Assembly: GCA_017306015.1 (NCBI GenBank)
Contig: JAFKJK010000012.1
Location: 56,537 to 120,536, forward strand
Direction of reading: 5' to 3'
Length of the DNA: 64,000 nt
Source of the DNA: Propionibacteriaceae bacterium
Lineage (GTDB): Bacteria > Actinomycetota > Actinomycetes > Propionibacteriales > Propionibacteriaceae
In this document: positions 1 to 64,000 of the stretch, piece by piece
Numbering within the stretch: position 1 is the stretch's first letter
How the letters are laid out: the number at the start of each line of letters is the position of its first letter
The notes under the pieces: model-generated
What the model was told of the DNA's origin: nothing
The model's database searches: none
What the model saw: the letters and a program-made list of their open reading frames with translations, nothing else
Made by a program: the position numbers and the translations under genes

Positions 1-355
1 GCCGCTACGCCAGAGACGCAGCCCCAGCGTCGCAACCGTCCCGGGACCACCTTCGCAGGGTCGGTGTCCTGAGCGATCGAATCGCGACCTGACTTGGGAG
101 AATGAGTTCCTGGCGCACTCGCAGAGTTCGAGGAGCATCGTTGAAGTGCAGCGTGCCGGGTGCTGACGGATCGCGATAGGGCGGATCGATGCAGAGCAGT
201 CGGGGGATTCCCAGCTGACACAGTGCCCACGGTCGTCAGCCGTTTCGGCGCTGGACTCCGCGGCTCACTCGGGACGGCGCGCCTGGAAACGGACCGCCTG
301 CGGTCCCGAGGACTGGCCGTGACGAAACCGTCCGCGACGGTGTATCAAGGCTGGC

Positions 356-2086
356 GTGACTGGTGAGGACCGCATCTGGGCCGCGTTCGACGTCCCGGCC
401 GAGCCGCCGGACCGCGGGCGGCGGCTGCGTGGGCGGTTCCTGCGGGCACCGGTGGACGTGCTGCGGGCGGCCATCCCCGGGCAGGTCCCCGAGGTCGTGG
501 CGGCCGCCGAAGCTGCGGCGGTGGCCGGCAACTGGGTGATCGGCGGGCTGACCTATGCCGCCTCCGGGGCATGGGACGCGGCGCAGCACGCCCTCACCGA
601 CGACGCGCCGGCCGCACACTTCGAGGTGTACGCCGATCCACCGGAGCCCTGGCCGGACGTGCCGCTGGCCGCGCCGCCTCTCGACTGGCGTCCGGACGCC
701 GTCCTGGGCGGGGGCCGCGACGCGGCAACGGCGATCGCGCGGGTGCTCGACCACATCGGCGCCGGTGACTGCTACCAGGTGAACCTGACCACCCGGTGGC
801 GGACGGCGGCACCGGACCTCGACCTCTTCGAGTACTTCGCGGCGCTCGCGTCCGCGCAGCCGGGTGGGTACGCGCTGTTCAGCGCGTCCGCCGGGGTGGC
901 CAGCGCGTCGCCTGAGCTGTTCTTCTCCCGGCGCGCGGATGCCCTGGTCACCCAGCCGATGAAGGGCACGGCCGCCGCCGATGCTGACCCGGCGGTGCTG
1001 GCGAACCCGAAGGAGCGCGCGGAGAACCTGATGATCGTCGACCTGCTCCGCAACGATCTCGGCCGGGTGTGCCGGACCGGAACGGTCAGCGTCGACCGGC
1101 TGTTCGAGGTGCACCGGCTGCCGACGGTCTGGCAGCTGACCTCGACCGTGAGCGGGCGGCTCTCCGTCGGCACTCCATTGGCCGACGTGTTCGCCGCGCT
1201 GTTCCCCTGCGCGTCGGTCACCGGTGCGCCGAAGCTGGCCGCGATGGGAGTCATCGCCGAGCTGGAAGCATCGCCGCGGCGGTGGTACTGCGGCGCTCTG
1301 GGCGTGATCCGTCCCGGCGGCGACGCCACCTTCGCCGTGCCGATTCGAACCGTCGAACGGGTGGGCGACCAGCTCGTCTGCGGGATCGGCAGCGGCATCG
1401 TCGCCGACTCGGACCCGGCCGCCGAGCTGGCCGAGTGGAACGCCAAGGCCGCCTTCCTCGCGGGGACGCCGTTGCGCGCCCTGGAGACCATGCTGCTGGC
1501 CGACGGCGCCATCGTCCGCAGGGACTCCCACCTGTCCCGGCTGGCCCGGACCTGTGCCGCGCACGGCCTGGACCTGTCCCCCGCCGAGGTCGCCCGAGCA
1601 CTGGACGTAGCGTGCGCCGCCCGTCCGTCCGGCCGGCACCGGGTGCGACTGGTCGCCGGCGGTGGGCCGCCGTCGGTCGAGGTGGGGCCCGCCCCCGAAT
1701 CCGGGTGTCTGATGCGGCTGCGGCTCGCGTCCGTCCCCCTGGACGCCGACGACCTGCTCGGCCCGGTGATCCGGCACAAGACCACCCACCGCACGCACTA
1801 CGACCGGCTGCGGGCCGGCGCCGGCCCCGGAGTGGACGACGTGCTCTGCCACAACTCTCACGGCGAGCTCACCGAGTGCACGCTCGGCAACATCGCCCTG
1901 CTGCTGGACGGCCAGTGGCTGACCCCACCCGAAGAATCCGGTCTGCTGCCGGGCACGCTGCGTGCCGAACTGATCGCGCAGGGCCGGCTGCGCGAGCACC
2001 GCCTGACCCTGGCCGAGCTGGACCGGGCGGACGGCGTCGCCTTCCTGAACAGCCTCCGCGGATGGTGCCCGGCCACCCTGGCATGA
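356..2086 (+). CDS. pabB: Aminodeoxychorismate synthase component I fused to an aminodeoxychorismate-lyase-like (class IV aminotransferase) domain
   Basis: 576-aa ORF. The N-terminal ~370 aa carry chorismate-binding-enzyme motifs (SASPELFF, PMKGT, IVDLLRNDLGRV, SVTGAPK, WYCGALG). The C-terminal ~200 aa look like PabC/IlvE class IV (HKTTHRTHYD, ECTLGNIALLLDGQWLTPP, GLLPGTLR). The GTG start at 356 is uncertain. Confidence 0.85.
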   Translation: MTGEDRIWAAFDVPAEPPDRGRRLRGRFLRAPVDVLRAAIPGQVPEVVAAAEAAAVAGNWVIGGLTYAASGAWDAAQHALTDDAPAAHFEVYADPPEPWPDVPLAAPPLDWRPDAVLGGGRDAATAIARVLDHIGAGDCYQVNLTTRWRTAAPDLDLFEYFAALASAQPGGYALFSASAGVASASPELFFSRRADALVTQPMKGTAAADADPAVLANPKERAENLMIVDLLRNDLGRVCRTGTVSVDRLFEVHRLPTVWQLTSTVSGRLSVGTPLADVFAALFPCASVTGAPKLAAMGVIAELEASPRRWYCGALGVIRPGGDATFAVPIRTVERVGDQLVCGIGSGIVADSDPAAELAEWNAKAAFLAGTPLRALETMLLADGAIVRRDSHLSRLARTCAAHGLDLSPAEVARALDVACAARPSGRHRVRLVAGGGPPSVEVGPAPESGCLMRLRLASVPLDADDLLGPVIRHKTTHRTHYDRLRAGAGPGVDDVLCHNSHGELTECTLGNIALLLDGQWLTPPEESGLLPGTLRAELIAQGRLREHRLTLAELDRADGVAFLNSLRGWCPATLA

Positions 2087-2337
2087 ACAGACGCCGCCCC
2101 GCTCGCCACCCGATCGGCACCGCGAAGCTCACAGAACCGGACCAATCCGCCGTTCCTGCAGTTATGACACCCTCCAGAAGCCCCCTTGAGCCTCCATCCG
2201 CCGATCCTGTCGTAATGACGCCCGAAACCGGCCTCGTAACTGCAGGAACGGCGGAACGCCCCGCCGACTGCATCCAGACCGTGCCGATAACCACCGGAAC
2301 GGCGGAACGGCCTGCCAACCTCTGGATCTTGCGACCT

Positions 2338-3822
<1,485 letters not shown>

Positions 3823-3923
3823 TCACTGCCGCATCCCGCGCACTGGCGTCCCGGCGACCCCGGCCACCCGCCCGATTAGGCTGTCACCGCGACATCCCAG
3901 CCGTCCGAAAGGCCTGTGAGCCC

Positions 3924-6900
3924 GTGCCCGACCCGTTCGTCCTCACCAGCTACCCCGGCGGCAACGCCCTCTCTCCCTTCCGCACGTCCACCCTGCTGCA
4001 ACGCCTGCGGGCAGCCGTGCCAACGGTGACGGCGGTCAGCGCGCGCCACGTGCACTGGGTGGCCAGCCAGGACGCGCTCGACGACGCCACCGCCGGCATC
4101 GTCCGCCGCCTGCTCGACTACGGTCCGGACGCCGGCAGCCCGGCCACCGGTGCGCACACCACCCAGCTCACCGTCGCGCCCCGGCTGGGCACCCTGTCGC
4201 CGTGGGCGTCCAAGGCCACCGACATCGCCCACAACTGCGGCGTCCCGATCCGACGGGTCGAGCGGGTCACCGTCTACACGATCGCCTCGTCCCTGCCCTT
4301 GTCGGACGACCATTGGACGGCCTGCGCCGACCTCCTGCACGACCGGATGACCGAGTCGGTGTTCGCCTCGCTCGCCGACTCCGCCGCCCTGTTCGACGCC
4401 CGCGAAGCCGACCCGATGGCCCACGTCGACGTCCTCGGACACGGTCGGGCGGCCGTCGAGGACGCGAACACCACCTTCGGCCTCGCCCTGTCCGACGACG
4501 AGATCGACTACCTCGTCGATGCCTTCACCGGGCTGCGGCGCAACCCCACCGACGTCGAGCTGACCATGTTCGCGCAGGCCAATTCCGAGCACTGCCGACA
4601 CAAGATCTTCAACGCCGACTTCATCGTCGACGACGCCCCGGAGGAGTCGTCCCTGTTCGGGATGATCCGGCACACCGAGCAGGTCGCCGGCCAGCACACC
4701 GTCGTCGCCTACTCCGACAACTCCTCGATCATGGAGGGCGGCCCGGCCACCCGCTGGACGCCGGAGGCACCCGGCGCGCCCAGCCCGTATGCCGCCCGTC
4801 CCGACGACGTGCACGTGCTGATGAAGGTGGAGACCCACAACCACCCCACCGCGATCAGCCCCTTCCCGGGGGCGGCCACCGGCTCCGGCGGCGAGATCCG
4901 CGACGAGGGCGCGACCGGACGCGGCTCGCAGCCCAAGGCGGCCCTGACCGGCTTCGCCGTCTCCAACCTGCACCTGCCCGGCACGTCCGAGCCGTGGGAG
5001 GCCGACGACTACGGCGCGCCGGACCACATCGCGTCCGCGCTCGAGATCATGACCGCCGGCCCGCTGGGTGGTGCCGGGTTCAACAACGAGTTCGGCCGGC
5101 CCGGGCTCGGCGGCTTCTTCCGGGTGTACGAGCAGACCGTCGCCGGCGTCCGCCGTGGCTACCACAAGCCGATCATGAGTGCCGGCGGGCTCGGCGCGAT
5201 CTCGGCGTCCCAGACGCACAAGGTGGCCTTCGACGAGGGGACGCTGCTGATCCAGCTCGGCGGCCCCGGCATGCGGATCGGCATGGGCGGTGGCGCGGCG
5301 TCCTCGATGGCGTCCGGGACGAACGCGGCCGAGCTCGACTTCGACTCCGTCCAGCGCGGCAACCCGGAGATCCAGCGGCGCGGCCAGGAGGTCATCAACG
5401 CCTGCTGGAGCCTTGGCGAGGCCAACCCGGTCCTGTCGATCCACGATGTCGGCGCCGGCGGACTCAGCAACGCCTTCCCCGAACTCGTGGACGGTGCCGG
5501 CCTCGGTGCATGGTTCGACCTCGCCGCCGTCCCGGTCGAGGAGTCGGGGCTCGCGCCCAAGGAGATCTGGTGCAACGAGAGCCAGGAACGCTACGTGCTG
5601 GCGATCGCGCCGGCGGACCTGGAGCGGTTCGCGGCGCTGTGCGAGCGGGAGCGCTGCCCGTTCGCCGTCGTCGGTGTGGCCCGGGCGGACGGTCAACTCG
5701 TGCTGGCCGGCCCGGACGACGAGGCCTGGGACAACAAGACCAGGCGCGACGCGGCCAGGAGCGACGCGACCAAGAGCGACGCGGCCAGGAGCGACCGGCC
5801 GATCGACATGCCCATGGACGTACTGCTCGGCAAGCCGCCGCGGATGACCCGCGACGTCACCCGCGTCACCTGGACCGCTCCCCCACTGGAGCTCGCCGAC
5901 ATCGACCTGCGTGAGGCCGCGTACGCCGTGCTGCGGCATCCGTCGGTGGCCTCGAAGCGGTTCCTGATCACGATCGGCGACCGTTCGGTTGGCGGACTCA
6001 ACCACCGCGACCAGCTCGTCGGGCCCTGGCAGGTGCCGGTCGCCGACGTCGCGGTCACCCTGACCGACTACTTCGGCCTGGCCGGCCAGGCGATGGCCTC
6101 GGGCGAGCGGACGCCGCTGGCTGCGATCGACGCGCCGGCGTCCGGACGGATGGCGGTCGGCGAGGCCCTGACAAACCTGCTCGCCGCGCCCGTCGCCCCG
6201 GGATCCCCTCCCCTCCCCCCGGGCACCCCTCCCGTCATCCCGGTCTCCCCTCCCGTCGTCCCGGGCTCCGACCCGGGATCCCCGGCGGCCGTCCAGGGAT
6301 CCGCTCCCGACTCCCCTGCCGACGCCCCAGGCACCCCTCCCTCCATCCCAGGTTCCCCTCCCGTCATCCCAGGTTCCCCTCCCGTCGTCCCGGGCTCCGC
6401 CCCGGGATCCCCGGCGGCCGTCCAGGGATCCGCCCCCCACTCCCCTCTCGGCTCCCCGGTCACCCCTCCCGTCATGCCGGCCTCCCCTCCCGTCATCCCG
6501 GGCTCCGACCCGGGATCCCCGGCGGGCGCCTTGGAACGGGTCAAGCTCTCCGCCAACTGGATGGCCGCCTGCGGCGAGCCGGGCGAGGACGCCGCGCTGT
6601 ACGACACCGTCCACGCCGTCGCGATGGAGCTGTGCCCGGCACTCGGCATCTCGATCCCGGTCGGCAAGGACTCGCTCTCGATGCGCACCCGCTGGACGGA
6701 TCCGTCCGGCGAGGTCCGCCAGGTGACGTCCCCGGTGTCACTGGTGGTCTCGGCGTTCGCGTCCCTGGACTCGGTGGCCGACACCTGGACGCCGGAGCTC
6801 CAGCCCGGCTCCGCTCTGCTGCTGGTGGACCTCGGAGCCGGCCGGAACCGGCTCGGCGGCTCGATGCTGGCCCAGGTGACCGGCCAGTTCGGCGATGTGG

Positions 6901-8231
6901 TGCCGGACCTGGACGACCCGTCCCGGCTGCTGCGGCTGGCGTCCGCGCTGACCGAACTGCGGGCCGAGGGTCTGGTCACCGCGTACCACGACCGCTCGGA
7001 CGGCGGGCTGTGGGCCTGTGTCTGCGAGCTGGCGTTCGCCGGTTCCACCGGTGTCGAGTTCGACGTCGCCGACCTCCCGGCGCTGTTCAGCGAAGAGCTG
7101 GGCGTGGTGCTCGGAGTCGCCGAGGCCGACGTCGATCGGGCGCTCACGATCCTCGCCGAGCACGACCTGGGCGACCTCAGCCGTCCCATCGGACGAACCA
7201 CCGACGACCGTCGCGTCCGCGTGCAACGGTCGCTGGCCGAGCCCGTCGAGGCCGAGCCCGCCGAGACCAACGTCCTCCTCGACGAGGACCTCCGCGACCT
7301 CGCGCAGGCCTGGGACGAGGTCTCCTGGCGGATCTCCGCGCTGCGCGACAACCCCGAATGCGCCGACTCCGAACACGCCGCCGTGGGCGCGGACGTGCCG
7401 GGGCTGGTGGTTGCGCCCACCTTCGAGCCCGACGAGGACATCGCCGCGCCGTTCATCAACACCGGGGTGCGGCCGAAGGTCGCCGTCCTGCGCGAGCAGG
7501 GGGTGAACAGCCACGTCGAGACGGCCTTCGCGTTCGACCGGGCCGGCTTCGAGGCGTGGGACGTCCACATGACCGACCTGCAGGCCGGACGGTTCGACCT
7601 CACCGACGTCGTCGGCCTGGTCGCCGGCGGCGGTTTCTCCTACGGCGACACCCTCGGTGCCGGCGAGGGCTGGGCGAGATCGATCCTGTTCAACCGGCGG
7701 CTCACCGACGCGTTCGCCGCGTTCTTCGACCGCTCGGACACGTTCGCGCTGGGAATCTGCAACGGCTGCCAGATGTTCGCTGCTCTGGCCGACCTGATTC
7801 CGGGGACGGACGCCTGGCCGCGGTTCACCCGCAACCGCTCGGAGCAGTTCGAGGGCCGGCTCAGCCAGGTGGAGGTGCTCGACTCGCCGTCGATCTTCTT
7901 CACCGGGATGGCCGGCAGCCGGCTCCCGGTCGCGGTGGCGCATGGGGAGGGTTTCGCCGACTTCTCCGTCCGCGGGAACGAGGCGGCGGTCGTCCGCGCC
8001 GTCCGGTTCATCGACGCGACCGGCGCTCCGGCGTCCACCTACCCGGCGAACCCGAACGGCTCTCCCGACGGCCTCACCGCGGTCACCACCCCGGACGGCC
8101 GGTTCACCGCGATGATGCCGCACCCCGAGCGAGTCGCCCGCAACGCGCAGCTCTCCTGGACCGACGGCCCGACCGAAGGGCCCAGTCCCTGGCTACGGAT
8201 GTTCCGCAACGCCCGGGTCTGGGCGAGCTGA
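3924..8231 (+). CDS. purL: Phosphoribosylformylglycinamidine synthase, single-chain large type, carrying two in-frame repeat insertions
   Basis: From ORF 3741..8231. GTG 3924 was chosen because [20 protein letters not shown] aligns with the E. coli PurL N-terminus. Motifs: [47 protein letters not shown], and the glutaminase GICNGCQM...MMPHPER. Confidence 0.93.
5745..5795. repeat. 15-bp tandem repeat (about 3.4 copies) inside purL
   Basis: gcgcgacgcggccagg/agcgacgcgaccaag/agcgacgcggccagg/agcgac, translated [17 protein letters not shown]. Confidence 0.8.
6198..6527. repeat. In-frame 330-bp insertion in purL: 129-bp tandem units containing CCCGGG hairpins (family 2)
   Basis: The unit cccctcccgtcgtcccgggctccgacccgggatccccggcggccgtccagggatccgc occurs at ~6248 and ~6377, with a partial third copy at ~6484. 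It shares cccctcccgtcatcccgg and atcccggg...cccgggat with 24.03-24.11 kb and 40.3-41.2 kb. Confidence 0.85.
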
Positions 8232-8425
8232 ACCATCGGGGACAGGTACTTTCGTTCAAACGTGAACCACCGGGGACAGTGAACCATCGGGGACAGGTAC
8301 TTTCGTTCAGACGGGAACGACCGCAACGTCCGTCCGGCCGGTTTCAGCTCGAGGTGAACCGAAGTACCTGTCCCCGATGGTTCACACGCACGAGGTGAAC
8401 CGAAGTACCTGTCCCCGATGGTTCA
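8229..8425. repeat. Family-1 repeat cluster A (2 forward, 1 partial, 2 reverse copies of the 30-nt TGAACC...GGTTCA element)
   Basis: tgaaccatcggggacaggtactttcgttca at 8229 and 8280. The reverse form tgaaccgaagtacctgtccccgatggttca is at 8356 and 8396. The first TGA is the purL stop codon. Confidence 0.9.
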
Positions 8426-8479
8426 CGCACGGGGACGCCCTGACCCGTCCCGGAACGGCTGGTGGCTCGGTATCGGGCG

Positions 8480-8824
8480 ATGTCACTCTTCGCTAGCCTG
8501 AAAGGCGTGACCACCGGACGAGTCCCCGAGCCCAGCAACGAAGAGCTCTGGGCGCAGCCACCGGCCGCCTATCAGGTACCCCCGGCGACCCCACCGGCGC
8601 ACCTGCCGGTGCCGCAGGCGCCCGCCGCCGTGCCTGCGCCCGTGCCGGTCGAGACGCCGGCCAAGCAGAACCACGGCATGCTCGCGCTGGCGATCACCTC
8701 GCTCGGCGTCGGCGTCCCGCTGACCGCGATCGCCGTCTCCGAGGCCGGTCTGCCCGGCCTGGTCGTCGCCTGGATCGGCATCGTCGGCGTCAACGCCGCC
8801 TACGCCTGGAGCCGGCGCCGCTGA
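8480..8824 (+). CDS. Hypothetical proline-rich membrane protein
   Basis: From ORF 8462..8824. It has a Pro/Ala-rich N-terminal half and two predicted TM helices (MLALAITSLGVGVPLTAIAV, LPGLVVAWIGIVGVNAAYAW). I recognised no family, and the start is uncertain (8462 or 8480). Confidence 0.45.
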   Translation: MSLFASLKGVTTGRVPEPSNEELWAQPPAAYQVPPATPPAHLPVPQAPAAVPAPVPVETPAKQNHGMLALAITSLGVGVPLTAIAVSEAGLPGLVVAWIGIVGVNAAYAWSRRR

Positions 8825-8924
8825 GCGCACCAGGCCGGGCCGCGACTGAGAAGGGCGCCGCGAGGTGCGCGCCAGGCACCGCTGAGTAGTGAGCCATTGG
8901 CGGACACGCCACTAGGGTTACCGC

Positions 8925-9185
8925 ATGCTCATCATCGGCCTGGTCCTCTTCGGCATGCTCATCGGGGCCGGCGCCCAGTTGATCCTGGGACGCTCGCGCA
9001 ACCGTGTCGACTGGGCCCTCGCGTTCGCTGCCGGGCTGATCGGCTCCTTCGTGGGCGGGCTGCTGATCAGCCTGCTGCGGGGCGACGGCATCGAGTTGCG
9101 ACCCTCCGGCGTGATCGGGTCGCTGGCCGGTGCGCTGATCGTCACCGCGGTCTGGCAGTGGTACCAGCGGCGCAAGTCCGCCTGA
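8925..9185 (+). CDS. GlsB/YeaQ/YmgE-family small stress-response membrane protein
   Basis: 86 aa with three glycine-rich TM segments (MLIIGLVLFGMLIGAGAQLILG..., GLIGSFVGGLLISLL, GVIGSLAGALIVTAVW), typical of the transglycosylase-associated family. Confidence 0.75.
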   Translation: MLIIGLVLFGMLIGAGAQLILGRSRNRVDWALAFAAGLIGSFVGGLLISLLRGDGIELRPSGVIGSLAGALIVTAVWQWYQRRKSA

Positions 9186-9198
9186 ACCGCCGACGCGG

Positions 9199-9284
9199 CT
9201 ACGCCGGCAGCACCAACTCGGCGCCCGACCAGCCGCCGGCGCACCTACGCCGGCAGCACCAACTCGCGTCCCACCAGCCGCCGG
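9199..9284. repeat. Tandem duplication (~41 nt x2, 46-bp period) of the purC 3' end
   Basis: ctacgccggcagcaccaactcggcgcccgaccagccgccgg (9199) versus ctacgccggcagcaccaactcgcgtcccaccagccgccgg (9245). The second copy holds the real purC stop codon. Confidence 0.8.
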
Positions 9285-10120
9285 TACGCCTCCAGATAGC
9301 GCTCGCGGGTCGCGGCCACGACAGAGGCCGGCAGCGGAGGTGGCGGAGTGTCGGACGCCTTGTCCCAGCCGGATTCCCCGGTCAGCCAGTCCCGAACGTA
9401 CTGCTTGTCGAAGCTCGGCAGGCTTGGTCCGGGCTGCCAGGCGGACGCGTCCCAGAAGCGGGACGAGTCCGGGGTGAGCACCTCATCGGCCAGCACCAGC
9501 GTCCCGTCGGCGCGCAGGCCGAACTCGAACTTCGTGTCCGCCAGGATGATCCCGCGTTCGGCGGCCAGCGAAGCGGCACGGGAGTAGATCGCCAGCGTCG
9601 CGTCCCGCAGCCGGGTGGCCAGGCCCTCCCCGTGGTCGGCGACGATCCGGGCGAAGTCGACGTTCTCGTCGTGCTCGCCCATCGGGGCCTTGATCGCGGG
9701 GGTGAAGATCGGCTCGGGGAGTTTCGAGCCGTCGACCAGACCGTCGGGCAGCGGGATGCCGCAGACCGTCCGCGACTGCTGGTACTCCTTCCAGCCCGAT
9801 CCGGTGAGGTAGCCGCGGGCCACGCACTCCACCGGCACCATGGCGAGCTCTTCGACGATCACCCCGCGTCCGGCCACCTCGGCCGGCACCTCGGCGGAGA
9901 CGACGTGGTTGGCGATCAGGTCCCGCAACTGGTCGAACCACCACAGCGACAGCTGGGTCAGCACGACGCCCTTGCCCGGGATCGGCGTGTCCAGGACGAA
10001 GTCGAACGCGGAGATCGCGTCGGTGGCGACCATCAGGATGCGGCCGTCCTCGTCCGGCGCGCTCGGCCAGGCGTAGAGGCGGCGCACCTTCCCGGCGTGC
10101 AGCAGCGGCAGATCGAGCAT
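9245..10120 (-). CDS. purC: Phosphoribosylaminoimidazole-succinocarboxamide (SAICAR) synthase
   Basis: 291 aa; LLHAGKVRRLY..., ILADTKFEFG and KQYVRDWL are typical of long actinobacterial PurC. Confidence 0.92.
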   Translation of the reverse strand: MLDLPLLHAGKVRRLYAWPSAPDEDGRILMVATDAISAFDFVLDTPIPGKGVVLTQLSLWWFDQLRDLIANHVVSAEVPAEVAGRGVIVEELAMVPVECVARGYLTGSGWKEYQQSRTVCGIPLPDGLVDGSKLPEPIFTPAIKAPMGEHDENVDFARIVADHGEGLATRLRDATLAIYSRAASLAAERGIILADTKFEFGLRADGTLVLADEVLTPDSSRFWDASAWQPGPSLPSFDKQYVRDWLTGESGWDKASDTPPPPLPASVVAATRERYLEAYRRLVGRELVLPA

Positions 10121-10203
10121 GTCGAGAGCCTAGGGGAAAGGCACCCGACGGCCCGCGCGAGCCCATATGCTGCTGCCACGCGGCACGGCAGGAGAGGGGC
10201 AGG

Positions 10204-10929
10204 GTGAGCGAACCCACCACCCGGACGCCGATCGTCCTCGTCGTCGAGGACGAGGTGCCGCTGCGGGAATCCGTCGCCCGCCACCTGGCCGCCTCCGGCT
10301 ACACGGTCGTCGAGGCGGGCTCGGTCGCCGAGGGCCAGGCGGCGGCCTGGGAGCACCAACCGGACGTGATCCTGCTCGACGTGCTGCTCCCGGACGGCTC
10401 GGGCTACGAGCTGTGCGCGAAACTTCGTCCGATCACCGCGGCGCCGATCATCTACCTCACCGCGCTCGGCCAGGACCGCAACATCGTCCAGGGCCTGGCC
10501 ACCGGCGCGGACGACTACATCGCCAAGCCGTTCAGCCTGGAGGTGCTCACCGCCCGGATCCAGGCCCAGCTGCGCCGGACGTCCTCCCCGCGCAAGGGTC
10601 GGATCGACCTGCCGCCGCTACACCTGGACTACCTCACCGGCGAGGTGCTGCTGGAGGGACGCGAGGTGCACCTGACGAAGATGGAGCTGCAGCTGCTGGG
10701 CTTCTTCGCCACCAACGTCGGCGTCGGCGCCACCCAGCCCGAGCTGCTCGCCTCGGTCTGGCGGACGAAGGCCGACATCCCGACCAACACCGTCCGCCAG
10801 ACGGTCTCGTCGCTGCGCAGGAAGCTCGGCCTGAACGCCGGCAGCGCCTTCGAGCTGGAGATGACCCCCGACAAGCGCTACGTCTTCCGCCAGGTGCGCT
10901 TCGACCCGCCCGCCCACCTCGGCCCATAG
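10204..10929 (+). CDS. OmpR-family two-component response regulator
   Basis: Receiver domain (IVLVVEDE, phospho-acceptor DVILLDVLLPDGSG, DDYIAKPF) plus a winged-helix output domain (LTKMELQLLGFF...). GTG start. Confidence 0.88.
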   Translation: MSEPTTRTPIVLVVEDEVPLRESVARHLAASGYTVVEAGSVAEGQAAAWEHQPDVILLDVLLPDGSGYELCAKLRPITAAPIIYLTALGQDRNIVQGLATGADDYIAKPFSLEVLTARIQAQLRRTSSPRKGRIDLPPLHLDYLTGEVLLEGREVHLTKMELQLLGFFATNVGVGATQPELLASVWRTKADIPTNTVRQTVSSLRRKLGLNAGSAFELEMTPDKRYVFRQVRFDPPAHLGP

Positions 10930-10998
10930 GGGGACGGTTCTACTGCGGTTCACCGCGAACCCGAATGAGGACAGTTCCATCACGGTTGAGGCCTCCGA

Positions 10999-12366
10999 CT
11001 ACGCGCTTGGCCCACCGCCTACGAGACTCGGAACGGCCCCCTTCTGCTCCGCCAGAGGCAGGGTGAACCGGACGGTCGTGCCCGCTTCGAGCGTCGACTC
11101 GACCCGGAGCTCGCCACCGTGCGCGACGGCGATCTCCCGCGAGGTCAGCAGGCCGACGCCCAGGCCGGTGTCCCGGGCCGAGCGGACGCCCTCCTGCCGC
11201 GCCCGCACCGGCTGGTGTCCCAGCAGCTCGACGACGTCCGGCGCGATCCCCTTGCCGGTGTCGGCGACCGTCACCTCGGCGAGGTCGCCGTCCTCGGTGA
11301 CGGAGACGCTGATGGTGCCGTTGCTGGTGTGCCGGGACGCGTTCGACAGCAGGTTGACCAGCACCTGGGTGATCCGGTCGCGGTCGGCCAGCACGGTCGG
11401 CGCCGAGCTGCCGGGCGGCACCACGAGCGTGTTCCCGTGCTGGGTGAGCAGCGGACGGTAGGCCTGCAGCGTCTGCTGGATCAGCGTGTCCAGGTTCAGC
11501 GGACGCGGATCGACGCTCAGGCGTCCCTCGGTGATCCGGCCGAGGTCGAGCAGCTGGGTCACCAGGTGCGCCAGCCGGTCGGTCTCCGAGCCGATCACCG
11601 TCAGGTCCTCGGCCGCCCGCGAGTCCGTCGCGTCCCGGGAGACGAGATCGAGTTCGGCCTCGTCGGTGTGGGTGCGGATGACCGCCAGCGGGGTGTTCAA
11701 CTCGTGCGCGACCAGGGCGAGGAACTCCGTCCGGGCGGCGTCGATGCGGGCCAGTTCGGCGTTGCGGGAGGTCAGCTGCGCCTTGTTGCGGTCGTACAGC
11801 CGCACGAACAGGCGCAGGCCGATCGCGAGTGCCAGCCCCGTCGCCAGCATCGAGTAGGTCACGTCGACGAACTCCGACAGCGTCGACGGCAGCGGGACGA
11901 CTAGCTCGGGGTGCAGGTAGGCGACGATGAGGCTGGTCGTGAAGACGACCGCCTCCAGCGGGACGAGCACGAACAGGGCGGCGCCGTCGAGGATCATCGC
12001 CGAGAAGGCGAGCGCGAAGACGAACCAGGACGGCATGCCGCTGTTCCAGCCGCCGGAGGCGAAGAACAGCCCGGGGAAGAGCAGCACGAACAGGGTGCCG
12101 ACGGCGATGACGTAGGTGAGCCGGTAGCGGCCGGTGGCTCGGCCGAACAGCATCAGGGCGAGGATCAGCAGGCCGGCGACGAAGTTCAGCAGCACCGTCC
12201 AGGTGGGTGCACCGAGGAAGATGTCGATCACGGCCGACGCCCAGCTGATCGGGACGCCGACCATGGCGGTGACGGCGATCAGCTGCTCGCGGAAGTCGGG
12301 GCCGGACGTGCGCAGCGGGCTCCCGGGCAGCCGGCGGATCCACCGCCAGGCAAACGACTCCGTCAT
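10999..12366 (-). CDS. Sensor histidine kinase with a multi-TM N-terminal domain
   Basis: H-box FLALVAHELNTPLAVI, N-box NLLSNASRHT, G1 DTGKGI, G2 GLGVGL, and five or six N-terminal TM helices. It is convergent with the response regulator gene. Confidence 0.88.
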   Translation of the reverse strand: MTESFAWRWIRRLPGSPLRTSGPDFREQLIAVTAMVGVPISWASAVIDIFLGAPTWTVLLNFVAGLLILALMLFGRATGRYRLTYVIAVGTLFVLLFPGLFFASGGWNSGMPSWFVFALAFSAMILDGAALFVLVPLEAVVFTTSLIVAYLHPELVVPLPSTLSEFVDVTYSMLATGLALAIGLRLFVRLYDRNKAQLTSRNAELARIDAARTEFLALVAHELNTPLAVIRTHTDEAELDLVSRDATDSRAAEDLTVIGSETDRLAHLVTQLLDLGRITEGRLSVDPRPLNLDTLIQQTLQAYRPLLTQHGNTLVVPPGSSAPTVLADRDRITQVLVNLLSNASRHTSNGTISVSVTEDGDLAEVTVADTGKGIAPDVVELLGHQPVRARQEGVRSARDTGLGVGLLTSREIAVAHGGELRVESTLEAGTTVRFTLPLAEQKGAVPSLVGGGPSA

Positions 12367-12529
12367 GGCCAGACCCTACTTCGCTGGGTGGGGACGCGTC
12401 CGATTCAACTCCTGCTGCGCAGGCTTACCCCCCGCGGATAAAAGCCCTTTGATTCGTGGCCGACACGAGGCGTGGGTTTCGCATGCTCGTCCCGATGCGC
12501 CGCGAACGCCGGCGCGCGTAGGGGGAATC

Positions 12530-14332
12530 ATGCGAAGGCTCGCCTCAGTCCTGGCCGCGGCAGTACTGGTCGCGACCGGACTGCTCAGCGTCCCGGCCAC
12601 GACGGCGCAGGCTGCGCCCACCTGGTACGACGGCGCGATCCAGTACTCCTCGATCATCAACTGCCCGTCGATGATCGGCGGCTATCCGTACACCGAGAAG
12701 GGCGTCGGCACCTACGCCGGCTATCGCGCGGATCCCTCGGCGACCTATCCCGCGCCCGGCGACATCTACTGGGTCCACCTCGTGGTCGCCGGGATGGGCC
12801 TGCCGTGCAGCGGTGGGAGCCGCGTCCTGCCCAGCCTGGTGCTGCCGGCGAACACCTCGCTGGCGGTCGACGCAACGCACAAGATCACCTGCTACGCCAC
12901 CGGCGCCCTGGACACCGGGGACTGCCCGACCACCCTGGCGACCGGCGGTCCCAGCGGGTCGCTGTACATCCTCTCCCCGGACACCGCGAACGGACGGACC
13001 TGGCCGCTGCCCCAGGGCAAGAACTTCGAGTTCCAGATCCCGGTGCAGTCGGACCGTCCGCTCACATCCTCGATCTTCGGGTTCTACGTCCAGGTCGCGG
13101 ACGGCAATGCCAACCCGACCCTGATCCCCACCCAGAACGCCTATGTGTACGCCAAGGCTCCCGCGGTCACCTACCCGGCACCGTCGACGACCGGCATCGG
13201 CAACACCGCGGCGGTCTCCAACGCGGTCCTGTATTCCGGCGGCAGCGCCGGGACGGGCTACTTCGACATTGGAACCACGACGTCCTACGGGCTGTTCAGC
13301 GACTCCATCTCGGTGCCGGCCGGTGGCCCGTACTTCACCGTGAACACTGACTGGAAGACCTCCGGCGGGACCTCGGTCCTGCAGCCGGGCACGACCTATC
13401 ACTGGCGGTTCCGTTACGTCACGTCCAGTGGCACCTACTCCGGCGCCGACCAGACCTTCACGACGACCGGGACGGCTGGCGGCGGAACCGGCGGCGGAAC
13501 CGGCGGCGGGACTGGCGGCGGCACGGGTGGCGGGACCGGCGGCGGGACCGGCGGCGGAACCGGCGGCGGGACCGGTGGCGGGACTGGCGGCGGCACGGGT
13601 GGCGGAACCGGCGGCGGCACGGGTGGCGGTACCGGCGGCGGAACCGGCGGCGGAACCGGCGGCGGGACCGGCGGCGGGACCGGTGGCGGCTCGACCGTGA
13701 CCTCACCGGCGACCGCGTCCGTCGTCACCTGGTCGCTCGCCAGCAAGGCGAAGGTGACCTGGAAGACGACGTCGGGCGCGAAGCCGTCGAAGTACGACGT
13801 CCGCTATCGGGTGGCCAGCGCGACCGGCGGCTACGGCTCCTACAAGACGTGGAAGTCCAAGACCAAGGCGAAGTCGGCCAAGCTCACGGTGAAGCTCGGG
13901 AAGTCGTACTGCTTCTCGTCGCGGGCGCGGTACTCGAACGGCACGCTGTCGACGTGGAGCGCAGAGACCTGCACGTCCACCGCACTGGACGACCGCAAGC
14001 TCGTCCGGTCCGGGTCCTGGAAGAAGGAGAAGGCCAAGAAGGCGATCGCCAAGACGGTCTCGACGAGTACCGCTGCCGGCAGCAGCCTGACCGCCCGGCA
14101 CGCACCGGTGAAGCGGTTGGCGCTGGTCTACACCCGGGGAGCCGGCTTCGGCTCGGTCACGGTGAGCGTCGGCGGGACCAACCTGGGCACGTTCAGCCTG
14201 GCCGGAGGCAAGAGGACGAAGGCCGTCCTGACACTGCCGGCGCTGGGTTCCACGGTGACGGGGGACGTCGTGGTCACGACCACCGGTGGTGCGAAGGTCG
14301 TCATCGACGCGTTACTGCTCTCGCGTCAGTGA
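12530..14332 (+). CDS. Secreted multidomain protein: unknown N-terminal domain, FN3-like domain, (GGGT)x18 linker, FN3-like domain, C-terminal beta-rich domain
   Basis: From ORF 12134..14332, trimmed to ATG 12530, which gives the signal peptide MRRLASVLAAAVLVATGLLSVPATTAQA. FN3-like stretches are LQPGTTYHWRFRYVTSSGTYSGADQTFTT and KPSKYDVRYRVAS...YCFSSRARYSNGTLSTWS. Confidence 0.8.
   Translation: MRRLASVLAAAVLVATGLLSVPATTAQAAPTWYDGAIQYSSIINCPSMIGGYPYTEKGVGTYAGYRADPSATYPAPGDIYWVHLVVAGMGLPCSGGSRVLPSLVLPANTSLAVDATHKITCYATGALDTGDCPTTLATGGPSGSLYILSPDTANGRTWPLPQGKNFEFQIPVQSDRPLTSSIFGFYVQVADGNANPTLIPTQNAYVYAKAPAVTYPAPSTTGIGNTAAVSNAVLYSGGSAGTGYFDIGTTTSYGLFSDSISVPAGGPYFTVNTDWKTSGGTSVLQPGTTYHWRFRYVTSSGTYSGADQTFTTTGTAGGGTGGGTGGGTGGGTGGGTGGGTGGGTGGGTGGGTGGGTGGGTGGGTGGGTGGGTGGGTGGGTGGGTGGGSTVTSPATASVVTWSLASKAKVTWKTTSGAKPSKYDVRYRVASATGGYGSYKTWKSKTKAKSAKLTVKLGKSYCFSSRARYSNGTLSTWSAETCTSTALDDRKLVRSGSWKKEKAKKAIAKTVSTSTAAGSSLTARHAPVKRLALVYTRGAGFGSVTVSVGGTNLGTFSLAGGKRTKAVLTLPALGSTVTGDVVVTTTGGAKVVIDALLLSRQ
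13476..13692. repeat. 12-bp coding tandem repeat, about 18 copies, encoding (GGGT)n
   Basis: ggcggcggaacc-type units with synonymous variation (gga/ggg/ggc/ggt; acc/act/acg). The peptide repeat itself is perfect. Confidence 0.92.
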
Positions 14333-14437
14333 CGTCCTGAGGTGCGCCGGGGACCGTGGCCAGGGCGGTCCCCGGCGTCCGCACGCGGGCGGCGTCCCGT
14401 CTGCAGGTTGCGACGCGCGGGTTCAGACCGGCGTCGG

Positions 14438-14615
14438 TGAACGAAAGTACCTGTCCCCGACGGTTCACCGGCGAACGAGAGTACCTGTCCCCGACGGTTC
14501 ACCTGGGCCTGAACGAAAGTACCTGTCCCCAACGGTTCACCTGGGCCTGAACGAAAGTACCTGTCCCCGACGGTTCACCTGGGCCTGAACGAAAGTACCT
14601 GTCCCCGACGGTTCA
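14438..14615. repeat. Family-1 repeat cluster B: five same-orientation copies, three of them in a 38-bp tandem period
   Basis: tgaacgaaagtacctgtccccgacggttca repeated, with the conserved 8-nt linker cctgggcc. Confidence 0.9.
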
Positions 14616-14634
14616 GGTGGGCTAGCTTTGCTGC

Positions 14635-15750
14635 ATGCGCATCGTGGCGCTGGGAGCCTCCGGGAACGCCGGACGCGAGATCGCGGTCCTGCTCGGCCCC
14701 GGGCTGGTGGCGTCCGACGAACTGGTGCTCGCCGGTCGCGACCCCGCGAAACTCGCCAGGAGCGCCGAGGCGGTGGCGAGCCCGGCGAGCGTGACCACCG
14801 GCCGCGTGGACGTCACCGACCTGGATGCCGTCCGCGAACTGGTCACCGGTGCCGACCTGGTCGTCGTCACGGTCAGCCGTCCCGACCTCGTCAAAGACCT
14901 CGCCCGGATCGTGCTGGACGCGGACGCTGACTGGTTCGACACGATGCTCTCCACCCCCGGCAAGCTCGCGGCGCTGCAGGCGCTGGCCGGCGAGATCGCC
15001 GACGCGGGACGCTGCTTCGTGACCGACGGCGGCTTCCATCCCGGACTGCCGGCCGTCCTGGTGCGCTGGGCCGCCGGCCGGCTGGACGAGCTGATCGAGG
15101 CCGACGTGTTCGCCGCCATGCGGATGGACTGGCGCGCCGACACCCTCGCCGACTCCACCGTGGCCGAGATGTTCGACGAGTTCGCCGACTTCGACCTTGT
15201 CGCCTGGGTGGACGGCGAGTCCCGCCGGCTGCGCGGACGCGAGTGCCCGAGCGTCGACTTCGGCCCGCCGATCGGCCGCAAGGCCTGCGTCCCGATGCGG
15301 CTGGCCGAGATGGACGCCCTGCCCGGGCTCTACCCGGGCCTGCGCCGGTGCGGCTTCTACATCGGCGGCTTCAGCCCGGCGATGGACTACCTCGTCCTGC
15401 CGGTGCTGATGGGGATGGCGAAGGTGCAGGCCCTGCGCCCGCCGGCGATCCGGCTCGCCCGCTGGTCGTTCCGCCGGCTGGCCACCTATCCGCCGCCGTA
15501 CCGCCTCGTCGTCCGGCTCGACGCCACCGGCACCCGGGACGGACGGCCGGCCACCGCGTCGGTCAGCGTCCAGGGCGAGGACGGCTACCTGCTCACCGCC
15601 GCCCCGGCCGTCACCTGCCTGCGCGGGATGCTGGACGGCTCGATCCGCCGTCCGGGCGTGCACCTCCAGGCCAGCCTCGTCGATCCCGACCCGTTCCTGC
15701 GCGAACTGGCCGCCTTCGGCCTGGACGTGCGCCAGGACACAAGCGGCTGA
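14635..15750 (+). CDS. Saccharopine dehydrogenase-like NAD(P)-binding protein
   Basis: 371 aa. N-terminal Rossmann motif MRIVALGASGNAGREIA and the overall layout resemble the saccharopine dehydrogenase NADP-binding family. Function unknown. Confidence 0.6.
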   Translation: MRIVALGASGNAGREIAVLLGPGLVASDELVLAGRDPAKLARSAEAVASPASVTTGRVDVTDLDAVRELVTGADLVVVTVSRPDLVKDLARIVLDADADWFDTMLSTPGKLAALQALAGEIADAGRCFVTDGGFHPGLPAVLVRWAAGRLDELIEADVFAAMRMDWRADTLADSTVAEMFDEFADFDLVAWVDGESRRLRGRECPSVDFGPPIGRKACVPMRLAEMDALPGLYPGLRRCGFYIGGFSPAMDYLVLPVLMGMAKVQALRPPAIRLARWSFRRLATYPPPYRLVVRLDATGTRDGRPATASVSVQGEDGYLLTAAPAVTCLRGMLDGSIRRPGVHLQASLVDPDPFLRELAAFGLDVRQDTSG

Positions 15751-15897
15751 CCCGGCTCCGGCGCATTCCCACGCCTACCCCGGACGCGCCCCGAGCCGGC
15801 GCACCGCGAGGCAGTGCGACGGGCCACTGTTCGAACGGCCCAGCCGGCCGCCGCGTCCCTTCACCGTCGGCCAGCGCCGAGTGCGGAGTGAGCTGGC

Positions 15898-17331
15898 TCA
15901 GAGCACCGAGCCCGGTACGTACGCGGCCCCCGCCGGGTACTGCGCGGCCAGTTCGGCCACCCGGGCCGCGATCGCGTCCACCTGGTCGCGCGCGGAGCCG
16001 GTGAGTTCGAGCGGGTCGACCACGACCGCGTCCAGTTGTTCACGGGTGAGGCCGAGCCGGGGGTCGGCGGCCAGCCGGTCGTAGAGGTCGTTGGCGGCCG
16101 CGCCGGAACGCATCGCCAATGCGACCGACACCGCGTGCTCCTTGATGGCCTCGTGGGCGGCCTCGCGTCCCACCCCCGCCCGGACGGCGGCCATCAGCAC
16201 CTTCGTCGTGGTCAGGAACGGCAGGTACCGCTCCAACTCCGCCTCGATCACCGCGGGGAACGCGCCGAACTCGGCCAGCACCGTGAGGAACGTCTCGAAC
16301 AGCCCATCGAGCGCGTAGCAGGCGTCCGGCAGGGCCACCCGACGGACCACCGAGCAGGAGACGTCCCCCTCGTTCCACTGGTTGCCGGCCAGCTCGCCGG
16401 CCATCGACGCGTAGCCGCGCAGCACCACCATCAGGCCGTTCACCCGCTCGCACGAGCGGGTGTTCATCTTGTGCGGCATCGCCGACGAGCCGACTTGGCC
16501 TTCGGCGAAGCCCTCGGTGACCAGCTCCTGGCCGGCCATCAGCCGGATCGTCGTCGCCAGGCTGGACGGCCCCGCGGCCACCTGCACCAGTGCGGTGAGC
16601 ACCTCGTAGTCGAGCGAGCGCGGGTACACCTGGCCGGTCGCGGTGAACACGCCGCCGAAGCCGAGATGACCAGCGACCTTCTGCTCGAGCTGGGCGAGCT
16701 TGGCGGCGTCCCCGCCGAGCAGGTCGAGCATGTCCTGGGCGGTGCCCATGGGGCCCTTGATGCCGCGCGCCGGGTAGCGTCCGATCAGCCCGTCGACGCG
16801 GTCGAAGGCGACCAGCAGCTCGTCCGCTGCGTTGGCGAACCGCTTGCCGAGCGTGGTGGTCTGCGCGGCGACGTTGTGGGAACGTCCGGCCATCGGCAGG
16901 TCGCGGTACTGGACGGCCAACCGGGCGAGGTTCACCAGCACCGTGACCATCCGCTCGCGGACCAGTTCGAGCGAGCTGAGCAACTGGCGCTGCTCGATGT
17001 TCTCGGTCAGGTCGCGGCTGGTCATGCCCTTGTGGATGTGCTCGTGCCCGGCGAGCGCGTTGAACTCCTCGATCCGGGCCTTCACGTCGTGCCTGGTGAC
17101 GCGTTCACGGGCGTCGATGGACGTCAGGTCGACCTGTTCGAGCACGCGTTCGTAGTCGGCGATCACGGCGGCCGGATCGTCCCCTCCGAAGTCGACGCCG
17201 AGCTCGGCCTGCGCCCGCAACACAGCGATCCACAGCCGCCGCTCGGCCACGATCTTCGCCTCAGGAGACCAGATCTCCCGCATCGGCGCGGACGCATACC
17301 GGTTCGCCAGCACATCGGGAATGGTGGTCAT
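15898..17331 (-). CDS. purB: Adenylosuccinate lyase
   Basis: 477 aa; fumarate-lyase superfamily signature GSSAMPHKMNTRSCE and a typical PurB N-terminus (LANRYASAPMREIWS). Confidence 0.93.
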   Translation of the reverse strand: MTTIPDVLANRYASAPMREIWSPEAKIVAERRLWIAVLRAQAELGVDFGGDDPAAVIADYERVLEQVDLTSIDARERVTRHDVKARIEEFNALAGHEHIHKGMTSRDLTENIEQRQLLSSLELVRERMVTVLVNLARLAVQYRDLPMAGRSHNVAAQTTTLGKRFANAADELLVAFDRVDGLIGRYPARGIKGPMGTAQDMLDLLGGDAAKLAQLEQKVAGHLGFGGVFTATGQVYPRSLDYEVLTALVQVAAGPSSLATTIRLMAGQELVTEGFAEGQVGSSAMPHKMNTRSCERVNGLMVVLRGYASMAGELAGNQWNEGDVSCSVVRRVALPDACYALDGLFETFLTVLAEFGAFPAVIEAELERYLPFLTTTKVLMAAVRAGVGREAAHEAIKEHAVSVALAMRSGAAANDLYDRLAADPRLGLTREQLDAVVVDPLELTGSARDQVDAIAARVAELAAQYPAGAAYVPGSVL

Positions 17332-18782
17332 CGGCTACTCCCTGTCTCTTCCGATCCGCTCTCGCCAGCGTCGGGCCTCCCGCTGTCGCCCCGCCCGCTC
17401 CCGCCAGCGTCGGGCATCTCGCTGCCGCCCGGCGCGCTCTCACCATCCGGCGGTCCACTTTCGCCGCCCCCGGACCTCTCGGCACCGTCCGGCTGGGACG
17501 CTGCCTGGGCCCCGGCGGCTTCGCGGCCCGGGGGTAGCGTCGCGGGGTAGGTGAGGGACGAGGCGGCCGTCAGCGCGATGTCGGAGCGGTGGAAGCCGCC
17601 GGGAAGAGTGATTCCAGCGACCTTGGCGTAGGCGGCGTCCCGGGCTTCGGCGAGGGTGTCGCCGGTCCCGACGACGGTGAGGACGCGGCCGCCGGCGCTG
17701 ACCAGCTGGCCGGAGGCGTCCAGCGCCGTCCCGGCGTGGAAGACGCCCTCGGTGTCGACGCTCGTGATCGGATCGCCCTTGCGCGGCGCGTCCGGGTAGC
17801 CGGATGCTGCGATGACGACGCCCACCGCTGCCCCGCTGCCCCATTCGAGCGGCGGGTGGTCGGTCAGCGTCCCGGTGGCCGCGGCGTACAGCACCCCGCT
17901 GAGCGGGGTCTTCAGCCTGGTCAGCAGCGGTTGGGTCTCGGGGTCGCCGAAGCGGGCGTTGAACTCCACCACCCGGACGCCCCGCGACGTGAGAGCCAGT
18001 CCGGCGTACAGCAGCCCCACGAACGGCGTCCCGCGGCGGCGCAACTCGTCGATCGTCGGCTGGATCACCGTCGCGACGACCTCATCGGTGAGCCCCGCCG
18101 GTGCCCACGGCAACGGGGTGTACGCGCCCATGCCCCCGGTGTTGGGGCCGGTGTCGCCGTCCCCGACGCGCTTGAAGTCCTGCGCCGGCTCGAACGGCAG
18201 GACGCTGGCGCCGTCGCTCAGCGCGAACAGGCTCACCTCCGGCCCGTCGAGGTACTCCTCGATCAGCACCCGTCGGCAGCTCGCGGCGTGCCGGATGGCA
18301 GCGTTCCGGTCGTCGGTGACGAGGACGCCCTTGCCGGCGGCCAGGCCGTCGTCCTTGACCACGTACGGCGGTCCGAACTCGTCGAGCGCCGCGACCACCT
18401 CGCCCATGTCCAGGCAGAGTCGGGCGTCGGCGGTGGGGACGCCGGCCGCCTCCATGATCTCTTTGGCGAAGGCCTTGCTGCCCTCCAGCTGGGCAGCATC
18501 GGCCGATGGCCCGAAGACGGCGATTCCCCTTGTCCGGACGGCATCCGCGACACCGGCGACCAGTGGTGCCTCCGGCCCGACGACCACCAGGTCGGCGTCC
18601 AGCTCGACGGCTAGCGCCGCGACCGCGTCCGGGTTCATCGGGTCGACCGGGTGGTTGGTGCCGACGCTCGCCGTCCCCGGGTTTCCGGGCGCGATGTGCA
18701 CCTGGGAGACCTGCGGGTCGCGGCTCAGCGCCCAGGCCAGCGCGTGCTCGCGTCCTCCGGAACCGATGACCAGCGTCTTCAC
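17328..18782 (-). CDS. purD: Phosphoribosylamine-glycine ligase with a ~75-aa low-complexity C-terminal tail
   Basis: [19 protein letters not shown], an ATP-grasp core and GGRVLTVVG. Conserved sequence ends near [11 protein letters not shown], followed by a G/S/E/P/D-rich tail. The stop overlaps the purB start (ATGA at 17328-17331). Confidence 0.9.
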
Positions 18783-18890
18783 GCACCGATCCTATCGGCG
18801 GGGTATCCGACCGGATCTGCACGCTCGATGCTGCGAAATGGCCCCAGGCGGGTCGACTCACCGTCCAGAGTGCAAATCCGGTCGCAGCCC

Positions 18891-19469
18891 TCAGCCCAGC
18901 CGCGTCCGGTGGAAGCTCTCGAACGAGCGGGAGGCGGTGGGCCCACGCTGGCCCTGGTAGCGGTTGCCGTAGGGCCCGGTGCCGTACGGATGCTCGGCGG
19001 GCGAGGACAGCCGGAAGAAGCAGAACTGGCCGACTTTCATCCCCGGCCAGAGCTTGATGGGCAGGGTGGCGACATTCGACAGCTCCAGCGTGACGTGGCC
19101 GGTGAACCCCGGGTCTACGAAGCCGGCCGTGGAGTGGGTGAGCAGTCCCAGCCGTCCCAGGGACGACTTGCCCTCCAACCGCGCTGCGATGTCATCGGGC
19201 AGCGTGATCACCTCGTAGGTGGACGCGAGCACGAACTCGCCCGGGTGCAGGATGAACGGCTCGTCGGAGGCCACCTCGACCAGGCGGGTCAGCTCGGGCT
19301 GCTCCTCGGCCGGGTCGATGAAGGGATACCGGTGGTTGTCGAACAGCCGGAAGTACCGGTCGAGCCGGACGTCGATGCTGGCGGGCTGCACCATCTCGGC
19401 GTCCCACGGGTCGAGGACGATTCGCCCCGCGTCGACCTCGGCGCGGATGTCGCGGTCACTGAGCAGCAC
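18891..19469 (-). CDS. dcd: dCTP deaminase
   Basis: 192 aa; MLLSDRDI...[10 protein letters not shown]...[17 protein letters not shown] is typical of Dcd. Confidence 0.92.
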
Positions 19470-19485
19470 CCGCCCAGCGTACGGG

Positions 19486-19905
19486 TGAACCGTGGGGACA
19501 GGTACTTCGGTTCACAGCGGCAACTCACCTGGGGGCAGGTGAACCGCGGGGACAGGTACCTCGATTCAGGAGACCGAGCCTGAACCACCGGGGACAGGTA
19601 CCTCGGTTCAGGAGACCGCGCTGACCTGCGGCCGCGCCCTGCCGCCAAGGCTCGGCCTGCGCCGAAGGCTGCTCGCCTCCGCGACACACTCGCAGCATCA
19701 GCGACGGACGGACCGCCTCGGACGGCCAGCATCATTCACTGCGCCCGCAAACGTGTCGCAACGCGGCGAGCCTGAGCCATCGGGGACGGCCTGAACCATC
19801 GGGGACAGGTACCTCGGTTCAGGAGACCGAGCCTGACCATCGGGGACAGGTACCCCAGTTCACACAGGCGAGCCTGCACCCATCGGGGACAGGTAGCTCG
19901 GTTCA
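19486..19905. repeat. Family-1 repeat cluster C (six full copies and one partial, all forward, with a ~160-bp unique interruption)
   Basis: Copies start at 19486, 19540, 19581, 19792, 19834 and 19875. Several share the linker ggagaccgagcc. Confidence 0.85.
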
Positions 19906-19958
19906 GACAGGCGGACGCTACCTCGACGCAGGCGCAGGACGGCGGTCCCTCCGCCCGC

Positions 19959-20078
19959 GACCCCGGGCGCCATCCCGCCAACGACCCCGACCCCGGGCAC
20001 CATCGCACCAACGACCCCGACCCCGGGCACCATCAAACCAACGACCCCCACCCCGGGCACCATCGCGCCCGCAACCCG
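19959..20078. repeat. 30-bp tandem repeat x4 upstream of the ABC substrate-binding protein gene
   Basis: gaccccgggcaccatcgcaccaacgacccc and variants, starting at 19959, 19989, 20019 and 20049. Confidence 0.85.
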
Positions 20079-20187
20079 CCCCCCGACCGTGATCAGACCG
20101 TAACCAGAAAGCCCCTTTTCAGTTACAAGGTTTCCAGTTAGGCTGCGAGCAACCGCCGAAGTCGCCGGAACCAGCTGAAGGAGCCAG

Positions 20188-21867
20188 ATGAACCGAACGC
20201 TCAAAGCCGCCGCCGCAGCCGCAGCCATCGCCCTCACCCTCGCAGGATGCACATCCCCCTCGAAGTCACCAACGGCCACCGGATCCCCGGCCGGCACCTC
20301 GACGGCGATCAAGGAGTCCACGCTCCGCGTCTGGGCCGGTAGCACGACCCCGATCACCATCGACTTCAACCCCTTCCACGTCGACACCGCCCTGTACGGG
20401 ACGTACGGCCAGCTCTACGAGCCCCTGTTCTTCTTCAACCAGCTCTCCTCCGACCCGCCCGTCCCGATGCTCGGCGAGAGCTACACCTACAGCGCGGACG
20501 GCAAGACCATCACCCTCAAGCTGAAGTCCGGCGTGAAGTGGAATGACGGCCAGCCGTTCACCGCCGACGATGTCGTCTTCACGATGGGCTACGGACCCAA
20601 CAAGACCGACAAGCTGATCTCGGCCAAGGCCACCGACGACACCACCGTCGTGCTGACCTACAAGACCGCCCAGTTCACCAACGAGTCCCAACTGCTCGGC
20701 GCCACCATGATGGTTCCCAAGCACATCTGGTCGAAGATCGACAACTACATGAAGGAGACGAACAAGGAGCCGGTCAGCACCGGGGCCTACGTCGTCAAGA
20801 CCACCTCGGACGCGTCCTACACACTGTCCGCGAACCCCAACTACCGCGCCCCGGTGCCGATCACCAACGTCCAGTTCCTCGGCATCGACTCCAACCAGTC
20901 CGGCCAGGACCTGCTCACCACCGGCCAGATCGACTGGACGGGCATGTTCATCGCCAATCCGGACGAGGTCACCGCCAGCGGAGCCATCGGCACGATGAAC
21001 CAGCAGCAGGACCCGACCACGATCGTCACCTGCTCGGACGCCTCCAAGGGCTGCAAGGGCGACCAGACCGACGTCGCCGTCCGCCAGGCCATCAACGTGG
21101 CCATCGACCGTAGCCAGCTCGCTGAGAAGGCATGGGTGAACCTCGTCGGCAAGGCCAATCCGGCGTTCGTCCTGCTGCCCCGGGACGCGCAGTGGCTGAG
21201 CGACCAGTCCCTGGCCGAGAGCCCGCAGACCGCGGACGCGGCCAAGGCCGGCCAGATCCTCGAGACCGCCGGCTACACCAAGGACGCCAAGGGCTTCTAC
21301 GGCAAGAACGGCAAGGCGATCAGCCTCGACCTGTTCTCGCCGGACGGCTGGACCGACTACAACGACGCCGCCAAGCTGATCGCCGAACAGGCCGGCAAGG
21401 CGGGCATCAAGATCACCCCGCGGACCGTGTCCGAGGCCGAATACTGGACGCCGGTCACCAACGGCGACTTCCAGCTGGCCATGTACGGGCTGACCCAGTC
21501 GATCGTCGCCGATCCGTTCAGCAACTACGACCAGTACTTCAACGGGCTCTCGACGGCGAAGGTCGGCGACGGTCCGACCCGCGGCCAGAACTACTCCCGC
21601 TACTCCAACGCGACCGTCGACGCCGCGATCGAGGCGGCCGGAGCTACGAACGACCAGGCGACGAAGAAGGCCGCGTACGCGAAGATCCAGGCCCAGATCG
21701 CCGTAGACCTGCCGTACATCCCGGTGGTGCTGAATGCGTCCCAGGCCTTCTTCAACGTGAAGAACTTCACCGGCTGGCCGAGCGACGACAACCTGTACGC
21801 CGACCCGCTGCCGTACCTTTCGGTAGCACCGGCGATCGTCCTGCTGAACCTCAGGCCGGCGCAGTGA
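20188..21867 (+). CDS. ABC transporter substrate-binding lipoprotein, family 5 (peptide/nickel/oligosaccharide type)
   Basis: 559 aa; lipoprotein signal with LTLAGC; RBS gaaggag; size and sequence style match SBP_bac_5. It leads an operon with two permeases and two ATPases. Confidence 0.85.
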   Translation: MNRTLKAAAAAAAIALTLAGCTSPSKSPTATGSPAGTSTAIKESTLRVWAGSTTPITIDFNPFHVDTALYGTYGQLYEPLFFFNQLSSDPPVPMLGESYTYSADGKTITLKLKSGVKWNDGQPFTADDVVFTMGYGPNKTDKLISAKATDDTTVVLTYKTAQFTNESQLLGATMMVPKHIWSKIDNYMKETNKEPVSTGAYVVKTTSDASYTLSANPNYRAPVPITNVQFLGIDSNQSGQDLLTTGQIDWTGMFIANPDEVTASGAIGTMNQQQDPTTIVTCSDASKGCKGDQTDVAVRQAINVAIDRSQLAEKAWVNLVGKANPAFVLLPRDAQWLSDQSLAESPQTADAAKAGQILETAGYTKDAKGFYGKNGKAISLDLFSPDGWTDYNDAAKLIAEQAGKAGIKITPRTVSEAEYWTPVTNGDFQLAMYGLTQSIVADPFSNYDQYFNGLSTAKVGDGPTRGQNYSRYSNATVDAAIEAAGATNDQATKKAAYAKIQAQIAVDLPYIPVVLNASQAFFNVKNFTGWPSDDNLYADPLPYLSVAPAIVLLNLRPAQ

Positions 21868-21892
21868 TCCGAGCCGCCGCAGGGAGGATGGC

Positions 21893-22897
21893 ATGAAGTT
21901 CTACCTGCGGCGGATCGCCTTCTACATCATCACTGTCTGGGCGGCCGTCTCGCTGAACTTCGTGCTGCCCAGGATGATGCCCGGCGATCCCGCCGCGATC
22001 ATGATCGGCAAGCTGCGTCGCGCCAGTGGTGGACGGCAGCTGTCGGAGGAGGTGATCCGTTCGATCTACGCCCTGCTGGGCGCGGACAAGAACATGTCCC
22101 TGTGGGACCAGTACCTGGCCTACTGGGGACGGCTGCTGCAGGGAGACCTCGGACTGTCGTCCACCCGGTACCCGTATCCGGTGGTCGAACTGATCGCCAA
22201 CGCCCTGCCGTGGACGCTGTTCATGGTGGGGACGGCGACCGTGATCTCGTTCGTCCTCGGCATCGTCGGCGGGGCCTGGGTCGGCTGGAAGCGCGGGACG
22301 TGGCTCGACCAGCTGGTGCCGGCCACGTCCCTGCTGCAGTCGATCCCCTACTTCTGGCTGGCACTGGTGCTGGTGGCCGTCTTCGCCGTCCAGCTCGGCT
22401 GGCTGCCGATCGTCGGCGCCTACGACCCGTTCGACTTCCCGTCCGGGCCGGAATGGAGCTGGGAGTTCGTCGCGTCAGCGCTGCAGCACGCCTTCCTGCC
22501 GGCGCTGACGATCGTGATCTCCTCGGTCGGCGGCTGGCTGCTCGGCATGCGCAACATGATGGTGTCCACGATGAGCGAGGACTACGTCCTCACCGCGGAG
22601 GCGAAGGGGCTCAAGCCGTCGCGGATCCGCGACCGGTACGCCGCCCGCAACGCGTCCATCCCGTCGCTGGCCGGCTTCAGCATCGCGCTGGCGTTCGTCG
22701 TGGCCGGGTCGATCGTGACCGAGCAGGTGTTCAGCTATCCCGGCATCGGCAAGCTGATGATCCAGTCGGTGCAGGGCCTGGACTACACCCTGATGCAGGG
22801 CGTCTTCCTGGTGATCACCTTGACCGTCCTCGCCGCCAACTTCCTGATGGACCTGCTGTACGGCCTGATCGACCCGAGGGTGCGCAATGACCTCTGA
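21893..22897 (+). CDS. ABC transporter permease (DppB/OppB-like)
   Basis: 334 aa, six TM helices, N-terminus MKFYLRRIAFYIITVW typical of OppB, and an EAA-like loop (TAEAKGLKPSRIRDRYAARNA). Confidence 0.88.
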   Translation: MKFYLRRIAFYIITVWAAVSLNFVLPRMMPGDPAAIMIGKLRRASGGRQLSEEVIRSIYALLGADKNMSLWDQYLAYWGRLLQGDLGLSSTRYPYPVVELIANALPWTLFMVGTATVISFVLGIVGGAWVGWKRGTWLDQLVPATSLLQSIPYFWLALVLVAVFAVQLGWLPIVGAYDPFDFPSGPEWSWEFVASALQHAFLPALTIVISSVGGWLLGMRNMMVSTMSEDYVLTAEAKGLKPSRIRDRYAARNASIPSLAGFSIALAFVVAGSIVTEQVFSYPGIGKLMIQSVQGLDYTLMQGVFLVITLTVLAANFLMDLLYGLIDPRVRNDL

Positions 22898-23861
22898 CCA
22901 CAGCCCCGGCGCGAAGGCGGACCGGTTCGCCGGCGTCCGCTACCTGATGCCCACCTGGTCGGCCAAGCTCGGCGTCGGTCTGGTCCTCGTCGTGCTCATC
23001 GTGGCGTTCGGCCTCGTCGGCCCGGTGTTCGCCGTCGACCCGCGCGACTCCAGCTACAAGGGGCTGCAGCCGCCGTCCAGCGAGCACCTGCTGGGGACGA
23101 CCAAGCTCGGCTACGACGTGTTCGCCCAACTGGCCACCGGGACGCGCGAGTCGCTGTACGTCGGCCTGGTCGGCGGCCTGGTGGCGATGTTCCTGGCGAT
23201 CGTGTTCGGGATCATCGCCGGGTACTTCGGCGGCTGGCTGGACGACATCCTCATGCTGGCCACCAACATCATGCTGGTGATTCCCGGCCTGCCGCTGGTG
23301 ATGGTGATCGCCGCCTACGTCCAGAACACCGAGGGGCTCGGCGACTTCGCCCGCTCCGCCACGCTGGTGGCGATGATCCTCGGCGTCACCGGCTGGGCCG
23401 GCTCGGCGGTGGTGCTCCGGGCCCAGGCCCGGTCGTTGCGGACGCGCGAGTACGTCTATGCGTCCCGGGTGGCCGGTGAGAAGGGGTTGCGGATCATCTT
23501 CGTCGAGATCCTGCCGAACCTGGTGCCGCTGATCGCGGCCCAGCTGATCTTCGGCGTGATGGCCGCCGTCCTCGGCGAGGCCGGGCTGAGCTACCTCGGC
23601 CTCGGTCCGACCAACTCGATCACCCTGGGCACGATGCTGAACGACGCGCAGACCGGGCAGGCGGTCGGCTCCCACGCGTGGTGGTGGTTCGTGCCACCCG
23701 GCGTCATGATCGCGCTGCTCGGCACCGGGCTGGCCCTGGTCAACTTCGCGATCGACGAGATCGTCAACCCCAAGCTGCGCCTGGCCCCGAAGGCCGCCCG
23801 GCAGCAGCGCAAGGCGATGAAGGCCGGCAAGGGTGTCGCCGGAGGAGGTGCGTACGCATGA
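22887..23861 (+). CDS. ABC transporter permease (DppC/OppC-like)
   Basis: 324 aa, OppC-like (HLLGTTKLGYDVFAQL, EYVYASRVAGEKGLRII). It overlaps the upstream permease gene by 11 nt. Confidence 0.88.
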   Translation: MTSDHSPGAKADRFAGVRYLMPTWSAKLGVGLVLVVLIVAFGLVGPVFAVDPRDSSYKGLQPPSSEHLLGTTKLGYDVFAQLATGTRESLYVGLVGGLVAMFLAIVFGIIAGYFGGWLDDILMLATNIMLVIPGLPLVMVIAAYVQNTEGLGDFARSATLVAMILGVTGWAGSAVVLRAQARSLRTREYVYASRVAGEKGLRIIFVEILPNLVPLIAAQLIFGVMAAVLGEAGLSYLGLGPTNSITLGTMLNDAQTGQAVGSHAWWWFVPPGVMIALLGTGLALVNFAIDEIVNPKLRLAPKAARQQRKAMKAGKGVAGGGAYA

Positions 23862-25282
23862 GTTCACCTGACGGATCCACCATGCCTGTCGCCCCCGCCC
23901 GTCCGGTTACCCCCACCCCTCCTGTCACCTCAACCACTTCTGATACTCCTGCCACTTCTGTCACCTCCACCCCGCCTGTCACTTCAACCCTTCCTGTCAC
24001 TCCCGCCACTTCTGTCACCCCCACCCCTCCCGTCAGCTCCACCCCTCCCGTCATCCCGGCGAAAGCCGGGATCCCCGGACGCCTGACCGGGATCCCGGGT
24101 CAAGCCCGGGATGACGAAGCGGGGCGGAACGATGACGAAGCGGGGCGAGATGATGACGAAGCGCGGCTGGACAACGAAGGACGGGCGGTTCTCACCGCGA
24201 AGCACGTGTCGATCACCTACGAGGTCGACCCGCCCGTGGACGCCGTCCGCGACGTCTCGCTGACCTTGCACCGTGGCGAGATCCTCGGCCTGGCCGGGGA
24301 GTCCGGCTGCGGCAAGACCACCTTCGCGTACGGCGTGAACCGGCTGCTGAAGGCGCCGGCGGTGATGACCTCCGGCGAGGTCACCTTCCACGACCGTTCC
24401 GAGGGCGACATCGACGTCGGCTCCCTGGACGCGGAGGAGCTGCGCCAATTCCGCTGGGACAAGGTGTCGATGGTCTTCCAGGGGTCGATGAACTCGCTCA
24501 ACCCGGTGATGACCGTCCGGAACCAGCTCGCCGACGTGTTCACGACCCACCGTCCCGAGCTCCCGGGGCACGCCCGCGACGCCCGCTGCGCCGAACTGCT
24601 GCAACTGGTCGGGGTCGACCCGGGCCGGCTGTCGGCCTATCCGCACGAGCTCTCCGGCGGCATGCGGCAGCGGGTGATGATCGCGATGGCGCTGGCGCTG
24701 GATCCGCAGCTGATGATCATGGACGAGCCCACCACCGCGCTGGACGTGCTCGTGCAACGCGGTATCATCCGGCAGATCATGCGGCTGCGGGAGCGCCTCG
24801 GCTTCGCGGTGATCTTCATCACCCACGACCTGCCGCTGCTGATCGAGATCAGCGACCGGATCGCGATCATGCGCGACGGCCAGATCGTCGAGACCGGGAC
24901 GGCCGAGCGGATCTACCGCGACCCGCAGCACGACTACACCAAGCAGTTGCTCGCCAGCTTCCCGAGCCTCACCGGGGAACGCGGCGGCTTCGTCCGCACT
25001 GGATCGCGGGATGGCCGGGACGACATCCCGGTGGGCACCGCGATCTCCGCACGCCAACCAACGGGGATCCCGGGTCATCCCGGCGAAAGCCGGGACCTCG
25101 ACACCGGACCGCACGGCCAGCCATCGGAGATCCCGGGTCGAGCCGGGGACGACACGCGTCGCCGGGACGACACGCGTGGCTGGGACGGCTCGACAGCCCG
25201 GGACGACGAGGGTCGAGCAGGCGGCGACGACGATCGAGCCCGGGATGACGGGTTGCTCAGCGGCGAAGGAGGCGAGCGATGA
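23858..25282 (+). CDS. ABC transporter ATP-binding protein (OppD/DppD-like) with repeat-derived N- and C-terminal extensions
   Basis: Core: Walker A GESGCGKTT, signature LSGGMRQRV, Walker B LMIMDEPTTALD. ATG 23858 overlaps the upstream stop. An alternative GTG start at 24206 would remove the PT-rich, hairpin-encoded N-terminal ~115 aa. No in-frame stop occurs before 25282, so the ~95-aa C-terminal extension must be translated. Confidence 0.8.
   Translation: MSSPDGSTMPVAPARPVTPTPPVTSTTSDTPATSVTSTPPVTSTLPVTPATSVTPTPPVSSTPPVIPAKAGIPGRLTGIPGQARDDEAGRNDDEAGRDDDEARLDNEGRAVLTAKHVSITYEVDPPVDAVRDVSLTLHRGEILGLAGESGCGKTTFAYGVNRLLKAPAVMTSGEVTFHDRSEGDIDVGSLDAEELRQFRWDKVSMVFQGSMNSLNPVMTVRNQLADVFTTHRPELPGHARDARCAELLQLVGVDPGRLSAYPHELSGGMRQRVMIAMALALDPQLMIMDEPTTALDVLVQRGIIRQIMRLRERLGFAVIFITHDLPLLIEISDRIAIMRDGQIVETGTAERIYRDPQHDYTKQLLASFPSLTGERGGFVRTGSRDGRDDIPVGTAISARQPTGIPGHPGESRDLDTGPHGQPSEIPGRAGDDTRRRDDTRGWDGSTARDDEGRAGGDDDRARDDGLLSGEGGER
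23880..24165. repeat. Repeat block at the 5' end of the ATPase gene: short cctgtcac-type repeats, family-2 hairpins H2 and H1, then an 18-bp gatgacgaagcggggcgg-type repeat x3
   Basis: tcatcccggcgaaagccgggatcc (24053) and gatcccgggtcaagcccgggatgac (24090) match the units of the 40.3-41.2 kb array. Confidence 0.85.
25068..25150. repeat. Family-2 hairpins inside the 3' extension of the ATPase gene
   Basis: tcccgggtcatcccggcgaaagccgggacc (25068-25097) and gatcccgggtcgagccggggacgac (~25128). The first matches 37529-37558 with one mismatch. Confidence 0.85.
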
Positions 25283-26109
25283 GCGCGCACAGCCTCGAGG
25301 TGCGCGGCCTGGTCAAGGACTTCCGGCTGCGCAACGGCCTGAAGCTCTCCACCCTGCGCGCGGTGAACGACGTCTCGTTCACCCTTGTCCCGGGACGGAC
25401 GCTGGCGCTGGTCGGCGAGTCGGGCTCCGGCAAGTCCACGATCGCCAGGATCATCGCCAAGCTGGAGATCCCGACGTCCGGCGAGGTGCTGCTGGACGGC
25501 GAGACGACCCGGTTCCGCGGCGACCACAGCGCGTACCGCCGCCAGGTCCAGATGGTGTTCCAGGACCCGTTCGCGTCCCTCAACCCGTTCCACTCGATCG
25601 CCCACCACATCGCGCGTCCGCTGCACATCCACCACCCGGAGCTGAAGCCGGCCGAGGTCCGCGACCGGACGGTGGCACTGCTGGAACGGGTCTCGCTCGG
25701 TGCGACGTATCTGCAGCGCCGTCCGCACGAACTCTCCGGCGGGCAGCGGCAACGGGTGGCCATCGCCCGCGCGCTGGCGCCCGGCGCGCGGTTCATCATC
25801 GCCGACGAGCCGGTCTCGATGCTGGACGTGTCGATCCGGGTCGGCGTGCTGAACCTGCTCGCCGAGCTGCAGCGGGACGAGGGCCTCGGGGTGCTCTACA
25901 TCACCCACGACCTGGCCACGGCCCGGCACTTCTCCGACGAGATCATGGTGATGTACCGCGGTGACATCGTCGAGCGCGGTCCGGCCGATGATGTCATCCT
26001 GAACCCCCAGCACGACTACACGCAGCGACTGCGGGAGGCGGCGGCCGATCCAGACCGGCTCGGCCAGCTCCGCGACGAGGTCCGCGCTGAACTGGCGAAG
26101 GAGCGGTGA
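25279..26109 (+). CDS. ABC transporter ATP-binding protein (OppF/DppF-like)
   Basis: 276 aa; Walker A GESGSGKST, signature LSGGQRQRV, Walker B FIIADEPVSMLD. Its start overlaps the upstream stop (ATGA). Confidence 0.9.
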   Translation: MSAHSLEVRGLVKDFRLRNGLKLSTLRAVNDVSFTLVPGRTLALVGESGSGKSTIARIIAKLEIPTSGEVLLDGETTRFRGDHSAYRRQVQMVFQDPFASLNPFHSIAHHIARPLHIHHPELKPAEVRDRTVALLERVSLGATYLQRRPHELSGGQRQRVAIARALAPGARFIIADEPVSMLDVSIRVGVLNLLAELQRDEGLGVLYITHDLATARHFSDEIMVMYRGDIVERGPADDVILNPQHDYTQRLREAAADPDRLGQLRDEVRAELAKER

Positions 26110-27159
26110 TGGCAGACCGGGGGACGCCCGCCTGGCTCCGCACCCAGAACGACCGCAACGCCCTGCGGCTGCTGCTCAACCACGGGCCGCTCAGCCGGAC
26201 CCAGCTCGGCGAGCTGTCCGGGTTGTCGAAGCCGACGGCCGGGGCGATGCTGCAGCGTCTGGAACAGGCGGGCCTGGTGGCGCCGGTCGGCGCGATCACC
26301 GACGCCCGCGGCCCGAACGCGACCACGTACGGCGTCCGCTCCGACGCGCTCGTCGGCGTCGCAGTCAGCGTCCTGGACGATCGGCTGGAGGCTGTCGCGG
26401 TGGACGCCACGGACGCCGTCCATCCGATGGCGGAGGTGTTCACGGCGAGCCTGCACCGGGCCCCGGTCGACGACGTCGAGGCGGCCGTCCGCGCTGCCTG
26501 CAGTGCCGCCGGCCTGGCCGAAGACACCGTCCGCGTCGTGGCAGTCGGGGTGCAGGCGGCCATCAACGCCGAGGCCGACGAGCTGGCCTTCACGGACACG
26601 CTCCCCGGCTGGCCAGCCACCGGAGCGGCGAGGATCATCGCGGACGGCACCGGCCGGGACGTCATCCTCGACAACGACGTGAACCTGGCCACCATCGCCG
26701 AGCGCGGCGCGTCCGGGGAGAACGACTTCGTCTACCTGTGGCTCGGCACCGGCCTGGGCGCCGGGATCGACATCGCCGGTCGGGTGCAGCGGGGCACGTC
26801 CGGGTCGGCGGGTGAGATCGGGTACCTGGAGGTGCCGCGGTCGGCGGCGTCCCTCGACCCGGAGGCGCACGACTTCACCGACCTGCTGGGCGGTCCGGCG
26901 ATCGCGCGGCTGCTGGGAGCCCCGACGCTCGCCGAGGCGCTCCGGCTGCTCCCCGGCAACGAACCCGCGCTCGAAGCGATCGCCCGGGCTGGCCGGCGGC
27001 GACCGGCTGGCCGAGCTCGTCGCCGAACGGCTCGGCGCGGACCGCGTCCGGGTGCGAACGGGACGCTCCAGTGAGCGTCCGGTCCTGCAGGGCGCGCGGG
27101 CACTGCTGGTCTCACGGCTGCGGCAACGGCTGGAAGCACGAATCGAGGAGGACGCATGA
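26106..27159 (+). pseudogene. ROK-family transcriptional regulator, apparently frameshifted near 26985
   Basis: N-terminal wHTH (NALRLLLNHGPLSRTQLGELSGLSKPTAGAMLQRLEQAGLV) and a ROK core (LGTGLGAGIDIAGRVQRGTSGSAGEIGYL) lie in frame 0. A plausible C-terminus (LAGGDRLAELVAERLGADRVRV...PVLQGARALL) is in the +1 frame and ends at 27159, overlapping the GH4 start by ATGA. Confidence 0.6.
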
Positions 27160-28409
27160 AGCTCACCATCGTCGGCGGCGGCTCGACGTACACCCCGGAA
27201 CTGATCGACGGCTTCAGCCGGCACCCGGAGCTGGATCTGACCGAGATCCACCTCGTCGACCCGGACGCGCACCGCGTCGAGCTGGTCGCCGGGGTGTCCC
27301 GGCGGATGCTGGCGCGCGCCGGCCACCCGGCCCGGGTGGTGGCGGGCAACGACCTCGTCGCGGGCGTCGCCGATGCCGACTTCGTGCTGCTGCAGCTGCG
27401 GGTCGGGGGCCAGGCCACCCGGCAGCAGGACGAGACCTGGCCGCACGACGTGCACTGCATCGGCCAGGAGACGACCGGCCCGGGCGGCTTTGCCAAGGCC
27501 CTGCGGACGGTGCCCCAAGTGCTGTCGATCGCCGAGACCGTGCGGACGCACGCGCGTCCGGGCACCTGGATCATCGACTTCACCAATCCCGTCGGGATCG
27601 TCACCCGGGCGCTGCTGGAGGCCGGCCACCAGGCCGTCGGACTGTGCAACGTGGCGATCGGCTTCCAGCGCCGCTTCGCAGCCGCGCTCGGCGTCCACCC
27701 CGACGAGGTCGGCCTCGGCCACGTCGGCCTCAACCACCTCACCTGGGAGCGCAGCGTCGTCGTGGACGGCCAGGACCGGCTGCCCGGCATGCTCGCCGAC
27801 AGCCTCGGTGAACTCGCCGAGGAAGTGGAACTCGCCCCGGCCCTGCTCGCCCAGCTCGGCATGGTGCCGTCCTACTACCTGCGCTACTACTACGCCCACG
27901 ACGAGGTGCTGGCCGAGCAGCTCCGCGAACCCACCCGGGCCGAGGCGGTCAAGGCGATCGAGGACGAGCTGCTGGCGCTCTACGCCGACCCGTCCGTCGA
28001 CACCAAGCCGGCGGCGCTGGAGGGTCGCGGTGGCGCGTTCTACTCCGAGGCGGCGATCGAGCTGATCCTGGCCATCGCCGGCGTCCAGCAGGTCGCGCGC
28101 GTGGTGAACCTGCGCAACGACGGCCTGCTGCCGTTCCTGCCCGACGACCACGTCGTCGAGGTCCCGGCGCGGTTCACCGACGGGCGCTTCGTCGCCGAGC
28201 CGGTGTCTCCGCTGCCGGACGACGTCGCCGGACTGATCGCGGCCGTGGCCGGCTACGAGCGGCTCGCCCTCGACGCCGCCGTCCACGGTGGTCGGGACCG
28301 GGTGCTGCGGGCGATGCGTTCCCACCCGCTGGTGCTGCAGCACGACCGGGCCGAGAGGCTCACCGACCTGCTGATGGCCGCCAACGCGAGGTTCCTGCCA
28401 TGGGCCTGA
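27156..28409 (+). CDS. Glycoside hydrolase family 4, 6-phospho-beta-glucosidase-like
   Basis: 417 aa; MKLTIVGGGSTYTPELIDG (NAD-binding), FTNPVGIVTRAL and GLCNVAIG are GH4 hallmarks. Confidence 0.85.
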   Translation: MKLTIVGGGSTYTPELIDGFSRHPELDLTEIHLVDPDAHRVELVAGVSRRMLARAGHPARVVAGNDLVAGVADADFVLLQLRVGGQATRQQDETWPHDVHCIGQETTGPGGFAKALRTVPQVLSIAETVRTHARPGTWIIDFTNPVGIVTRALLEAGHQAVGLCNVAIGFQRRFAAALGVHPDEVGLGHVGLNHLTWERSVVVDGQDRLPGMLADSLGELAEEVELAPALLAQLGMVPSYYLRYYYAHDEVLAEQLREPTRAEAVKAIEDELLALYADPSVDTKPAALEGRGGAFYSEAAIELILAIAGVQQVARVVNLRNDGLLPFLPDDHVVEVPARFTDGRFVAEPVSPLPDDVAGLIAAVAGYERLALDAAVHGGRDRVLRAMRSHPLVLQHDRAERLTDLLMAANARFLPWA

Positions 28410-29368
28410 ACCCGGTCGTCGTCGCCGTGGACGGCGGCGGCTCGAAGATGGACGCGGTCGCGGTCGACCTGGCCGGGATGGTGGTGGGACGTGCCGTCGG
28501 CCCCGGCGGCTACCCGCAATTCGGCGGGCTGGCACGCTCGGTCGCGCAGGTGGACGGGCTCGTCCGCGCGGTCGCCGGCGGCGCGCCGGTGGTGCGGGCC
28601 GGCCTGTACCGGTGCGGCCTCGACCTGCCCCAGGAGGTGTGGGCGTATCGGGACGCGGTCGCCGGCCGCGACTGGGCGTCCTGCGGCGTCGACGTTGAGA
28701 ACGACCTGTTCGCCCTGCTGCGAGCCGGCACCCGGGAGCCGGACGCGGTCGCGGTGGTCTGCGGCACCGGGATCAACGCGATCGGCCGGCGCGCCGACGG
28801 CGCGGACGTCCGGTTCGCCTCGCTGGGGCGGGTCTCCGGCGACTGGGGCGGCGGAGGCGGCCTCGGCGAGGAGGCGATGTGGCACGCCGCGCGGGCAGAG
28901 GATGGCCGCGGCCCGGCCACTGAGCTGGCGACAGCGGTTCGGGACCACTTCGAGGTGGCCTCGATCGCCGACCTGATCGCGCAGTTCCACTTCGGGCAGC
29001 GCGACACCGATCAACTCCGGGACCTGTCCCCGGACGTGCTGCGGCTGGCCGACTCCGATGCCGTCGCCGGTGCGCTCGTCGACCGACAGGCCGATGAGGT
29101 CGTCACGATGGCCGTGACCTGCCTGCGCCGCCTCCACCTGCTGGAGGCCGCCGTCCCGGTGGTGCTGGGCGGCGGCGTCCTGCGTTCCGGCAACCGGCGG
29201 CTGATGGACGGCATCGCTGCCGGACTGGCCGCCGCCGCACCGCTCGCCCGCATCGTCCACGTGTCGGCCCCGCCGATCCTGGGCGCCGCGCTGCTCACGC
29301 TGGAGGCGGCCGGCGCACCGGCGTCGGCACTGGAGGCGACCACCGAGGCCCTGCGTCACCCCGCCTGA
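28400..29368 (+). CDS. BadF/BadG/BcrA/BcrD-type ATPase (N-acetylglucosamine-kinase-like sugar kinase)
   Basis: 322 aa; VVAVDGGGSKMDAVAV and VCGTGINAIG are ASKHA/BadF-type motifs. The stop TGA (29366-29368) is the first triplet of a family-1 repeat. Confidence 0.75.
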   Translation: MGLNPVVVAVDGGGSKMDAVAVDLAGMVVGRAVGPGGYPQFGGLARSVAQVDGLVRAVAGGAPVVRAGLYRCGLDLPQEVWAYRDAVAGRDWASCGVDVENDLFALLRAGTREPDAVAVVCGTGINAIGRRADGADVRFASLGRVSGDWGGGGGLGEEAMWHAARAEDGRGPATELATAVRDHFEVASIADLIAQFHFGQRDTDQLRDLSPDVLRLADSDAVAGALVDRQADEVVTMAVTCLRRLHLLEAAVPVVLGGGVLRSGNRRLMDGIAAGLAAAAPLARIVHVSAPPILGAALLTLEAAGAPASALEATTEALRHPA

Positions 29369-29658
29369 ACCGTCGGGGACAGGTACTTCGGTTCACCCGC
29401 CGCCTGAACCGTTGTCACCCCGCCTGAACCATTGGGGACAGGTACTTCGGTTCACCCGCCGCCTGAACCGTCGGGGACAGGTACTTCGGTTCACCCTGCG
29501 CCCGAGCGCCTGAACCGTTGGGGACAGGTACTTCGGTTCACCCTGCGTGCGATCAGCGCCGCGGCCGGACTGAACGAAAGTACCTGTCCCCGTCGGTTCA
29601 TGTCCCCGTCGGTTCACGATGGTTCAGACTGAACGAAAGTACCTGTCCCCGACGGTTC
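29366..29658. repeat. Family-1 repeat cluster D (four forward, two reverse and two partial copies)
   Basis: Forward copies at 29366, 29426, 29463 and 29509; reverse copies at 29570 and 29629; partial copies at 29404 and 29600. Confidence 0.9.
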
Positions 29659-29722
29659 AGCCCAACGGTTCAGCGGGGATGCCTGGGTGGGCCAGAATGC
29701 TGTCAACCGACGAGGGGGAGTC

Positions 29723-30244
29723 ATGGCGTCCGCACCGAAGCCGCTGCCGGGGGTCCTAGGCGACCTGGTCTCGGAGTCGACGGTGTACGGAGTGATGCTG
29801 ATCTCCGGCATGCTCGTCATCGTCGCCAGCGACGCCGAAGCCGCCACCTGGGACGCGCTGGTGAAGGTGCTCGTCACCGTCGGCGTGTTCTGGCTGGCCC
29901 ACGTCTACTCCAGCACCGTCGCCCACCTCGGCGACGACCCGGAGACCGAGGTGTCCTCCAAGGTCCGGCTGGCCCGGGCCGCGAGCTACGCCGTCCGCCA
30001 CTCCCTGGGCATGCTGGGGACGGCGCTGGTCCCGCTGATCATCCTCGGGCTGGGTGCGGTCGGCATCCTCGGCCACTCGGTCGCCGTCTGGACGACGCTG
30101 TGGATGGACGTCGCACTGCTCGCCCTGATCGGCTATCTCGGTGTCTCGGGCTGGACGGAGAAGCTGTGGGTCAAGCTCGTCGGCGCGGCCGCGACCGCCC
30201 TGCTCGGCGTGATCCTGATCCTGCTCAAGGCGTTCGTACACTGA
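29723..30244 (+). CDS. Hypothetical integral membrane protein
   Basis: From ORF 29687..30244. ATG 29723 is preceded by gagggggag. Five or six predicted TM helices; I recognised no family. Confidence 0.55.
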   Translation: MASAPKPLPGVLGDLVSESTVYGVMLISGMLVIVASDAEAATWDALVKVLVTVGVFWLAHVYSSTVAHLGDDPETEVSSKVRLARAASYAVRHSLGMLGTALVPLIILGLGAVGILGHSVAVWTTLWMDVALLALIGYLGVSGWTEKLWVKLVGAAATALLGVILILLKAFVH

Positions 30245-30329
30245 GCGGCCTCACGGGCTCGTCCACTGCGCACAAAGAACCCATGTTGTAATTGCTGCGT
30301 TCGTGTGGGTTCTTGCGTATCTTTGTACC

Positions 30330-31124
30330 ATGACGCCTGATGCAGGGGCCAACGAGGGCCGCCTCCTCCCCCACGAACGGCACTTCCGGATCCTCGAACA
30401 GGCCCGGAGCCACTCCCGGGTAGAGGTGTCCGCGCTCGCCCAGGACCTCGACGTCACCACCGAGACCATCCGCCGCGACCTGGCCCTCCTGGAGCGCCAG
30501 GGCCAGCTCCGCCGGGTGCACGGCGGCGCGGTGCACGTCCAGCGGCTCGGGTATGAACCGACCGTGACCGCACGCAAACTGCACCAAGCCGACGAGAAGG
30601 CCCGAATTGGACGCGCCGCCCGCGAGCTCCTGCCCGACGGCGGCTCGATCCTCGTCGACTCCGGGACGACCTGCCTCGAACTCGTCCGCAACCTGCCCGC
30701 CGACCTGCCGATCTCGGTGGTCACCAATTCCCTGCAGGCCAGTTCGCTGCTGGCCGAGCTCCCCCAGGTGGACCTGCTCTTCCTGGGCGGCCGGATCCGG
30801 GACGTGACCGGAGCCGGCGTCGGCACCTGGACGATCGCGGCGCTGGCCAGCATCCACGTCGATGTCGCGTTCGTCGGCGCCAACGGGATCACCCCCGAGT
30901 ACGGCCTGACCACGCCCGACCAGGCCGAGGCCGAGGTCAAGAAGGCGATGGTCGCGGCCGGCTCGAGAGTGGTCTGCCTCGCCGATCACACCAAGATGGG
31001 ACGCACCCAGCTGTGCTGCTTCGCCGACCTGTCGCGGATCGACGTCCTCGTCAGCGACAGCGGCCTGGACGCGGCACTGGCCGACGAGCTCACCGCTGCC
31101 GGACCGGAGGTGATCCGAGCATGA
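30330..31124 (+). CDS. DeoR-family transcriptional regulator (FruR/GatR-like)
   Basis: HTH ERHFRILEQARSHSRVEVSALAQDLDVTTETIRRDLALLERQG, plus a DeoR C-terminal sugar-phosphate sensor domain. Start trimmed to ATG 30330. Confidence 0.85.
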   Translation: MTPDAGANEGRLLPHERHFRILEQARSHSRVEVSALAQDLDVTTETIRRDLALLERQGQLRRVHGGAVHVQRLGYEPTVTARKLHQADEKARIGRAARELLPDGGSILVDSGTTCLELVRNLPADLPISVVTNSLQASSLLAELPQVDLLFLGGRIRDVTGAGVGTWTIAALASIHVDVAFVGANGITPEYGLTTPDQAEAEVKKAMVAAGSRVVCLADHTKMGRTQLCCFADLSRIDVLVSDSGLDAALADELTAAGPEVIRA

Positions 31125-32068
31125 TCGTCACCCTGACCCCCAATCCGAGCGTCGACCGGACGGTCAGCGTCGACGCGCTCGACCGCGGCGCGGTGATGCG
31201 GGCGACCGCCTCCCGCGAGGACCCCGGCGGCAAGGGCATCAACGTCAGCCGCGCGCTCGCCCTCAACGGCACCCCGACCGCGGCCGTCCTGCCGGTCGGT
31301 GGCGCGTACGGCCGGATGATGCTCGCCCTGCTCGAGCCGCTGGAACTGGACGTCCGTCCGGTGACGATCAGCCAGCCGATCCGCGCCAACATCGCCGTCG
31401 TCGAGCCGGACGGCACCACGACCAAGCTGAACGAGCAGGGCCCCGTGCTGCAGCCGGACGAGCTCGACGCGCTGCACCAGGCCGTCCTGGACGCCAGCAG
31501 GGACGCCAGCTGGGTGGTCTGCTGCGGATCGCTGCCCCCCGGCGTCCCGGACGACTTCTACGCCGCGATGGTGCGGCACTGCCACGACGCCGGCCTGAGG
31601 GTGGCGGTGGACTCCTCCGGCACTCCGATGGCGGCCGCGCTGACTGCGGCCCCCGACCTGATCAAGCCCAATCGGATAGAGCTCGCCGAAGCGGTCGGGC
31701 GCGACCTGTGCGACCTCGGCGCCGTTGTGGACGCCGCCCGGGACCTGGTCGCAACCGGAGTCCGTACCGTCGTGGTCAGCCTCGGCCGGGACGGCGCCCT
31801 GCTGGTCGACGCCGACCACGTCGTCCACGCCGCGGCCAGCATCAGCCGTCCGCTGTCGACCGTCGGCGCCGGCGACTCGCTGCTCGCCGGCTACCTCCAC
31901 GGCGTCCACGCCGGGGACGACCCGGCCGCCGCGCTGGCCCGCGCGGTGGCGTTCGGCGCCGCGGCCGTGATGCTCCCCGGCAGCGAGATGCCCGGCCCCG
32001 ACCAGGTGGGGGCGATCGACGTCCGCGTGGATCGCGATCCCGACCCGTCCCGTCCGCTCACCGACTGA
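31121..32068 (+). CDS. PfkB-family hexose-phosphate kinase (1-phosphofructokinase or tagatose-6-phosphate kinase)
   Basis: MIVTLTPNPSVDRTVSV..., GGKGINVSRAL and GAGDSLLAGY are typical of FruK/LacC. Start ATG 31121 overlaps the DeoR stop (ATGA). Confidence 0.85.
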   Translation: MIVTLTPNPSVDRTVSVDALDRGAVMRATASREDPGGKGINVSRALALNGTPTAAVLPVGGAYGRMMLALLEPLELDVRPVTISQPIRANIAVVEPDGTTTKLNEQGPVLQPDELDALHQAVLDASRDASWVVCCGSLPPGVPDDFYAAMVRHCHDAGLRVAVDSSGTPMAAALTAAPDLIKPNRIELAEAVGRDLCDLGAVVDAARDLVATGVRTVVVSLGRDGALLVDADHVVHAAASISRPLSTVGAGDSLLAGYLHGVHAGDDPAAALARAVAFGAAAVMLPGSEMPGPDQVGAIDVRVDRDPDPSRPLTD

Positions 32069-32104
32069 GCGCCGTCCGAGCCCTGCGTGAGCCCCACCTG
32101 AAGT

Positions 32105-32166
32105 TCGCTCCCGAAAGGGACGTTTGCTCCCGAAGTTTCGGGAGCAAACGTCCCTTTCGGGAGCGA
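32105..32166. repeat. 62-bp palindrome (30-nt perfect arms), family 3; possible bidirectional terminator between convergent genes
   Basis: tcgctcccgaaagggacgtttgctcccgaa-gt-ttcgggagcaaacgtccctttcgggagcga. A near-identical element lies at 42682-42741. Confidence 0.9.
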
Positions 32167-32266
32167 ATCGCGAGACGACGGACGGGACGTCGGCGAACGC
32201 AGACGCCGCCGTCCCCCCAGCACCGGGGGACGGCGGCGTCGTCGCGTCGGCCAGGGGCCCGCCAGG

Positions 32267-33310
32267 TCAGGGCTCCACGGTCACCTTGATGGCCTGGCCC
32301 TTGGCGACGATGTCGAAGGCCTCCAGCGCTCGCTCCAGCGGCAGGTGGACGGTGATCAGATCCTTCACCGGCACCACTCCGGAAGCGATGTACTCCAGAG
32401 CCCTCTTGTTGTGCACCGGCGCCGAGCCGTTGGCCCCGTGGATGTGCAACTGTCGGTAGTGCACCAGGTTGGAGTCGCACGTGATCGTCGGATTCGTCTT
32501 CGGCAGGCCGCCGAAGAACGAGATCCGGCCGTTCCGGGCGGCCATGGCGATCGCCTGCTCCTGGGTGATGTTGGCGGCGGTCGCGGTGATCACCACGTCC
32601 GCTCCCCTGCCACCGGTCAGGCGCATCACCTCGGCGACGACGTCGACGGTCGAGGCGTCGATCACCTCGTCCGGCTGGACGGCGGCAGCCGACATGGCCA
32701 GCCGCTCGGCGTTCACGTCGACCAGGAACACCTTCCCGGCCTTGTGCACGCCACGTGCGATCCGGGTGTGGATGCACCCGATCGGGCCCGCACCGAACAC
32801 GACGACCGTGTCGCCCGGCTCGATCCCCAGCAGTTCCTGGGCGTTGATCGCACAGGCGAACGGCTCGGCCGCGGACGCCTCGTCGAAGCCCACGCCGTCG
32901 GGGATCCGGTTCAGCCCGTCCACCTTGAGGACGGCCTGCGGCACCACCATGTACTCGGCGAAGCCGCCGTCGTACTGGTAGCCGATGGACGTCTGGTTCT
33001 CGCAGACGGCCATCCAGCCCTTGCGACACTCGTAGCACTCGCCGCACGGGACGGCGGCGATCACCTGGACGCGGTCGCCGACCGCCCAGCCGGGGACGTT
33101 CGCGCCGACCTCGGCGACCTCGCCGGCCACCTCGTGCCCCATCACCCGCGGTGGGGTGATGTTCTGGTGCCCGTTGTGGAAGATCTTGACGTCCGTGCCA
33201 CAGGTCGAGCAGTTGCGGACGCGGATCAGGATCTCGTCCGCCGTGATCGACGGCTTCGGAGCCTCCTCGACGCGGACGTCCCCCGGTGCGTAGAAGCGCA
33301 GGACCTTCAT
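32267..33310 (-). CDS. Zinc-dependent medium-chain dehydrogenase (sorbitol / galactitol-1-phosphate / threonine dehydrogenase-like)
   Basis: 347 aa; catalytic Zn ligands CGTD...GHEVAGEV, structural Zn CGECYECRKG, Rossmann VVVFGAGPIG. It is the last gene of the PTS operon. Confidence 0.85.
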   Translation of the reverse strand: MKVLRFYAPGDVRVEEAPKPSITADEILIRVRNCSTCGTDVKIFHNGHQNITPPRVMGHEVAGEVAEVGANVPGWAVGDRVQVIAAVPCGECYECRKGWMAVCENQTSIGYQYDGGFAEYMVVPQAVLKVDGLNRIPDGVGFDEASAAEPFACAINAQELLGIEPGDTVVVFGAGPIGCIHTRIARGVHKAGKVFLVDVNAERLAMSAAAVQPDEVIDASTVDVVAEVMRLTGGRGADVVITATAANITQEQAIAMAARNGRISFFGGLPKTNPTITCDSNLVHYRQLHIHGANGSAPVHNKRALEYIASGVVPVKDLITVHLPLERALEAFDIVAKGQAIKVTVEP

Positions 33311-33753
33311 CAGTTCCCTTCCGTCGAATTGAGCAGTGCCAGGACGTCGTCGACCGAGGTGGTGTTCCGCAGCCGCTCGGCGGCCTCGGGCTCCATCAGT
33401 ACCCCGGCGAGGTTGGCCAGGATGTCCAGGTGTTCGTCGGACGCCGAGGCGATCGGGATGCAGAGCACCACCCGATTGCCGTCCCAGTCGATCCCGTCCG
33501 GGAACTGGAGGAAGCCCAGCGCCGCCGAGGTGATGAACTGCCGCGACTCGTTGGTGCCGTGCGGGATCGCCACGCCCTCACCCAGATAGGTGGAGACCTG
33601 CAACTCGCGGGCGAACATGCCGTCGATGTAGTCAGGCGTGGCGGCTCCGGCCTGGACGAGCACCTCGCCACAGAGCCGGATCGCCTCCTGTTTGGTCATC
33701 GAGGGCAGCCCCAGTCGCACCGAAGCCGGCGCCAGGATCTGCTCAGCGGACAA
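33310..33753 (-). CDS. mtlF: PTS EIIA component, mannitol/fructose (EIIA-2) type
   Basis: 147 aa; the active-site region GVAIPHGT and length fit PTS_EIIA_2. The stop overlaps the dehydrogenase start by 1 nt. Confidence 0.8.
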   Translation of the reverse strand: MSAEQILAPASVRLGLPSMTKQEAIRLCGEVLVQAGAATPDYIDGMFARELQVSTYLGEGVAIPHGTNESRQFITSAALGFLQFPDGIDWDGNRVVLCIPIASASDEHLDILANLAGVLMEPEAAERLRNTTSVDDVLALLNSTEGN

Positions 33754-33786
33754 CGCGTCCTCCGTTTCTCGATCGTTCGGACGGTG

Positions 33787-35352
33787 TCAGTGGACGGCGG
33801 GGTCGCCGTTGGCCTGCTTCACCATCTCGACCACATCGTCATACTGCGGCGCGCCGATGAAGTTGTCCACACTGACGTGGACCGCCGACGGCGTCTTGGC
33901 CGTCGCCCGCTCCATCAGGTCCTTGTGGGAAACGACGACATCGAAGCTGTCGTCCAGTCCGGAGATGGCCTTGTTGACGACCTTGACGTCCGGGTAGCCG
34001 GCCGCCTGGATCTTCTTCCGCAGCACCGAAGCACCCATCGCAGAGGAGCCCATGCCCGCGTCGCAGGCGAACACGATCGTCTTGACCGCACCGGCGGGCG
34101 CAGCCACCGCGGTGCCGGTCCGCAGGCCGGCGAGCGCGTCGGACGACTTGCCCTTGTTGGCCTCGGTCTGAGCGATCGCGGACTCGAACTTGTCGGCCCC
34201 GGCAGCCTCGGCCGCGAGGTCACGGCTCCGGGAGGCCCGCAGGATGATCGAGGCGATCACGAACGTCACCGCCGCCGAGAGCAGCACCGAGAGCAGCACC
34301 GCGACGTAGGCTCCGGGCGCGATCTGGGCGATTACGGCGAGGATGCTTCCAGGAGCGGCTGGGGCTCGGAGCGCGCCACCGAGCAGCATGTTGGTGGTGA
34401 CACCGGTCATGCCGCCGCCGATCAGAGCGAGGATCAGGGCGGGCTTCATCAGCGCGTAGGGGAAGTACACCTCGTGGATGCCGCCGATGAACTGGATGAA
34501 GGCAGCACCCGGAGCGGACGCCCTGGCAGCACCGATCCCGAAGATGGTGAAGGCCAGCAGCAGGCCGACGCCGGGGCCGGGGTTGGCCTCGAGGAGGAAC
34601 AGGATCGACCTGCCGGCCGGACCCGAGGCCTCGGAGATGCCCAGCGGGGTGAGCACGCCGTGGTTGATCGCGTTGTTCAGGAAGAACACCTTGGCCGGCT
34701 CGATGATGATGCTCGTCAGCGGCAGCAGGTGGCTGTCGATCAGGAACTGCACCGCACCGCTCAGGATGTGCATGATGCCGTTGACCAGCCAGGCCAGCGG
34801 GTAGAAGCCCACCAGCGCCAGGACGAAGCCCCAGATGCCCGCGGAGTACATGTTGACCAGCATCTCCAGGCCGGCCTTGATCTTGTTCTCCCACAGGCTG
34901 TCCAGCCACTTCATGGAGTACGCGGCGAGCGGGGCCATGATCATGGCGCCGATGAACATGTGGATCTGGCCGAGCGCCTGGAACTTGTCGGCGGGGTTGC
35001 CCGCTGCGGTCCACGCTGCGAGCAGCCGCGCGTTCTCCTGCGCGATCAGCAGGTCGGAGCCGGCCATCACGCCGAAGGTGCCGATCGCGGCCACCACAGC
35101 GCCACGGACGCCGTAGACCATGTGGCCGCCGGTGTAGGCGATCAGGATCGGCAGCAGGTAGTGGATGAACGGGCCGACGATCGTCGACAGATCCTCGTTC
35201 GGGGTGAAGCCGGCGCCGATGAAGAACATCGTGAAGATGCCCCAGGCGATCAGCGCGGGGATGTTGGGCATGATCATGCCCGACAGGAAGGTGCCGAAGC
35301 GCTGAACCGCTGCCCTGGCCGATCCCTTCTGGGCCGTTACTTCGGTGGTCAT
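33787..35352 (-). CDS. mtlA: PTS mannitol-family EIICB component
   Basis: 521 aa; the N-terminus VQRFGTFLSGMIMPNIPALIAWGI resembles MtlA EIIC; C-terminal EIIB with phospho-Cys FACDAGMGSSAMGAS. Confidence 0.85.
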   Translation of the reverse strand: MTTEVTAQKGSARAAVQRFGTFLSGMIMPNIPALIAWGIFTMFFIGAGFTPNEDLSTIVGPFIHYLLPILIAYTGGHMVYGVRGAVVAAIGTFGVMAGSDLLIAQENARLLAAWTAAGNPADKFQALGQIHMFIGAMIMAPLAAYSMKWLDSLWENKIKAGLEMLVNMYSAGIWGFVLALVGFYPLAWLVNGIMHILSGAVQFLIDSHLLPLTSIIIEPAKVFFLNNAINHGVLTPLGISEASGPAGRSILFLLEANPGPGVGLLLAFTIFGIGAARASAPGAAFIQFIGGIHEVYFPYALMKPALILALIGGGMTGVTTNMLLGGALRAPAAPGSILAVIAQIAPGAYVAVLLSVLLSAAVTFVIASIILRASRSRDLAAEAAGADKFESAIAQTEANKGKSSDALAGLRTGTAVAAPAGAVKTIVFACDAGMGSSAMGASVLRKKIQAAGYPDVKVVNKAISGLDDSFDVVVSHKDLMERATAKTPSAVHVSVDNFIGAPQYDDVVEMVKQANGDPAVH

Positions 35353-35535
35353 CTGACGTCCTCACTGACGAAGAGTGGCGGGCGGCTACCCACAGCGGGC
35401 AGCCGACCTGTGTTATGCGAGGATAAAACCACCGACTCGGGCACATGTCAAGCAAAACCAACACAGATTCGCACAAGAACGGGCGACGCCCGGCCGGGGA
35501 TCCCAAGCACTCCCCAGCCGGACGCCGGGCACCCG

Positions 35536-37587
35536 TCAGTTCCGCAGCGAGTACAGCCAGGCCAGCAGGTACGTCCTGCTCATCCCGTCGTCGAGATCGG
35601 ACGCCGGGAGGCGCTTCGCGGCGGCGATGGCCTGGTCGCGGTCCTGCGTCCCGGCCAGCGCCGAGTACATCAGGATGTAGTCGCCGAACTTCTGGTCGAC
35701 GTTGCCCTGCACCGCTTCGGCGACATTCGCCCGGATCCGCTCGGGGTCACCGGCCAGATAGGTCGACGACGGGCTCATCGGCAGCAGCAGGATCCCCAGC
35801 TTCGCCGCGGACGCGGCCGAGAACCAGGTGGCGTAGTCCCGCTTCCCGCCCCAGTTCAGCACCACGATCTTGTGCCCGTAGCCGGCGAACTCCGGCTGGC
35901 TGAGGTCGGGGTTCGTCCAGTACGCCGTGCTGGACGCCGCCTCGAGCGACAGCATCCAGTCCGCCTCGGCCTGCAGGGCGGCGTCCCCGGTCGCGCGCGC
36001 CCACAGTCCGAGCCCGGCGTAGGCGTTGACGGCCTCGGCCACCGACTCCTGGTTGTTGCCGTCGGCGAACGGCGAGGTGCCGGACGCCCACGAGTGCCCG
36101 GCGTACGGGTCGAAGTCGCGGCGGTCGGGGAACAGGCTGCTGCCCGAGCTGCCGATGTCGGCGGCCAGCAGGTTCATCACCGGCGCGTACCGCTCGACCA
36201 CGGACGGGTCGTGCTTCGCCATCACCGCCGCGGCGTAGAGGAAGTAGCCGTAGTGGAAGTGGTGGTCGTTGTACTCGTCGCTGCCGAACGACGGGGTGAG
36301 CCCGACCAGCCCCTTGCCCTTGGCGTCGTAGACGAAGCAGCCGGCGTCCCGCTCGGTGCAGCCCTGCGGCTGCGTCCAGGCGGTCAGCTGCTCGTCCAGG
36401 CTCTTGGCCAGTTCGTCCGCCTGGTCCTTCTGGCCGAGCTGATCGGCAACCATCAACAGCATCGCCTGCCGCTGCAGCGCCTTCCCGCCGAAGTAGGTGT
36501 CCTGCGGGAACTCCGGCTTGGCGGCGGCGTCCGCCGTCAGCGCCTCGGTCACCGCCGCGCGGCCGTCCGCGGGAACCGGACCGAGGTCGAGCGACGCCTT
36601 CGGCTGCTGCCGCGCCGTCTCCCAGCTGATCTCCGAGCCCCGGCACACGCTCATCGTCCCGTAGACGGACGCGTACGAGCCCAGATCGCAGCCCTCGGCC
36701 GTCCCCTGGTGGGGCAGCCGGGCGACCGCCTGTGCTCCGGGATAGCCGAGCGTCGTCGTCACCTGCTGGTCGCCCACCTGGTAGCCGACCTTCGAGGCGG
36801 TCGGGACGCCGGCCAGCCCGGCGAGCTCGTCGGCCTGGTGGTCGGCGGGCACTGCCCAGAACACCAGCGAGCCGCCAGCGGCCACGGCGGCCTTCGACCC
36901 GGACAGCTGCGCGTTCACCAGCTTCACCGCGTAGGGCTTGCCTGCGGCGGTGAAGGTGAACACGCCGCTGCCGGCGTCCGACAGGCCGTCGGGGAGCTGG
37001 ACGTCGGTGGCGCGGGTCGCCGTCCAGGCGACGAACGGCCAGCCCTCGGCGATCGTCACCCGTCCGCTCTCGGCACCGGAGGCATCCTTCTGCGCAGCCG
37101 TCACCACGATCGGGTCGTCGCTGGTGACCACCGAGGACGCCGCGCCCACCGAGACCGGGACGTCGGCGGAGTAGCCGCCGGCGATCGTGTCGGCACCGGC
37201 CTTGACCGTCGGCAGCCCGAAGGCGAACCCGTCGTCGGTGAGCGCGAACGACAGCGGCAGCGGGAACACCGGCTGCGGCTTGTCGCCGAACACCAGCCCC
37301 GAGTACCACCGGTTGGTCGGCGGCGTCAGGCCGTCGGCGAGCCGTGGCGCCGACAGCGCCTTCGGGGTGCGCTGCGTCATGCCGTCCACAAGGCCCTTCA
37401 CCTGGGCGTCGCCGAGCACGACGGCGCCGGCGGGCGAGGACGCCGGCGGAGCGCCGGGGACGCCGGTGCAGCCGGCGAGCAGCAGGGCGCAGAGCGCAAG
37501 CAGAATGGCGGCGGCTCTGCGGCGGAAGTCCCGGGTCACCCCGGCGAAAGCCGGGACCGAGAGGGGACGGGAGTGTCGGGCGCTCAT
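35536..37587 (-). CDS. Glycoside hydrolase family 81 (endo-beta-1,3-glucanase-like) lipoprotein
   Basis: From ORF 35536..38472, trimmed to ATG 37587, which overlaps the upstream stop (ATGA). Signal peptide with lipobox LLAGC. GH81 signatures YNDHHFHYGYFLYAAA, GHSWASG and GNNQESVAEAVNAY. Confidence 0.85.
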   Translation of the reverse strand: MSARHSRPLSVPAFAGVTRDFRRRAAAILLALCALLLAGCTGVPGAPPASSPAGAVVLGDAQVKGLVDGMTQRTPKALSAPRLADGLTPPTNRWYSGLVFGDKPQPVFPLPLSFALTDDGFAFGLPTVKAGADTIAGGYSADVPVSVGAASSVVTSDDPIVVTAAQKDASGAESGRVTIAEGWPFVAWTATRATDVQLPDGLSDAGSGVFTFTAAGKPYAVKLVNAQLSGSKAAVAAGGSLVFWAVPADHQADELAGLAGVPTASKVGYQVGDQQVTTTLGYPGAQAVARLPHQGTAEGCDLGSYASVYGTMSVCRGSEISWETARQQPKASLDLGPVPADGRAAVTEALTADAAAKPEFPQDTYFGGKALQRQAMLLMVADQLGQKDQADELAKSLDEQLTAWTQPQGCTERDAGCFVYDAKGKGLVGLTPSFGSDEYNDHHFHYGYFLYAAAVMAKHDPSVVERYAPVMNLLAADIGSSGSSLFPDRRDFDPYAGHSWASGTSPFADGNNQESVAEAVNAYAGLGLWARATGDAALQAEADWMLSLEAASSTAYWTNPDLSQPEFAGYGHKIVVLNWGGKRDYATWFSAASAAKLGILLLPMSPSSTYLAGDPERIRANVAEAVQGNVDQKFGDYILMYSALAGTQDRDQAIAAAKRLPASDLDDGMSRTYLLAWLYSLRN
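37529..37558. repeat. Family-2 hairpin embedded in the GH81 signal-peptide n-region
   Basis: tcccgggtcaccccggcgaaagccgggacc has one mismatch to 25068-25097. Here it is read on the opposite strand as SVPAFAGVTRDF. Confidence 0.85.
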
Positions 37588-38318
37588 CGCAGACCCACCT
37601 GCTGGAGGAGGTCGTTGACCGCGTCCGTCACCGGCGCGAGCGGGCCGGAGTCGACCAGCTGGACGTTGACCACCACCGGCGTCCCGGGCTCGCTGAGCGT
37701 CGGCTGGGTCAGGGTCAGCAGTTGCGGGGAGTCGAGCTTCAGCGTGGCGACGGTGCCGTCCACGCTGTTGGCGACCGACACCTTCGTGACCGAGGCGGTG
37801 ATCACCTGGTCGTTCGGCAGCACCACCCGGGCCTCCGCGCCGGGGACGACCCGGGCGTAGTCGCGGGGCGCGAGGTGGAAGCTCGCCTCCAGGTAGCGGT
37901 CGCCGCCGTACAGCTTCGCCAGCGCCCCGCCGGCCGGAACCGAGTTGCCCTGGCGGGCGTTGAGCTCCTCGATCGTGCCCGCGGACACCGCGTAGTAGGT
38001 GATGATGCCCCGCTTGGCGTCCACGTTGTAGGCCGGCGTGTCGGATACCTCGAGGCCGTTCGCGATGTCCTGCTTGAGCTGCAGGCTCTGCACCTGGAAC
38101 AGCTCCTCGCCGGCGGTGACGGAGTCGCCCTCGTCGACGAACTGGCGGACGACGGTGCCGGCGTGGTCGGCCCCGATGCTGTAGGTGTCGGCGTTCACCT
38201 GTCCGGTGTAGCTGGACACCTGGTTCTGCCGATGGTTGAACACCAGCGCGAGAGCGAGCGTGAACAGGATCACGCCGAGGACGCCGCCGAGCAGGCGGAA
38301 GCGGTTGTTCCAGGTCAT
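37584..38318 (-). CDS. Membrane-anchored HlyD/membrane-fusion-protein-like protein lacking a coiled-coil hairpin
   Basis: 244 aa with an N-terminal TM helix (LLGGVLGVILFTLALALVF). Lipoyl-like half motifs VVRQFVDEGDSVTAGEELFQV and VSAGTIEELNARQGNSVPAGGALAKL, then a beta-barrel-like C-terminus. ATGA overlaps on both sides. Confidence 0.6.
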   Translation of the reverse strand: MTWNNRFRLLGGVLGVILFTLALALVFNHRQNQVSSYTGQVNADTYSIGADHAGTVVRQFVDEGDSVTAGEELFQVQSLQLKQDIANGLEVSDTPAYNVDAKRGIITYYAVSAGTIEELNARQGNSVPAGGALAKLYGGDRYLEASFHLAPRDYARVVPGAEARVVLPNDQVITASVTKVSVANSVDGTVATLKLDSPQLLTLTQPTLSEPGTPVVVNVQLVDSGPLAPVTDAVNDLLQQVGLR

Positions 38319-40048
38319 CGGGACACTCCTTCATGGGCGCTGGCGGGGATGAGCCGGCGCGCCGGGACGCGGGCTGCGGTCGGCTCCAGGACGGGCTCGG
38401 CCGCGCGAGCGGGTTCAGGGACCGGGGTGGTCGAGACCACCGGGGCGAGTTCGGGCTGGTGGTGCGAGTCACGTCGGAACGCCTCGGCGAGGGCGACGGC
38501 CATGAACACGCCGAGCGCGGCGGTGTTGGTCAGGTTCCAGGCCGTTGCCAGGGAGAACTGGGAGTTGTTGAGGTCGCGCCAGATCGCCACCACCGAGGTC
38601 AGGGCGAGGAACACGAACAGGTAGACCTGTGGCCGGATGAACGTGAACGGCGACGACCGGCGTCCGCTCGCCCCGGTGACGTGCCAGGACTGCTCCCTGC
38701 CGCTGAACGCGTTCAGCAGCGCCTGGTGGTAGATCGGGAAGCTGGCGGTGGCCAGCAGCAGCACCTCCCAGCGGAACGAGCCCAGGGTGAAGCTGGCGAG
38801 CAAGATCTGCATCACGTAGAAGCCGCAGTAGAACAGCACCCACTGCCAGATGCTGGTGCCCAGGGTGACCGGGCGCAGGTCGAAGAAGATCTCCAGCGCC
38901 GGCACCATCAGCAACAGGCCCGGCGCGATGCCGGTCAGGTAGTGGGTGGACGTGACGAAGTACATCAGCCGCTGGTCGAGGGTGAGCTTGCGGCGCGGGC
39001 TCAGCGGGTTGTGGGTGAACAGGATCTCGAAGCCCCCGGTCGCCCAGCGCAACTGCTGCTTGGTGTAGGCCTCGATGGTGTCGGGCGCGTCGCCGGTCGC
39101 GAGCACGTCGGGGATGTAGACGCTGCGCCAGCCACGCTCGTGCAGCATCAGGGACGTCCAGACGTCCTCGGACGCCGAATCGGTGTAGAGCCCGCCGACG
39201 TCGTCGATGGCCGTCCGCCGGAAGACCACGTTCGTGCCGACGCAGAAGGCCGCGTTGAAGTGGTTTCGTCCAGGCTGGACGAAGCGGTAGAAGACGGTCT
39301 GCATGTAGCCGGCGCCGCGGGACACGAAGTTGCGCAGGTTGCCGTAGTGCTGCGGCGTCTGGACGAAGGCCACGTTGGCGTCGGTGAAGAACGGCATGGT
39401 CTCGATCAGGAACCGCTCGTCGGGGACGAAGTCGGCGTCGAAGATGCAGAAGTAGTCGGTCTTCACCTGGCTGAGGGCGTGGTTCACGTTGCCGGCCTTG
39501 GCGCCGCCGCTGGTCAGCCGGCGCAGGTAGCTCACCCCGATCCGGGCGGCCATCTCGCGCACCTCGTCGCTGCGGCCGTCGTCGAGGATGTAGGTCACGT
39601 GCCGGCCGATGATGGCCTTCGCGGCGCGCGCCGTCCGCTCGATCACCTCGACCGGCTCCCCATAGCAGGGCACCAGCACGGCCACGCTGACGTCGCGTCC
39701 GTCCAGCTGGACGGGGGTGTCCGGGCCGGGGACGGGGGTTCCGTCGAAGAGGTGGCGGCGGGTCTCGTAGTAGGCGTCGTCCCGGGGGCTGCGGGCGCCG
39801 GCGAGGATCGTCCACATCGCCAGCAGGGCGTGGACGACCAGGACGGTCTCGGCCGCGATCACGATCGCGTAGGGCAGGAAGTCGCCACGGTTGGCGGGGT
39901 TCAGCAGGAAGGCCGAGTAGGCCAGGATGCCGATGGTGGCGATCAGCGTGAGCAGGATCATCACCGGCGAGTAGGGGTTTCGGGTCTGTTGTCGTCTGGT
40001 CGCCTCGTCAGGGCCGGCGACCGCTTGGAGGTCGTGGGCTGCTGTCAT
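38315..40048 (-). CDS. Processive family-2 glycosyltransferase (cellulose/curdlan-synthase-like beta-glycan synthase)
   Basis: From ORF 38315..40258, trimmed to ATG 40048 (MTAAHDLQ...). Motifs: VLVPCYGEP, DADFVPD, QTPQHY, SEDVWTSLMLHERGW, QQLRWATGG. There are TM helices on both sides of the catalytic domain. I recognised no PilZ domain. Confidence 0.85.
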   Translation of the reverse strand: MTAAHDLQAVAGPDEATRRQQTRNPYSPVMILLTLIATIGILAYSAFLLNPANRGDFLPYAIVIAAETVLVVHALLAMWTILAGARSPRDDAYYETRRHLFDGTPVPGPDTPVQLDGRDVSVAVLVPCYGEPVEVIERTARAAKAIIGRHVTYILDDGRSDEVREMAARIGVSYLRRLTSGGAKAGNVNHALSQVKTDYFCIFDADFVPDERFLIETMPFFTDANVAFVQTPQHYGNLRNFVSRGAGYMQTVFYRFVQPGRNHFNAAFCVGTNVVFRRTAIDDVGGLYTDSASEDVWTSLMLHERGWRSVYIPDVLATGDAPDTIEAYTKQQLRWATGGFEILFTHNPLSPRRKLTLDQRLMYFVTSTHYLTGIAPGLLLMVPALEIFFDLRPVTLGTSIWQWVLFYCGFYVMQILLASFTLGSFRWEVLLLATASFPIYHQALLNAFSGREQSWHVTGASGRRSSPFTFIRPQVYLFVFLALTSVVAIWRDLNNSQFSLATAWNLTNTAALGVFMAVALAEAFRRDSHHQPELAPVVSTTPVPEPARAAEPVLEPTAARVPARRLIPASAHEGVSR

Positions 40049-40112
40049 GTCGTCCCAACTGGTCGGGGACACGCGAACACGCCGGGACGTGCCCGCGTCG
40101 TCGCTTGAGAAT

Positions 40113-40195
40113 GTGAAAAACAGAACAGCCGACTCAGATCGTGACGATCTGCGTCGGCTTCCCTGTCCGCCGCCATGGGGTTGACGGCTGTTCCA
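40113..40195 (-). promoter_or_regulatory. Candidate structured leader or attenuator upstream of the GT2 operon
   Basis: In the transcript sense, gaacagccg (40193-40185) pairs with cggctgttc (40131-40123). The pair encloses an inner hairpin agatcg-tca-cgatct (40150-40136) and is followed by uguuuuu, the only T/A-rich run nearby, ~65 nt before the ATG. Confidence 0.3.
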
Positions 40196-40339
40196 CGCTA
40201 ACGAAGATCGGCGGCCATCCCAAACGGGTGCGCAAGCCTGCGTAGGCGATTCACTCAATCGTTACACCAGCGCAGCGGAGCTGGTTCCTGCCACCCGGCA
40301 CCTCGCTCGGGCGGAGCGGGAGCGCGCCAAGCGACGGCT

Positions 40340-41215
40340 GTCGTCCAGGCGTGCGCCGGGACCTCCGCCGGACAGCGCCCCCTTCTCCGGGAAGAGATCC
40401 CGGGTCAAGCCCGGGACGACAAGCCCAGCCGGAGCCCAGCCGCCCGGCTGGGCCTCACCCCGCCCACACCCACCAGCCGCACCCGCCATCGCCGCGAAAG
40501 CCGGGACCTCCGCCGAACAGCGCCCCCGTTCTCCGGGAAGAGATCCCGGGTCAAGCCCGGGACGACAGACCAAGCGAGATCACACCCTGCCGGGCTCACG
40601 ACCCAGCCGCACCCACTCGTCATCCCGGCGAAAGCCGGGACCTCCACCGAACAGCCGTACTCACGGACGCGATCCCGGGTCAAGCCCGGGACGACAGAAC
40701 CCAGGCGAGAACACACACCCGGCCGGGTCCACGTCCCAGCCACGCCCACTCGTCATCCCGGCGAAAGCCGGGACCTCCGCCGGAAAGCAGCCGTACTCCC
40801 GAGACGCGATCCCGGGTCAAGCCCGGGATGACGACCTTTGCAGTTCGACCATGACCACTGCGACCGCGTCCCTGTCATCCCGCCGAACGCCGGGACCTCC
40901 GCCGAACAGCGCCCCCTTCTCCGGGAAGAGATCCCGGGTCAAGCCCGGCACGACAGGAACCAGGCGAGAACACCCGGCCGGGTCCACGTCCCAGCCGCAC
41001 CCACTCGTCATCCCGGCGAAAGCCGGGACCTCCGCCGGAAAGCAGCCGTACTCCCGAGACGCGATCCCGGGCCAAGCCCGACGACGACCTCTGCAGTTCG
41101 ACCACGACCACGGCGACCGCGTCCCCGTCATCCCGGCGCACGCCGGGACCTCCGCCTAACAGCACCCCGTTCTCCGAGACGAGATCCCGGGTCAAGCCCG
41201 GGACTACCCACCCCG
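40340..41215. repeat. ~875-bp intergenic array of seven composite family-2 units (120-137 bp each)
   Basis: H2 (cgtcatcccggcgaaagccgggacctccgcc) occurs near 40350, 40487, 40619, 40752, 40875, 41007 and 41127. H1 (gatcccgggtcaagcccgggacgac) occurs near 40396, 40542, 40671, 40809, 40930, 41063 and 41183. The inter-hairpin segments are also related, with a ~256-bp higher-order repeat. Confidence 0.9.
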
Positions 41216-41229
41216 GGCCTCGGGACGGC

Positions 41230-42522
<1,293 letters not shown>

Positions 42523-42681
42523 TTAGCACTGGACAAGCCCGCGGCAATGCCGGCGGGCTCTTGCTCGCTGATTCTACCGGAGTGCGTTCCCGCCCGCTGG
42601 CCGAGCAGCGACCGCCCCGTCCGTCCCGTCCCCGCGCGCAGCACCGCCGCCGTCCGGCCGTCCGGCCGTCCTCTTCAGAAA

Positions 42682-42741
42682 CGCTCCCGAACGGGACGTT
42701 CGCTCCCGAACGTTCGGGAGCGAACGTCCCGTTCGGGAGCG
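42682..42741. repeat. 60-bp perfect palindrome, family 3, in the divergent purA / GH94 intergenic region
   Basis: cgctcccgaacgggacgttcgctcccgaa-cg-ttcgggagcgaacgtcccgttcgggagcg. It differs from the 32105 copy at two arm positions, and both differences are mirrored in the opposite arm. Confidence 0.9.
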
Positions 42742-42802
42742 AACTCGGAGAGCGCTACGATGAGAGCGCTTGCAGGCCCAGTACCTCACCGGGGAGGAAT
42801 CG

Positions 42803-45277
42803 ATGCAGTTCGGGCATTTTGACGACGCGGCACGCGAATACGTCATCACCACGCCACGCACTCCGTATCCGTGGATCAACTACCTCGGCAGTGAGAAGTT
42901 CTTCTCGCTCCGGTCCCAGCTCGGCGGCGGCTACTCGTTCTATCTCGATGCCCGGATGCGTCGGCTCACCCGCTACCGCTACAACAATGTCCCCACCGAC
43001 GCCGGCGGCCACTACCTCTATGTCAACGACGGCGGGGACGTCTGGTCGCCCACCTGGATGCCGGTGCAGGCTGACCTGGACTACTTCGAGGCCCGGCACG
43101 GCCTCGGCTACACCACGATCACCGGCGAGCGCGGCGGCGTCCGGGTGCAGACGACGTCCCTCGTCCCGATCGGGGAGAACGCCGAGGTTCAGAAGGTCAC
43201 GGTCACCAACAAATCGGACGCTGACAAGCGGGTGAGCCTGTTCTCCTTCGTCGAATTCGCCCTGTGGAATGCCTACGACGACCAGACCAACTACCAGCGG
43301 AACCTGTCCATCGGCGAGGTCGAGATCGAGCCGTCCACCCCGTCCGGCGGCTCGGCGATCTACCACCGCACCGAGTACCGCGAGCGCCGCAACCACTACG
43401 CCGTCTTCGGCGTGAACGTGCCGGCAGCCGGCTTCGACACCGACCGGGACACCTTCCTCGGCGGACCGTACGCGAGCTTCGCCGACCCGGCGGTGGTCCG
43501 TGCGGGACGCGCCGGCAACTCGGTCGCGTCCGGCTGGTACCCGATCGGCTCGCACCAGGTCGACCTCGACCTGGCGCCGGGCGAGTCCCGCGAGCTCGTC
43601 CTCGTCCTGGGCTACGAGGAGAACCCCGAGGACGCCAAGTGGGCGGACGACGCCCACCAGATCATCGTCAAGGACGGCGCTCATGCGCTGCTCGCGCGAT
43701 TCGCGACCGGATCGGCCGTGGACGCGGCGCTGGCCGAACTGGCGGCGTACTGGAACGACCTGCTGTCGACCTACACCGTGGAGTCCACCGACGAACGACT
43801 CGACCGGATGGTCAACACCTGGAACCAGTACCAGTGCATGGTCACGTTCAACATGTCCCGGTCGGCGTCCTACTTCGAGACCGGAATCGGCCGCGGGATG
43901 GGCTTCCGCGACTCCAACCAGGACCTGCTCGGCTTCGTCCACCTGGTGCCGGAGCGGGCGCGCGAGCGGATCATCGACATCGCGTCCACTCAGTTCGCGG
44001 ACGGCAGCGCCTACCACCAGTACCAGCCGCTGACCAAGCGCGGGAACAACGACATCGGCTCCGGCTTCAACGACGATCCGCTGTGGCTGGTCGCCGGCGT
44101 CGCGGCCTACCTGAAGGAGACCGGGGACGACTCGATCCTCGACGCCCCCGTCCCGTTCGACAACGAGCCGGGGACGGAGGTGCCCTTGTGGGAGCACCTC
44201 GTCCGCTCGTTCGAGTTCGTGCTCAGCCACCTCGGCCCGCACGGCCTGCCCCTGATCGGACGCGCCGACTGGAACGACTGCCTCAACCTGAACTGCTTCT
44301 CGGCCACCCCGGGGGAGCCGTTCCAGACGACCGAGAACAAGGCTGGAGGGGTCGCCGAATCGGTGTTCATCGCGGCCCAGTTCGTGCTCTACGGAGGCGA
44401 GTACGCGACGATCGCGCGGCGCCGGGGCCTGGCGGACGTCGCCGAGCGCGCCGAGGCCGAGGTGGAGAAGATGCGCGCCGTCATGCTGGAACACGCCTGG
44501 GACGGCGAGTGGTTCCTGCGCGCGTACGACTACTTCGGCGAGCCGGTCGGCACGGGGGCGGACACCGAGGGACGGATCTGGATCGAGCCGCAGGGCTTCG
44601 CGGTGATGGCGGGGGTCGGAGTGGGCTCAGGCCCCGACGACACGGCAGCGCCGGCGGTACGCGCGCTGGACTCGGTCGGCGACCTGCTCGGCTGCGAGCA
44701 CGGCCTGGTGCTGCAGTACCCGGCGTACACCACGTACCGGATCGAGCTGGGCGAGGTGTCCACCTATCCGCCGGGCTACAAGGAGAACGGCGGCATCTTC
44801 TGCCACAACAACCCGTGGGTGATCATCGCCGAGACCGTCGTCGGACGCGGCGAGCGCGCCTTCGACTACTACCGCCGGATCACGCCGTCGTACCGGGAGG
44901 AGATCAGCGACGTCCACAAGCTCGAGCCCTACGTCTACGCGCAGATGATCGCCGGCAAGCAGGCTTCCCGGATGGGCGAGGCGAAGAACTCCTGGCTCAC
45001 CGGGACGGCTGCGTGGACGTTCGTCGCCGCATCGGCGTATCTGCTGGGGGTCCGTCCCGACTTCGACGGTCTCGTGGTCGACCCGCAATTGGGTCCCGAC
45101 GTGCCGTCCTTCACCGTCACCCGCAAGGTGCGCGGCGCCACCTACCGGATCGAGGTCACCAACTCCGGCGTCCCAGGTTCGCGGGCCCGGCTGGAGGTCG
45201 ACGGGAGGCCGATAGACGGCAACCGGGTTCCGTACGCGCCAGCCGGGTCGGTAGTGCGGGTGCGCGCGACGCTGTAG
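42803..45277 (+). CDS. GH94 cellobiose phosphorylase
   Basis: From ORF 42770..45277, with ATG 42803 preceded by ggggagga. The N-terminus [31 protein letters not shown]...[19 protein letters not shown] closely resembles known cellobiose phosphorylases as I recall them; ~824 aa. Confidence 0.88.
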
Positions 45278-45416
45278 GTCACTAGCGACCGAATTCGCCC
45301 ACCCGATGCCTGGCGTGGGCCGATTCCGCGCCCGGTCGTCATCCACGGGCAAATCCGGTCGGCCGGTACCTGTGGATGATGACCCGATCGGGCCGCGGAT
45401 GCCGATTAGTACGGGC

Positions 45417-46258
45417 ATGCATCCACACATTGAGGCGATCCTGACGACCACCGGTGTCGTCAGGTCCTCCGATCATCCCCACCTCGTCTCCGCACTGGCC
45501 AGGGCCAAGCGCTCGGGCGAGATCGTGAATCCGCTACCGGGCATCTTCCTCCCTGCGAAGGAACGGACCCGCGACCAGTGGCTCCAGGCTGTGTCGGCCT
45601 GGGCCGCTCCGCTCGGAGTGATCCATGAGTGTCCGCGGCAGCGCTCTGGCTCCCCAGCGCGGCGCCTGCTGTGGTGCACCTGGCTCATCCAACCCTTCGT
45701 CCGCGCCCCGGAGTGACGGTGACACGTCGACTCATCCCGCCCGAGTTCGTGAACGTGATCTCCGGCGCCCGCTTCGCGAGCCCGGCCTTCGCGTCCGTCG
45801 AACTGGCTGCGGAGGACGAAGGACGGGCCATCTGCGAAGCCCTCAGACTCCGTCTGGTCACCGTCGCCGAGTTGCCCGAGGTCCTTGGCGCTCTCGAGGG
45901 AAGCCGCGGCCAGGCGGCACGTCGAGACGCGGTCTCAGCCGCGCTGACGAACCCGTGGTCGTACGGGGAGCTTCGTCTGCAGCGCATTCTGCTCGGGGCC
46001 GGCATCTCCGACTGGGTAGCGAACCGGCCCATTCGTGTCGCGGACGGCCTGCTGTTCCCCGATGTGCGCTTCCGCCGGGCGAAGCTGATCGTCGAGTTCG
46101 ACGGCCGATCCACTCACGAGGGGATGTTCCTGGCGGATCGTGAGCGGTTGAACAAGCTCGGAGCTGCCGGCTATCGCGTCCTGCGCTTCGGATGGGAGCA
46201 CCTCGACCAGCCGGACTACATCGTCGCGACTGTGAGGGCGGCCTTGCGGGCGACTTGA
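45417..46258 (+). pseudogene. DUF559/Vsr-like endonuclease-domain protein, frameshifted near 45625-45632
   Basis: The N-terminal part (MHPHIEAILTTTGVVRS...APLGVIHE) is in frame 0. It continues (SAAALWLPSAAPAVVHLAHP...VEFDGRSTHEGMFLADRERLNKLGAAGYRVLRFGWEHL) in another frame, consistent with a 1-nt deletion. Confidence 0.6.
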
Positions 46259-46382
46259 TTTGCACTGTCGATGGTGCTGGGCGTCGCTTCAGGCTCGTCG
46301 CGGCGATCGAGTGTGCAGATCCGGTCGCTCCACACAGGAGGGCCCGGGGCGTTCGCCCCGGGCCCTGAGAGAGCTGCTGCGG

Positions 46383-47405
46383 TCAGCCGATGGTCTTGCC
46401 AGCGCTGCGGAGGCGCTCGCAGGCCTCGACCACGCGGGCGGACAGGCCGGCCTCGGCGACCTTGCCCCAGGCGCGGGGGTCGTACTGCTTCTTGTTGCCG
46501 ACCTCACCGTCGATCTTGAGGACGCCGTCGTAGTTCTTCAGCATGTAGTCCACGACCGGACGGGTGAAGGCGTACTGGGTGTCGGTATCGATGTTCATCT
46601 TGACCACGCCGTAGTCGACGGCGTCGGAGATCTCCTGCGCGGTCGAGCCGGAGCCACCGTGGAAGACCAGGTCGAACGGCTTCTCCCGACCGTACTTCGC
46701 GCCAACGGCGTCCTGGATCTCCTTCAGCACCTCCGGACGCAGCTTCACCGCGCCCGGCTTGTACACGCCGTGCACGTTGCCGAAGGTGAGCGCCGTGATG
46801 TAGCGGCCCTTCTCGCCCAGACCGAGCACCTCGATGGTGCGCAGGCCGTCAGCGACGGTGGTGTACAGCTTCTCGTTGATCTCGGCCTTGACGCCGTCCT
46901 CCTCGCCGCCGACGACGCCGACCTCGATCTCGAGGATCTGGTGCGCCTTGCTGGTGAGGGCGAGCAGCTCGTCGGCGATGGTGAGGTTCTCCTCCATCGG
47001 CACGGCCGAGCCGTCCCACATGTGCGAGCCGAACAGCGGCTCGAGGCCACGGTCGACGCGCTCCTGCGAGATCGCGATCAGCGGCTTCACCCAGGTGTCG
47101 ATCTTGTCCTTCTGGCAGTGGTCGGTGTGCACCGCGATGTTGATCGGGTAGTTCTTCGCGACCACATGGGCGTACTCGGCCAAGGCGACCGAGCCGGCGA
47201 CCTTGTCCTTGATGGAGGGGCCGGACGCGTACTCCGCGCCGCCGCTGCTGATCTGGATGATGCCGTCCGAGCCTGCTTCGGCGAACCCGGCCAGAGCGGC
47301 GTTCAGGGTCTGCGACGAGGTGATGTTGATGGCCGGGAAGGCATACGAGCCCGCCTTCGCAGCGTCGATCATCTGCGCGTACTTCTCAGGGTTTGCAGTG
47401 GGCAT
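46383..47405 (-). CDS. fbaA: Class II fructose-1,6-bisphosphate aldolase
   Basis: Start trimmed to ATG 47405 (MPTANPEKYAQMIDAAKAGSYAFPAINITSSQTLNAAL...). Typical actinobacterial class II FBA; HTDHC metal site present. Confidence 0.93.
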   Translation of the reverse strand: MPTANPEKYAQMIDAAKAGSYAFPAINITSSQTLNAALAGFAEAGSDGIIQISSGGAEYASGPSIKDKVAGSVALAEYAHVVAKNYPINIAVHTDHCQKDKIDTWVKPLIAISQERVDRGLEPLFGSHMWDGSAVPMEENLTIADELLALTSKAHQILEIEVGVVGGEEDGVKAEINEKLYTTVADGLRTIEVLGLGEKGRYITALTFGNVHGVYKPGAVKLRPEVLKEIQDAVGAKYGREKPFDLVFHGGSGSTAQEISDAVDYGVVKMNIDTDTQYAFTRPVVDYMLKNYDGVLKIDGEVGNKKQYDPRAWGKVAEAGLSARVVEACERLRSAGKTIG

Positions 47406-47547
47406 TCGGTGGCCTCTCCTCGGTATTGCTGCACCCGCCACGGCGCGGACGCGAAGTGTGAACGCCTCTAGTCTGTCAAACCCCGGCTCGCGCCGTCACC
47501 CGGGTCCCGTTGCTGGACCCGGGCGTCCCAGCCAACGGACGGACCTG

Positions 47548-48063
47548 CTAGTCGAGGCGCGACAGGTCCACCGAAGCCCGGCCGCCGGAGAGCACCCTCA
47601 CCACGGAATCCAGGGTGGCCGGCATCGCGTCGGTGAGGTCGAGCGGGACGGTGGTGCTGGCGTGGTCGCGTCCGGTGGTGACCAGGCGTGCGGACGAGCC
47701 GAAGCTGCCCGGCTTGACGAGCATCGAGCCGACCTCGGGCCAGGGCAGCCAGCGGTCGCCGATCAGGACGCCCTCCCGGTTCAGGCCCAGCGCCAGGCCG
47801 GCGCGGACGGCACCGACGTCGTTCTGGATGCGGATCCAGCGGACGGCGTCCAGCAGCGCCATCGTGCCGCCGGTGAGCAGTGAGACTCCGATGAACCACG
47901 GTGCCCAGTCGGCGAAGGTGGCCGGCCAGATCGCCCACAGAATGCCGAAGACGCCCAGCGAGATCGCTGTCGACGCCAGCCGGAACCAGAAGGCCCGCCG
48001 GGCCCGGCCGACGACGGCATCAGCCACGTCGGGCCGGTAGTAGATGCCACACTCGTCGCCCAC
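47548..48063 (-). CDS. Hypothetical membrane protein (two TM helices plus a small C-terminal domain)
   Basis: 171-aa ORF with two TM helices (FWFRLASTAISLGVFGILWAIW, APWFIGVSLLTGGTMALL). I recognised no family. Confidence 0.5.
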   Translation of the reverse strand: MGDECGIYYRPDVADAVVGRARRAFWFRLASTAISLGVFGILWAIWPATFADWAPWFIGVSLLTGGTMALLDAVRWIRIQNDVGAVRAGLALGLNREGVLIGDRWLPWPEVGSMLVKPGSFGSSARLVTTGRDHASTTVPLDLTDAMPATLDSVVRVLSGGRASVDLSRLD

Positions 48064-48085
48064 GCAGGCAAGTGTAGGCAGCCGG

Positions 48086-48718
48086 CTACCGCGCCCAGCG
48101 CAGGGCCCAGTGGTACATCGCGATCGCGGCGGCGGCGCCGGCGTTCAGCGAGCGGGTCGAGCCGTACTGGGTGATCGCCACCAGGCGTTCGCAGCCGGCG
48201 ACCAGTTCGTCGGTGAGCCCGGGGCCCTCCGAGCCGAAGACCAGGCAGCAGCGCTCCGGCAGCTCGGTGGTCTCCAGCGGCACCGAGCCGGGAAGGTTGT
48301 CGACCCCGACCGGAACGACCCCGCGCTCGGCCAGCTCCGCCAGGAAGCCCGGGACGTCGGCGTGGTGCTCCACGTGCAGGTAGCGGTCGGTGACCATGGC
48401 ACCGCGGCGGTTCCAGCGGCGGCGGCCCAGGATGTGCACGGTCTCGACGTTGAACGCGTTGGCGGTGCGGACGATGGAGCCGATGTTGAAGTCGTGTTCC
48501 CAGTTCTGGATCGCCACGTGGAGAGGAGAGCGTCGGGCGTCCAGGTCGGCGACGATCGCGTCCATGCTCCAGTACCGGTAACGGTCGGCGACGTTGCGCC
48601 GGTCGCCGTCGGCGAGCAGGACGGGGTCATAGCGCGCGTCGTCCGGCCACGGCTGCGGATGCGGACCCACACCGGGGGCGCTGGCGGCGACCAGTTCGTC
48701 CTCGCTCAGGGTGCTCAC
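48086..48718 (-). CDS. SpoU/TrmH-family RNA 2'-O-methyltransferase
   Basis: From ORF 48086..49021, trimmed to GTG 48718. SPOUT motifs NIGSIVRTANAF, LVFGSEGPGL and TRSLNAGAAAAIAMY. Confidence 0.8.
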   Translation of the reverse strand: MSTLSEDELVAASAPGVGPHPQPWPDDARYDPVLLADGDRRNVADRYRYWSMDAIVADLDARRSPLHVAIQNWEHDFNIGSIVRTANAFNVETVHILGRRRWNRRGAMVTDRYLHVEHHADVPGFLAELAERGVVPVGVDNLPGSVPLETTELPERCCLVFGSEGPGLTDELVAGCERLVAITQYGSTRSLNAGAAAAIAMYHWALRWAR

Positions 48719-48758
48719 GCCGGTCAGGGTAGCCTTCCGTGTTGTGAACCTGCTTCCG

Positions 48759-49439
48759 ATGGTGCTGCCGCTGTTGCTGCCGGACTGGCTCGACCCCGAG
48801 TTCCTGCTGCGGTCGCTGGGCAACTGGGCCCTGTGGGGCGCGGCGTTCATCATCTTCATCGAGTGCGCGATCTTCCCGGTCCTGCCGGGTGACTCACTGC
48901 TGTTCACCGTCGGCATGTTCATCGCCCAGGACCCGCCGATCATCAGCTTCGACGGCCTCAGCCAGCCCGCCACCCTGGCCGTCTCGATCCTGGTCCTGAT
49001 GGTCGCCGCCGTGGCCGGCAACGTCGTCGGCTACTGGGTGGGCAAGACGGTCTCGCCGTGGCTGTTCAAGCCGCGTCCCGGCTTCATCGGCAAGGTGTTC
49101 TCGGCCAAGCACCTGTCCCAGACCCACGACTTCTTCGAGCGCTACGGCTCGAAGGCGCTGGTCCTGGGCCGTTTCGTCCCGTTCGTCCGGACGTTCGTCA
49201 CGATGGTGGCCGGCGCGGCCGGGATGAGCTTCCGCACCTTCATCACCTGGACCGGGATCGGCGCGGTGATCTGGGCGGCCGGCGTGACCCTGCTCGGCTA
49301 CTTCCTGGGCACGATCCCGTTCATCGCCCACAACATCGACGCCGTCCTGGTGGCGATCGTGCTGGTCTCGGTGATCCCGATGGCCGTCGAGGCCTTCCTG
49401 GCCCGGCGGCGCTCGAAGGCGGAAGCCGCAGAGGGCTGA
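48759..49439 (+). CDS. DedA-family membrane protein
   Basis: FIECAIFPVLPGDSLLFTVG and GRFVPFVRTFVTMVAGAAGMSF are typical of DedA/SNARE-associated proteins. The start is uncertain (GTG 48711, GTG 48744 or ATG 48759). Confidence 0.8.
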   Translation: MVLPLLLPDWLDPEFLLRSLGNWALWGAAFIIFIECAIFPVLPGDSLLFTVGMFIAQDPPIISFDGLSQPATLAVSILVLMVAAVAGNVVGYWVGKTVSPWLFKPRPGFIGKVFSAKHLSQTHDFFERYGSKALVLGRFVPFVRTFVTMVAGAAGMSFRTFITWTGIGAVIWAAGVTLLGYFLGTIPFIAHNIDAVLVAIVLVSVIPMAVEAFLARRRSKAEAAEG

Positions 49440-50329
49440 TGCCGCTCCCGCGCACCGGCATGGGGTGGATGCCCGGCGCTGCCGACACCCGTCCGCCCGC
49501 CTCGGCGGCCGAACTGGACGCAGCTGTCTCGGTGCTGGCCGGCCACCGGATCGCCGCGCTCACCGGAGCCGGATTGTCCACCGACTCCGGCCTGCCGGAC
49601 TACCGCGGCCCGGACGCCGCCCCGCGCAACCCGATCACCTACGCCCAGTTCGTCGGGGACGCGGCGTTCCGCAGGCACTACTGGGCACGCAACCACGTCG
49701 GCTGGCGGCACATGGCCGGGACGCGCCCCAATGCGGCCCACGTCGCCCTGGCCCGGCTGGAGGCGGCCGGCGTGGTCACCGGCGTGATCACCCAGAACGT
49801 CGATCGGCTGCACCAGCGTGCCGGGTCGCAGCGGGTGATCGACCTGCACGGGCACTACGACCTCGTCCGGTGCCTGGACTGCGGCTGGACGTGCACCCGG
49901 GCTGAGTTGGACGCGCTGCTGGCCGCCGCCAACCCGGGTTTCCGCGAGCGGGCGCTGGAGGAACTCGGCGACGTGGAGATCGCGCCGGATGCGGACGCCG
50001 TGCTGGAGCGGACCGGCGACTTCGTGGTGGTCGACTGCCCGCGCTGCGGCGGCGTCCTCAAGCCCGACATCGTCTACTTCGGCGAGTCCGTGCCGAAGGA
50101 CCGGGTGGCGGACGCGTATGCGTTGCTCGCGGACTCGGACGCGCTGCTGGTCGCCGGCACGTCGCTGGCGGTGATGTCCGGGCTGCAGTTCGTCCGCAGG
50201 GCGGCCAGGGACGGCTACCCGATCGTCATCGTGAACCGCGGTCTGACCAGGGGCGACGAGCTCGCCACCGTCCGGCTCAACGCGGGTGTCACCGATGCAC
50301 TGCCCTATCTGGCCGAGCGCCTGACCTGA
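49439..50329 (+). CDS. NAD-dependent protein deacetylase (Sir2 family)
   Basis: From ORF 49058..50329, trimmed to ATG 49439, which overlaps the DedA stop. Motifs GAGLSTDSGLPDYRG, TQNVDRLH and a Zn ribbon CLDCG...CPRCGG. Confidence 0.85.
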   Translation: MPLPRTGMGWMPGAADTRPPASAAELDAAVSVLAGHRIAALTGAGLSTDSGLPDYRGPDAAPRNPITYAQFVGDAAFRRHYWARNHVGWRHMAGTRPNAAHVALARLEAAGVVTGVITQNVDRLHQRAGSQRVIDLHGHYDLVRCLDCGWTCTRAELDALLAAANPGFRERALEELGDVEIAPDADAVLERTGDFVVVDCPRCGGVLKPDIVYFGESVPKDRVADAYALLADSDALLVAGTSLAVMSGLQFVRRAARDGYPIVIVNRGLTRGDELATVRLNAGVTDALPYLAERLT

Positions 50330-50367
50330 ACAGACGGGTCCGTCCCCGCTCACCCCGTCCCCGGTCC

Positions 50368-50487
50368 TGAACCGAAGTACCTGTCCCCGACGGTTCACCC
50401 GGTCACCGGTCCTGAACCGAAGTACCTGTCCCCGACGGTTCGCCCGGTCACCGGTTCTGAACCGAAGTACCTGTCCCCGACGGTTCA
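50368..50487. repeat. Family-1 repeat cluster E: three reverse-orientation copies, 45-bp period
   Basis: tgaaccgaagtacctgtccccgacggttca at 50368, 50413 and 50458, with the linker cccggtcaccggtcc. Confidence 0.9.
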
Positions 50488-50497
50488 GCCGGGAGGG

Positions 50498-51094
50498 TCA
50501 GTGCAGGGCGGCGTCGGGCGGGCCGACCTCCCAGGACAGGAGGCGGACGGCGAGTCCGGCGCGGGTGGGCGCGCAGACGAACGGGCCTGCCTCCAGTTCA
50601 ACGGCGGGGTCGAGCGGGACCACCCGGACGAGGCGCAGCGGCTCGGCGTCCGCCCGCGCCCTGATCGTCAGGGCGTCGCCGGTGCGGCTGACCCGGATCG
50701 TCACCGTCCGGCCGTACCAGTCGGGGACCGGCGCCACCGACCAGTCGGAGTTCGGCGCGGTGACGACGGCACCGACCTGCAGCACCCCGTCGGCGTACTC
50801 CACGCCGGCCTTCACCCAGTTCGTCTCCGACGCGCGCAGGAACACCCCGGCCTGATCGAACTGCTGGTCGAAGTCCGCCCGGAAGCTGACCTCGACCGCA
50901 CGATCGGTGGGCAGTGCCGCCAGCAGCGCGTGCTCGCTGTCGTGGACGAAGCCGTACGCCGTGGTGCGCCAGGCGTCCGAGCCCTCGACGGCGGTCACCA
51001 GCAGCGCGTCCCCGTCCTCGACGGCGGCGGCTGGCGCGTGACTCCAGCGTCCCGCCGCCCAGTCGATCCGGACGCGGGAACCCGCTTCGCTCAC
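50498..51094 (-). CDS. DUF1349-like (concanavalin-A-like lectin/glucanase fold) protein
   Basis: From ORF 50498..51331, trimmed to GTG 51094 to avoid overlapping the LemA gene. WRTTAYGFVHDSEHALL...FDQAGVFLR...NWVKAGVEY resembles DUF1349. Confidence 0.6.
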   Translation of the reverse strand: MSEAGSRVRIDWAAGRWSHAPAAAVEDGDALLVTAVEGSDAWRTTAYGFVHDSEHALLAALPTDRAVEVSFRADFDQQFDQAGVFLRASETNWVKAGVEYADGVLQVGAVVTAPNSDWSVAPVPDWYGRTVTIRVSRTGDALTIRARADAEPLRLVRVVPLDPAVELEAGPFVCAPTRAGLAVRLLSWEVGPPDAALH

Positions 51095-51098
51095 CGGA

Positions 51099-52037
51099 CT
51101 ACTGCTGGGACGGCGGCGCGTAGTTCGGCGGGTCGGACGGCGGCTGCTGGCCGGCCGGCGGCTGCTGGAACGTCTGCTCGGGCGCAGGCGGCGTGTACGG
51201 CTGCGCGGGCGGAGCGGTGTAGCCCTGGTCCGCGGGCGGCGCGTAGGGCTGCTGCGCCGGCGGGGTGTACGGCTGCTGCGCCGGCGGCGGGGTGTAGGCC
51301 GGCTGCGCTGGAGCTCCGGCGTCGAAGCCACCCGGAGCCGGGGCGCCGAAGCTGCCCTGGTCGTAGGCCTGCGGGTTCGGCAGGCCGGCCTGGCTGGACG
51401 CGGCGCCCAGCTGCTCGTTGGTCGGCTCGCTGCCCGGCCGCTGGCTGATCTCGCCGAAGCTCACCTGCGGCGCTTGGCGCATCTGCTGGTCGTTGACCTC
51501 GAAGTAGGTGGCCTTCTCGAAGTGGAACATGCCGGCGACGATGTTGGACGGGAACGCCTCGATCTGCGTGTTGTAGTTGCGGACATTGGCGTTGTAGTAG
51601 CGGCGTCCGTTGGCGATCCGGTCCTCGGTGTCGGTCAGTTCGCGCTGCAGTTCGAGGAAGTTCTGGTTGCTCTTCAGGTCGGGGTACGCCTCGACGCTCA
51701 CCATCAGGCCGCGGACGGCGCCCGACAGCTGCTCCTCCACCTCGGCCCGCTCAGGAGTCGCCTGGCCAGGGGTCGCCTGGGCCAGCGCAGCGGCCTGGTT
51801 GCGCAGCCGGGTGACGTTCTCCAAGGTGTTGCGCTCGTGCGCTGCGTAGGCACGGACGGTCTCGACGAGGTTCGGGATCAGGTCGTAGCGGCGGTTCAGC
51901 TCGACGTCGATCTGCCGCCAGGATTCCTGGATCAGGTTGCGGGAGCGGACGAAGCCGTTGTAGAGGCTGACCGCGTAGAAGGCCAGCGCGGCCACGATGA
52001 CCAGCAGGATGATGAAACCAAGCACGAAAGCTCCCAT
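51099..52037 (-). CDS. LemA-family protein with a Pro/Gln/Tyr-rich C-terminal tail
   Basis: N-terminal TM helix followed by YNGFVRSRNLIQESWRQIDVELNRRYDLIPNLVETV (LemA signature). The C-terminal ~110 aa contain PPAQQPYTP-like repeats. ATG 52037 preferred over TTG 52067. Confidence 0.85.
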   Translation of the reverse strand: MGAFVLGFIILLVIVAALAFYAVSLYNGFVRSRNLIQESWRQIDVELNRRYDLIPNLVETVRAYAAHERNTLENVTRLRNQAAALAQATPGQATPERAEVEEQLSGAVRGLMVSVEAYPDLKSNQNFLELQRELTDTEDRIANGRRYYNANVRNYNTQIEAFPSNIVAGMFHFEKATYFEVNDQQMRQAPQVSFGEISQRPGSEPTNEQLGAASSQAGLPNPQAYDQGSFGAPAPGGFDAGAPAQPAYTPPPAQQPYTPPAQQPYAPPADQGYTAPPAQPYTPPAPEQTFQQPPAGQQPPSDPPNYAPPSQQ

Positions 52038-52150
52038 CGACGGTGTCGCATCGGCGCAGTGGGCCAACGCGACTCAGCCTAGCGGTCGCCTCTGCCGCTC
52101 GGCAGGGCCCGGCGCCACGGCTATTGCTGACGCCCCAGCGTGGATCGGGG

Positions 52151-52693
52151 TCAGCTCAACCCCAGGTCGGCCAGCCCGACGGCGTAGCGGTACGGCAGCC
52201 CGGCGGCCTCGATCAGCTCGCGTGCGCCGGTGTCCCGGTCGACGATGACCGCGACGGCCACCACCTCCGCCCCGGCCTCCCGGACGGCGTCGACGGCCGT
52301 CATCACCGAGCCGCCGGTGGTCGAGGTGTCCTCGACGACGAGGACGCGGCGTCCGGAGACGTCGGTGCCCTCGATCCGTCGCTGCAGTCCGTGAGCCTTG
52401 GCCTCCTTGCGGACGACGAACGCGTCCACCCGGCGTCCGGTGTGGGCCGCGTGGTGCAGCATCGCCACCGCGACCGGGTCGGCGCCGAGGGTGAGCCCGC
52501 CGACGGCGTCGAAGTCGAGGTCGGCGACCAGCTCGGTCATAACCTCTCCGACAAGGGGTGCCGCGACCCCGTCCAGGGTGACCCGGCGGAGGTCGACGTA
52601 GTAGTCGGCCTCCCGGCCGGAGGCGAGCGTCACCCGTCCCCGGACAACGGCGAGGGTGGAGATCTGCTCGATCAGCTGGCCACGGGCACTCAT
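52151..52693 (-). CDS. pyrE: Orotate phosphoribosyltransferase
   Basis: From ORF 52151..52846, trimmed to ATG 52693. PRPP-binding motif VLVVEDTSTTGGS and the SGREADYYVD N-terminal region. Confidence 0.9.
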   Translation of the reverse strand: MSARGQLIEQISTLAVVRGRVTLASGREADYYVDLRRVTLDGVAAPLVGEVMTELVADLDFDAVGGLTLGADPVAVAMLHHAAHTGRRVDAFVVRKEAKAHGLQRRIEGTDVSGRRVLVVEDTSTTGGSVMTAVDAVREAGAEVVAVAVIVDRDTGARELIEAAGLPYRYAVGLADLGLS

Positions 52694-52721
52694 GGGACGA
52701 AGGGTAGCGGGCGGCCGCAGG

Positions 52722-53546
52722 TCACCGGTGCCGCTGCGGCGAGGAGAACCAGGTCCGGCTCCAGTTCGGCTCCGGGGACGGCCGGGCGTCCGCCTCTTCG
52801 AAGGGCTGTGCTCCCCCGAGCCAGTCGCGCAGGGTGTGCCCGGCAAGGAGCCGGTGCGGGAAGGCGGCCTGGCGCAGCCGGTCGGCCAGGGCGGCCAGTG
52901 GCAGGGCGGCGCCGGCGACGATGATCAGGTTGCCGAACCGTCGTCCCTTCAGGATCGGCACCTCCGCCACCACCGCCACCTCGGCGGCGCTGGCGACGAT
53001 GCCGGCGATGCAGCGTTTCGACCAGTCGAACGGAGCGGAGTCGGTGACGTTCATCACGAGCACACCGTCGCGCAACACCCGCACGGCATCGGCGAAGAAC
53101 ATCCTCGTGGCCAGTTCGGCGGGGACGGACGCGCCGGCGAAAGCGTCCACGACGACGGCGTCGGCACACCCGCTCGGCATCTCGGCCAGTCCGAGCCGGC
53201 CGTCGACGGCCCGGATCTTCGTGGTCGCGCGGCCGGCGAACGGCAGCTCCCGGCGGACCCGCTCGGTGAGGTCGGCGTCCGGCTCGAAGACGATCTGGGC
53301 GGTGCCGGGGCGGCGCGCCTGCACGTACCGCGGGACGGTCAGGCCGCCGCCGCCGACATGGACGATCCGCAGCGCCTGCGTCCGCGGCCGTGTCAGCAGG
53401 GCCTCGTCGAGCACCTCCGCGATCCGCTGGACGTACTCGAACTCCAGCCGCAACGGATCGGCGAGGTCGACGAAGGACTGCTCGGTCTCGCCGTTGACGA
53501 CGACGAACGCGTTGCGTCCGTCCGCCGCCGGGACGATCTCGCTCAT
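52722..53546 (-). CDS. Spermidine-synthase-like class I methyltransferase-fold protein
   Basis: From ORF 52722..54056, trimmed to ATG 53546. RIVHVGGGGLTVPRY (SAM/dcSAM-binding loop) and AVVVDAFAG motifs. Confidence 0.65.
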   Translation of the reverse strand: MSEIVPAADGRNAFVVVNGETEQSFVDLADPLRLEFEYVQRIAEVLDEALLTRPRTQALRIVHVGGGGLTVPRYVQARRPGTAQIVFEPDADLTERVRRELPFAGRATTKIRAVDGRLGLAEMPSGCADAVVVDAFAGASVPAELATRMFFADAVRVLRDGVLVMNVTDSAPFDWSKRCIAGIVASAAEVAVVAEVPILKGRRFGNLIIVAGAALPLAALADRLRQAAFPHRLLAGHTLRDWLGGAQPFEEADARPSPEPNWSRTWFSSPQRHR

Positions 53547-53655
53547 GCCAAACCCCAGCCCGGGCCGGGAGAGGGGGCCGACCCGCAGGAGTCCGAGCTT
53601 AGGGCCAGCGCATGGCCGCTGGCCCGGATTGCGCGCGGTCGCGGATAATCGGAGC

Positions 53656-54123
53656 GTGTCCTCCCCTGGCCTGGACCGGCTGACCGACCTGCTGCACACG
53701 CGGGGCGAGCGGCTGACACCGGCGCGCACCGCGGTCCTCGGCGTTCTTGAGCAGCAGGCGGGCCATCTGACCGCTGAGGAGATCGTCGACCTGGTGGCGG
53801 TCGCGGCACCGGACGTCCACCGCGCCAGCGTCCATCGCACGCTCGACCTGTTCAGCCGGCTGCGGCTCGTCCAGCACCTGCACCCGAGCCACGGCCCGGC
53901 GCTGTACCACCTCGTCGACGGCCACGGGCACGAGCACGTCCACGCCGAGTGCCGCTCGTGTGGACGGATCATCGATCTGCCGGACGGGATCCTGGACGAT
54001 GTTGCCGCGCGGCTGCTCGCCGAGACCGGTTTCGACCTGCACGCCGGCCACGTCACGCTGTCCGGGCTGTGCCGCGCCTGCCAACCTGAACCATCGGGGA
54101 CAGGTACTTCGGTTCAGCCGTGA
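53656..54123 (+). CDS. Fur-family metalloregulator, Nur-like (putative nickel-responsive)
   Basis: GTG 53656. RGERLTPARTAVLGVL, SVHRTLDLFSRLRLVQHLHPSHGPALYHL, HVHAECRSCGRIID and GLCRAC parallel the S. coelicolor Nur sequence as I recall it. The last 13 aa are encoded by a family-1 repeat. Confidence 0.8.
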   Translation: MSSPGLDRLTDLLHTRGERLTPARTAVLGVLEQQAGHLTAEEIVDLVAVAAPDVHRASVHRTLDLFSRLRLVQHLHPSHGPALYHLVDGHGHEHVHAECRSCGRIIDLPDGILDDVAARLLAETGFDLHAGHVTLSGLCRACQPEPSGTGTSVQP

Positions 54124-54235
54124 ACCATCGGGGACAGGTACTTCGGTTCAGCAACGCCGGTGAACCGAAGTACCTGTCCCCAACGGTTCAGTCCCGGTGG
54201 TTCGGTGAACCGAAGTACCTGTCCCCGGCGGTTCA
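54087..54235. repeat. Family-1 repeat cluster F (two forward and two reverse copies)
   Basis: Forward copies at 54087 and 54121, reverse copies at 54161 and 54206. The TGA of the second copy is the Fur-family gene's stop codon. Confidence 0.9.
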
Positions 54236-54320
54236 GGGGTTCACGGATGGCTCAATTGCCCGCTCTGGACGGACGGCGGTCGACCCGGTGGCGGCCTGGG
54301 CTATCGTGACGGGAGCCTTA

Positions 54321-54337
54321 TTGCGACGGAATCGCAA
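54321..54337. promoter_or_regulatory. Candidate Nur/Fur-type operator (6-5-6 palindrome)
   Basis: TTGCGA-cggaa-TCGCAA lies 17 nt upstream of the nikMN GTG start. It has the same architecture as the Nur box tTGCaa-N5-ttGCAA as I recall it. Confidence 0.5.
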
Positions 54338-54353
54338 CAACTTCGGAGGGCGT

Positions 54354-55373
54354 GTGCACATTCCTGACGGCTACCTCTCGCCGCAGACGTGTGCGGTCGC
54401 GCTCGCGGTCGCCGTGCCCGCCATCGCCGTCGCGTCCTCGAAGGTGGCCCGGGAGGTGCGCGGACGGGCGATCCCGAGACTCGCCATGCTGAGCGCGTTC
54501 AGCTTCCTGGTGATGATGTTCAACCTCCCGGTGCCGGACGGAACGACCGCCCACGCCGTCGGCTCGGTGCTGATCGCGGTCGTGCTCGGGCTCCCTGCTG
54601 CCGTGGTCGCGACATCGGTCGCCCTGCTGTTCCAGGCCCTGGTGTTCGGGGACGGCGGCGTGCTCGCCTACGGAGCGAACGTGGTCAACATGGCCCTGAT
54701 CATGCCGTTGGTGGGGCTCGCGGTCTTCCGGCTGGTCGCGGGTGGCCGTGACGCCCCGCTGCCGCGGCGGGTGATCGGGGCTGCGGTCGGTGGCTACGCC
54801 GGGATCGTCGCCGCCGGACTGGCGGTCGGCGTCCAGCTCGGCGTCCAGCCGGCGCTGTTCCACGACGCGGCCGGCGTCCCGCTGTACAACCCCTACCCGC
54901 TCTCGATGACGGTGCCGGCGATGGCATTCGCCCACCTGGTGATCGCCGGGCCGGCGGAGGCCGTCGTCAGCGCGGCCGGATACGGCTTCCTCGCCCGGAC
55001 GGGACAACTCGCGGAGGTTTCGGCGTCCCACCGCTCGGGGATGCTCGGCAACCCCGGCCTGGTCTCGCTCGGCGTGCTGGCGGTGACGCTGCTGCTGACA
55101 CCACTCGGCCTGATCGCCTCGGGCACGGCGTTCGGCGAGTGGGACGTCGACCAGTTGGCCGGTCAGGTCGGTGCCGTTCCGGCCGGCCTGGCGCAGTGGT
55201 CGCAGTGGTTCACCGGTGCAGTCCTGCCGGACTACGGCATTGTCGGAGTGGACCCGGTGGCCGGCTACTGGTTGTCCGCGCTGGCCGGTTCCCTGCTCGT
55301 CGCCGGGCTCACCTTCGGCGTCTGCTGGCTGGCGGGACGGCTTTGCCGCCGAGCCGGGATGCAGGTCGAGTGA
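54354..55373 (+). CDS. ECF-type nickel/cobalt transporter substrate-capture component, fused NikM/CbiM plus NikN-like PDGLE domain
   Basis: From ORF 54120..55373, trimmed to GTG 54354, giving the invariant CbiM/NikM N-terminus (V/M)HIPDGYL. TAHAVGSVL motif. The C-terminal part contains FGEWDVD and an extra TM helix. Confidence 0.8.
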   Translation: MHIPDGYLSPQTCAVALAVAVPAIAVASSKVAREVRGRAIPRLAMLSAFSFLVMMFNLPVPDGTTAHAVGSVLIAVVLGLPAAVVATSVALLFQALVFGDGGVLAYGANVVNMALIMPLVGLAVFRLVAGGRDAPLPRRVIGAAVGGYAGIVAAGLAVGVQLGVQPALFHDAAGVPLYNPYPLSMTVPAMAFAHLVIAGPAEAVVSAAGYGFLARTGQLAEVSASHRSGMLGNPGLVSLGVLAVTLLLTPLGLIASGTAFGEWDVDQLAGQVGAVPAGLAQWSQWFTGAVLPDYGIVGVDPVAGYWLSALAGSLLVAGLTFGVCWLAGRLCRRAGMQVE

Positions 55374-56239
55374 GCGCGTCCAGCACGCTGCCCGGCTGGC
55401 TGGCCGAGCCGGCGCCGGTGGTGATCCCGGAGCGTCGATCGCACCGCTTCCTGCGCAAGACCCTGGCCCGGCTCGAGCACCTCACGCTCGCCCTCGGCCC
55501 CGGCGGGTCCGCTCGGGGACGCTGGGATCCACGGGTGAAGCTGGTCAGCGCCCTGGTGGTACTGGTCGCGCTCGCGCTGCTGCACGACCCGGTGCTGATC
55601 AGCGCAGCGGGAATCACGCTGATCCTCCTCGCCGCGCGCCACCGGGTCGCCGGCAGCCTGGCGGTGGTGGCGACGCCGGCGCTCCTGATGACGCTGGTGC
55701 TGGTGGCTCCGGCGACGCTGTCCGCCGTCCGTCCGGGGACGGTGGTGGTGCCGCTGTGGCCGGACGGTGGCATGACGGCCGAGGGCCTGCGGAACGCGTG
55801 GATCGTGCTGGCGAGAGTGCTCGCCTGCCTGACCGTCGCCGTCCTGCTCACCCGGACCACGAGCTGGCTACGGTTGTTGGCCGCGCTGCGGGCGGTGGGC
55901 GCGCCGGCGGGCTTCGTCCTTGTGGCGACGATGGCACACCGCTACCTGAGTGTGCTGGCGGACGCGTTCGCCGACCTCCTGCTCGCGCGCAGGGCCCGCA
56001 GCGTCGGTGGGGCGACGGCGGCCGAGGACCGGCACTTCGTCGGGGCCGCCGTCGGCGCTCTGCTCGGTCGCTCGGGCGACCTCGCCGAGGAGGTGCACCA
56101 GGCGATGGTCGCTCGCGGGTTCAGCGGACGGCTGCGCGATCCGGCCCCACGTCCGCTGGCGGCCGTGGACCTGCTGCTCGGCCTGGGCTGCGTTGCCGCG
56201 TCCGCCCTGCTGCTGTGGGGCGACGTCGTTGTCCGGTGA
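55370..56239 (+). CDS. ECF transporter transmembrane (T) component, CbiQ/NikQ
   Basis: GTG 55370 overlaps the upstream stop (GTGA). Multi-TM protein with AHRYLSVLADAFADLLLARRARS, typical of CbiQ. Confidence 0.75.
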   Translation: MSASSTLPGWLAEPAPVVIPERRSHRFLRKTLARLEHLTLALGPGGSARGRWDPRVKLVSALVVLVALALLHDPVLISAAGITLILLAARHRVAGSLAVVATPALLMTLVLVAPATLSAVRPGTVVVPLWPDGGMTAEGLRNAWIVLARVLACLTVAVLLTRTTSWLRLLAALRAVGAPAGFVLVATMAHRYLSVLADAFADLLLARRARSVGGATAAEDRHFVGAAVGALLGRSGDLAEEVHQAMVARGFSGRLRDPAPRPLAAVDLLLGLGCVAASALLLWGDVVVR

Positions 56240-57029
56240 CGTCCTGCTCAGCGGAGAGCGGCTGGGCCACCGCTATCTCGACCGCTTTCCCGCGCTCGAC
56301 GACGTGTCCCTCGAGCTCCGCGAAGGCGAGGCGCTGGCGCTGCTGGGCGCGAACGGGTCCGGGAAGTCGACGCTGCTGAAGGTGCTGGCGGGGCTTGTGC
56401 CCTGCCAGTCGGGAACGCTGACGGCGTTCGGCGAGCCGGTGAGCGAAGAGGCCCTGGCCGACCATGCCACCAACGCGAGGTTCCGCAGCCGGGTGGGGCT
56501 GGTGTTCCAGAACCCGGCGGCCCAGCTCTTCTCCGCCACGGTCGAGGAGGATCTGCGGTTCGGTTGCCGCCAACTGGGGCTGGACGCGGCCGAGACCGGA
56601 CGCCGGGTCGCCGAGGCGGCCGACCTGCTGGGGATCGGCGAGTTGCTCGACCGGTCACCGGCACACCTGTCGGTCGGCCAGCAGAAGCGGGCGGCGATCG
56701 GCTCGGTGCTGGTGATGAGTCCGCAGGTGCTGCTGTTCGACGAGCCGACCGCCTCTCTCGACCCGCGGACGGCGGACTGGCTGACCGGGCTGCTGCGGTC
56801 GCTCCGCGATGCCGGACGGACGCTGGTGATCGCGACCCACGACCTGGACCTGGCCGCAGCGGTGACGGACAGGTGCCTCGTCCTGGGCGAGGACCATCGG
56901 CCGGCCGCGACGGGCCCGACCCCCGCGGTGCTGGCCGACCAGGATCTGCTGACGGAGGCCAACCTCGTCGCGCCATCGGCCTCTCGTCATCCCGGGCACC
57001 CGCCCTCGATCACCGTCGAACGCCGGTGA
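56229..57029 (+). CDS. ECF transporter ATPase, CbiO/NikO
   Basis: Walker A GANGSGKST, signature LSVGQQKRAAI, Walker B LLFDEPTASLD. The start is uncertain (TTG 56229 or CTG 56244). Confidence 0.8.
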   Translation: MSGDVLLSGERLGHRYLDRFPALDDVSLELREGEALALLGANGSGKSTLLKVLAGLVPCQSGTLTAFGEPVSEEALADHATNARFRSRVGLVFQNPAAQLFSATVEEDLRFGCRQLGLDAAETGRRVAEAADLLGIGELLDRSPAHLSVGQQKRAAIGSVLVMSPQVLLFDEPTASLDPRTADWLTGLLRSLRDAGRTLVIATHDLDLAAAVTDRCLVLGEDHRPAATGPTPAVLADQDLLTEANLVAPSASRHPGHPPSITVERR

Positions 57030-57109
57030 CACCCCATGTGATCCCGGCTGACGTCGGGAGATCACCAACCCTCTGTTCGCACTAGTACTGCATCATCTAG
57101 GATGCGGCC

Positions 57110-57340
57110 ATGCGCACCACTGTTGATCTGCCGCCGGCCGTCCATCGCCGAGCCCGGGAACTGGCCGCCCAGCGCGGCGTCTCGCTGTCCTCCGTCCTCT
57201 CCGACCTCACCGTCCGCGGTCTCGCGCAACTGGACGCCCCGGTCAAGCTGATCACCGACCGGGTCACCGGCCTGCCGATGCTGACACTGGGACGGAAGGT
57301 CACGGCCGCCGACGCCGCGTCCGGGATGGCCGAGAAATGA
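57110..57340 (+). CDS. Type II antitoxin (VapB-like)
   Basis: 76 aa; MRTTVDLPPAVHRRARELAAQRGVSLSSVLSDL resembles actinobacterial VapB-type antitoxins. 4-bp overlap with the downstream PIN-like ORF. Confidence 0.7.
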   Translation: MRTTVDLPPAVHRRARELAAQRGVSLSSVLSDLTVRGLAQLDAPVKLITDRVTGLPMLTLGRKVTAADAASGMAEK

Positions 57341-57696
57341 CCGTCCTGCTGGACGGCCCGGTGCTGGCCGCGCTGGTGATCGCCGAGCACGAACAGCACG
57401 ACCGGGCGTCCGCCTGGTTCGCCGGGGTGGACGCGTTCGCCGTCTGCCCGCAGACCGAGGCCGCCCTGCTGCGGTTCCTGCTGCGGCTCGGCGAGTCCCC
57501 CGCGACCGCGCTGGCCGTGCTGGCAGGGATCAGGGAGCACCCGGCCTGCGAGTTCTGGCCGGATGACCTCAGCCACACCGCGCTGGACCCGTCCCTACTG
57601 GGTGGGGCCGATCAGTTCGGCCGCACCTACCTGGAGGCGCTGGCCGCGGCCCACTCTGCCGATCTCGCGACGCTCGATGCCATCCATGAGTCCTGA
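57337..57696 (+). CDS. PIN-domain (VapC-like) toxin, possibly degenerate
   Basis: 119 aa; MTVLLDGPVLAALV (first acidic residue) and LATLD near the C-terminus. Where VapC usually has TD.YL, this protein has GRTYL. It is short, and its 3' end overlaps the next gene by 11 nt. Confidence 0.5.
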   Translation: MTVLLDGPVLAALVIAEHEQHDRASAWFAGVDAFAVCPQTEAALLRFLLRLGESPATALAVLAGIREHPACEFWPDDLSHTALDPSLLGGADQFGRTYLEALAAAHSADLATLDAIHES

Positions 57697-58570
57697 GCCG
57701 GTGGCCGGGGACTACCTGGAGACCAACCGCGCCAACTGGGACAGCCGCGCGCCGATCCACGAGCAGGCCTACGGCATCGAGCGCTACCTCACCGATCCGG
57801 ACGCCATCAGCGAGGTGGTCGCCTTCGACCTCCCGCGACTCGGACGCCTCGACGGCCTGGACGTCGTCCACCTCCAGTGCCACATCGGCACCGACACCCT
57901 CAGCCTGGCCCGGCTGGGAGCCGCGAGTGTCACCGGAGTGGACCTCTCGCCGGTCTCGCTGGACGCGGCTCGCCGGCTGGCCACGCAGACCCACACCGCG
58001 ATCGACTACGTCGAATCAGACGTCTACTCGGCTCCGTCCGCCCTTGCCGGGAGGCAGTTCGACCTGGTCTACACGGGGATCGGCGCGATCTGCTGGCTGC
58101 CGTCCATTGCCCGCTGGGCTCAGGTCGTGGCGGCCCTGCTGCGTCCGGGTGGACGGCTGTTCATCCGCGACGGGCACCCGGTGCTGAACGCGCTGATCCC
58201 CCAGCAAGTGGGCGCCGAGAGCCCGGACCGGGCGCAGCAGCCGGCGATCACCGGGACGGGCGGCCTCACCTACGCGCTCGAGTTGCCGTATGTCGAGCAG
58301 TCCGAGCCGGTCGTCTGGAACGACGAGCACACCTACGCCGGGGAGGACGTCGTCACGTCACCCACCAGCGTCGAATGGAACCATGGCATCGGCGAGATCG
58401 TCACGGCCGTCCTGGACGCCGGCCTGCGGCTGACGAGCCTGGTCGAGCACGACTCCGTCCCGTGGGCACCGTTCGACGGCATGGTCCAGGATGCGGTCGG
58501 CGAGTGGCGCCTCGCCGACCGTCCCGAGCGGCTGCCGGCGAGCTTCACCCTGACCGCCGTGAAGCCCTGA
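57686..58570 (+). CDS. Class I SAM-dependent methyltransferase
   Basis: From ORF 57563..58570, trimmed to ATG 57686. SAM-binding motif I VVHLQCHIGTDTLSLA, an acidic loop VTGVDLS, and post-I FDLVYTGIG. Confidence 0.75.
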   Translation: MSPEPVAGDYLETNRANWDSRAPIHEQAYGIERYLTDPDAISEVVAFDLPRLGRLDGLDVVHLQCHIGTDTLSLARLGAASVTGVDLSPVSLDAARRLATQTHTAIDYVESDVYSAPSALAGRQFDLVYTGIGAICWLPSIARWAQVVAALLRPGGRLFIRDGHPVLNALIPQQVGAESPDRAQQPAITGTGGLTYALELPYVEQSEPVVWNDEHTYAGEDVVTSPTSVEWNHGIGEIVTAVLDAGLRLTSLVEHDSVPWAPFDGMVQDAVGEWRLADRPERLPASFTLTAVKP

Positions 58571-58606
58571 CCGCCGTGAAGCCCTGACCGCCGTGAAGCA
58601 CTGACC
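58549..58606. repeat. 17-bp tandem repeat (about 3.4 copies) spanning the methyltransferase stop codon
   Basis: cctgaccgccgtgaagc x3, followed by a partial copy. Confidence 0.85.
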
Positions 58607-58623
58607 CGGATCCGGCAGCACGC

Positions 58624-61600
58624 TCAGCCGCCGGGCTCCAGCAGCGCCCGGATGTCGGCGGCAGTGAGCTTGCCGCCGAAGCCGGAGCCGTCGCCGACGA
58701 CGCTGTCGAACAGGTCGCGCTTGCGCTGCTGCAGGGCGACGACCTTCTCCTCGATGGTGTCCTCGCTGACCAGCCGGTAGACCATCACGGTCGCGTCCTG
58801 ACCGATCCGGTGGGTGCGGTCGACGGCCTGGTTCTCGGCGGCCGGGTTCCACCACGGGTCGAGGATGAACACGTAGTCGGCCTCGGTGAGGGTGAGTCCG
58901 AAGCCGCCGGCCTTGAGGCTGATCAGGAACAGCGGGTCGTCGCCGGAGCGGAAGTGCTGGATCCGCCACTCGCGGTCGCGGGTGCGTCCGTCGAGGTAGG
59001 AGTAGCGGACGCCTTCGGCGTCCAGCCGGTCGCGGACGAGGCTGAGGAACCCGGTGAACTGGCTGAACACCAGGCCGCGGTGGCCCTCCGCGGTCAGGTC
59101 GGCGACGAGTTCGACGAGCGCGTCGATCTTGGCGGACGCCGGCGGCGCGGTGTCATCCAGAAGTGCCGGTGACAAGGCGAGCTGGCGCAGCTGGGTGAGG
59201 GCGGCGAGGATCTGGATCCGGTTGTGGTCGAGGTCGCCGACCAGCCCGAGGACCTGCTTGCGGACGGCGGCGAGGTGCCGGTCGTAGGTGCGTCGGTGCC
59301 CGGGGGCGAGCGGGATGCTGAGCACCTGCTCCTGCTTCGGCGGCAGTTCGGTGGCGACCTCGGCCTTCGTCCGCCGCAGCATCACCGGACGCACCCGCCG
59401 CCGCAGCCTGGCCAACTCGTCCGCACCGTCGCCGCGCTCGATCGGACGGCGGTACAGCTCGGTGAACGACTCCGGGTCGGGGAACAGGCCGGGGGTGGCG
59501 ATCGACAGCATCGACCACAGGTCCATCAGGCTGTTCTCCAGCGGCGTCCCGGTGACCGCGAATCGCACCTGGGCGCGCAGCCGGCGGACGGCCTTGTAGG
59601 TGGCGGCCTGCCGGTTCTTCACGAACTGCGCCTCGTCGAGGATCACCGCACCCCACGGCTCGGCGGCGTACTCGTCGTCGCCGAGCCGCAGCAGCGTGTA
59701 CGAGGTGACGACCACGTCCGCCCGGGCCCGCACCTCGGCGAGGGTCTCGCCGCGCTTGGCGACCGTCCGCTCGACGACCTCGACCCGCAGGCCGGGCGCG
59801 AACTGGGCGGCCTGGGACGCCCAGGTGCTGAGGACGGACGTGGGCGCGAGCACCAGCACCGGTGGGGCGTCCAGGTCGTCGAGGCGCGCCTGGAGGATCG
59901 CCGCGAGGAGTTGGACGGTCTTGCCGAGCCCCATGTCGTCGGCGAGGATGCCGCCGAGCCGGGAGCGCCACAGGAAGGTCAGCCAGCCGAAGCCCGTGCG
60001 CTGGTAGGGACGCAGCGTCGCGGTCAGGGCGACCGGCACCTCGGGCGGCTCGATGGCCTCGGCGTCCAGCAGCCCCGCGACGGCCCGCTGCCATGCCGCC
60101 GACTGCTCGGCGACGACACCGAGGGCGACGAGCTCCTCCCACAGGCCGGCGTGCTCGGCCCTGAGCCGGAGCCCCTTCTCGCCCTTCGGCTGCAGCATGG
60201 AGGCCTCGGCGATGACGGCGCGGAGCTGTTCCAGTTCGGGGCGGTCGAGGCTGAACCAGGTGCCGGAGTCGAGGATCAGGTGCGTCTCGCCGGACGCCAG
60301 CGCGGCGAACAACTCGGCGAAGGCGACCTCCTCGCCGTCCAGGCTGACCTGCACGTCGAGGTTGAACCAGTCGCCGCCGGACTCGTCGGAGTCGGTCACG
60401 GCCAGCCGCACCGCCGGAGCCGAATCGCTGTAGCGGTAGTCGGGACGCTCGCCGACCAGGGTCACGTCGATGTCGTCGCGGGCCTCCAGCTCGGGAAGCG
60501 ATGCCTCGACGAAGCGGGCGGCGTCCGGGCCACGCAGCCGGTGGTGGGGACGCAGGTGCGGCGCGTCCGGCGTCCCCTCGACGGCCCACGGCGCGAACGG
60601 GAGGGACGCTGCCAGCGCCCCCTCGGCGTCCGGATCCCGGAAGGGCGGGTCGTCGCGCCCGGGTTCAGCGGGGACGTCCACGGCGTCCCCTCCGGCCCGG
60701 TAGCGGAAGCCCCAGTGGAGTTCGGTGATGTGCCCGGGCAGGAAGGTGACCGCGAGGGTGAGGGTGGGCGCCGAGACGGCCGGCAGGTCGACGTCGTCGG
60801 CGACGACGACGGTGGTGGTGCGCCGCAGCGCGGGCAGGTAGCCGGTGGCGAAGCTGACCAGGTCGTCCCGGGGGACGACGATCCGCCGGTTGGCGAGCGC
60901 GAGCTGGACGTGGGCGGCCGATAACGGCTTCGCGAAGCCGCCCAGGACGAGCGTGTCGCGGTCGGTCAGGGCGACCCCGTGGCCGGGATTGTCGCCGATC
61001 AGGGACGTGCGGGAGGGGGACCAGTCGCGTCCCTCGGCGAGGATCGTGGTAGTGAGGACGACTCCCGCACCGTCGGCGGAGATGCGGGTGACCAGCTCGG
61101 CGGGCTCGTCGAGCACGCGGACGGCGGCGACCCCGCGTCCGGGGACGAGCTCGACGCCCGCGTCGGCGGCCTGGCGCAGCAGCGGCCAGACCTGGCTGCC
61201 GAGACGCTCCAGCGAGAGCGACTCACCATTGGAGCCGTAGCCGTAGTAGTACGACCCGGTGGCGTAGCGCAGGCGTCCGATGGCGGCCAGCGGGGCGCGC
61301 TGGGCCTCGATCCAGGTGCTCCGCCAGCTGTTCTGGAGGTCGTCCCAGCCGGCGCCGGTCTTGATCCAGCGGTCCCGGTTGCCGCGCATCAGGGGCCGGA
61401 TCTGGACGGCGTCGGCGTAGCCCCGCTCGACCTGCAGGGCGAGCGGGGTGCGTCCCTGCCGGGACTGGCGGTCGGCGTCGGCGAGGGTGGCCAGCGCCCG
61501 CTGCCAGCCGGGCGCGCCGATGGGCCGGCCGCGCGCCTGGGTGGCCTGGGCGACCAGCAGGACGGCGACTCCGTGCTTGCAGTTGACCCCGACCGGGCAG

Positions 61601-61839
61601 CTGCAGACGCTGCTCGGCGGCGACTCCGGACGCAGCGTGACGACGGTCTGGTAGCGGCGTCCCCGGGTGCCGATGACGGTCGCCTGGACGATCACCCCTG
61701 CCGACGACGTCCCCCACTGCGGCGTCCCGACCCGGCCGTCGGAGGCGTACTCGCGACCCAGCATGATGCTGGACCGGGCGAAGCTCGCCTCCAGCGAGGC
61801 CACCGCAGCCGAGACGGTCGCGGCGAGGTCCAGGGTCAC
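58624..61839 (-). CDS. SWIM zinc-finger / SNF2-family helicase (HelZ-like)
   Basis: 1071 aa. N-terminal SWIM motif CSCPVGVNCKHGVAVLL; SNF2 ATPase motifs ILADDMGLGKT, ILDEAQFVKN, TGTPLENS; helicase C motifs LVFSQFT, GGFGLTLTEADYV, NPAAENQAVDRTHRIGQ. Confidence 0.9.
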   Translation of the reverse strand: MTLDLAATVSAAVASLEASFARSSIMLGREYASDGRVGTPQWGTSSAGVIVQATVIGTRGRRYQTVVTLRPESPPSSVCSCPVGVNCKHGVAVLLVAQATQARGRPIGAPGWQRALATLADADRQSRQGRTPLALQVERGYADAVQIRPLMRGNRDRWIKTGAGWDDLQNSWRSTWIEAQRAPLAAIGRLRYATGSYYYGYGSNGESLSLERLGSQVWPLLRQAADAGVELVPGRGVAAVRVLDEPAELVTRISADGAGVVLTTTILAEGRDWSPSRTSLIGDNPGHGVALTDRDTLVLGGFAKPLSAAHVQLALANRRIVVPRDDLVSFATGYLPALRRTTTVVVADDVDLPAVSAPTLTLAVTFLPGHITELHWGFRYRAGGDAVDVPAEPGRDDPPFRDPDAEGALAASLPFAPWAVEGTPDAPHLRPHHRLRGPDAARFVEASLPELEARDDIDVTLVGERPDYRYSDSAPAVRLAVTDSDESGGDWFNLDVQVSLDGEEVAFAELFAALASGETHLILDSGTWFSLDRPELEQLRAVIAEASMLQPKGEKGLRLRAEHAGLWEELVALGVVAEQSAAWQRAVAGLLDAEAIEPPEVPVALTATLRPYQRTGFGWLTFLWRSRLGGILADDMGLGKTVQLLAAILQARLDDLDAPPVLVLAPTSVLSTWASQAAQFAPGLRVEVVERTVAKRGETLAEVRARADVVVTSYTLLRLGDDEYAAEPWGAVILDEAQFVKNRQAATYKAVRRLRAQVRFAVTGTPLENSLMDLWSMLSIATPGLFPDPESFTELYRRPIERGDGADELARLRRRVRPVMLRRTKAEVATELPPKQEQVLSIPLAPGHRRTYDRHLAAVRKQVLGLVGDLDHNRIQILAALTQLRQLALSPALLDDTAPPASAKIDALVELVADLTAEGHRGLVFSQFTGFLSLVRDRLDAEGVRYSYLDGRTRDREWRIQHFRSGDDPLFLISLKAGGFGLTLTEADYVFILDPWWNPAAENQAVDRTHRIGQDATVMVYRLVSEDTIEEKVVALQQRKRDLFDSVVGDGSGFGGKLTAADIRALLEPGG

Positions 61840-61940
61840 CGATCAAGCCTACGGCGGGGCGGAGACAGCTGCCGCGAGCAGCTCGCGCCAAGCGCCTTGG
61901 GGGCTCGACATGCGTTTCTCATGCCACTATACTGGCTTGC

Positions 61941-62171
61941 ATGTCTGCACTCCAGGTCCGCAATATTCCCGATGAGGTTCAGCGCGTCCTCAAGCAACGC
62001 GCGGCTCGCGCAGGACAGAGCCTGTCCGAGTACGTTCTCGGCGAACTCCGTGTGCTCGCCGAGCGCCCGACGATCGAGGAACTGACCGAGCGCATCGCGC
62101 TGCGCGGACATGTCGACGTCGCCGTGCCTGCAGCGGACATCCTGTTCGAAGAACGCCTCAGGCGTCCCTGA
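61941..62171 (+). CDS. Type II antitoxin, ribbon-helix-helix (FitA/VapB-like)
   Basis: 76 aa; MSALQVRNIPDEVQRVLKQRAARAGQSLSEYVL is a classic RHH N-terminus. Its stop overlaps the PIN gene start. Confidence 0.8.
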   Translation: MSALQVRNIPDEVQRVLKQRAARAGQSLSEYVLGELRVLAERPTIEELTERIALRGHVDVAVPAADILFEERLRRP

Positions 62172-62572
62172 TGACGCTCGTCGTCGACGCGTCCGCGCTG
62201 GCCGAATTTCTGGTCGGCAGTCCGCGCGGCGTAGCGGTCGCCAGCGCACTGGCCAGGGATCCCCAACGCCACCTTCCTCACCTCGCCATCGTCGAGACAA
62301 TGTCCGTCATGCGTCGCTGGGCCCGCACCGGACAGGTCACCGAGCCGCGCGCCCGTGCCGCTCTCACTGACCTCGCCGACTTCCCCGCCAGCCGTTGGTC
62401 GATCGAGCCGCTGCTGCCGCGCATCTGGGAGCTTCGTGACAACCTGTCGGCCTACGACGCCAGCTACGTCGCTCTCGCCGAGGCACTTGAGGCGACACTC
62501 CTGACCGCCGACGCTCGACTCGAACGCGCCCTCCGAGGCGTGAGTGATTGCATGATCGAGCTGATCAGCTGA
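62171..62572 (+). CDS. vapC: PIN-domain ribonuclease toxin (VapC family)
   Basis: 133 aa with acidic residues at the canonical positions: LVVDASAL, LAIVET, AYDASYVALAE, LLTADARL. Confidence 0.85.
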   Translation: MTLVVDASALAEFLVGSPRGVAVASALARDPQRHLPHLAIVETMSVMRRWARTGQVTEPRARAALTDLADFPASRWSIEPLLPRIWELRDNLSAYDASYVALAEALEATLLTADARLERALRGVSDCMIELIS

Positions 62573-62575
62573 CCG

Positions 62576-63283
62576 CTACCGTCCAACCGCGGCCACAACC
62601 GCGTCGAGCACCTCGGGATCGCTGAGGACGCGGAAGTGGCCGACCGCCGCCACCTCGATGTTGGTCGCGCCCTCCAGCTGCGAGCCTTCGGGAACGTGCT
62701 GGTCCAGGGCCGGGTAGATGGACGTGATCCTCGCGTTGACTTCGGTGTTCGCCTCCAGCGCCACGATCGCCGCATCTTCGGGACGCAGCGCGCCGATCAC
62801 CCGTCCGGGCACATAGCGCGCCAGGCTCGACCCGTGCCACGGCGTGGCGATCGCGATCAGCTGCGCGACCCGTCCGTCCACGTCCTCGATCAGCAGCCGC
62901 TTGCCGATCAGCCCGCCCTTGCTGTGCGCCACGATGACCACCCCGCGCAGCTCCCGCTCCCGCAGCACGTCGGTGACCAGCGACGCGGCGTCCGCCACCG
63001 AGATCGTGTTGATCGCCAGCGCGTCCACCACATGGATCGGATGGCCCTGCGCGTGCAGCCGCTCGGCGATCGGCAGCATCAGCGACCAGGGCTCCAGCAC
63101 CCCGGGCAGCACCACCACCGGCGCCCGGTCACCGTCCGCGAAGATCGCCGGCACCACGCGCTCCCCCCAGCCACGCAGCTGCCGGCTCGCGATGTAGAGG
63201 TAGTCCCGTGCCCACTCCGGGCCCTGCGCCAGGGTCCGCCGCCGCCAGTCGTGCCCGGCCGGCGGCAGCTCACCGGAGGGCAT
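62576..63283 (-). CDS. Alpha/beta hydrolase (lipase/esterase-like)
   Basis: 235 aa; nucleophile elbow AHSKGG and a PVVVLPG oxyanion region. Confidence 0.7.
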   Translation of the reverse strand: MPSGELPPAGHDWRRRTLAQGPEWARDYLYIASRQLRGWGERVVPAIFADGDRAPVVVLPGVLEPWSLMLPIAERLHAQGHPIHVVDALAINTISVADAASLVTDVLRERELRGVVIVAHSKGGLIGKRLLIEDVDGRVAQLIAIATPWHGSSLARYVPGRVIGALRPEDAAIVALEANTEVNARITSIYPALDQHVPEGSQLEGATNIEVAAVGHFRVLSDPEVLDAVVAAVGR

Positions 63284-63977
63284 GTTCGTACAGGTGGCCG
63301 GCGATCAGCTCGGGCGCGGCGAACATCGTCGCGTGCGGTCCCGGGACGGTGACGAACCAGTTCTCGGGGAACAGCCCGGCCAACTCGCGTCCCCACTCCA
63401 CCGGCACCACCGGGTCGTCGGTTCCGCAGATCACCAGCGTCTTCGCGCTGACCGCGCCGGCGATGTCCTCCATCCGCTCGTTGAGCAGGTGCGGCAGCTG
63501 CTGCGCCATGTACGGCACGCCCGCCCGGAACAGGTAGTCGTAGAACGCGATCAGGCCGACGATCGGCGGCTCGCGCAGGCCGTCCCGCAGCAGCAGCCCG
63601 GCAACCTTCAGCAGCGACCGGGCGTCCGGGACGACCACCGGCGCGATCAGGGCGATGTGGTCGACCTGGTCGGGCCAGTTCGCGGCCAGCTGCACCACGA
63701 CCTGCGTCCCCATCGAGTGCCCGACGACCACCGGATGGTCCAGCTTCTTCTCGGCCAGGAAGTCGCTCAGCACCTGCGCGTGGCCGACGATGCTCAGATC
63801 ACCGTCCGGACGCGGGGAGCGCCCGTAGCCGGGCAGGTCGACCAGGTAGACGTCCCCGTACTTCGCCAACTCGGCCGCCGTCGGGCCGTACGAGCGGGCC
63901 GACACCCCGATGCCGTGCACCAGGACGAAGTCGGGCGCGCTCCGGTCGCCCCTCAGCCCGAACCGGTAGACGACCAT
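63270..63977 (-). CDS. Alpha/beta hydrolase
   Basis: 235 aa; FVLVHGIG, nucleophile elbow GHSMGT, and C-terminal D/H (GTDDPVVP, PGPHATMF). It overlaps the downstream hydrolase gene by 14 nt. Confidence 0.75.
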   Translation of the reverse strand: MVVYRFGLRGDRSAPDFVLVHGIGVSARSYGPTAAELAKYGDVYLVDLPGYGRSPRPDGDLSIVGHAQVLSDFLAEKKLDHPVVVGHSMGTQVVVQLAANWPDQVDHIALIAPVVVPDARSLLKVAGLLLRDGLREPPIVGLIAFYDYLFRAGVPYMAQQLPHLLNERMEDIAGAVSAKTLVICGTDDPVVPVEWGRELAGLFPENWFVTVPGPHATMFAAPELIAGHLYEHALR

Positions 63978-64000
63978 GGACGCGTCCTCGTGGCCGTACC

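Follow-up and report, generated by a model that had tools for sequence, protein, structure and literature searches.

Ogata et al. reportedly described, in Science in 2000, Rickettsia palindromic elements (RPEs) which lie in frame within protein-coding genes. In-frame VNTRs are likewise present in bacterial genes, with the MIRU-type repeats of mycobacteria and the repeats of contingency loci as examples. The CGTC-tagged REP superfamily, to which RPE-4 and RPE-6 belong as CGTC-type REPs, comprises the families CGTC-1 to -4 (Di Nocera, De Gregorio and Rocco, 2013, BMC Genomics 14:522; PMC3733652). Its members start with an unpaired CGTC tag (variants TGTC and CCTC), followed by a stem of 8–9 bp with A-T pairs at positions one and two, a loop of 4 nt in family 1 and of 5 nt in families 2–4 (with some families having different loop lengths) and a short unpaired 3′ tail with the consensus CCA (PMC3733652). 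They form mostly head-to-head dimers, head-to-tail pairs being negligible, and occur in many interspersed, mainly extragenic copies per genome for which no association with a transposase was reported (PMC3733652). In-frame copies within known genes are on record as well, with clusters encoding 43–82 amino acids, and roles at the RNA and the DNA level have been proposed in the REP literature (PMC3733652). The REPIN/RAYT system, on the other hand, consists of extragenic, GTAG-type inverted REP doublets of ~70–110 nt and a single-copy RAYT, an IS200/IS605-like tyrosine transposase whose gene the repeats flank (Bertels and Rainey, 2011; PMC3116915).

For the window, i.e., the whole 64-kb stretch of DNA that was analysed, the original prediction had claimed a 330-bp, 110-codon in-frame insert within purL, and this insert is indeed seen in the open reading frame as well as in the alignment of the product with PurL of Salmonella (PDB 1t3t; E = 0). 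The alignment falls into two blocks (query 11–757/chain 14–736 and query 868–1431/chain 737–1299), with the insert forming a clean break between Salmonella residues 736 and 737. The enterobacterial PurL sequence which had been given for this site agrees with the Salmonella chain, which is uninterrupted there. All Pfam domains of the product (FGAR-AT_N, linker, AIRS_C, FGAR-AT_PurM_N-like and GATase_5) are intact, the second PurM_N-like domain (PF22689) being split by the insert after profile position 82. The insert is very probably derived from CGTC-tagged REPs, has been tandemly amplified and is carried along as a probably neutral in-frame passenger. This is already known in kind, as the REP superfamily and its in-frame intragenic copies are documented; new are the phylum, the target gene, the unusually large size and the visible allelic states (Table 1).

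Table 1. Features of the purL insert and of the other repeat sites, in positions of the window (E-values of the covariance model R1 are rough).
Feature	Position	Strand	Evidence
purL, large single-chain FGAM synthetase (GTG start, 1435 aa + stop)	3924–8231	+	ORF list and start-codon check
Native CCCGTCG (Pro-Val codons), abuts the left junction and mimics the repeat's own flank and CGTC tag	6189–6195	+	
In-frame insert, 330 bp = 110 codons (PGSPPLPPG...DPGSPAG)	6198–6527	+	
Unit A, about three 21-bp half-REP sub-repeats, each CCCCGGG/TCCCGG (5′ stem-arm-like) followed by CCCCTCCCGTC	6196–6253	+	Tandem Repeats Finder and direct reading
REP copy 1, CGTC-GTCCCGGG-CTCCGA-CCCGGGAT-CCC	6254–6282	+	R1 32.7 bits, E = 1.9e-6, full-length
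Spacer 3′ of REP copy 1, contains GGGATCC	6283–6318	+	aligns locally to REP dimer 24049–24116
Unit B, second 129-bp unit: three half-REPs, REP copy 2 and spacer	6319–6447	+	
REP copy 2, CGTC-GTCCCGGG-CTCCGC-CCCGGGAT-CCC	6383–6411	+	R1 29.1 bits, E = 1.8e-5, full-length
Unit C, partial: two half-REPs, REP copy 3 and right junction ...CCCCGGCGGGC	6448–6527	+	
REP copy 3, best-preserved, CGTC-ATCCCGGG-CTCCGA-CCCGGGAT-CCC	6491–6519	+	R1 39.6 bits, E = 2.6e-8, full-length
Two identical 30-nt direct repeats (TCCCGGGCTCCGACCCGGGATCCCCGGCGG), 237 bp apart	6259–6288 and 6496–6525	+	
18-bp-period Pro/Thr-rich coding repeats (TPPVTS...), 5′ of dimer 24049–24116	23885–24053	+	Tandem Repeats Finder and direct reading
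Complete head-to-head REP dimer, 5′ coding part of ABC ATPase gene (23858–25282)	24049–24116	+	R1 40.6 and 43.7 bits
REP dimer in 3′ coding extension of ABC ATPase ORF, followed by 18–21-bp tail repeats to 25255	25073–25154	+	R1 E = 4.5e-4 and 2.2e-3
Array of ~7 REP dimers, flanked by glycosyltransferase-like gene and purA	40339–41203	.	eleven R1 matches with E < 0.01

An alignment of orthologues, which had been proposed as a check, yielded no homologous segment in any of the 119 next-closest PurL proteins (≤84% identity), all of which read LLAAPV(E/T)LxRVKLS at this site. The PurL of P0002 is 84% identical and its site is empty, and a search with R1 in the empty-site DNA of the sister lineage L002 gave no match. 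In some other PurL orthologues, unrelated repeat inserts were observed at other loops. The junctions of the insert can be read as CCCGTCGCC/CCGGG... on the left and ...GGCGGGCGCC/TTGGAA on the right, the empty site being CCCGTCG/AGCTGGAG; the CCCGTCG motif is also found in the empty site of L002 (GCTCCCGTCG/AGCTGGAG) and may have served as target or seed for the insert. Since the length of the loop at the insertion position already varies among orthologues (15 to 19 residues), the comparison supports the view that this would be a tolerant loop. An AlphaFold2 model of PurL residues 200–1100, computed with 22 close homologues, was too poor for surface mapping (mean pLDDT 38.9, pTM 0.32).

Repeats are a classic source of mis-assembly, and one Logan contig (P0126) begins exactly at the insert, which would fit with reads of a repeat having been assembled wrongly into purL. 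However, an in-frame insert is present at the identical site in four further independent assemblies of the same species-level lineage, and the junctions agree in all five assemblies, which stem from different samples. The related idea that purL is a pseudogene, with another FGAM synthetase doing the work, is at odds with the intact Pfam domains, with the flanks of the insert, on which purifying selection acts (41 synonymous and 19 non-synonymous differences), and with a tblastn search that found no purL paralogue in the 64-kb window. The term 'essential', used for purL in the original prediction, is too firm for a 64-kb window, since a second FGAM synthetase may be encoded elsewhere in the genome. 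An artefact or a non-coding gene thus appears extremely unlikely.

Three of the four further assemblies carry a 330-bp insert and one carries a 93-bp insert, so that the intact open reading frames of the five assemblies include 110 additional amino acids in the window, P0001, P0123 and P0125 and 31 in P0122; a length polymorphism between strains, for which a test had been proposed, is hence visible from the comparison of assemblies. The contig with the 93-bp allele (L003) was assembled from short metagenomic reads, yet a simple assembly collapse is disfavoured as this allele differs from the long ones at ~8 of 87 insert positions. The difference between both lengths (330 − 93 = 237 bp) is exactly the spacing of the identical 30-mers. 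Length may therefore change by slippage or unequal recombination between direct REP copies, with the 30-mer pair giving rise to exactly the 93-bp allele. The REP block was probably gained after the split from the P0002 lineage and before the present strains, which share 97–98% nucleotide identity, diverged from each other.

Regarding the internal architecture, Tandem Repeats Finder reported for positions 6189–6506 a period of 129 bp with 83% matches and no indels. The expected tandem units of 129 bp are thus present, but in 2.5 rather than 2.6 copies. A sub-period of 21 bp runs through the insert in 14.9 copies, and 330, 129 and 21 are each divisible by three. The hairpin of the insert consists of CGTC, an 8-bp stem, the loop CTCCGA, the return stem and CCC, and is present in three direct copies, all on the + strand and head-to-tail, 129 and 108 bp apart. 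As DNA hairpins, copies 1 and 3 have −8.0 and −8.6 kcal/mol, respectively. The palindromes of the original prediction exist and are shared with the ABC ATPase gene and the 40.3–41.2 kb array, but their spacer within purL is always 6 nt, not 6 or 7 nt. A perfect ATCCCGGG arm occurs only in the third copy, the first two having GTCCCGGG instead.

Compared with the published CGTC-tagged REPs, all three purL copies open with the tag (at 6254, 6383 and 6491). In copy 3 the stem ATCCCGGG/CCCGGGAT is a perfect 8-bp stem, and in copies 1 and 2 GTCCCGGG/CCCGGGAT forms 7 bp plus a terminal G-T. The tail is CCC instead of the consensus CCA, and among the 35 REPs from other organisms that were used as reference, tails of CCC, CTC and CCG occur. 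The loop, in contrast, has 6 nt (CTCCGA or CTCCGC) instead of the published 4–5 nt, and the head-to-tail order of the copies differs from the head-to-head dimers which all other copies in the window form. Both the order and the loop are points against reading the insert as a REP cluster. The published loop range appears too narrow, however, because the 6-nt loop CTCCGA is also found in unrelated bacteria (L024, L099), in REPs that are typical in all other respects, and the exact purL-type REP is present in 79 metagenome stretches with GC contents of 36–74%, in most cases on the left side of a head-to-head dimer.

The covariance model R1, which was built from the 35 reference REPs and none from the window, gave 18 matches with E < 0.01 in the 64-kb window (E-values being rough due to a short calibration), which cluster in four loci, all of them purL or other repeat sites. 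No Rfam family reached its gathering score in a scan of the window. The palindrome ATCCCGGG-N{4,9}-CCCGGGA matches the window 12 times with 0.00 matches expected, exclusively in the purL insert, at 24092–24112 and in the 40.4–41.2 kb array. The string CCTCCCGTCATCCCGG, which had been said to be shared with the ABC ATPase gene, indeed has an exact copy there at 24044, besides those at 6228 and 6486; with up to two mismatches it matches 12 times, versus 0.21 expected, only in purL and the other repeat sites. In L165, a related high-GC organism, a 42-nt stretch is identical to purL 6247–6288 in 40 of 42 positions, flanks included (z = 12.8–14.6), and belongs to a REP dimer array which sits between two ORFs and looks intergenic. 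Together with the 119 orthologues lacking the insert and the variable loop length, the R1 matches and this near-twin speak for the proposed origin of the insert from a REP-type intergenic repeat which found its way into a tolerant PurL loop and sits there in frame. Neither the repeat sequence nor the peptides encoded by it were matched in a literal search of a collection of papers. A protein search with the insert alone returned 2259 word-sharing candidates, none with E ≤ 0.001, and even missed PurL itself; owing to the correction for low-complexity bias it is uninformative about other proteins.

It could be argued that a Pro-rich, microsatellite-like tract arose de novo by replication slippage at the native GCGCCCGTCG, and that palindromes and REP likeness are by-products of a C-rich sequence of high GC content. 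The 21-bp units begin within the native codons at 6189–6195, purL contains two further simple in-frame tandem repeats which vary between alleles (5740–5800 and 7235–7265), and the RNA fold of the whole insert, which forms local hairpins only, is no more stable than shuffled sequences (MFE −139.4 kcal/mol; shuffles −139.43 kcal/mol on average; z = 0.01). Such an expansion, however, would have to account for three full-length R1 matches including tag, stem and tail, for a loop shared with unrelated bacteria, for the 40/42 identity to the extragenic REP of L165, for the exact REP in 79 unrelated metagenome stretches and for a palindrome pattern with a chance expectation of 0.00. In addition, the spacer of the long allele is covered when the complete dimer 24049–24116 is aligned locally with the insert (z = 6.3–8.1 versus shuffles) and is not derivable from the 21-bp unit. 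This explanation is largely refuted and we consider it very unlikely. Within the same spacer, GGGATCC (CCGGCGGCCGTCCAGGGATCCGC...) is possibly a weak remnant of an inverted partner REP; a search of purL for such a partner yielded no significant match, the best minus-strand R1 score being 11.2 bits.

The REP-derived origin of the insert is accompanied by a population of the same family in the window. The array at 40339–41203 is the extragenic population of this REP family, and the extragenic copies in the window are head-to-head dimers with loops of 4 nt (GAAA) and 5 nt (CTTGA/TCAAG). The dimer at 24049–24116 is translated as PVIPAKAGIPGRLTGIPGQARDD, in the frame that gives PPVIPG in purL, and the ABC_tran domain (Pfam) of the ABC ATPase begins only at residue 131. 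The Pro/Thr-rich repeats at 23885–24053 may be degenerate half-REP copies (CCYGTCAC...). REP dimers are thus found in both ends of the ABC ATPase ORF, which gives the process seen in purL a further instance within the window.

Tandem half-REPs make up the 21-bp sub-repeats, and arrays of this kind are a family trait, flanking REPs of unrelated organisms as well. In 60 unique REP contexts, GTCATCCC-like copies occur upstream at offsets of 21 (4), 22 (1), 24 (6), 42 (2), 63 (1) and 84 (1) nt, with L125, L152, L160 and L132 as examples from other organisms, and at the opposite REP end GGATGAC is repeated every 18–21 nt in 8 of 109 REPs. It is tempting, although rather doubtful at present, to propose that CGTC REPs grow at their tagged end by tandem half-REPs (tag plus 5′ stem arm) with a period of ~21 nt (about two helical turns), seeded at chance CGTC-like motifs such as CCCGTCG in purL; in that case, the three purL allele lengths (0, 93 and 330 bp) and the Pro/Thr-rich ABC ATPase N-terminus would each show a stage of this growth. 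If true, divisibility of 21 by three and a stop-free C-rich strand would make such REPs a general generator of Pro-rich disordered segments, core enzymes included, and the near-identical REP cores at GC contents from 36% to 74% would suggest that REPs are recognised by some conserved factor, either of the host or mobile.

As for the entry into purL, REP DNA would have been integrated at codon 738/739, in the loop leading from a helix to the strand VKLSANWM of the second PurM_N-like domain and directly 3′ of the native CCCGTCG with its resemblance to the CGTC tag of the element. The label 'MITE-like' given to the insert by the original prediction is not borne out: neither transposon terminal inverted repeats nor a clear target-site duplication (at most an ambiguous GCC repeat) were found, and no parent IS or transposase was seen. 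As neither a target-site duplication nor a transposase was seen, the 'insertion' could equally have arisen from a REP array through gene conversion or template switching. Each unit consists of two or three half-REPs at 21-bp spacing, followed by a full REP and a spacer, in line with a tendency towards tandem arrays that is intrinsic to the element. The C-rich + strand of the insert contains no stop codon in any of its three forward frames. Due to this and to the periods of 21 and 129 bp, the reading frame survives and yields a segment rich in Pro, Gly, Ser and Val, most likely a disordered loop at the protein surface. Judging from the intact reading frames of five assemblies, the insert is presumably translated. 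As it is devoid of Lys and Arg, digestion with trypsin would leave a peptide of ~130 residues (MAVGEAL...GALER), which is out of reach for standard proteomics. An intein or another excised element was considered and rejected: an intein would have splicing motifs (N-terminal Cys/Ser, C-terminal His-Asn followed by Cys/Ser/Thr) and a folded Hint domain, whereas the insert (PGSPP...SPAG, followed by A) lacks Cys, His-Asn and any Pfam domain.

The codon usage of the insert is foreign and unadapted. Its A/T-ending codons had been described as unlike those of the flanks, and in fact GC3 is 0.80 compared with 0.937 in the rest of purL, while CCT accounts for 10 of 38 Pro codons inside and 0 of 84 outside (Fisher p = 3.4e-6). 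In the comparison with L001, one substitution in the insert is synonymous and four are non-synonymous, versus 41 and 19, respectively, in the flanks (p = 0.049, with only five substitutions on the side of the insert), so that substitutions in the insert look unconstrained. These data bear on the idea that the segment has been co-opted, either as a flexible Pro-rich linker or interaction surface (for instance in a purinosome-like assembly or at the envelope) or by its hairpins acting in mRNA or DNA (translational pausing for domain folding, RNase protection, gyrase binding), and is kept by selection. The frame is intact in five assemblies, the insert was retained through ~1.5–3% nucleotide divergence, and roles of REPs at both levels have been proposed (PMC3733652). 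Frame retention is, however, no argument for a function of the insert, because selection on the enzyme itself removes any frameshift in purL. Furthermore, the excess of non-synonymous changes, the unadapted codons, a sister allele which retains only 31 of 110 residues and the first hairpin stem of L001, which is broken without compensation, all argue against it. A gain of function is hence unlikely, and the wording 'maintained' in the original prediction goes too far, as mostly non-synonymous changes and one decaying hairpin in a sister allele give no sign of selection for the insert. The insert would be a passenger that is tolerated and essentially neutral, rather than a functional domain.

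This implies that a core metabolic enzyme of a free-living Propionicimonas-like actinobacterium with a high GC content can carry selfish palindromic repeats amid a conserved catalytic-domain fold, with the documented cases so far being centred on Rickettsia and a few Proteobacteria. The three publicly available allelic states (empty, 93 bp and 330 bp) are rare natural material on the origin, growth, shrinkage and cost of such inserts, and the REP ends with their 21-nt tandem arrays suggest a testable path from repeat DNA to low-complexity protein. For annotation, inserts of this kind explain unusual Pro-rich 'linkers' and ORF ends that are too long in genomes rich in REPs.

Compared with the known systems, the insert resembles the published CGTC REPs in its tag, its 8-bp stem starting with AT and its short tail, as do the extragenic copies in the window in their head-to-head order and 4- and 5-nt loops, and it deviates from them in the loop, the CCC tail and the head-to-tail order of the purL copies. 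The host is an actinobacterium, whereas the published hosts are only Proteobacteria, Chlorobi, Bacteroidetes, Spirochaetes and Thermotogae; with 110 amino acids the coded segment exceeds the clusters reported there, the 21-nt half-REP arrays are not described, and a search of the supplementary files did not find purL among the targets (PMC3733652). The dimer at 24049–24116 and the 40.3–41.2 kb array share the appearance of REPINs, but their tag is CGTC and not GTAG. Like the RPEs, the insert is palindromic repeat DNA in frame within a housekeeping gene, its presence or absence differs among close relatives, and it can be likened to them in position, as RPEs are thought to occupy tolerant surface regions (PMC10969869; PMC3733652). 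RPE-1-type elements, whose host is an obligate intracellular alphaproteobacterium with an AT-rich genome, are single units of ~100–150 bp that code for a conserved peptide, whereas the purL insert lies in a free-living host of ~70% GC, encodes a Pro-rich low-complexity peptide, is tandemly amplified and is polymorphic in length. With in-frame VNTRs it shares units divisible by three and a copy number that varies between strains via slippage or recombination, but unlike in these, the unit belongs to an interspersed palindromic family and the host gene encodes a core biosynthetic enzyme instead of being a surface or contingency gene.

The large single-chain FGAM synthetase PurL encoded in the window plausibly starts at a GTG codon (3924) with a GAAAGG motif upstream, which gives a protein of 1435 aa. 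All expected domains were found with Pfam. No purL paralogue was found within the window, and the gene is presumed to be essential. The match to the second PurM_N-like domain (PF22689) is broken in two, its first part running to residue 758 (profile position 82), so that this domain is split. In a search of solved structures, Salmonella PurL (1t3t) aligned in two separate blocks, one pairing query 11-757 with chain 14-736 and the other query 868-1431 with chain 737-1299. The 110 residues of 6198-6527 thus form a clean insert that separates two neighbouring residues of enterobacterial PurL. The AlphaFold model of PurL is of low confidence (mean pLDDT 38.9). The insert is presumably translated, and its site is taken to be a surface loop, based on the length variability among orthologues and on the general PurM-fold topology.

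Among 120 PurL relatives obtained by protein search, the best (P0001) is 98% identical and equal in length. The remaining 119 share at most 84% identity and come from Propionicimonas, Propionicicella, Intrasporangium and comparable genera; they exhibit LLAAPV(E/T)LxRVKLS at the site, all of them lacking the insert and having loops of 15, 16, 18 or 19 residues. The 90%-identity cluster of the window PurL has seven members, of which P0001, P0123 and P0125 contain the 110-aa insert and P0122 an insert of 31 aa only. DNA for the alleles and the empty site came from five loci (L001, L004, L190, L003 and L002), the empty site reading ...GCT CCC GTC GAG CTG GAG CGG.... The 237-bp difference between the 330-bp and the 93-bp allele is exactly the distance between two identical 30-mers (6259-6288 and 6496-6525). 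A simple assembly collapse does not account for the short allele, which differs from the long ones at about 8 of 87 insert positions and has its other purL repeat lengthened, not shortened; it is an allele in its own right. An assembly artefact as the source of the insert itself is ruled out by five independent assemblies with intact frames.

PurL contains further length-variable stretches. At 5740-5800 (codons about 606-626) lies a 15-bp in-frame tandem repeat of RSDAA/KSDAA units (4.1 copies), where Salmonella PurL has no residues; copy number and sequence vary between alleles, with about six units in P0122, making this a second length-variable loop. A third small in-frame repeat (7235-7265; 15 bp, 2.1 copies) lacks one 5-aa unit (VEAEP) in allele P0123. 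Propionicimonas-like PurL proteins (P0066, P0057, P0061, P0040, P0041, P0062, P0024, P0030) carry different repeat-like inserts in other loops, namely PSTSSGNG-type repeats near residue 884 (+101 aa and +86 aa), STTRTPNPAQHA... repeats that add 45 aa near residue 975, and +26 aa near residue 886. In this clade, in-frame repeat DNA seems to have settled in PurL repeatedly.

The original prediction had described the insert as tandemly repeated, palindromic, sharing a string with other sites and anomalous in codon usage, and this description was borne out. Tandem Repeats Finder reported a 129-bp period at 6189-6506 (2.5 copies, 83% matches, no indels) with a nested 21-bp period. The palindrome ATCCCGGG-N(4-9)-CCCGGGA has 12 matches in the window (0.00 expected), all confined to the purL insert, 24092-24112 or the array at 40.4-41.2 kb, and the 16-mer CCTCCCGTCATCCCGG (≤2 mismatches) has 12 (0.21 expected), located at the sites of the palindrome and at 25240 and 56980. 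The spacer, proposed to be 6 or 7 nt, is always 6 nt in purL, and the perfect hairpin arm ATCCCGGG is present in the third purL hairpin only, not in the other two. Codon usage of the insert is anomalous, with a GC3 of 0.80 versus 0.937 elsewhere in purL and the Pro codon CCT used in 10 of 38 cases versus 0 of 84 outside (p = 3.4e-6).

CGTC-tagged repetitive extragenic palindromes (REPs) are defined by an unpaired CGTC tag and an 8-9-bp stem starting with AT, have a loop of 4 or 5 nt and a CCA-like tail, and mostly form head-to-head dimers without an associated transposase (Di Nocera, De Gregorio and Rocco 2013; PMC3733652). Elsewhere in the window the repeat is present as two-hairpin units, each about 70-90 nt long (GTCATCCCGGCGAAAGCCGGGAyC ... 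GATCCCGGGTCAAGCCCGGGAyGAC), and these dimers, CGTC-ATCCCGGC-GAAA-GCCGGGAT-CC and in reverse complement CGTC-ATCCCGGG-CTTGA-CCCGGGAT-CC, fit this definition exactly. The exact 20-mer of the second hairpin occurred in at least 120 stretches of a scan with one genome per species; hosts among the matches listed include Alpha- and Betaproteobacteria, Bacteroidota, Cloacimonadota, Patescibacteria, Binatia and others, also Propionicimonas and Micropruina. At the listed loci the 20-mer forms the right member of a head-to-head pair, and the left member varies with compensating stem changes. Among the loci L005-L124 and L125-L203, there are REP cores that agree over 20-29 nt between very different phyla and base compositions (e.g., contig L140 with 36% GC, Cloacimonadota, Patescibacteria, Bacteroidota, Alphaproteobacteria). 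For non-coding repeats this degree of conservation is striking, and it suggests that they spread horizontally or that a conserved factor recognises them.

The covariance model R1 was built from 35 distinct left-hand REPs from loci of other organisms, aligned as A1 and selected solely by a GTC start and a perfect 8-bp stem, for which reason the 100% pairing in A1 is circular. With filters off, R1 yielded 18 matches with E < 0.01 in the window (see table), one match in the short purL allele and none in the empty-site purL of L002.

Coordinates of genes, REP model matches and hairpin repeats in the window
Feature	Coordinates	Strand	Details
purL ORF	3741-8231	+	large single-chain FGAM synthetase PurL
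R1 match, purL	6254-6282	+	32.7 bits, E = 1.9e-6, full-length
R1 match, purL	6383-6411	+	29.1 bits, E = 1.8e-5, full-length
R1 match, purL	6491-6519	+	39.6 bits, E = 2.6e-8, full-length
ABC ATPase, OppD/DppD-like	23858-25282		ABC_tran residues 131-293 (Pfam)
R1 matches, ABC ATPase gene dimer	24049-24116		two, E < 0.01
R1 matches	25073-25154		two, E < 0.01
R1 matches, array	40339-41203		eleven, E < 0.01
TGAACC...GGTTCA hairpin repeats	8262-8296, 14438-14622, 19540-19910, 29355-29674, 50350-50492, 54087-54236		apparent intergenic gaps

The unusual 6-nt loop CTCCGA of the purL REPs also occurs in REPs of unrelated bacteria (L024, L099). A metagenome scan located TCCCGGGCTCCGMCCCGGGATCC in 79 stretches from contigs with a GC content of 36-74%, where it is usually the left, tagged partner in a head-to-head dimer. 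One of these stretches, L165 (GC 0.69), stems from the same sample as L163, which carries both repeat families of the window, and contains an array of four dimers between two ORFs. One L165 REP matches purL 6247-6288 at 40 of 42 positions (z = 12.8-14.6 against dinucleotide shuffles), and the match extends over the flank CCyCTCyCGTCG and the tail CCCCGGCGG. Tag, stem and model score show the purL hairpins to be CGTC-type REPs; their tail is CCC, where the family consensus is CCA. The purL unit further aligns to the complete dimer of the ABC ATPase gene, through the spacer up to GGGATCC (z = 6.3-8.1), suggesting for each 129-bp unit an origin from a dimer with a decayed inverted partner; this is only a suggestion, as purL contains no significant minus-strand REP.

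The window holds additional repeats. The second, unrelated interspersed family consists of hairpin units (TGAACC-(N)-GGGGACAGGTAC-(N)-GGTTCA) that measure about 38-45 bp and are frequently arranged in tandem, with one site directly 3′ of the purL stop; it is also present in the metagenome contig L163 (8327-8446, 13062-13290) and had no Rfam match in a scan of the window. A 12-bp-period tandem repeat at 13478-13689 (GGCGGCGGGACC; 17.7 copies, 86% matches; also scored as a 48-bp period) may be a Gly-rich coding repeat. A 30-bp-period repeat at 19958-20085 (CGACCCCGGGCACCATCGCACCAACGACCC; 3.6 copies) adjoins family-1 hairpin repeats, and an isolated degenerate REP-like remnant (CCTCTCGTCATCCCGGGCACC ... 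GATCCCGGCTGACGTCGGGAGATC) at 56980-57060 is under the model threshold.

The purL units start with two or three 21-bp copies of the form [5′ stem-arm-like CCCCGGG/TCCCGG][4 nt][CCTCCCGTC(A/G)], which are half-REPs, i.e., tag plus arm with the return arm missing. In L125 (1-150), TAGACCCCGTCATCCCGGGCG is repeated at least three times ahead of a full REP, and the arrangement is similar in L152, L160, L132 and L186. Among 60 non-redundant REP contexts, upstream GTCATCCC-like motifs were found at offsets of 21 (4 cases), 22 (1), 24 (6), 42 (2), 63 (1) and 84 (1). At the opposite dimer end, 8 of 109 cases have GGATGAC again 18-21 nt further downstream, L019 with three tandem occurrences. The ABC ATPase gene of the window is built alike: 18-bp Pro/Thr-rich repeats (23885-24053) precede the dimer and 21-bp repeats starting with GATGAC (24110-24167) lie 3′ of it. 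As this spacing is shared by unrelated organisms and the ABC ATPase gene, the 21-nt period belongs to the repeat family itself; it did not evolve to suit the reading frame, which is kept incidentally.

The ABC ATPase ORF starts and ends at ATGA overlaps, with the upstream permease gene and the next ATPase gene, respectively. The stretch from the REP dimer to the conserved ATPase core has no in-frame start codon, so that about 110-130 residues at the N-terminus, covering the 18-bp repeats, the dimer and the 21-bp repeats, are repeat-derived. About 98 C-terminal residues past the oligo_HPY motif are REP-coded as well (25000-25280). Judged from sequence, this gene looks like the site of two further in-frame REP invasions in the same 64 kb.

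Immediately left of the purL junction, the empty allele carries CTCCCGTCG, which resembles the REP's own flank plus tag, CCTCCCGTC(A/G). Whether by insertion or by template switching, the event thus took place just 3′ of a native sequence that mimics the tagged end of the element. At the right junction the empty-site sequence is not simply restored (GCC TTG GAA versus GAG CTG GAG), and a possible target duplication comprises at most a 3-nt GCC repeat.

Between the window and L001, 41 synonymous and 19 non-synonymous differences were counted in the flanks versus 1 and 4 in the insert (Fisher p = 0.049), and two of the four whole-gene differences to L190 lie inside the insert. The first hairpin of L001 has lost one stem pair without compensation. 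The insert is open in each of its three forward frames; a length divisible by three, as supplied by the periods of the element, is therefore all that is required to preserve the frame. Single hairpins fold as DNA with -7.6 to -8.6 kcal/mol, and the RNA fold of the insert as a whole is not superior to that of shuffled sequences. Substitution counts, the broken L001 hairpin, the open frames, the shuffle-like fold and the 31-aa allele point to a tolerated, unconstrained passenger.

In-frame RPE insertions in housekeeping genes were reportedly described by Ogata et al. in 2000. As such REP and RPE insertions are established (PMC3733652; PMC10969869), the kind of event seen in purL is known. In-frame intragenic CGTC REPs are documented, the Rickettsia elements RPE-4 and RPE-6 being CGTC-type, and CGTC REP clusters encode 43-82 aa in Thauera and R. 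conorii (PMC3733652). The purL hairpins differ from the published CGTC REPs in loop length (6 nt) and in their head-to-tail arrangement. New are the phylum Actinomycetota, which is not among the five phyla named in 2013 (PMC3733652), purL as a target, which was not found in the supplementary files of that study, the link to 21-nt half-REP arrays, of which a word search of the 2013 family description (PMC3733652) gave no mention, the size of 110 aa and the three allelic states.

What the first reader, a model, noticed from the sequence alone, without database searches (positions are those of the whole stretch)
35536..40048. GT2 synthase + coiled-coil-less HlyD-like protein + GH81 lipoprotein: candidate beta-1,3-glucan exopolysaccharide machine
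Seen in the sequence:
- Three minus-strand genes are joined by ATGA start/stop overlaps (38315-38318 and 37584-37587), so this is very likely one translationally coupled operon.
- Gene 1 is a 577-aa multi-TM GT2 with the processive beta-glycan synthase motif set (DADFVPD, QTPQHY, SEDVWTSLMLHERGW, QQLRWATGG). It ends in a Pro/Ala-rich tail in which I recognised no PilZ-like domain.
- Gene 2 is a 244-aa N-terminally anchored protein with two lipoyl-like half motifs and a beta-barrel-like C-terminus, as in HlyD/membrane-fusion proteins, but with almost no alpha-helical hairpin.
- Gene 3 is a lipoprotein (lipobox LLAGC) with unambiguous GH81 signatures (YNDHHFHYGY, GHSWASG, NNQESVAEAVNAY).
Established knowledge:
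- Synthase-dependent EPS loci pair a GT2 synthase with an accessory protein and a hydrolase of matching linkage specificity (bcsA-bcsB-bcsZ; Streptomyces cslA-glxA-cslZ).
- GH81 enzymes are beta-1,3-glucanases.
- A cyanobacterial cellulose synthase was reported to need a HlyD-like partner.
- Some actinobacteria (Cellulomonas flavigena, as I recall) make curdlan-type EPS by genes that remain poorly defined.
Inference: the trio could synthesise, translocate and trim a beta-1,3-glucan. The MFP-like protein would play a BcsB-like role in a monoderm envelope. I do not know of a characterised system with this architecture.
Basis: partly seen in the sequence, partly recalled or inferred. Interest (0 to 1): 0.8.

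Follow-up and report, generated by a model that had tools for sequence, protein, structure and literature searches.

The report
Three-gene beta-glucan export cassette, actinobacteria
A tightly coupled three-gene operon (a cellulose-synthase-like enzyme, a stripped-down "membrane fusion" adaptor and a membrane-tethered beta-1,3-glucanase) is conserved as a unit in well over eighty species, mostly Gram-positive actinobacteria, and most likely makes, exports and trims a curdlan-like beta-1,3-glucan, a system nobody seems to have characterised.

Summary
Three minus-strand genes are joined by ATGA overlaps: a GT2 synthase (38315-40048), a 244-aa HlyD-like protein (37584-38318) and a GH81 lipoprotein (35536-37587).

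- **Domains confirmed.** HMMs, PDB sequence searches and AlphaFold/Foldseek all agree. The GT2 is BcsA-like with about 7 TM helices and no PilZ domain. The middle protein has a true membrane-fusion-protein fold without the alpha-hairpin, like Borrelia BesA. The GH81 keeps its catalytic Asp/Glu/Glu motifs.
- **Conserved cassette.** All 78 species-level loci with enough contig have the same order and strand, and so do all 8 further complete loci, including three from 40-42% GC organisms. The 4-nt overlaps recur, and no fourth gene is conserved.
- **Best reading.** This is a synthase-dependent beta-glucan secretion module for a single-membrane envelope. The hairpin-less adaptor would replace BcsB. 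The GH81 suggests a beta-1,3 linkage, but that is inferred, not shown.
- **Precedent exists.** The architecture resembles rhizobial bgsBA-TolC and cyanobacterial xcsABC, so this is a new variant of a known kind.
- **Open points.** A link to Cellulomonas curdlan is not established. I found no paper characterising the system.

The parts
38315..40048 (-). GT2 processive beta-glucan synthase, 577 aa. About 7 TM helices (2 N-terminal, 5 C-terminal) and a cytosolic GT-A domain. Motifs: DDG, FDADFVP, QTPQHY, AFCVGTN, SEDVWT, QQLRW, WHVTG. Disordered Pro/Ala tail at 531-577, no PilZ.
   Evidence: E. coli BcsA 5.9e-50; AF2 model pLDDT 70.9, helices listed; Foldseek BcsA 1e-25. Start at 40048 is supported by homologue N-termini (H5 nearly invariant and D6 invariant).
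37584..38318 (-). Short membrane-fusion-protein (periplasmic adaptor)-like protein, 244 aa. N-terminal TM anchor (3-27) with conserved cytosolic stub MTWxNRxRL, barrel-sandwich (lipoyl-like) domain, beta-barrel domain and a C-terminal helix (228-241). The alpha-hairpin is reduced to an 8-residue helix.
   Evidence: pLDDT 85.8; ZneB/MacA/EmrA/MexA/AcrA at E about 1e-9; BesA rmsd 3.6-4.1 A; 127 50%-identity clusters at E<=1e-30, most full-length members 233-260 aa.
35536..37587 (-). GH81 endo-beta-1,3-glucanase-family lipoprotein, 683 aa. Lipobox LLAGC (Cys40). Catalytic motifs NDHHFHYGY and NNQESVAE.
   Evidence: Glyco_hydro81C 205.7 bits; 6fop 2.8e-55; BH0236 2e-46; fungal GH81 7e-31; lipobox in at least 65/78 orthologues; catalytic motifs in 76/79.
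38315..38318 (-). ATGA overlap: GT2 stop and MFP-like start (translational coupling).
   Evidence: The same 4-nt overlap occurs in 64/79 species loci and in Paraoerskovia, Curtobacterium and 'Cellulomonas sp. PhB143'.
37584..37587 (-). ATGA overlap: MFP-like stop and GH81 start.
   Evidence: A 4-nt overlap with a lipobox-bearing start occurs in at least 45/78 loci.
35480..35492 (-). Terminator-like GC hairpin followed by a T-rich tail, 44 nt after the GH81 stop. Probable end of the operon.
   Evidence: This is a consensus match only; 2 were found against 1.6 expected in the scanned region, so the evidence is weak.

Best explanation
The three genes form one self-contained, synthase-dependent beta-glucan secretion module adapted to a single-membrane (monoderm) envelope.

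1. **Synthase (homology).** The GT2 polymerises UDP-glucose on its cytosolic GT-A domain, using the D, D, D and QxxRW motifs. It threads the chain through its own roughly 7-helix channel, as BcsA does.
2. **Adaptor (fold shown, role inferred).** The 244-aa MFP-like protein is anchored by one TM helix. Its conserved cytosolic stub and its barrel-sandwich and beta-barrel domains would sit, probably as an oligomer, over the extracytoplasmic exit of the synthase. It would take the place of BcsB, as BgsB and XcsB do in diderms. It has lost the alpha-hairpin because there is no TolC-type outer-membrane channel to dock.
3. **Hydrolase (inferred).** The GH81 is lipid-anchored on the outer face of the membrane. 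There it cleaves, releases or later re-mobilises the polymer, as BcsZ and CslZ do for their glucans.
4. **Polymer (inferred).** Operon-encoded hydrolases of synthase-dependent systems match their polymer, and all characterised GH81 enzymes are endo-beta-1,3-glucanases. The product is therefore most likely a curdlan-like beta-1,3-glucan.
5. **Regulation (inferred).** Control is not through a PilZ domain. The C-terminal tail is short, variable and disordered, so control is probably transcriptional or through an unknown partner.
For: **Operon and coupling:**

**Conservation as a unit:**
- Order GT2, MFP, GH81 on one strand in 78/78 species loci.
- The same trio in all 8 complete loci reached by other routes, and fragments of it on two short contigs.
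- Flanking genes differ between families, and no fourth gene is present in more than 22/80 loci.
- Identities of the three proteins co-vary (Spearman 0.74-0.82).

**Synthase type:** BcsA 5.9e-50 by sequence. CelA HMM scores 244.6 bits, far above PgaC and NodC. Foldseek gives BcsA 1e-25 and plant CesA about 1e-14, ahead of hyaluronan and chitin synthases. The GT2 is 35% identical to the MLG synthase BgsA.

**Adaptor fold and missing hairpin:**

**GH81 identity, catalytic residues and anchoring:**

**Precedent that MFPs are required partners of GT2 glucan synthases:** PMC13438883 and PMC12430437.

**No BcsB, PilZ or riboswitch:**
Against: - No experiment exists on any member, and polymer identity is inferred from one hydrolase family alone.
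- The GT2 is about equally distant from cellulose synthase BcsA (30-36% identity) and the mixed-linkage synthase BgsA (35%). CrdS could not be compared.
- The family-specific active-site changes are uninterpretable for linkage: AFCVGTN in place of FFCGS, and SED in place of TED.
- The loci were mostly collected starting from the MFP-like protein, so 'always together' is conditional on that protein. Only two reciprocal look-ups from the GT2 were made.
- No physical GT2-MFP interaction could be modelled.
- In C. fimi, of the only Gram-positive genus with proven curdlan production, GH81 and CrdS-like GT2 genes are not adjacent.
Confidence: 0.6

Rival explanations
1. The machine is the same, but the polymer is not a plain beta-1,3-glucan. 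It could be a mixed-linkage beta-1,3/1,4-glucan like the BgsA product, a branched beta-1,3-glucan (with 1,2 or 1,6 branches), or a cellulose-like chain. In that case the GH81 would act only on beta-1,3 stretches or would have a diverged specificity.
For: The GT2 is as close to the MLG synthase BgsA (35%) as to BcsA. BgsA also works with an MFP. Linkage cannot be read from GT2 sequence; RiGT2 and BcsA are indistinguishable by model (PMC10374906).
Against: From my own knowledge, not tested here: characterised GH81 enzymes need consecutive beta-1,3 linkages. The catalytic and substrate-groove motifs are strictly conserved in the orthologues. No branching glycosyltransferase is conserved next to the cassette.
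Confidence: 0.2
2. The GH81 is not part of the synthesis or export step. Instead it is the re-utilisation enzyme of an extracellular storage glucan. The cell deposits beta-1,3-glucan when carbon is in excess and the tethered GH81 later mobilises it. This variant is compatible with the main model for the GT2 and the MFP.
For: Curdlan is proposed as a storage polymer in C. flavigena, and how it is re-used is unexplained (PMC3544764). Carriers include glycogen-accumulating sludge bacteria (Micropruina, Microlunatus). The GH81 is a full-size endo-glucanase with intact catalytic residues.
Against: Tight translational coupling means the hydrolase is made together with the synthase, not later. No oligosaccharide uptake or phosphorylase genes are conserved beside the cassette. 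The nearby GH94 is a cellobiose phosphorylase and is not conserved with the cassette.
Confidence: 0.25
3. The product is a cell-envelope glycan (a wall-associated or septal/tip glucan as with Streptomyces CslA) rather than a released exopolysaccharide. The MFP-like protein and the GH81 would manage its passage through and insertion into the peptidoglycan layer.
For: The actinobacterial precedent CslA-GlxA-CslZ pairs a PilZ-less GT2 with a membrane-tethered glucanase (own knowledge). The cassette is chromosomal and widespread in non-biofilm specialists.
Against: No peptidoglycan-modifying or LPMO partner is conserved. The cassette is absent from many close relatives and sits beside mobile-element genes in one locus (L092). 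That pattern fits an accessory trait rather than a core wall component.
Confidence: 0.1
4. The three genes are neighbours without a common function. The MFP-like protein would serve an unlinked ABC or MFS exporter, and the GH81 would degrade foreign (fungal) glucan.
For: Databases name the middle gene 'multidrug resistance efflux pump' or 'HlyD family efflux transporter adaptor'. Some bacterial GH81s are secreted antifungal or degradative enzymes, for example Celf_3773 GH81-CBM6.
Against: 78/78 conserved order, overlapping stop and start codons, and persistence of the trio down to 23-29% MFP identity and 40% GC. No transporter gene is conserved nearby, and the GH81 here lacks any CBM and is membrane-tethered.
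Confidence: 0.03

Closest known systems
BgsB-BgsA(-TolC) mixed-linkage beta-glucan system of Sinorhizobium meliloti
   Same: A BcsA-like GT2 without a PilZ domain is encoded in one operon with a HlyD-family MFP that is genetically required (PMC13438883). The GT2 here is 35% identical to BgsA over the catalytic domain.
   Different: BgsB is 410 aa; as a TolC-docking adaptor it presumably has a full hairpin, which I did not check. Gene order is MFP then GT2. There is no hydrolase gene. The host is diderm. BgsA binds c-di-GMP at its C-terminus. BgsA keeps an FCCGS-type motif and TED. Only the N-terminal half-lipoyl region of BgsB aligns with the protein here (hhalign probability 27%).
Cyanobacterial XcsA-XcsB-XcsC (type IV bcs) cellulose system
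   Same: Synthase + HlyD-like MFP + endoglucanase, in one conserved operon in S. elongatus and N. punctiforme. The MFP is proposed to replace BcsB (PMC12430437).
   Different: XcsA has PilZ. XcsB is modelled to bridge to TolC. The hydrolase is described as an endoglucanase for cellulose, not a GH81. The host is diderm. Sequences were not compared here.
BcsA-BcsB-BcsZ bacterial cellulose synthase
   Same: Closest solved structures for the GT2, with the same catalytic motifs and gating-loop position. The logic of pairing a synthase with a matching endo-glucanase is the same.
   Different: There is no BcsB, PilZ or BcsC. The NCBIfam CelA score of 244.6 bits is far below the 699.1 cut-off. There are about 7 TM helices in the model. 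FFCGS becomes AFCVGTN and TED becomes SED. The hydrolase is GH81 rather than BcsZ, which is a GH8 (family from my own knowledge).
Streptomyces CslA-GlxA-CslZ
   Same: From my own knowledge: an actinobacterial, PilZ-less BcsA-like GT2 with an accessory extracytoplasmic protein and a membrane-tethered glucanase.
   Different: The accessory protein is a copper radical oxidase, not an MFP, and the hydrolase is a GH6.
Agrobacterium CrdA-CrdS-CrdC curdlan synthase cluster
   Same: The only genetically defined bacterial linear beta-1,3-glucan synthase is also a BcsA-like GT2 with seven TM helices (PMC10819609).
   Different: The partners CrdA and CrdC are of unknown function. Neither an MFP nor a hydrolase is reported for the cluster.
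BesA of Borrelia burgdorferi and Gram-positive MFP homologues
   Same: BesA is the solved MFP that lacks the alpha-hairpin (own knowledge). It gives the lowest rmsd to the model (3.6-4.1 A over 195 columns). Precomputed Pfam hits include the BSH_YknX family.
   Different: BesA works with an RND pump and an outer-membrane factor (own knowledge). Known Gram-positive MFPs partner ABC transporters (own knowledge). None is known to partner a glycosyltransferase.
Characterised bacterial GH81 endo-beta-1,3-glucanases (the best PDB match 6fop; Bacillus halodurans BH0236)
   Same: Best PDB sequence matches (2.8e-55 and 2e-46), with the catalytic Asp/Glu/Glu motifs conserved.
   Different: Those are secreted degradative enzymes, with CBMs or dockerins (own knowledge). 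This one has no CBM, is a lipoprotein and is translationally coupled to a synthase.

Membership tests
Processive membrane-embedded GT2 beta-glycan synthases (BcsA/CesA/CrdS/BgsA type) | D, D, D, QxxRW catalytic signature in a cytosolic GT-A domain | tested here: met
   DDG, FDADFVP, SED and QQLRW align column for column with E. coli BcsA. They are conserved in nearly all of 120 homologues (DDG 120/120, FDADF[VI]P 114, SED 119, QQLRW 119) and in most of 79 species loci (SED 73, QQLRW 68).
Processive membrane-embedded GT2 beta-glycan synthases (BcsA/CesA/CrdS/BgsA type) | Own transmembrane channel flanking the GT domain; overall BcsA fold | tested here: met
   The AF2 model has helices 28-48, 57-83, 371-388, 400-421, 427-449, 467-494 and 500-529. 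Foldseek top hits are BcsA at 1e-25 to 5e-21. The model pLDDT is only 70.9.
UDP-forming cellulose synthase BcsA (NCBIfam TIGR03030 / NF008558 equivalogs) | Score above the curated equivalog cut-off | tested here: not met
   244.6 bits against a cut-off of 699.1, and 204.7 against 992.
UDP-forming cellulose synthase BcsA | C-terminal PilZ domain (c-di-GMP receptor) | tested here: not met
   No PilZ hit in Pfam. The alignment to BcsA stops at residue 531, before the BcsA PilZ region. Residues 531-577 are disordered. The tail is variable in length and composition among homologues.
UDP-forming cellulose synthase BcsA | Adjacent BcsB partner gene | tested here: not met
   The only conserved neighbours are the MFP-like gene and the GH81 gene. 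Gene lists of 8 loci show no BcsB domain.
Curdlan synthase CrdS / crdASC system | Orthology to Agrobacterium CrdS | not tested
   No CrdS sequence was reachable: crdASC lies on the linear chromosome and was not recognisable among the PLSDB hits listed. The 'Curdlan synthase' annotated in PLSDB sits beside a hemolysin D gene, as bgsA does (BgsA-like by context).
Curdlan synthase CrdS / crdASC system | crdA and crdC partner genes flanking the synthase | tested here: not met
   The cassette holds only an MFP-like gene and a GH81 gene, and nothing else is conserved. CrdA and CrdC sequences themselves were not available for a direct search.
Membrane fusion / periplasmic adaptor proteins (HlyD, MacA, AcrA, EmrA) | Barrel-sandwich (split lipoyl) domain plus beta-barrel domain | tested here: met
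   Pfam HlyD_3 39.8 bits (cut-off 22.2) and HlyD_D23 31.6 bits (cut-off 30). Foldseek finds ZneB, MacA, EmrA, MexA, AcrA, CusB and BesA, with the best at E about 1e-9.
Membrane fusion / periplasmic adaptor proteins (HlyD, MacA, AcrA, EmrA) | Alpha-helical hairpin (coiled coil) that docks the outer-membrane factor | tested here: not met
   Only helix 79-86 lies between the two half-lipoyl motifs. Most full-length family members are 233-260 aa. The lowest-rmsd match is BesA, which lacks the hairpin (own knowledge).
Tripartite GT2-MFP-TolC glucan exporters (BgsBA-TolC, XcsAB-TolC) | Outer-membrane factor partner and diderm envelope | tested here: not met
   The named hosts are Actinomycetota. No TolC-like gene appears in the neighbourhoods examined. 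Whole genomes were not searched.
Tripartite GT2-MFP-TolC glucan exporters (BgsBA-TolC, XcsAB-TolC) | MFP gene co-transcribed with and required by a BcsA-like GT2 | tested here: inconclusive
   Co-transcription is strongly implied by the 4-nt overlaps in 64/79 species. Whether the MFP is required cannot be tested with these tools.
Glycoside hydrolase family 81 | GH81 catalytic domain above the Pfam threshold, with homology to solved GH81 structures | tested here: met
   Glyco_hydro81C 205.7 bits (cut-off 25.6). PDB matches: 6fop 2.8e-55, 5t49 2.2e-46, 4k35 8.6e-31.
Glycoside hydrolase family 81 | Conserved catalytic Asp (DHHFHYGY) and two Glu (NQES..E) | tested here: met
   Present in the window protein, in 76/79 orthologues and in the low-GC members. 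Assignment of these residues as catalytic rests on my own knowledge of published GH81 structures.
Glycoside hydrolase family 81 | Endo-beta-1,3-glucanase activity | not testable with these tools
   Needs an enzyme assay on curdlan, laminarin or pachyman against CMC and lichenan.
Bacterial lipoproteins | Signal peptide ending in a lipobox [LVI][ASTVI][GAS]C | tested here: met
   RRRAAAILLALCALLLAGC, with Cys40. A lipobox-like motif occurs in at least 65/78 orthologues. The low-GC members instead have a TM or signal anchor. Lipidation itself is not testable here.

The most novel reading that the evidence does not exclude
This cassette is the first genetically defined beta-1,3-glucan (curdlan-type) synthase system of Gram-positive bacteria. 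In it, a hairpin-less membrane fusion protein has been recruited as the obligatory extracytoplasmic partner of a glycan synthase in place of BcsB. It is carried by plant-associated Curtobacterium and Microbacterium, by wastewater Micropruina and Microlunatus, and by human oral Arachnia and Actinomyces. It would therefore be an unrecognised bacterial source of beta-1,3-glucan, which is recognised by the immune receptor Dectin-1, in plaque, the phyllosphere and sludge flocs.
Probability: 0.45. Interest if true: 0.75.

Novelty: new variant of a known kind. Interest (0 to 1): 0.62.

Why it matters
- **A gap in Gram-positive EPS biology.** Synthase-dependent polysaccharide systems of Gram-positive actinobacteria are barely known, and the genes for Gram-positive curdlan-type EPS were still undefined in the papers I could read.
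- **A compact, testable candidate.** This three-gene cassette recurs in well over eighty species (121 loci matched the adaptor in the genome scan). It could be moved as one unit into a production host.
- **A clean test of what MFPs do for glycan synthases.** With no outer membrane, any requirement for the adaptor must reflect a role at the synthase itself, such as activation, chain guidance or oligomerisation. It cannot reflect bridging to TolC. That bears on the unresolved BgsB and XcsB models.
- **Biological reach if the product is beta-1,3-glucan.** Carriers in the human mouth, on leaves and in activated sludge would be making a polymer with known immunological, gelling and flocculating properties.
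- **A handle for specificity studies.** The invariant AFCVGTN and SED signature marks this GT2 family and can be used to study linkage specificity.

Tried and rejected
1. **Riboswitch or other RNA regulator.** An Rfam scan of the whole window found nothing.
2. **Nearby GH94 as a laminaribiose-recycling partner.** Rejected. It is a cellobiose phosphorylase (1543 bits to 2cqs). It is conserved next to the cassette in only 2 of 80 loci.
3. **Obtaining CrdS for a phylogeny.** Two tblastn searches of PLSDB gave BcsA, BgsA and other HlyD-linked GT2s, but no recognisable crdASC. The entry annotated 'Curdlan synthase' sits beside a hemolysin D gene, as bgsA does. I dropped the tree and relied on HMM scores and fold ranking instead.
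4. **Showing the cassette in Cellulomonas flavigena or C. fimi.**
   - Locus-tag searches found nothing.
   - Supplementary tables show the C. fimi GH81 tags (Celf_3545, Celf_3773) are not adjacent to the CrdS-like GT2 tags (Celf_3456, Celf_3585). The link is therefore unproven, and the linked form looks unlikely in that species.
   - Paraoerskovia and 'Cellulomonas sp. PhB143' do carry the cassette.
5. **A fourth conserved gene.** All-against-all clustering of flanking ORFs found none.
6. **BCCP or E2 annotation of some MFP-like members**. I treated this as mis-annotation caused by the lipoyl-like half-domains. The fold search gives MFPs.
7. **Sigma-70 promoter scan.** It found nothing and is not informative for this organism.
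8. **Literature searches** for GH81 with a synthase operon, or for curdlan in the carrier genera, found no characterisation.
9. **Complex prediction** of the GT2 with the MFP was not possible with the tools.

Full report
**1. What is in the window**

The region 35536-40048 holds three minus-strand ORFs in a 70% GC genome.
- A 577-aa GT2 at 38315-40048.
- A 244-aa protein at 37584-38318.
- A 683-aa protein at 35536-37587.

The two junctions read cgATGAcc and cgATGAgc, so each stop codon overlaps the next start by 4 nt. A terminator-like GC hairpin lies 44 nt after the last stop at 35492-35480; this is weak evidence. Downstream follows an unrelated PTS and sugar-alcohol block. Upstream lies a 1.2-kb repeat-filled spacer and then purA. 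The closest homologues point to a Propionicimonas-like member of the Propionibacteriaceae.

**2. Identity of the three proteins**

*GT2*
- Pfam gives Glyco_tranf_2_3 and Cellulose_synt.
- NCBIfam ranks CelA (244.6 bits) far above PgaC (69), MftF (51) and NodC (36). The CelA score is well below the equivalog cut-off of 699.
- The best solved relatives are E. coli and Rhodobacter BcsA (5.9e-50 and about 2e-42).
- The alignment places DDG, AKAGNVN, FDADFVP, QTPQHY, SED and QQLRW on the BcsA catalytic motifs.
- Three changes stand out: BcsA FFCGS is AFCVGTN, TED is SED, and the gating loop FxVTxK is WHVTG.
- AFCVGTN is invariant in the 120 closest database homologues, and SED(V/I)WT and QQLRW are present in 119 of them. 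AFCVGTN and SEDVWT are in 73 of 79 species loci, QQLRW in 68, with QQQRW in 7 more. The low-GC members keep AFCVGTN and SEDIWT, with QQLRW in two and QQQRW in one.
- The AF2 model (pLDDT 70.9) has two N-terminal and five C-terminal TM helices around the GT domain. Residues 531-577 form a disordered tail.
- Foldseek ranks BcsA (1e-25) ahead of plant CesA (about 1e-14), hyaluronan synthase (5e-12) and chitin synthase (4e-9).
- There is no PilZ domain. The tail varies in length and composition and is short and Lys-rich in low-GC members.

*Middle protein*
- Pfam gives HlyD_3, HlyD_D23 and Biotin_lipoyl. NCBIfam gives sub-threshold hits to RND, EmrA, HlyD and CzcB adaptors.
- The AF2 model on a 56-sequence alignment (pLDDT 85.8) shows a TM helix (3-27), a barrel-sandwich domain and a beta-barrel domain. 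A C-terminal helix spans 228-241. Only an 8-residue helix (79-86) sits where adaptors carry their coiled-coil hairpin.
- Foldseek finds ZneB, MacA, EmrA, MexA, AcrA and CusB, the best at E about 1e-9. The lowest rmsd (3.6-4.1 A over 195 columns) is to Borrelia BesA, which from my own knowledge is the solved adaptor lacking a hairpin.
- A profile search of 1.8 billion representatives finds 127 clusters at E<=1e-30. Most full-length members are 233-260 aa, so the short form is a family trait.
- The cytosolic stub is strongly conserved: W3 and R6 are invariant, and M1, T2 and N5 nearly so.

*GH81*
- Pfam gives Glyco_hydro81C at 205.7 bits.
- The best PDB matches are the GH81 entry 6fop (2.8e-55), Bacillus halodurans BH0236 (2e-46) and a fungal endo-beta-1,3-glucanase (7e-31). 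There is a weak match to the N-terminal sandwich domain as well.
- NDHHFHYGY and NxQESxxE are present here and in 76 of 79 orthologues.
- The N-terminus carries a lipobox (LLAGC), as do at least 65 of 78 orthologues.

**3. Is it a functional unit?**

*Synteny from the adaptor.* I scanned one genome per species with an alignment of the MFP-like protein. This gave 121 confirmed loci, of which 80 were returned.
- The order is GT2, MFP, GH81 on one strand in all 78 loci whose contig is long enough. The other two are cut by contig ends.
- The GT2/MFP 4-nt overlap is kept in 64 of 79 loci. An MFP/GH81 4-nt overlap is kept in at least 45 of 78.
- Identities of the three proteins to the window fall together across species (Spearman 0.74-0.82).
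- Clustering of all flanking ORFs finds no other gene in more than 22 of 80 loci.

*Different surroundings.* Gene lists from Paraoerskovia, Curtobacterium, 'Cellulomonas sp. PhB143', Brooklawnia and an abundant metagenomic lineage show the same trio in quite different contexts.

*Distant members.* The most distant members of the short-MFP family that I could look up (profile E 1e-25 to 1e-35) come from organisms with 40-42% GC.
- They share 23-29% MFP identity, or none detectable by tblastn in one case (L090), and 47-52% GT2 identity.
- They still have the trio, with the same GT2 signature.
- Their GH81 carries a TM or signal anchor instead of a lipobox.

*Carriers named by the sources*:
- Propionibacteriaceae: Propionicimonas, Microlunatus, Micropruina, Friedmanniella, Naumannella, Raineyella, Arachnia rubra, Tessaracoccus.
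- Microbacteriaceae: Curtobacterium, Microbacterium, Marisediminicola, Gryllotalpicola, Conyzicola.
- Cellulomonadaceae and other families: Sanguibacter, Serinibacter, Lapillicoccus.
- Actinomyces polynesiensis and A. provencensis.

*Caveat.* Most loci were reached through the MFP-like protein, so the statement is 'where the adaptor is, the other two are'. Only two look-ups started from the GT2.

**4. Mechanism**

*Shown by homology:* a BcsA-type processive synthase with its own channel, a true adaptor fold without a hairpin, and a catalytically intact, membrane-tethered GH81.

*Established elsewhere:*
- HlyD-type adaptors are genetically required partners of BcsA-like glucan synthases that lack BcsB. 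Transposon hits in bgsB abolish mixed-linkage glucan production, and TolC is also needed (PMC13438883).
[quoted passage not shown] There the adaptor is proposed to be equivalent to BcsB (PMC12430437).

*Inferred:*
- In a monoderm there is no TolC to reach, which explains the loss of the hairpin.
- The adaptor's remaining domains would act at the synthase exit, through chain guidance, activation or oligomerisation.
- The conserved cytosolic stub and TM helix would contact the synthase.
- The GH81 plays the BcsZ/CslZ role of cleaving or releasing the chain. Alternatively it re-mobilises deposited polymer.
- The linkage follows from two rules I know but could not test. Operon hydrolases match their polymer, and all characterised GH81s are endo-beta-1,3-glucanases.

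I put 0.85 on 'synthase-dependent beta-glucan module' and 0.6 on the full statement including beta-1,3.

**5. Comparison with known systems**

- The GT2 is about equally distant from BcsA (30-36% identity) and BgsA (35%). It fails the BcsA equivalog threshold and lacks both PilZ and BcsB, so it is not a cellulose synthase by the curated definitions.
- It works like the BgsBA and XcsABC class. It fails their defining tripartite features: no outer-membrane factor, no hairpin and no diderm envelope.
- Only the first half-lipoyl segment of BgsB aligns to the adaptor (hhalign probability 27%).
- The Agrobacterium crdASC cluster shares the predicted product but has different partners. CrdS could not be compared.

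*Cellulomonas.* Each sequenced species has two CrdS-like GT2s and two GH81s, and curdlan genes were undefined in 2013. Celf_3456/Cfla_3154 is 576 aa, the size of the GT2 here. However, the C. fimi GH81 tags (Celf_3545, Celf_3773) are not next to the GT2 tags (Celf_3456, Celf_3585). The linked cassette is therefore not evident in that species.

**6. Novelty and verdict**

Public annotations call the genes 'glycosyltransferase', 'cellulose synthase (UDP-forming)', 'multidrug resistance efflux pump' and sometimes 'biotin carboxyl carrier protein'. Seven literature searches found no paper that links GH81 to a synthase operon or characterises this system.

The kind of system, a GT2 synthase with an MFP and a hydrolase, is known. 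Four features are new:
- a Gram-positive setting;
- a hairpin-less adaptor family dedicated to a glycan synthase;
- a GH81 partner;
- a GT2 subfamily with its own active-site signature.

The finding is real, robust and directly testable, and I rate its interest at 0.62.

Noticed in passing
window 40260-41230 (also 24091-24115 and 25129-25153): The spacer between the GT2 start and purA holds about 7 tandem-like copies of a 120-135-nt element. Its palindromic cores are GTCATCCCGGCGAAAGCCGGGAC and GATCCCGGGTCAAGCCCGGGAC. One unit folds into a long hairpin (-52.7 kcal/mol, z -2.4). Relatives have only about 290 nt in this spacer (for example L001), and the core occurs once in the 94 fetched loci. 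It looks like a genome-specific MITE/REP-like repeat.
   Followed up: partly
window 42770-45277 (+): An 835-aa GH94 enzyme nearly identical in profile to the solved cellobiose phosphorylase 2cqs (1543 bits). It lies next to the cassette in only two of the 80 loci (L004, L005), so it is not part of it.
   Followed up: yes
window 30303-35352: Downstream block of unrelated sugar metabolism. On the minus strand: PTS EIICB (33787-35352), EIIA (33310-33753) and a Zn-dependent alcohol dehydrogenase (32267-33310). On the plus strand: what look by eye like a DeoR-type regulator (30303-31124) and a PfkB-like kinase (31013-32068). Only the first three were run against Pfam.
   Followed up: partly
L090, L091, L092 (metagenomic contigs, 40-42% GC): The same GT2-MFP-GH81 trio occurs in low-GC organisms of unknown taxonomy. 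The GT2 signature AFCVGTN/SEDIWT is kept, but the GH81 has a TM or signal anchor instead of a lipobox. In L092 the trio lies beside resolvase, TraG/VirD4-like, AbiV and Mrr genes, hinting at horizontal transfer.
   Followed up: partly
P0282/P0480 cluster (Arachnia rubra, seen on 565 contigs); P0290 cluster (Actinomyces polynesiensis, A. provencensis): The adaptor family is present in Arachnia rubra and Actinomyces species, which I know as human-associated (partly oral) bacteria. I did not inspect their gene neighbourhoods.
   Followed up: no
L082 (Rhizobium leguminosarum CB782 plasmid) and PLSDB hits H82, H73-H79: Several rhizobial and Bradyrhizobium plasmids carry GT2 + HlyD pairs. One GT2 is annotated 'Curdlan synthase' although its neighbour is a hemolysin D gene, the bgsBA arrangement. 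This looks like a probable mis-annotation.
   Followed up: partly
P0280 and P0367 clusters: Some members of the short adaptor family are named 'biotin carboxyl carrier protein' or 'E2 dihydrolipoamide acyltransferase' by their source. The likely cause is the lipoyl-like half-domains. For P0367 the gene sits in the GT2-GH81 trio.
   Followed up: yes
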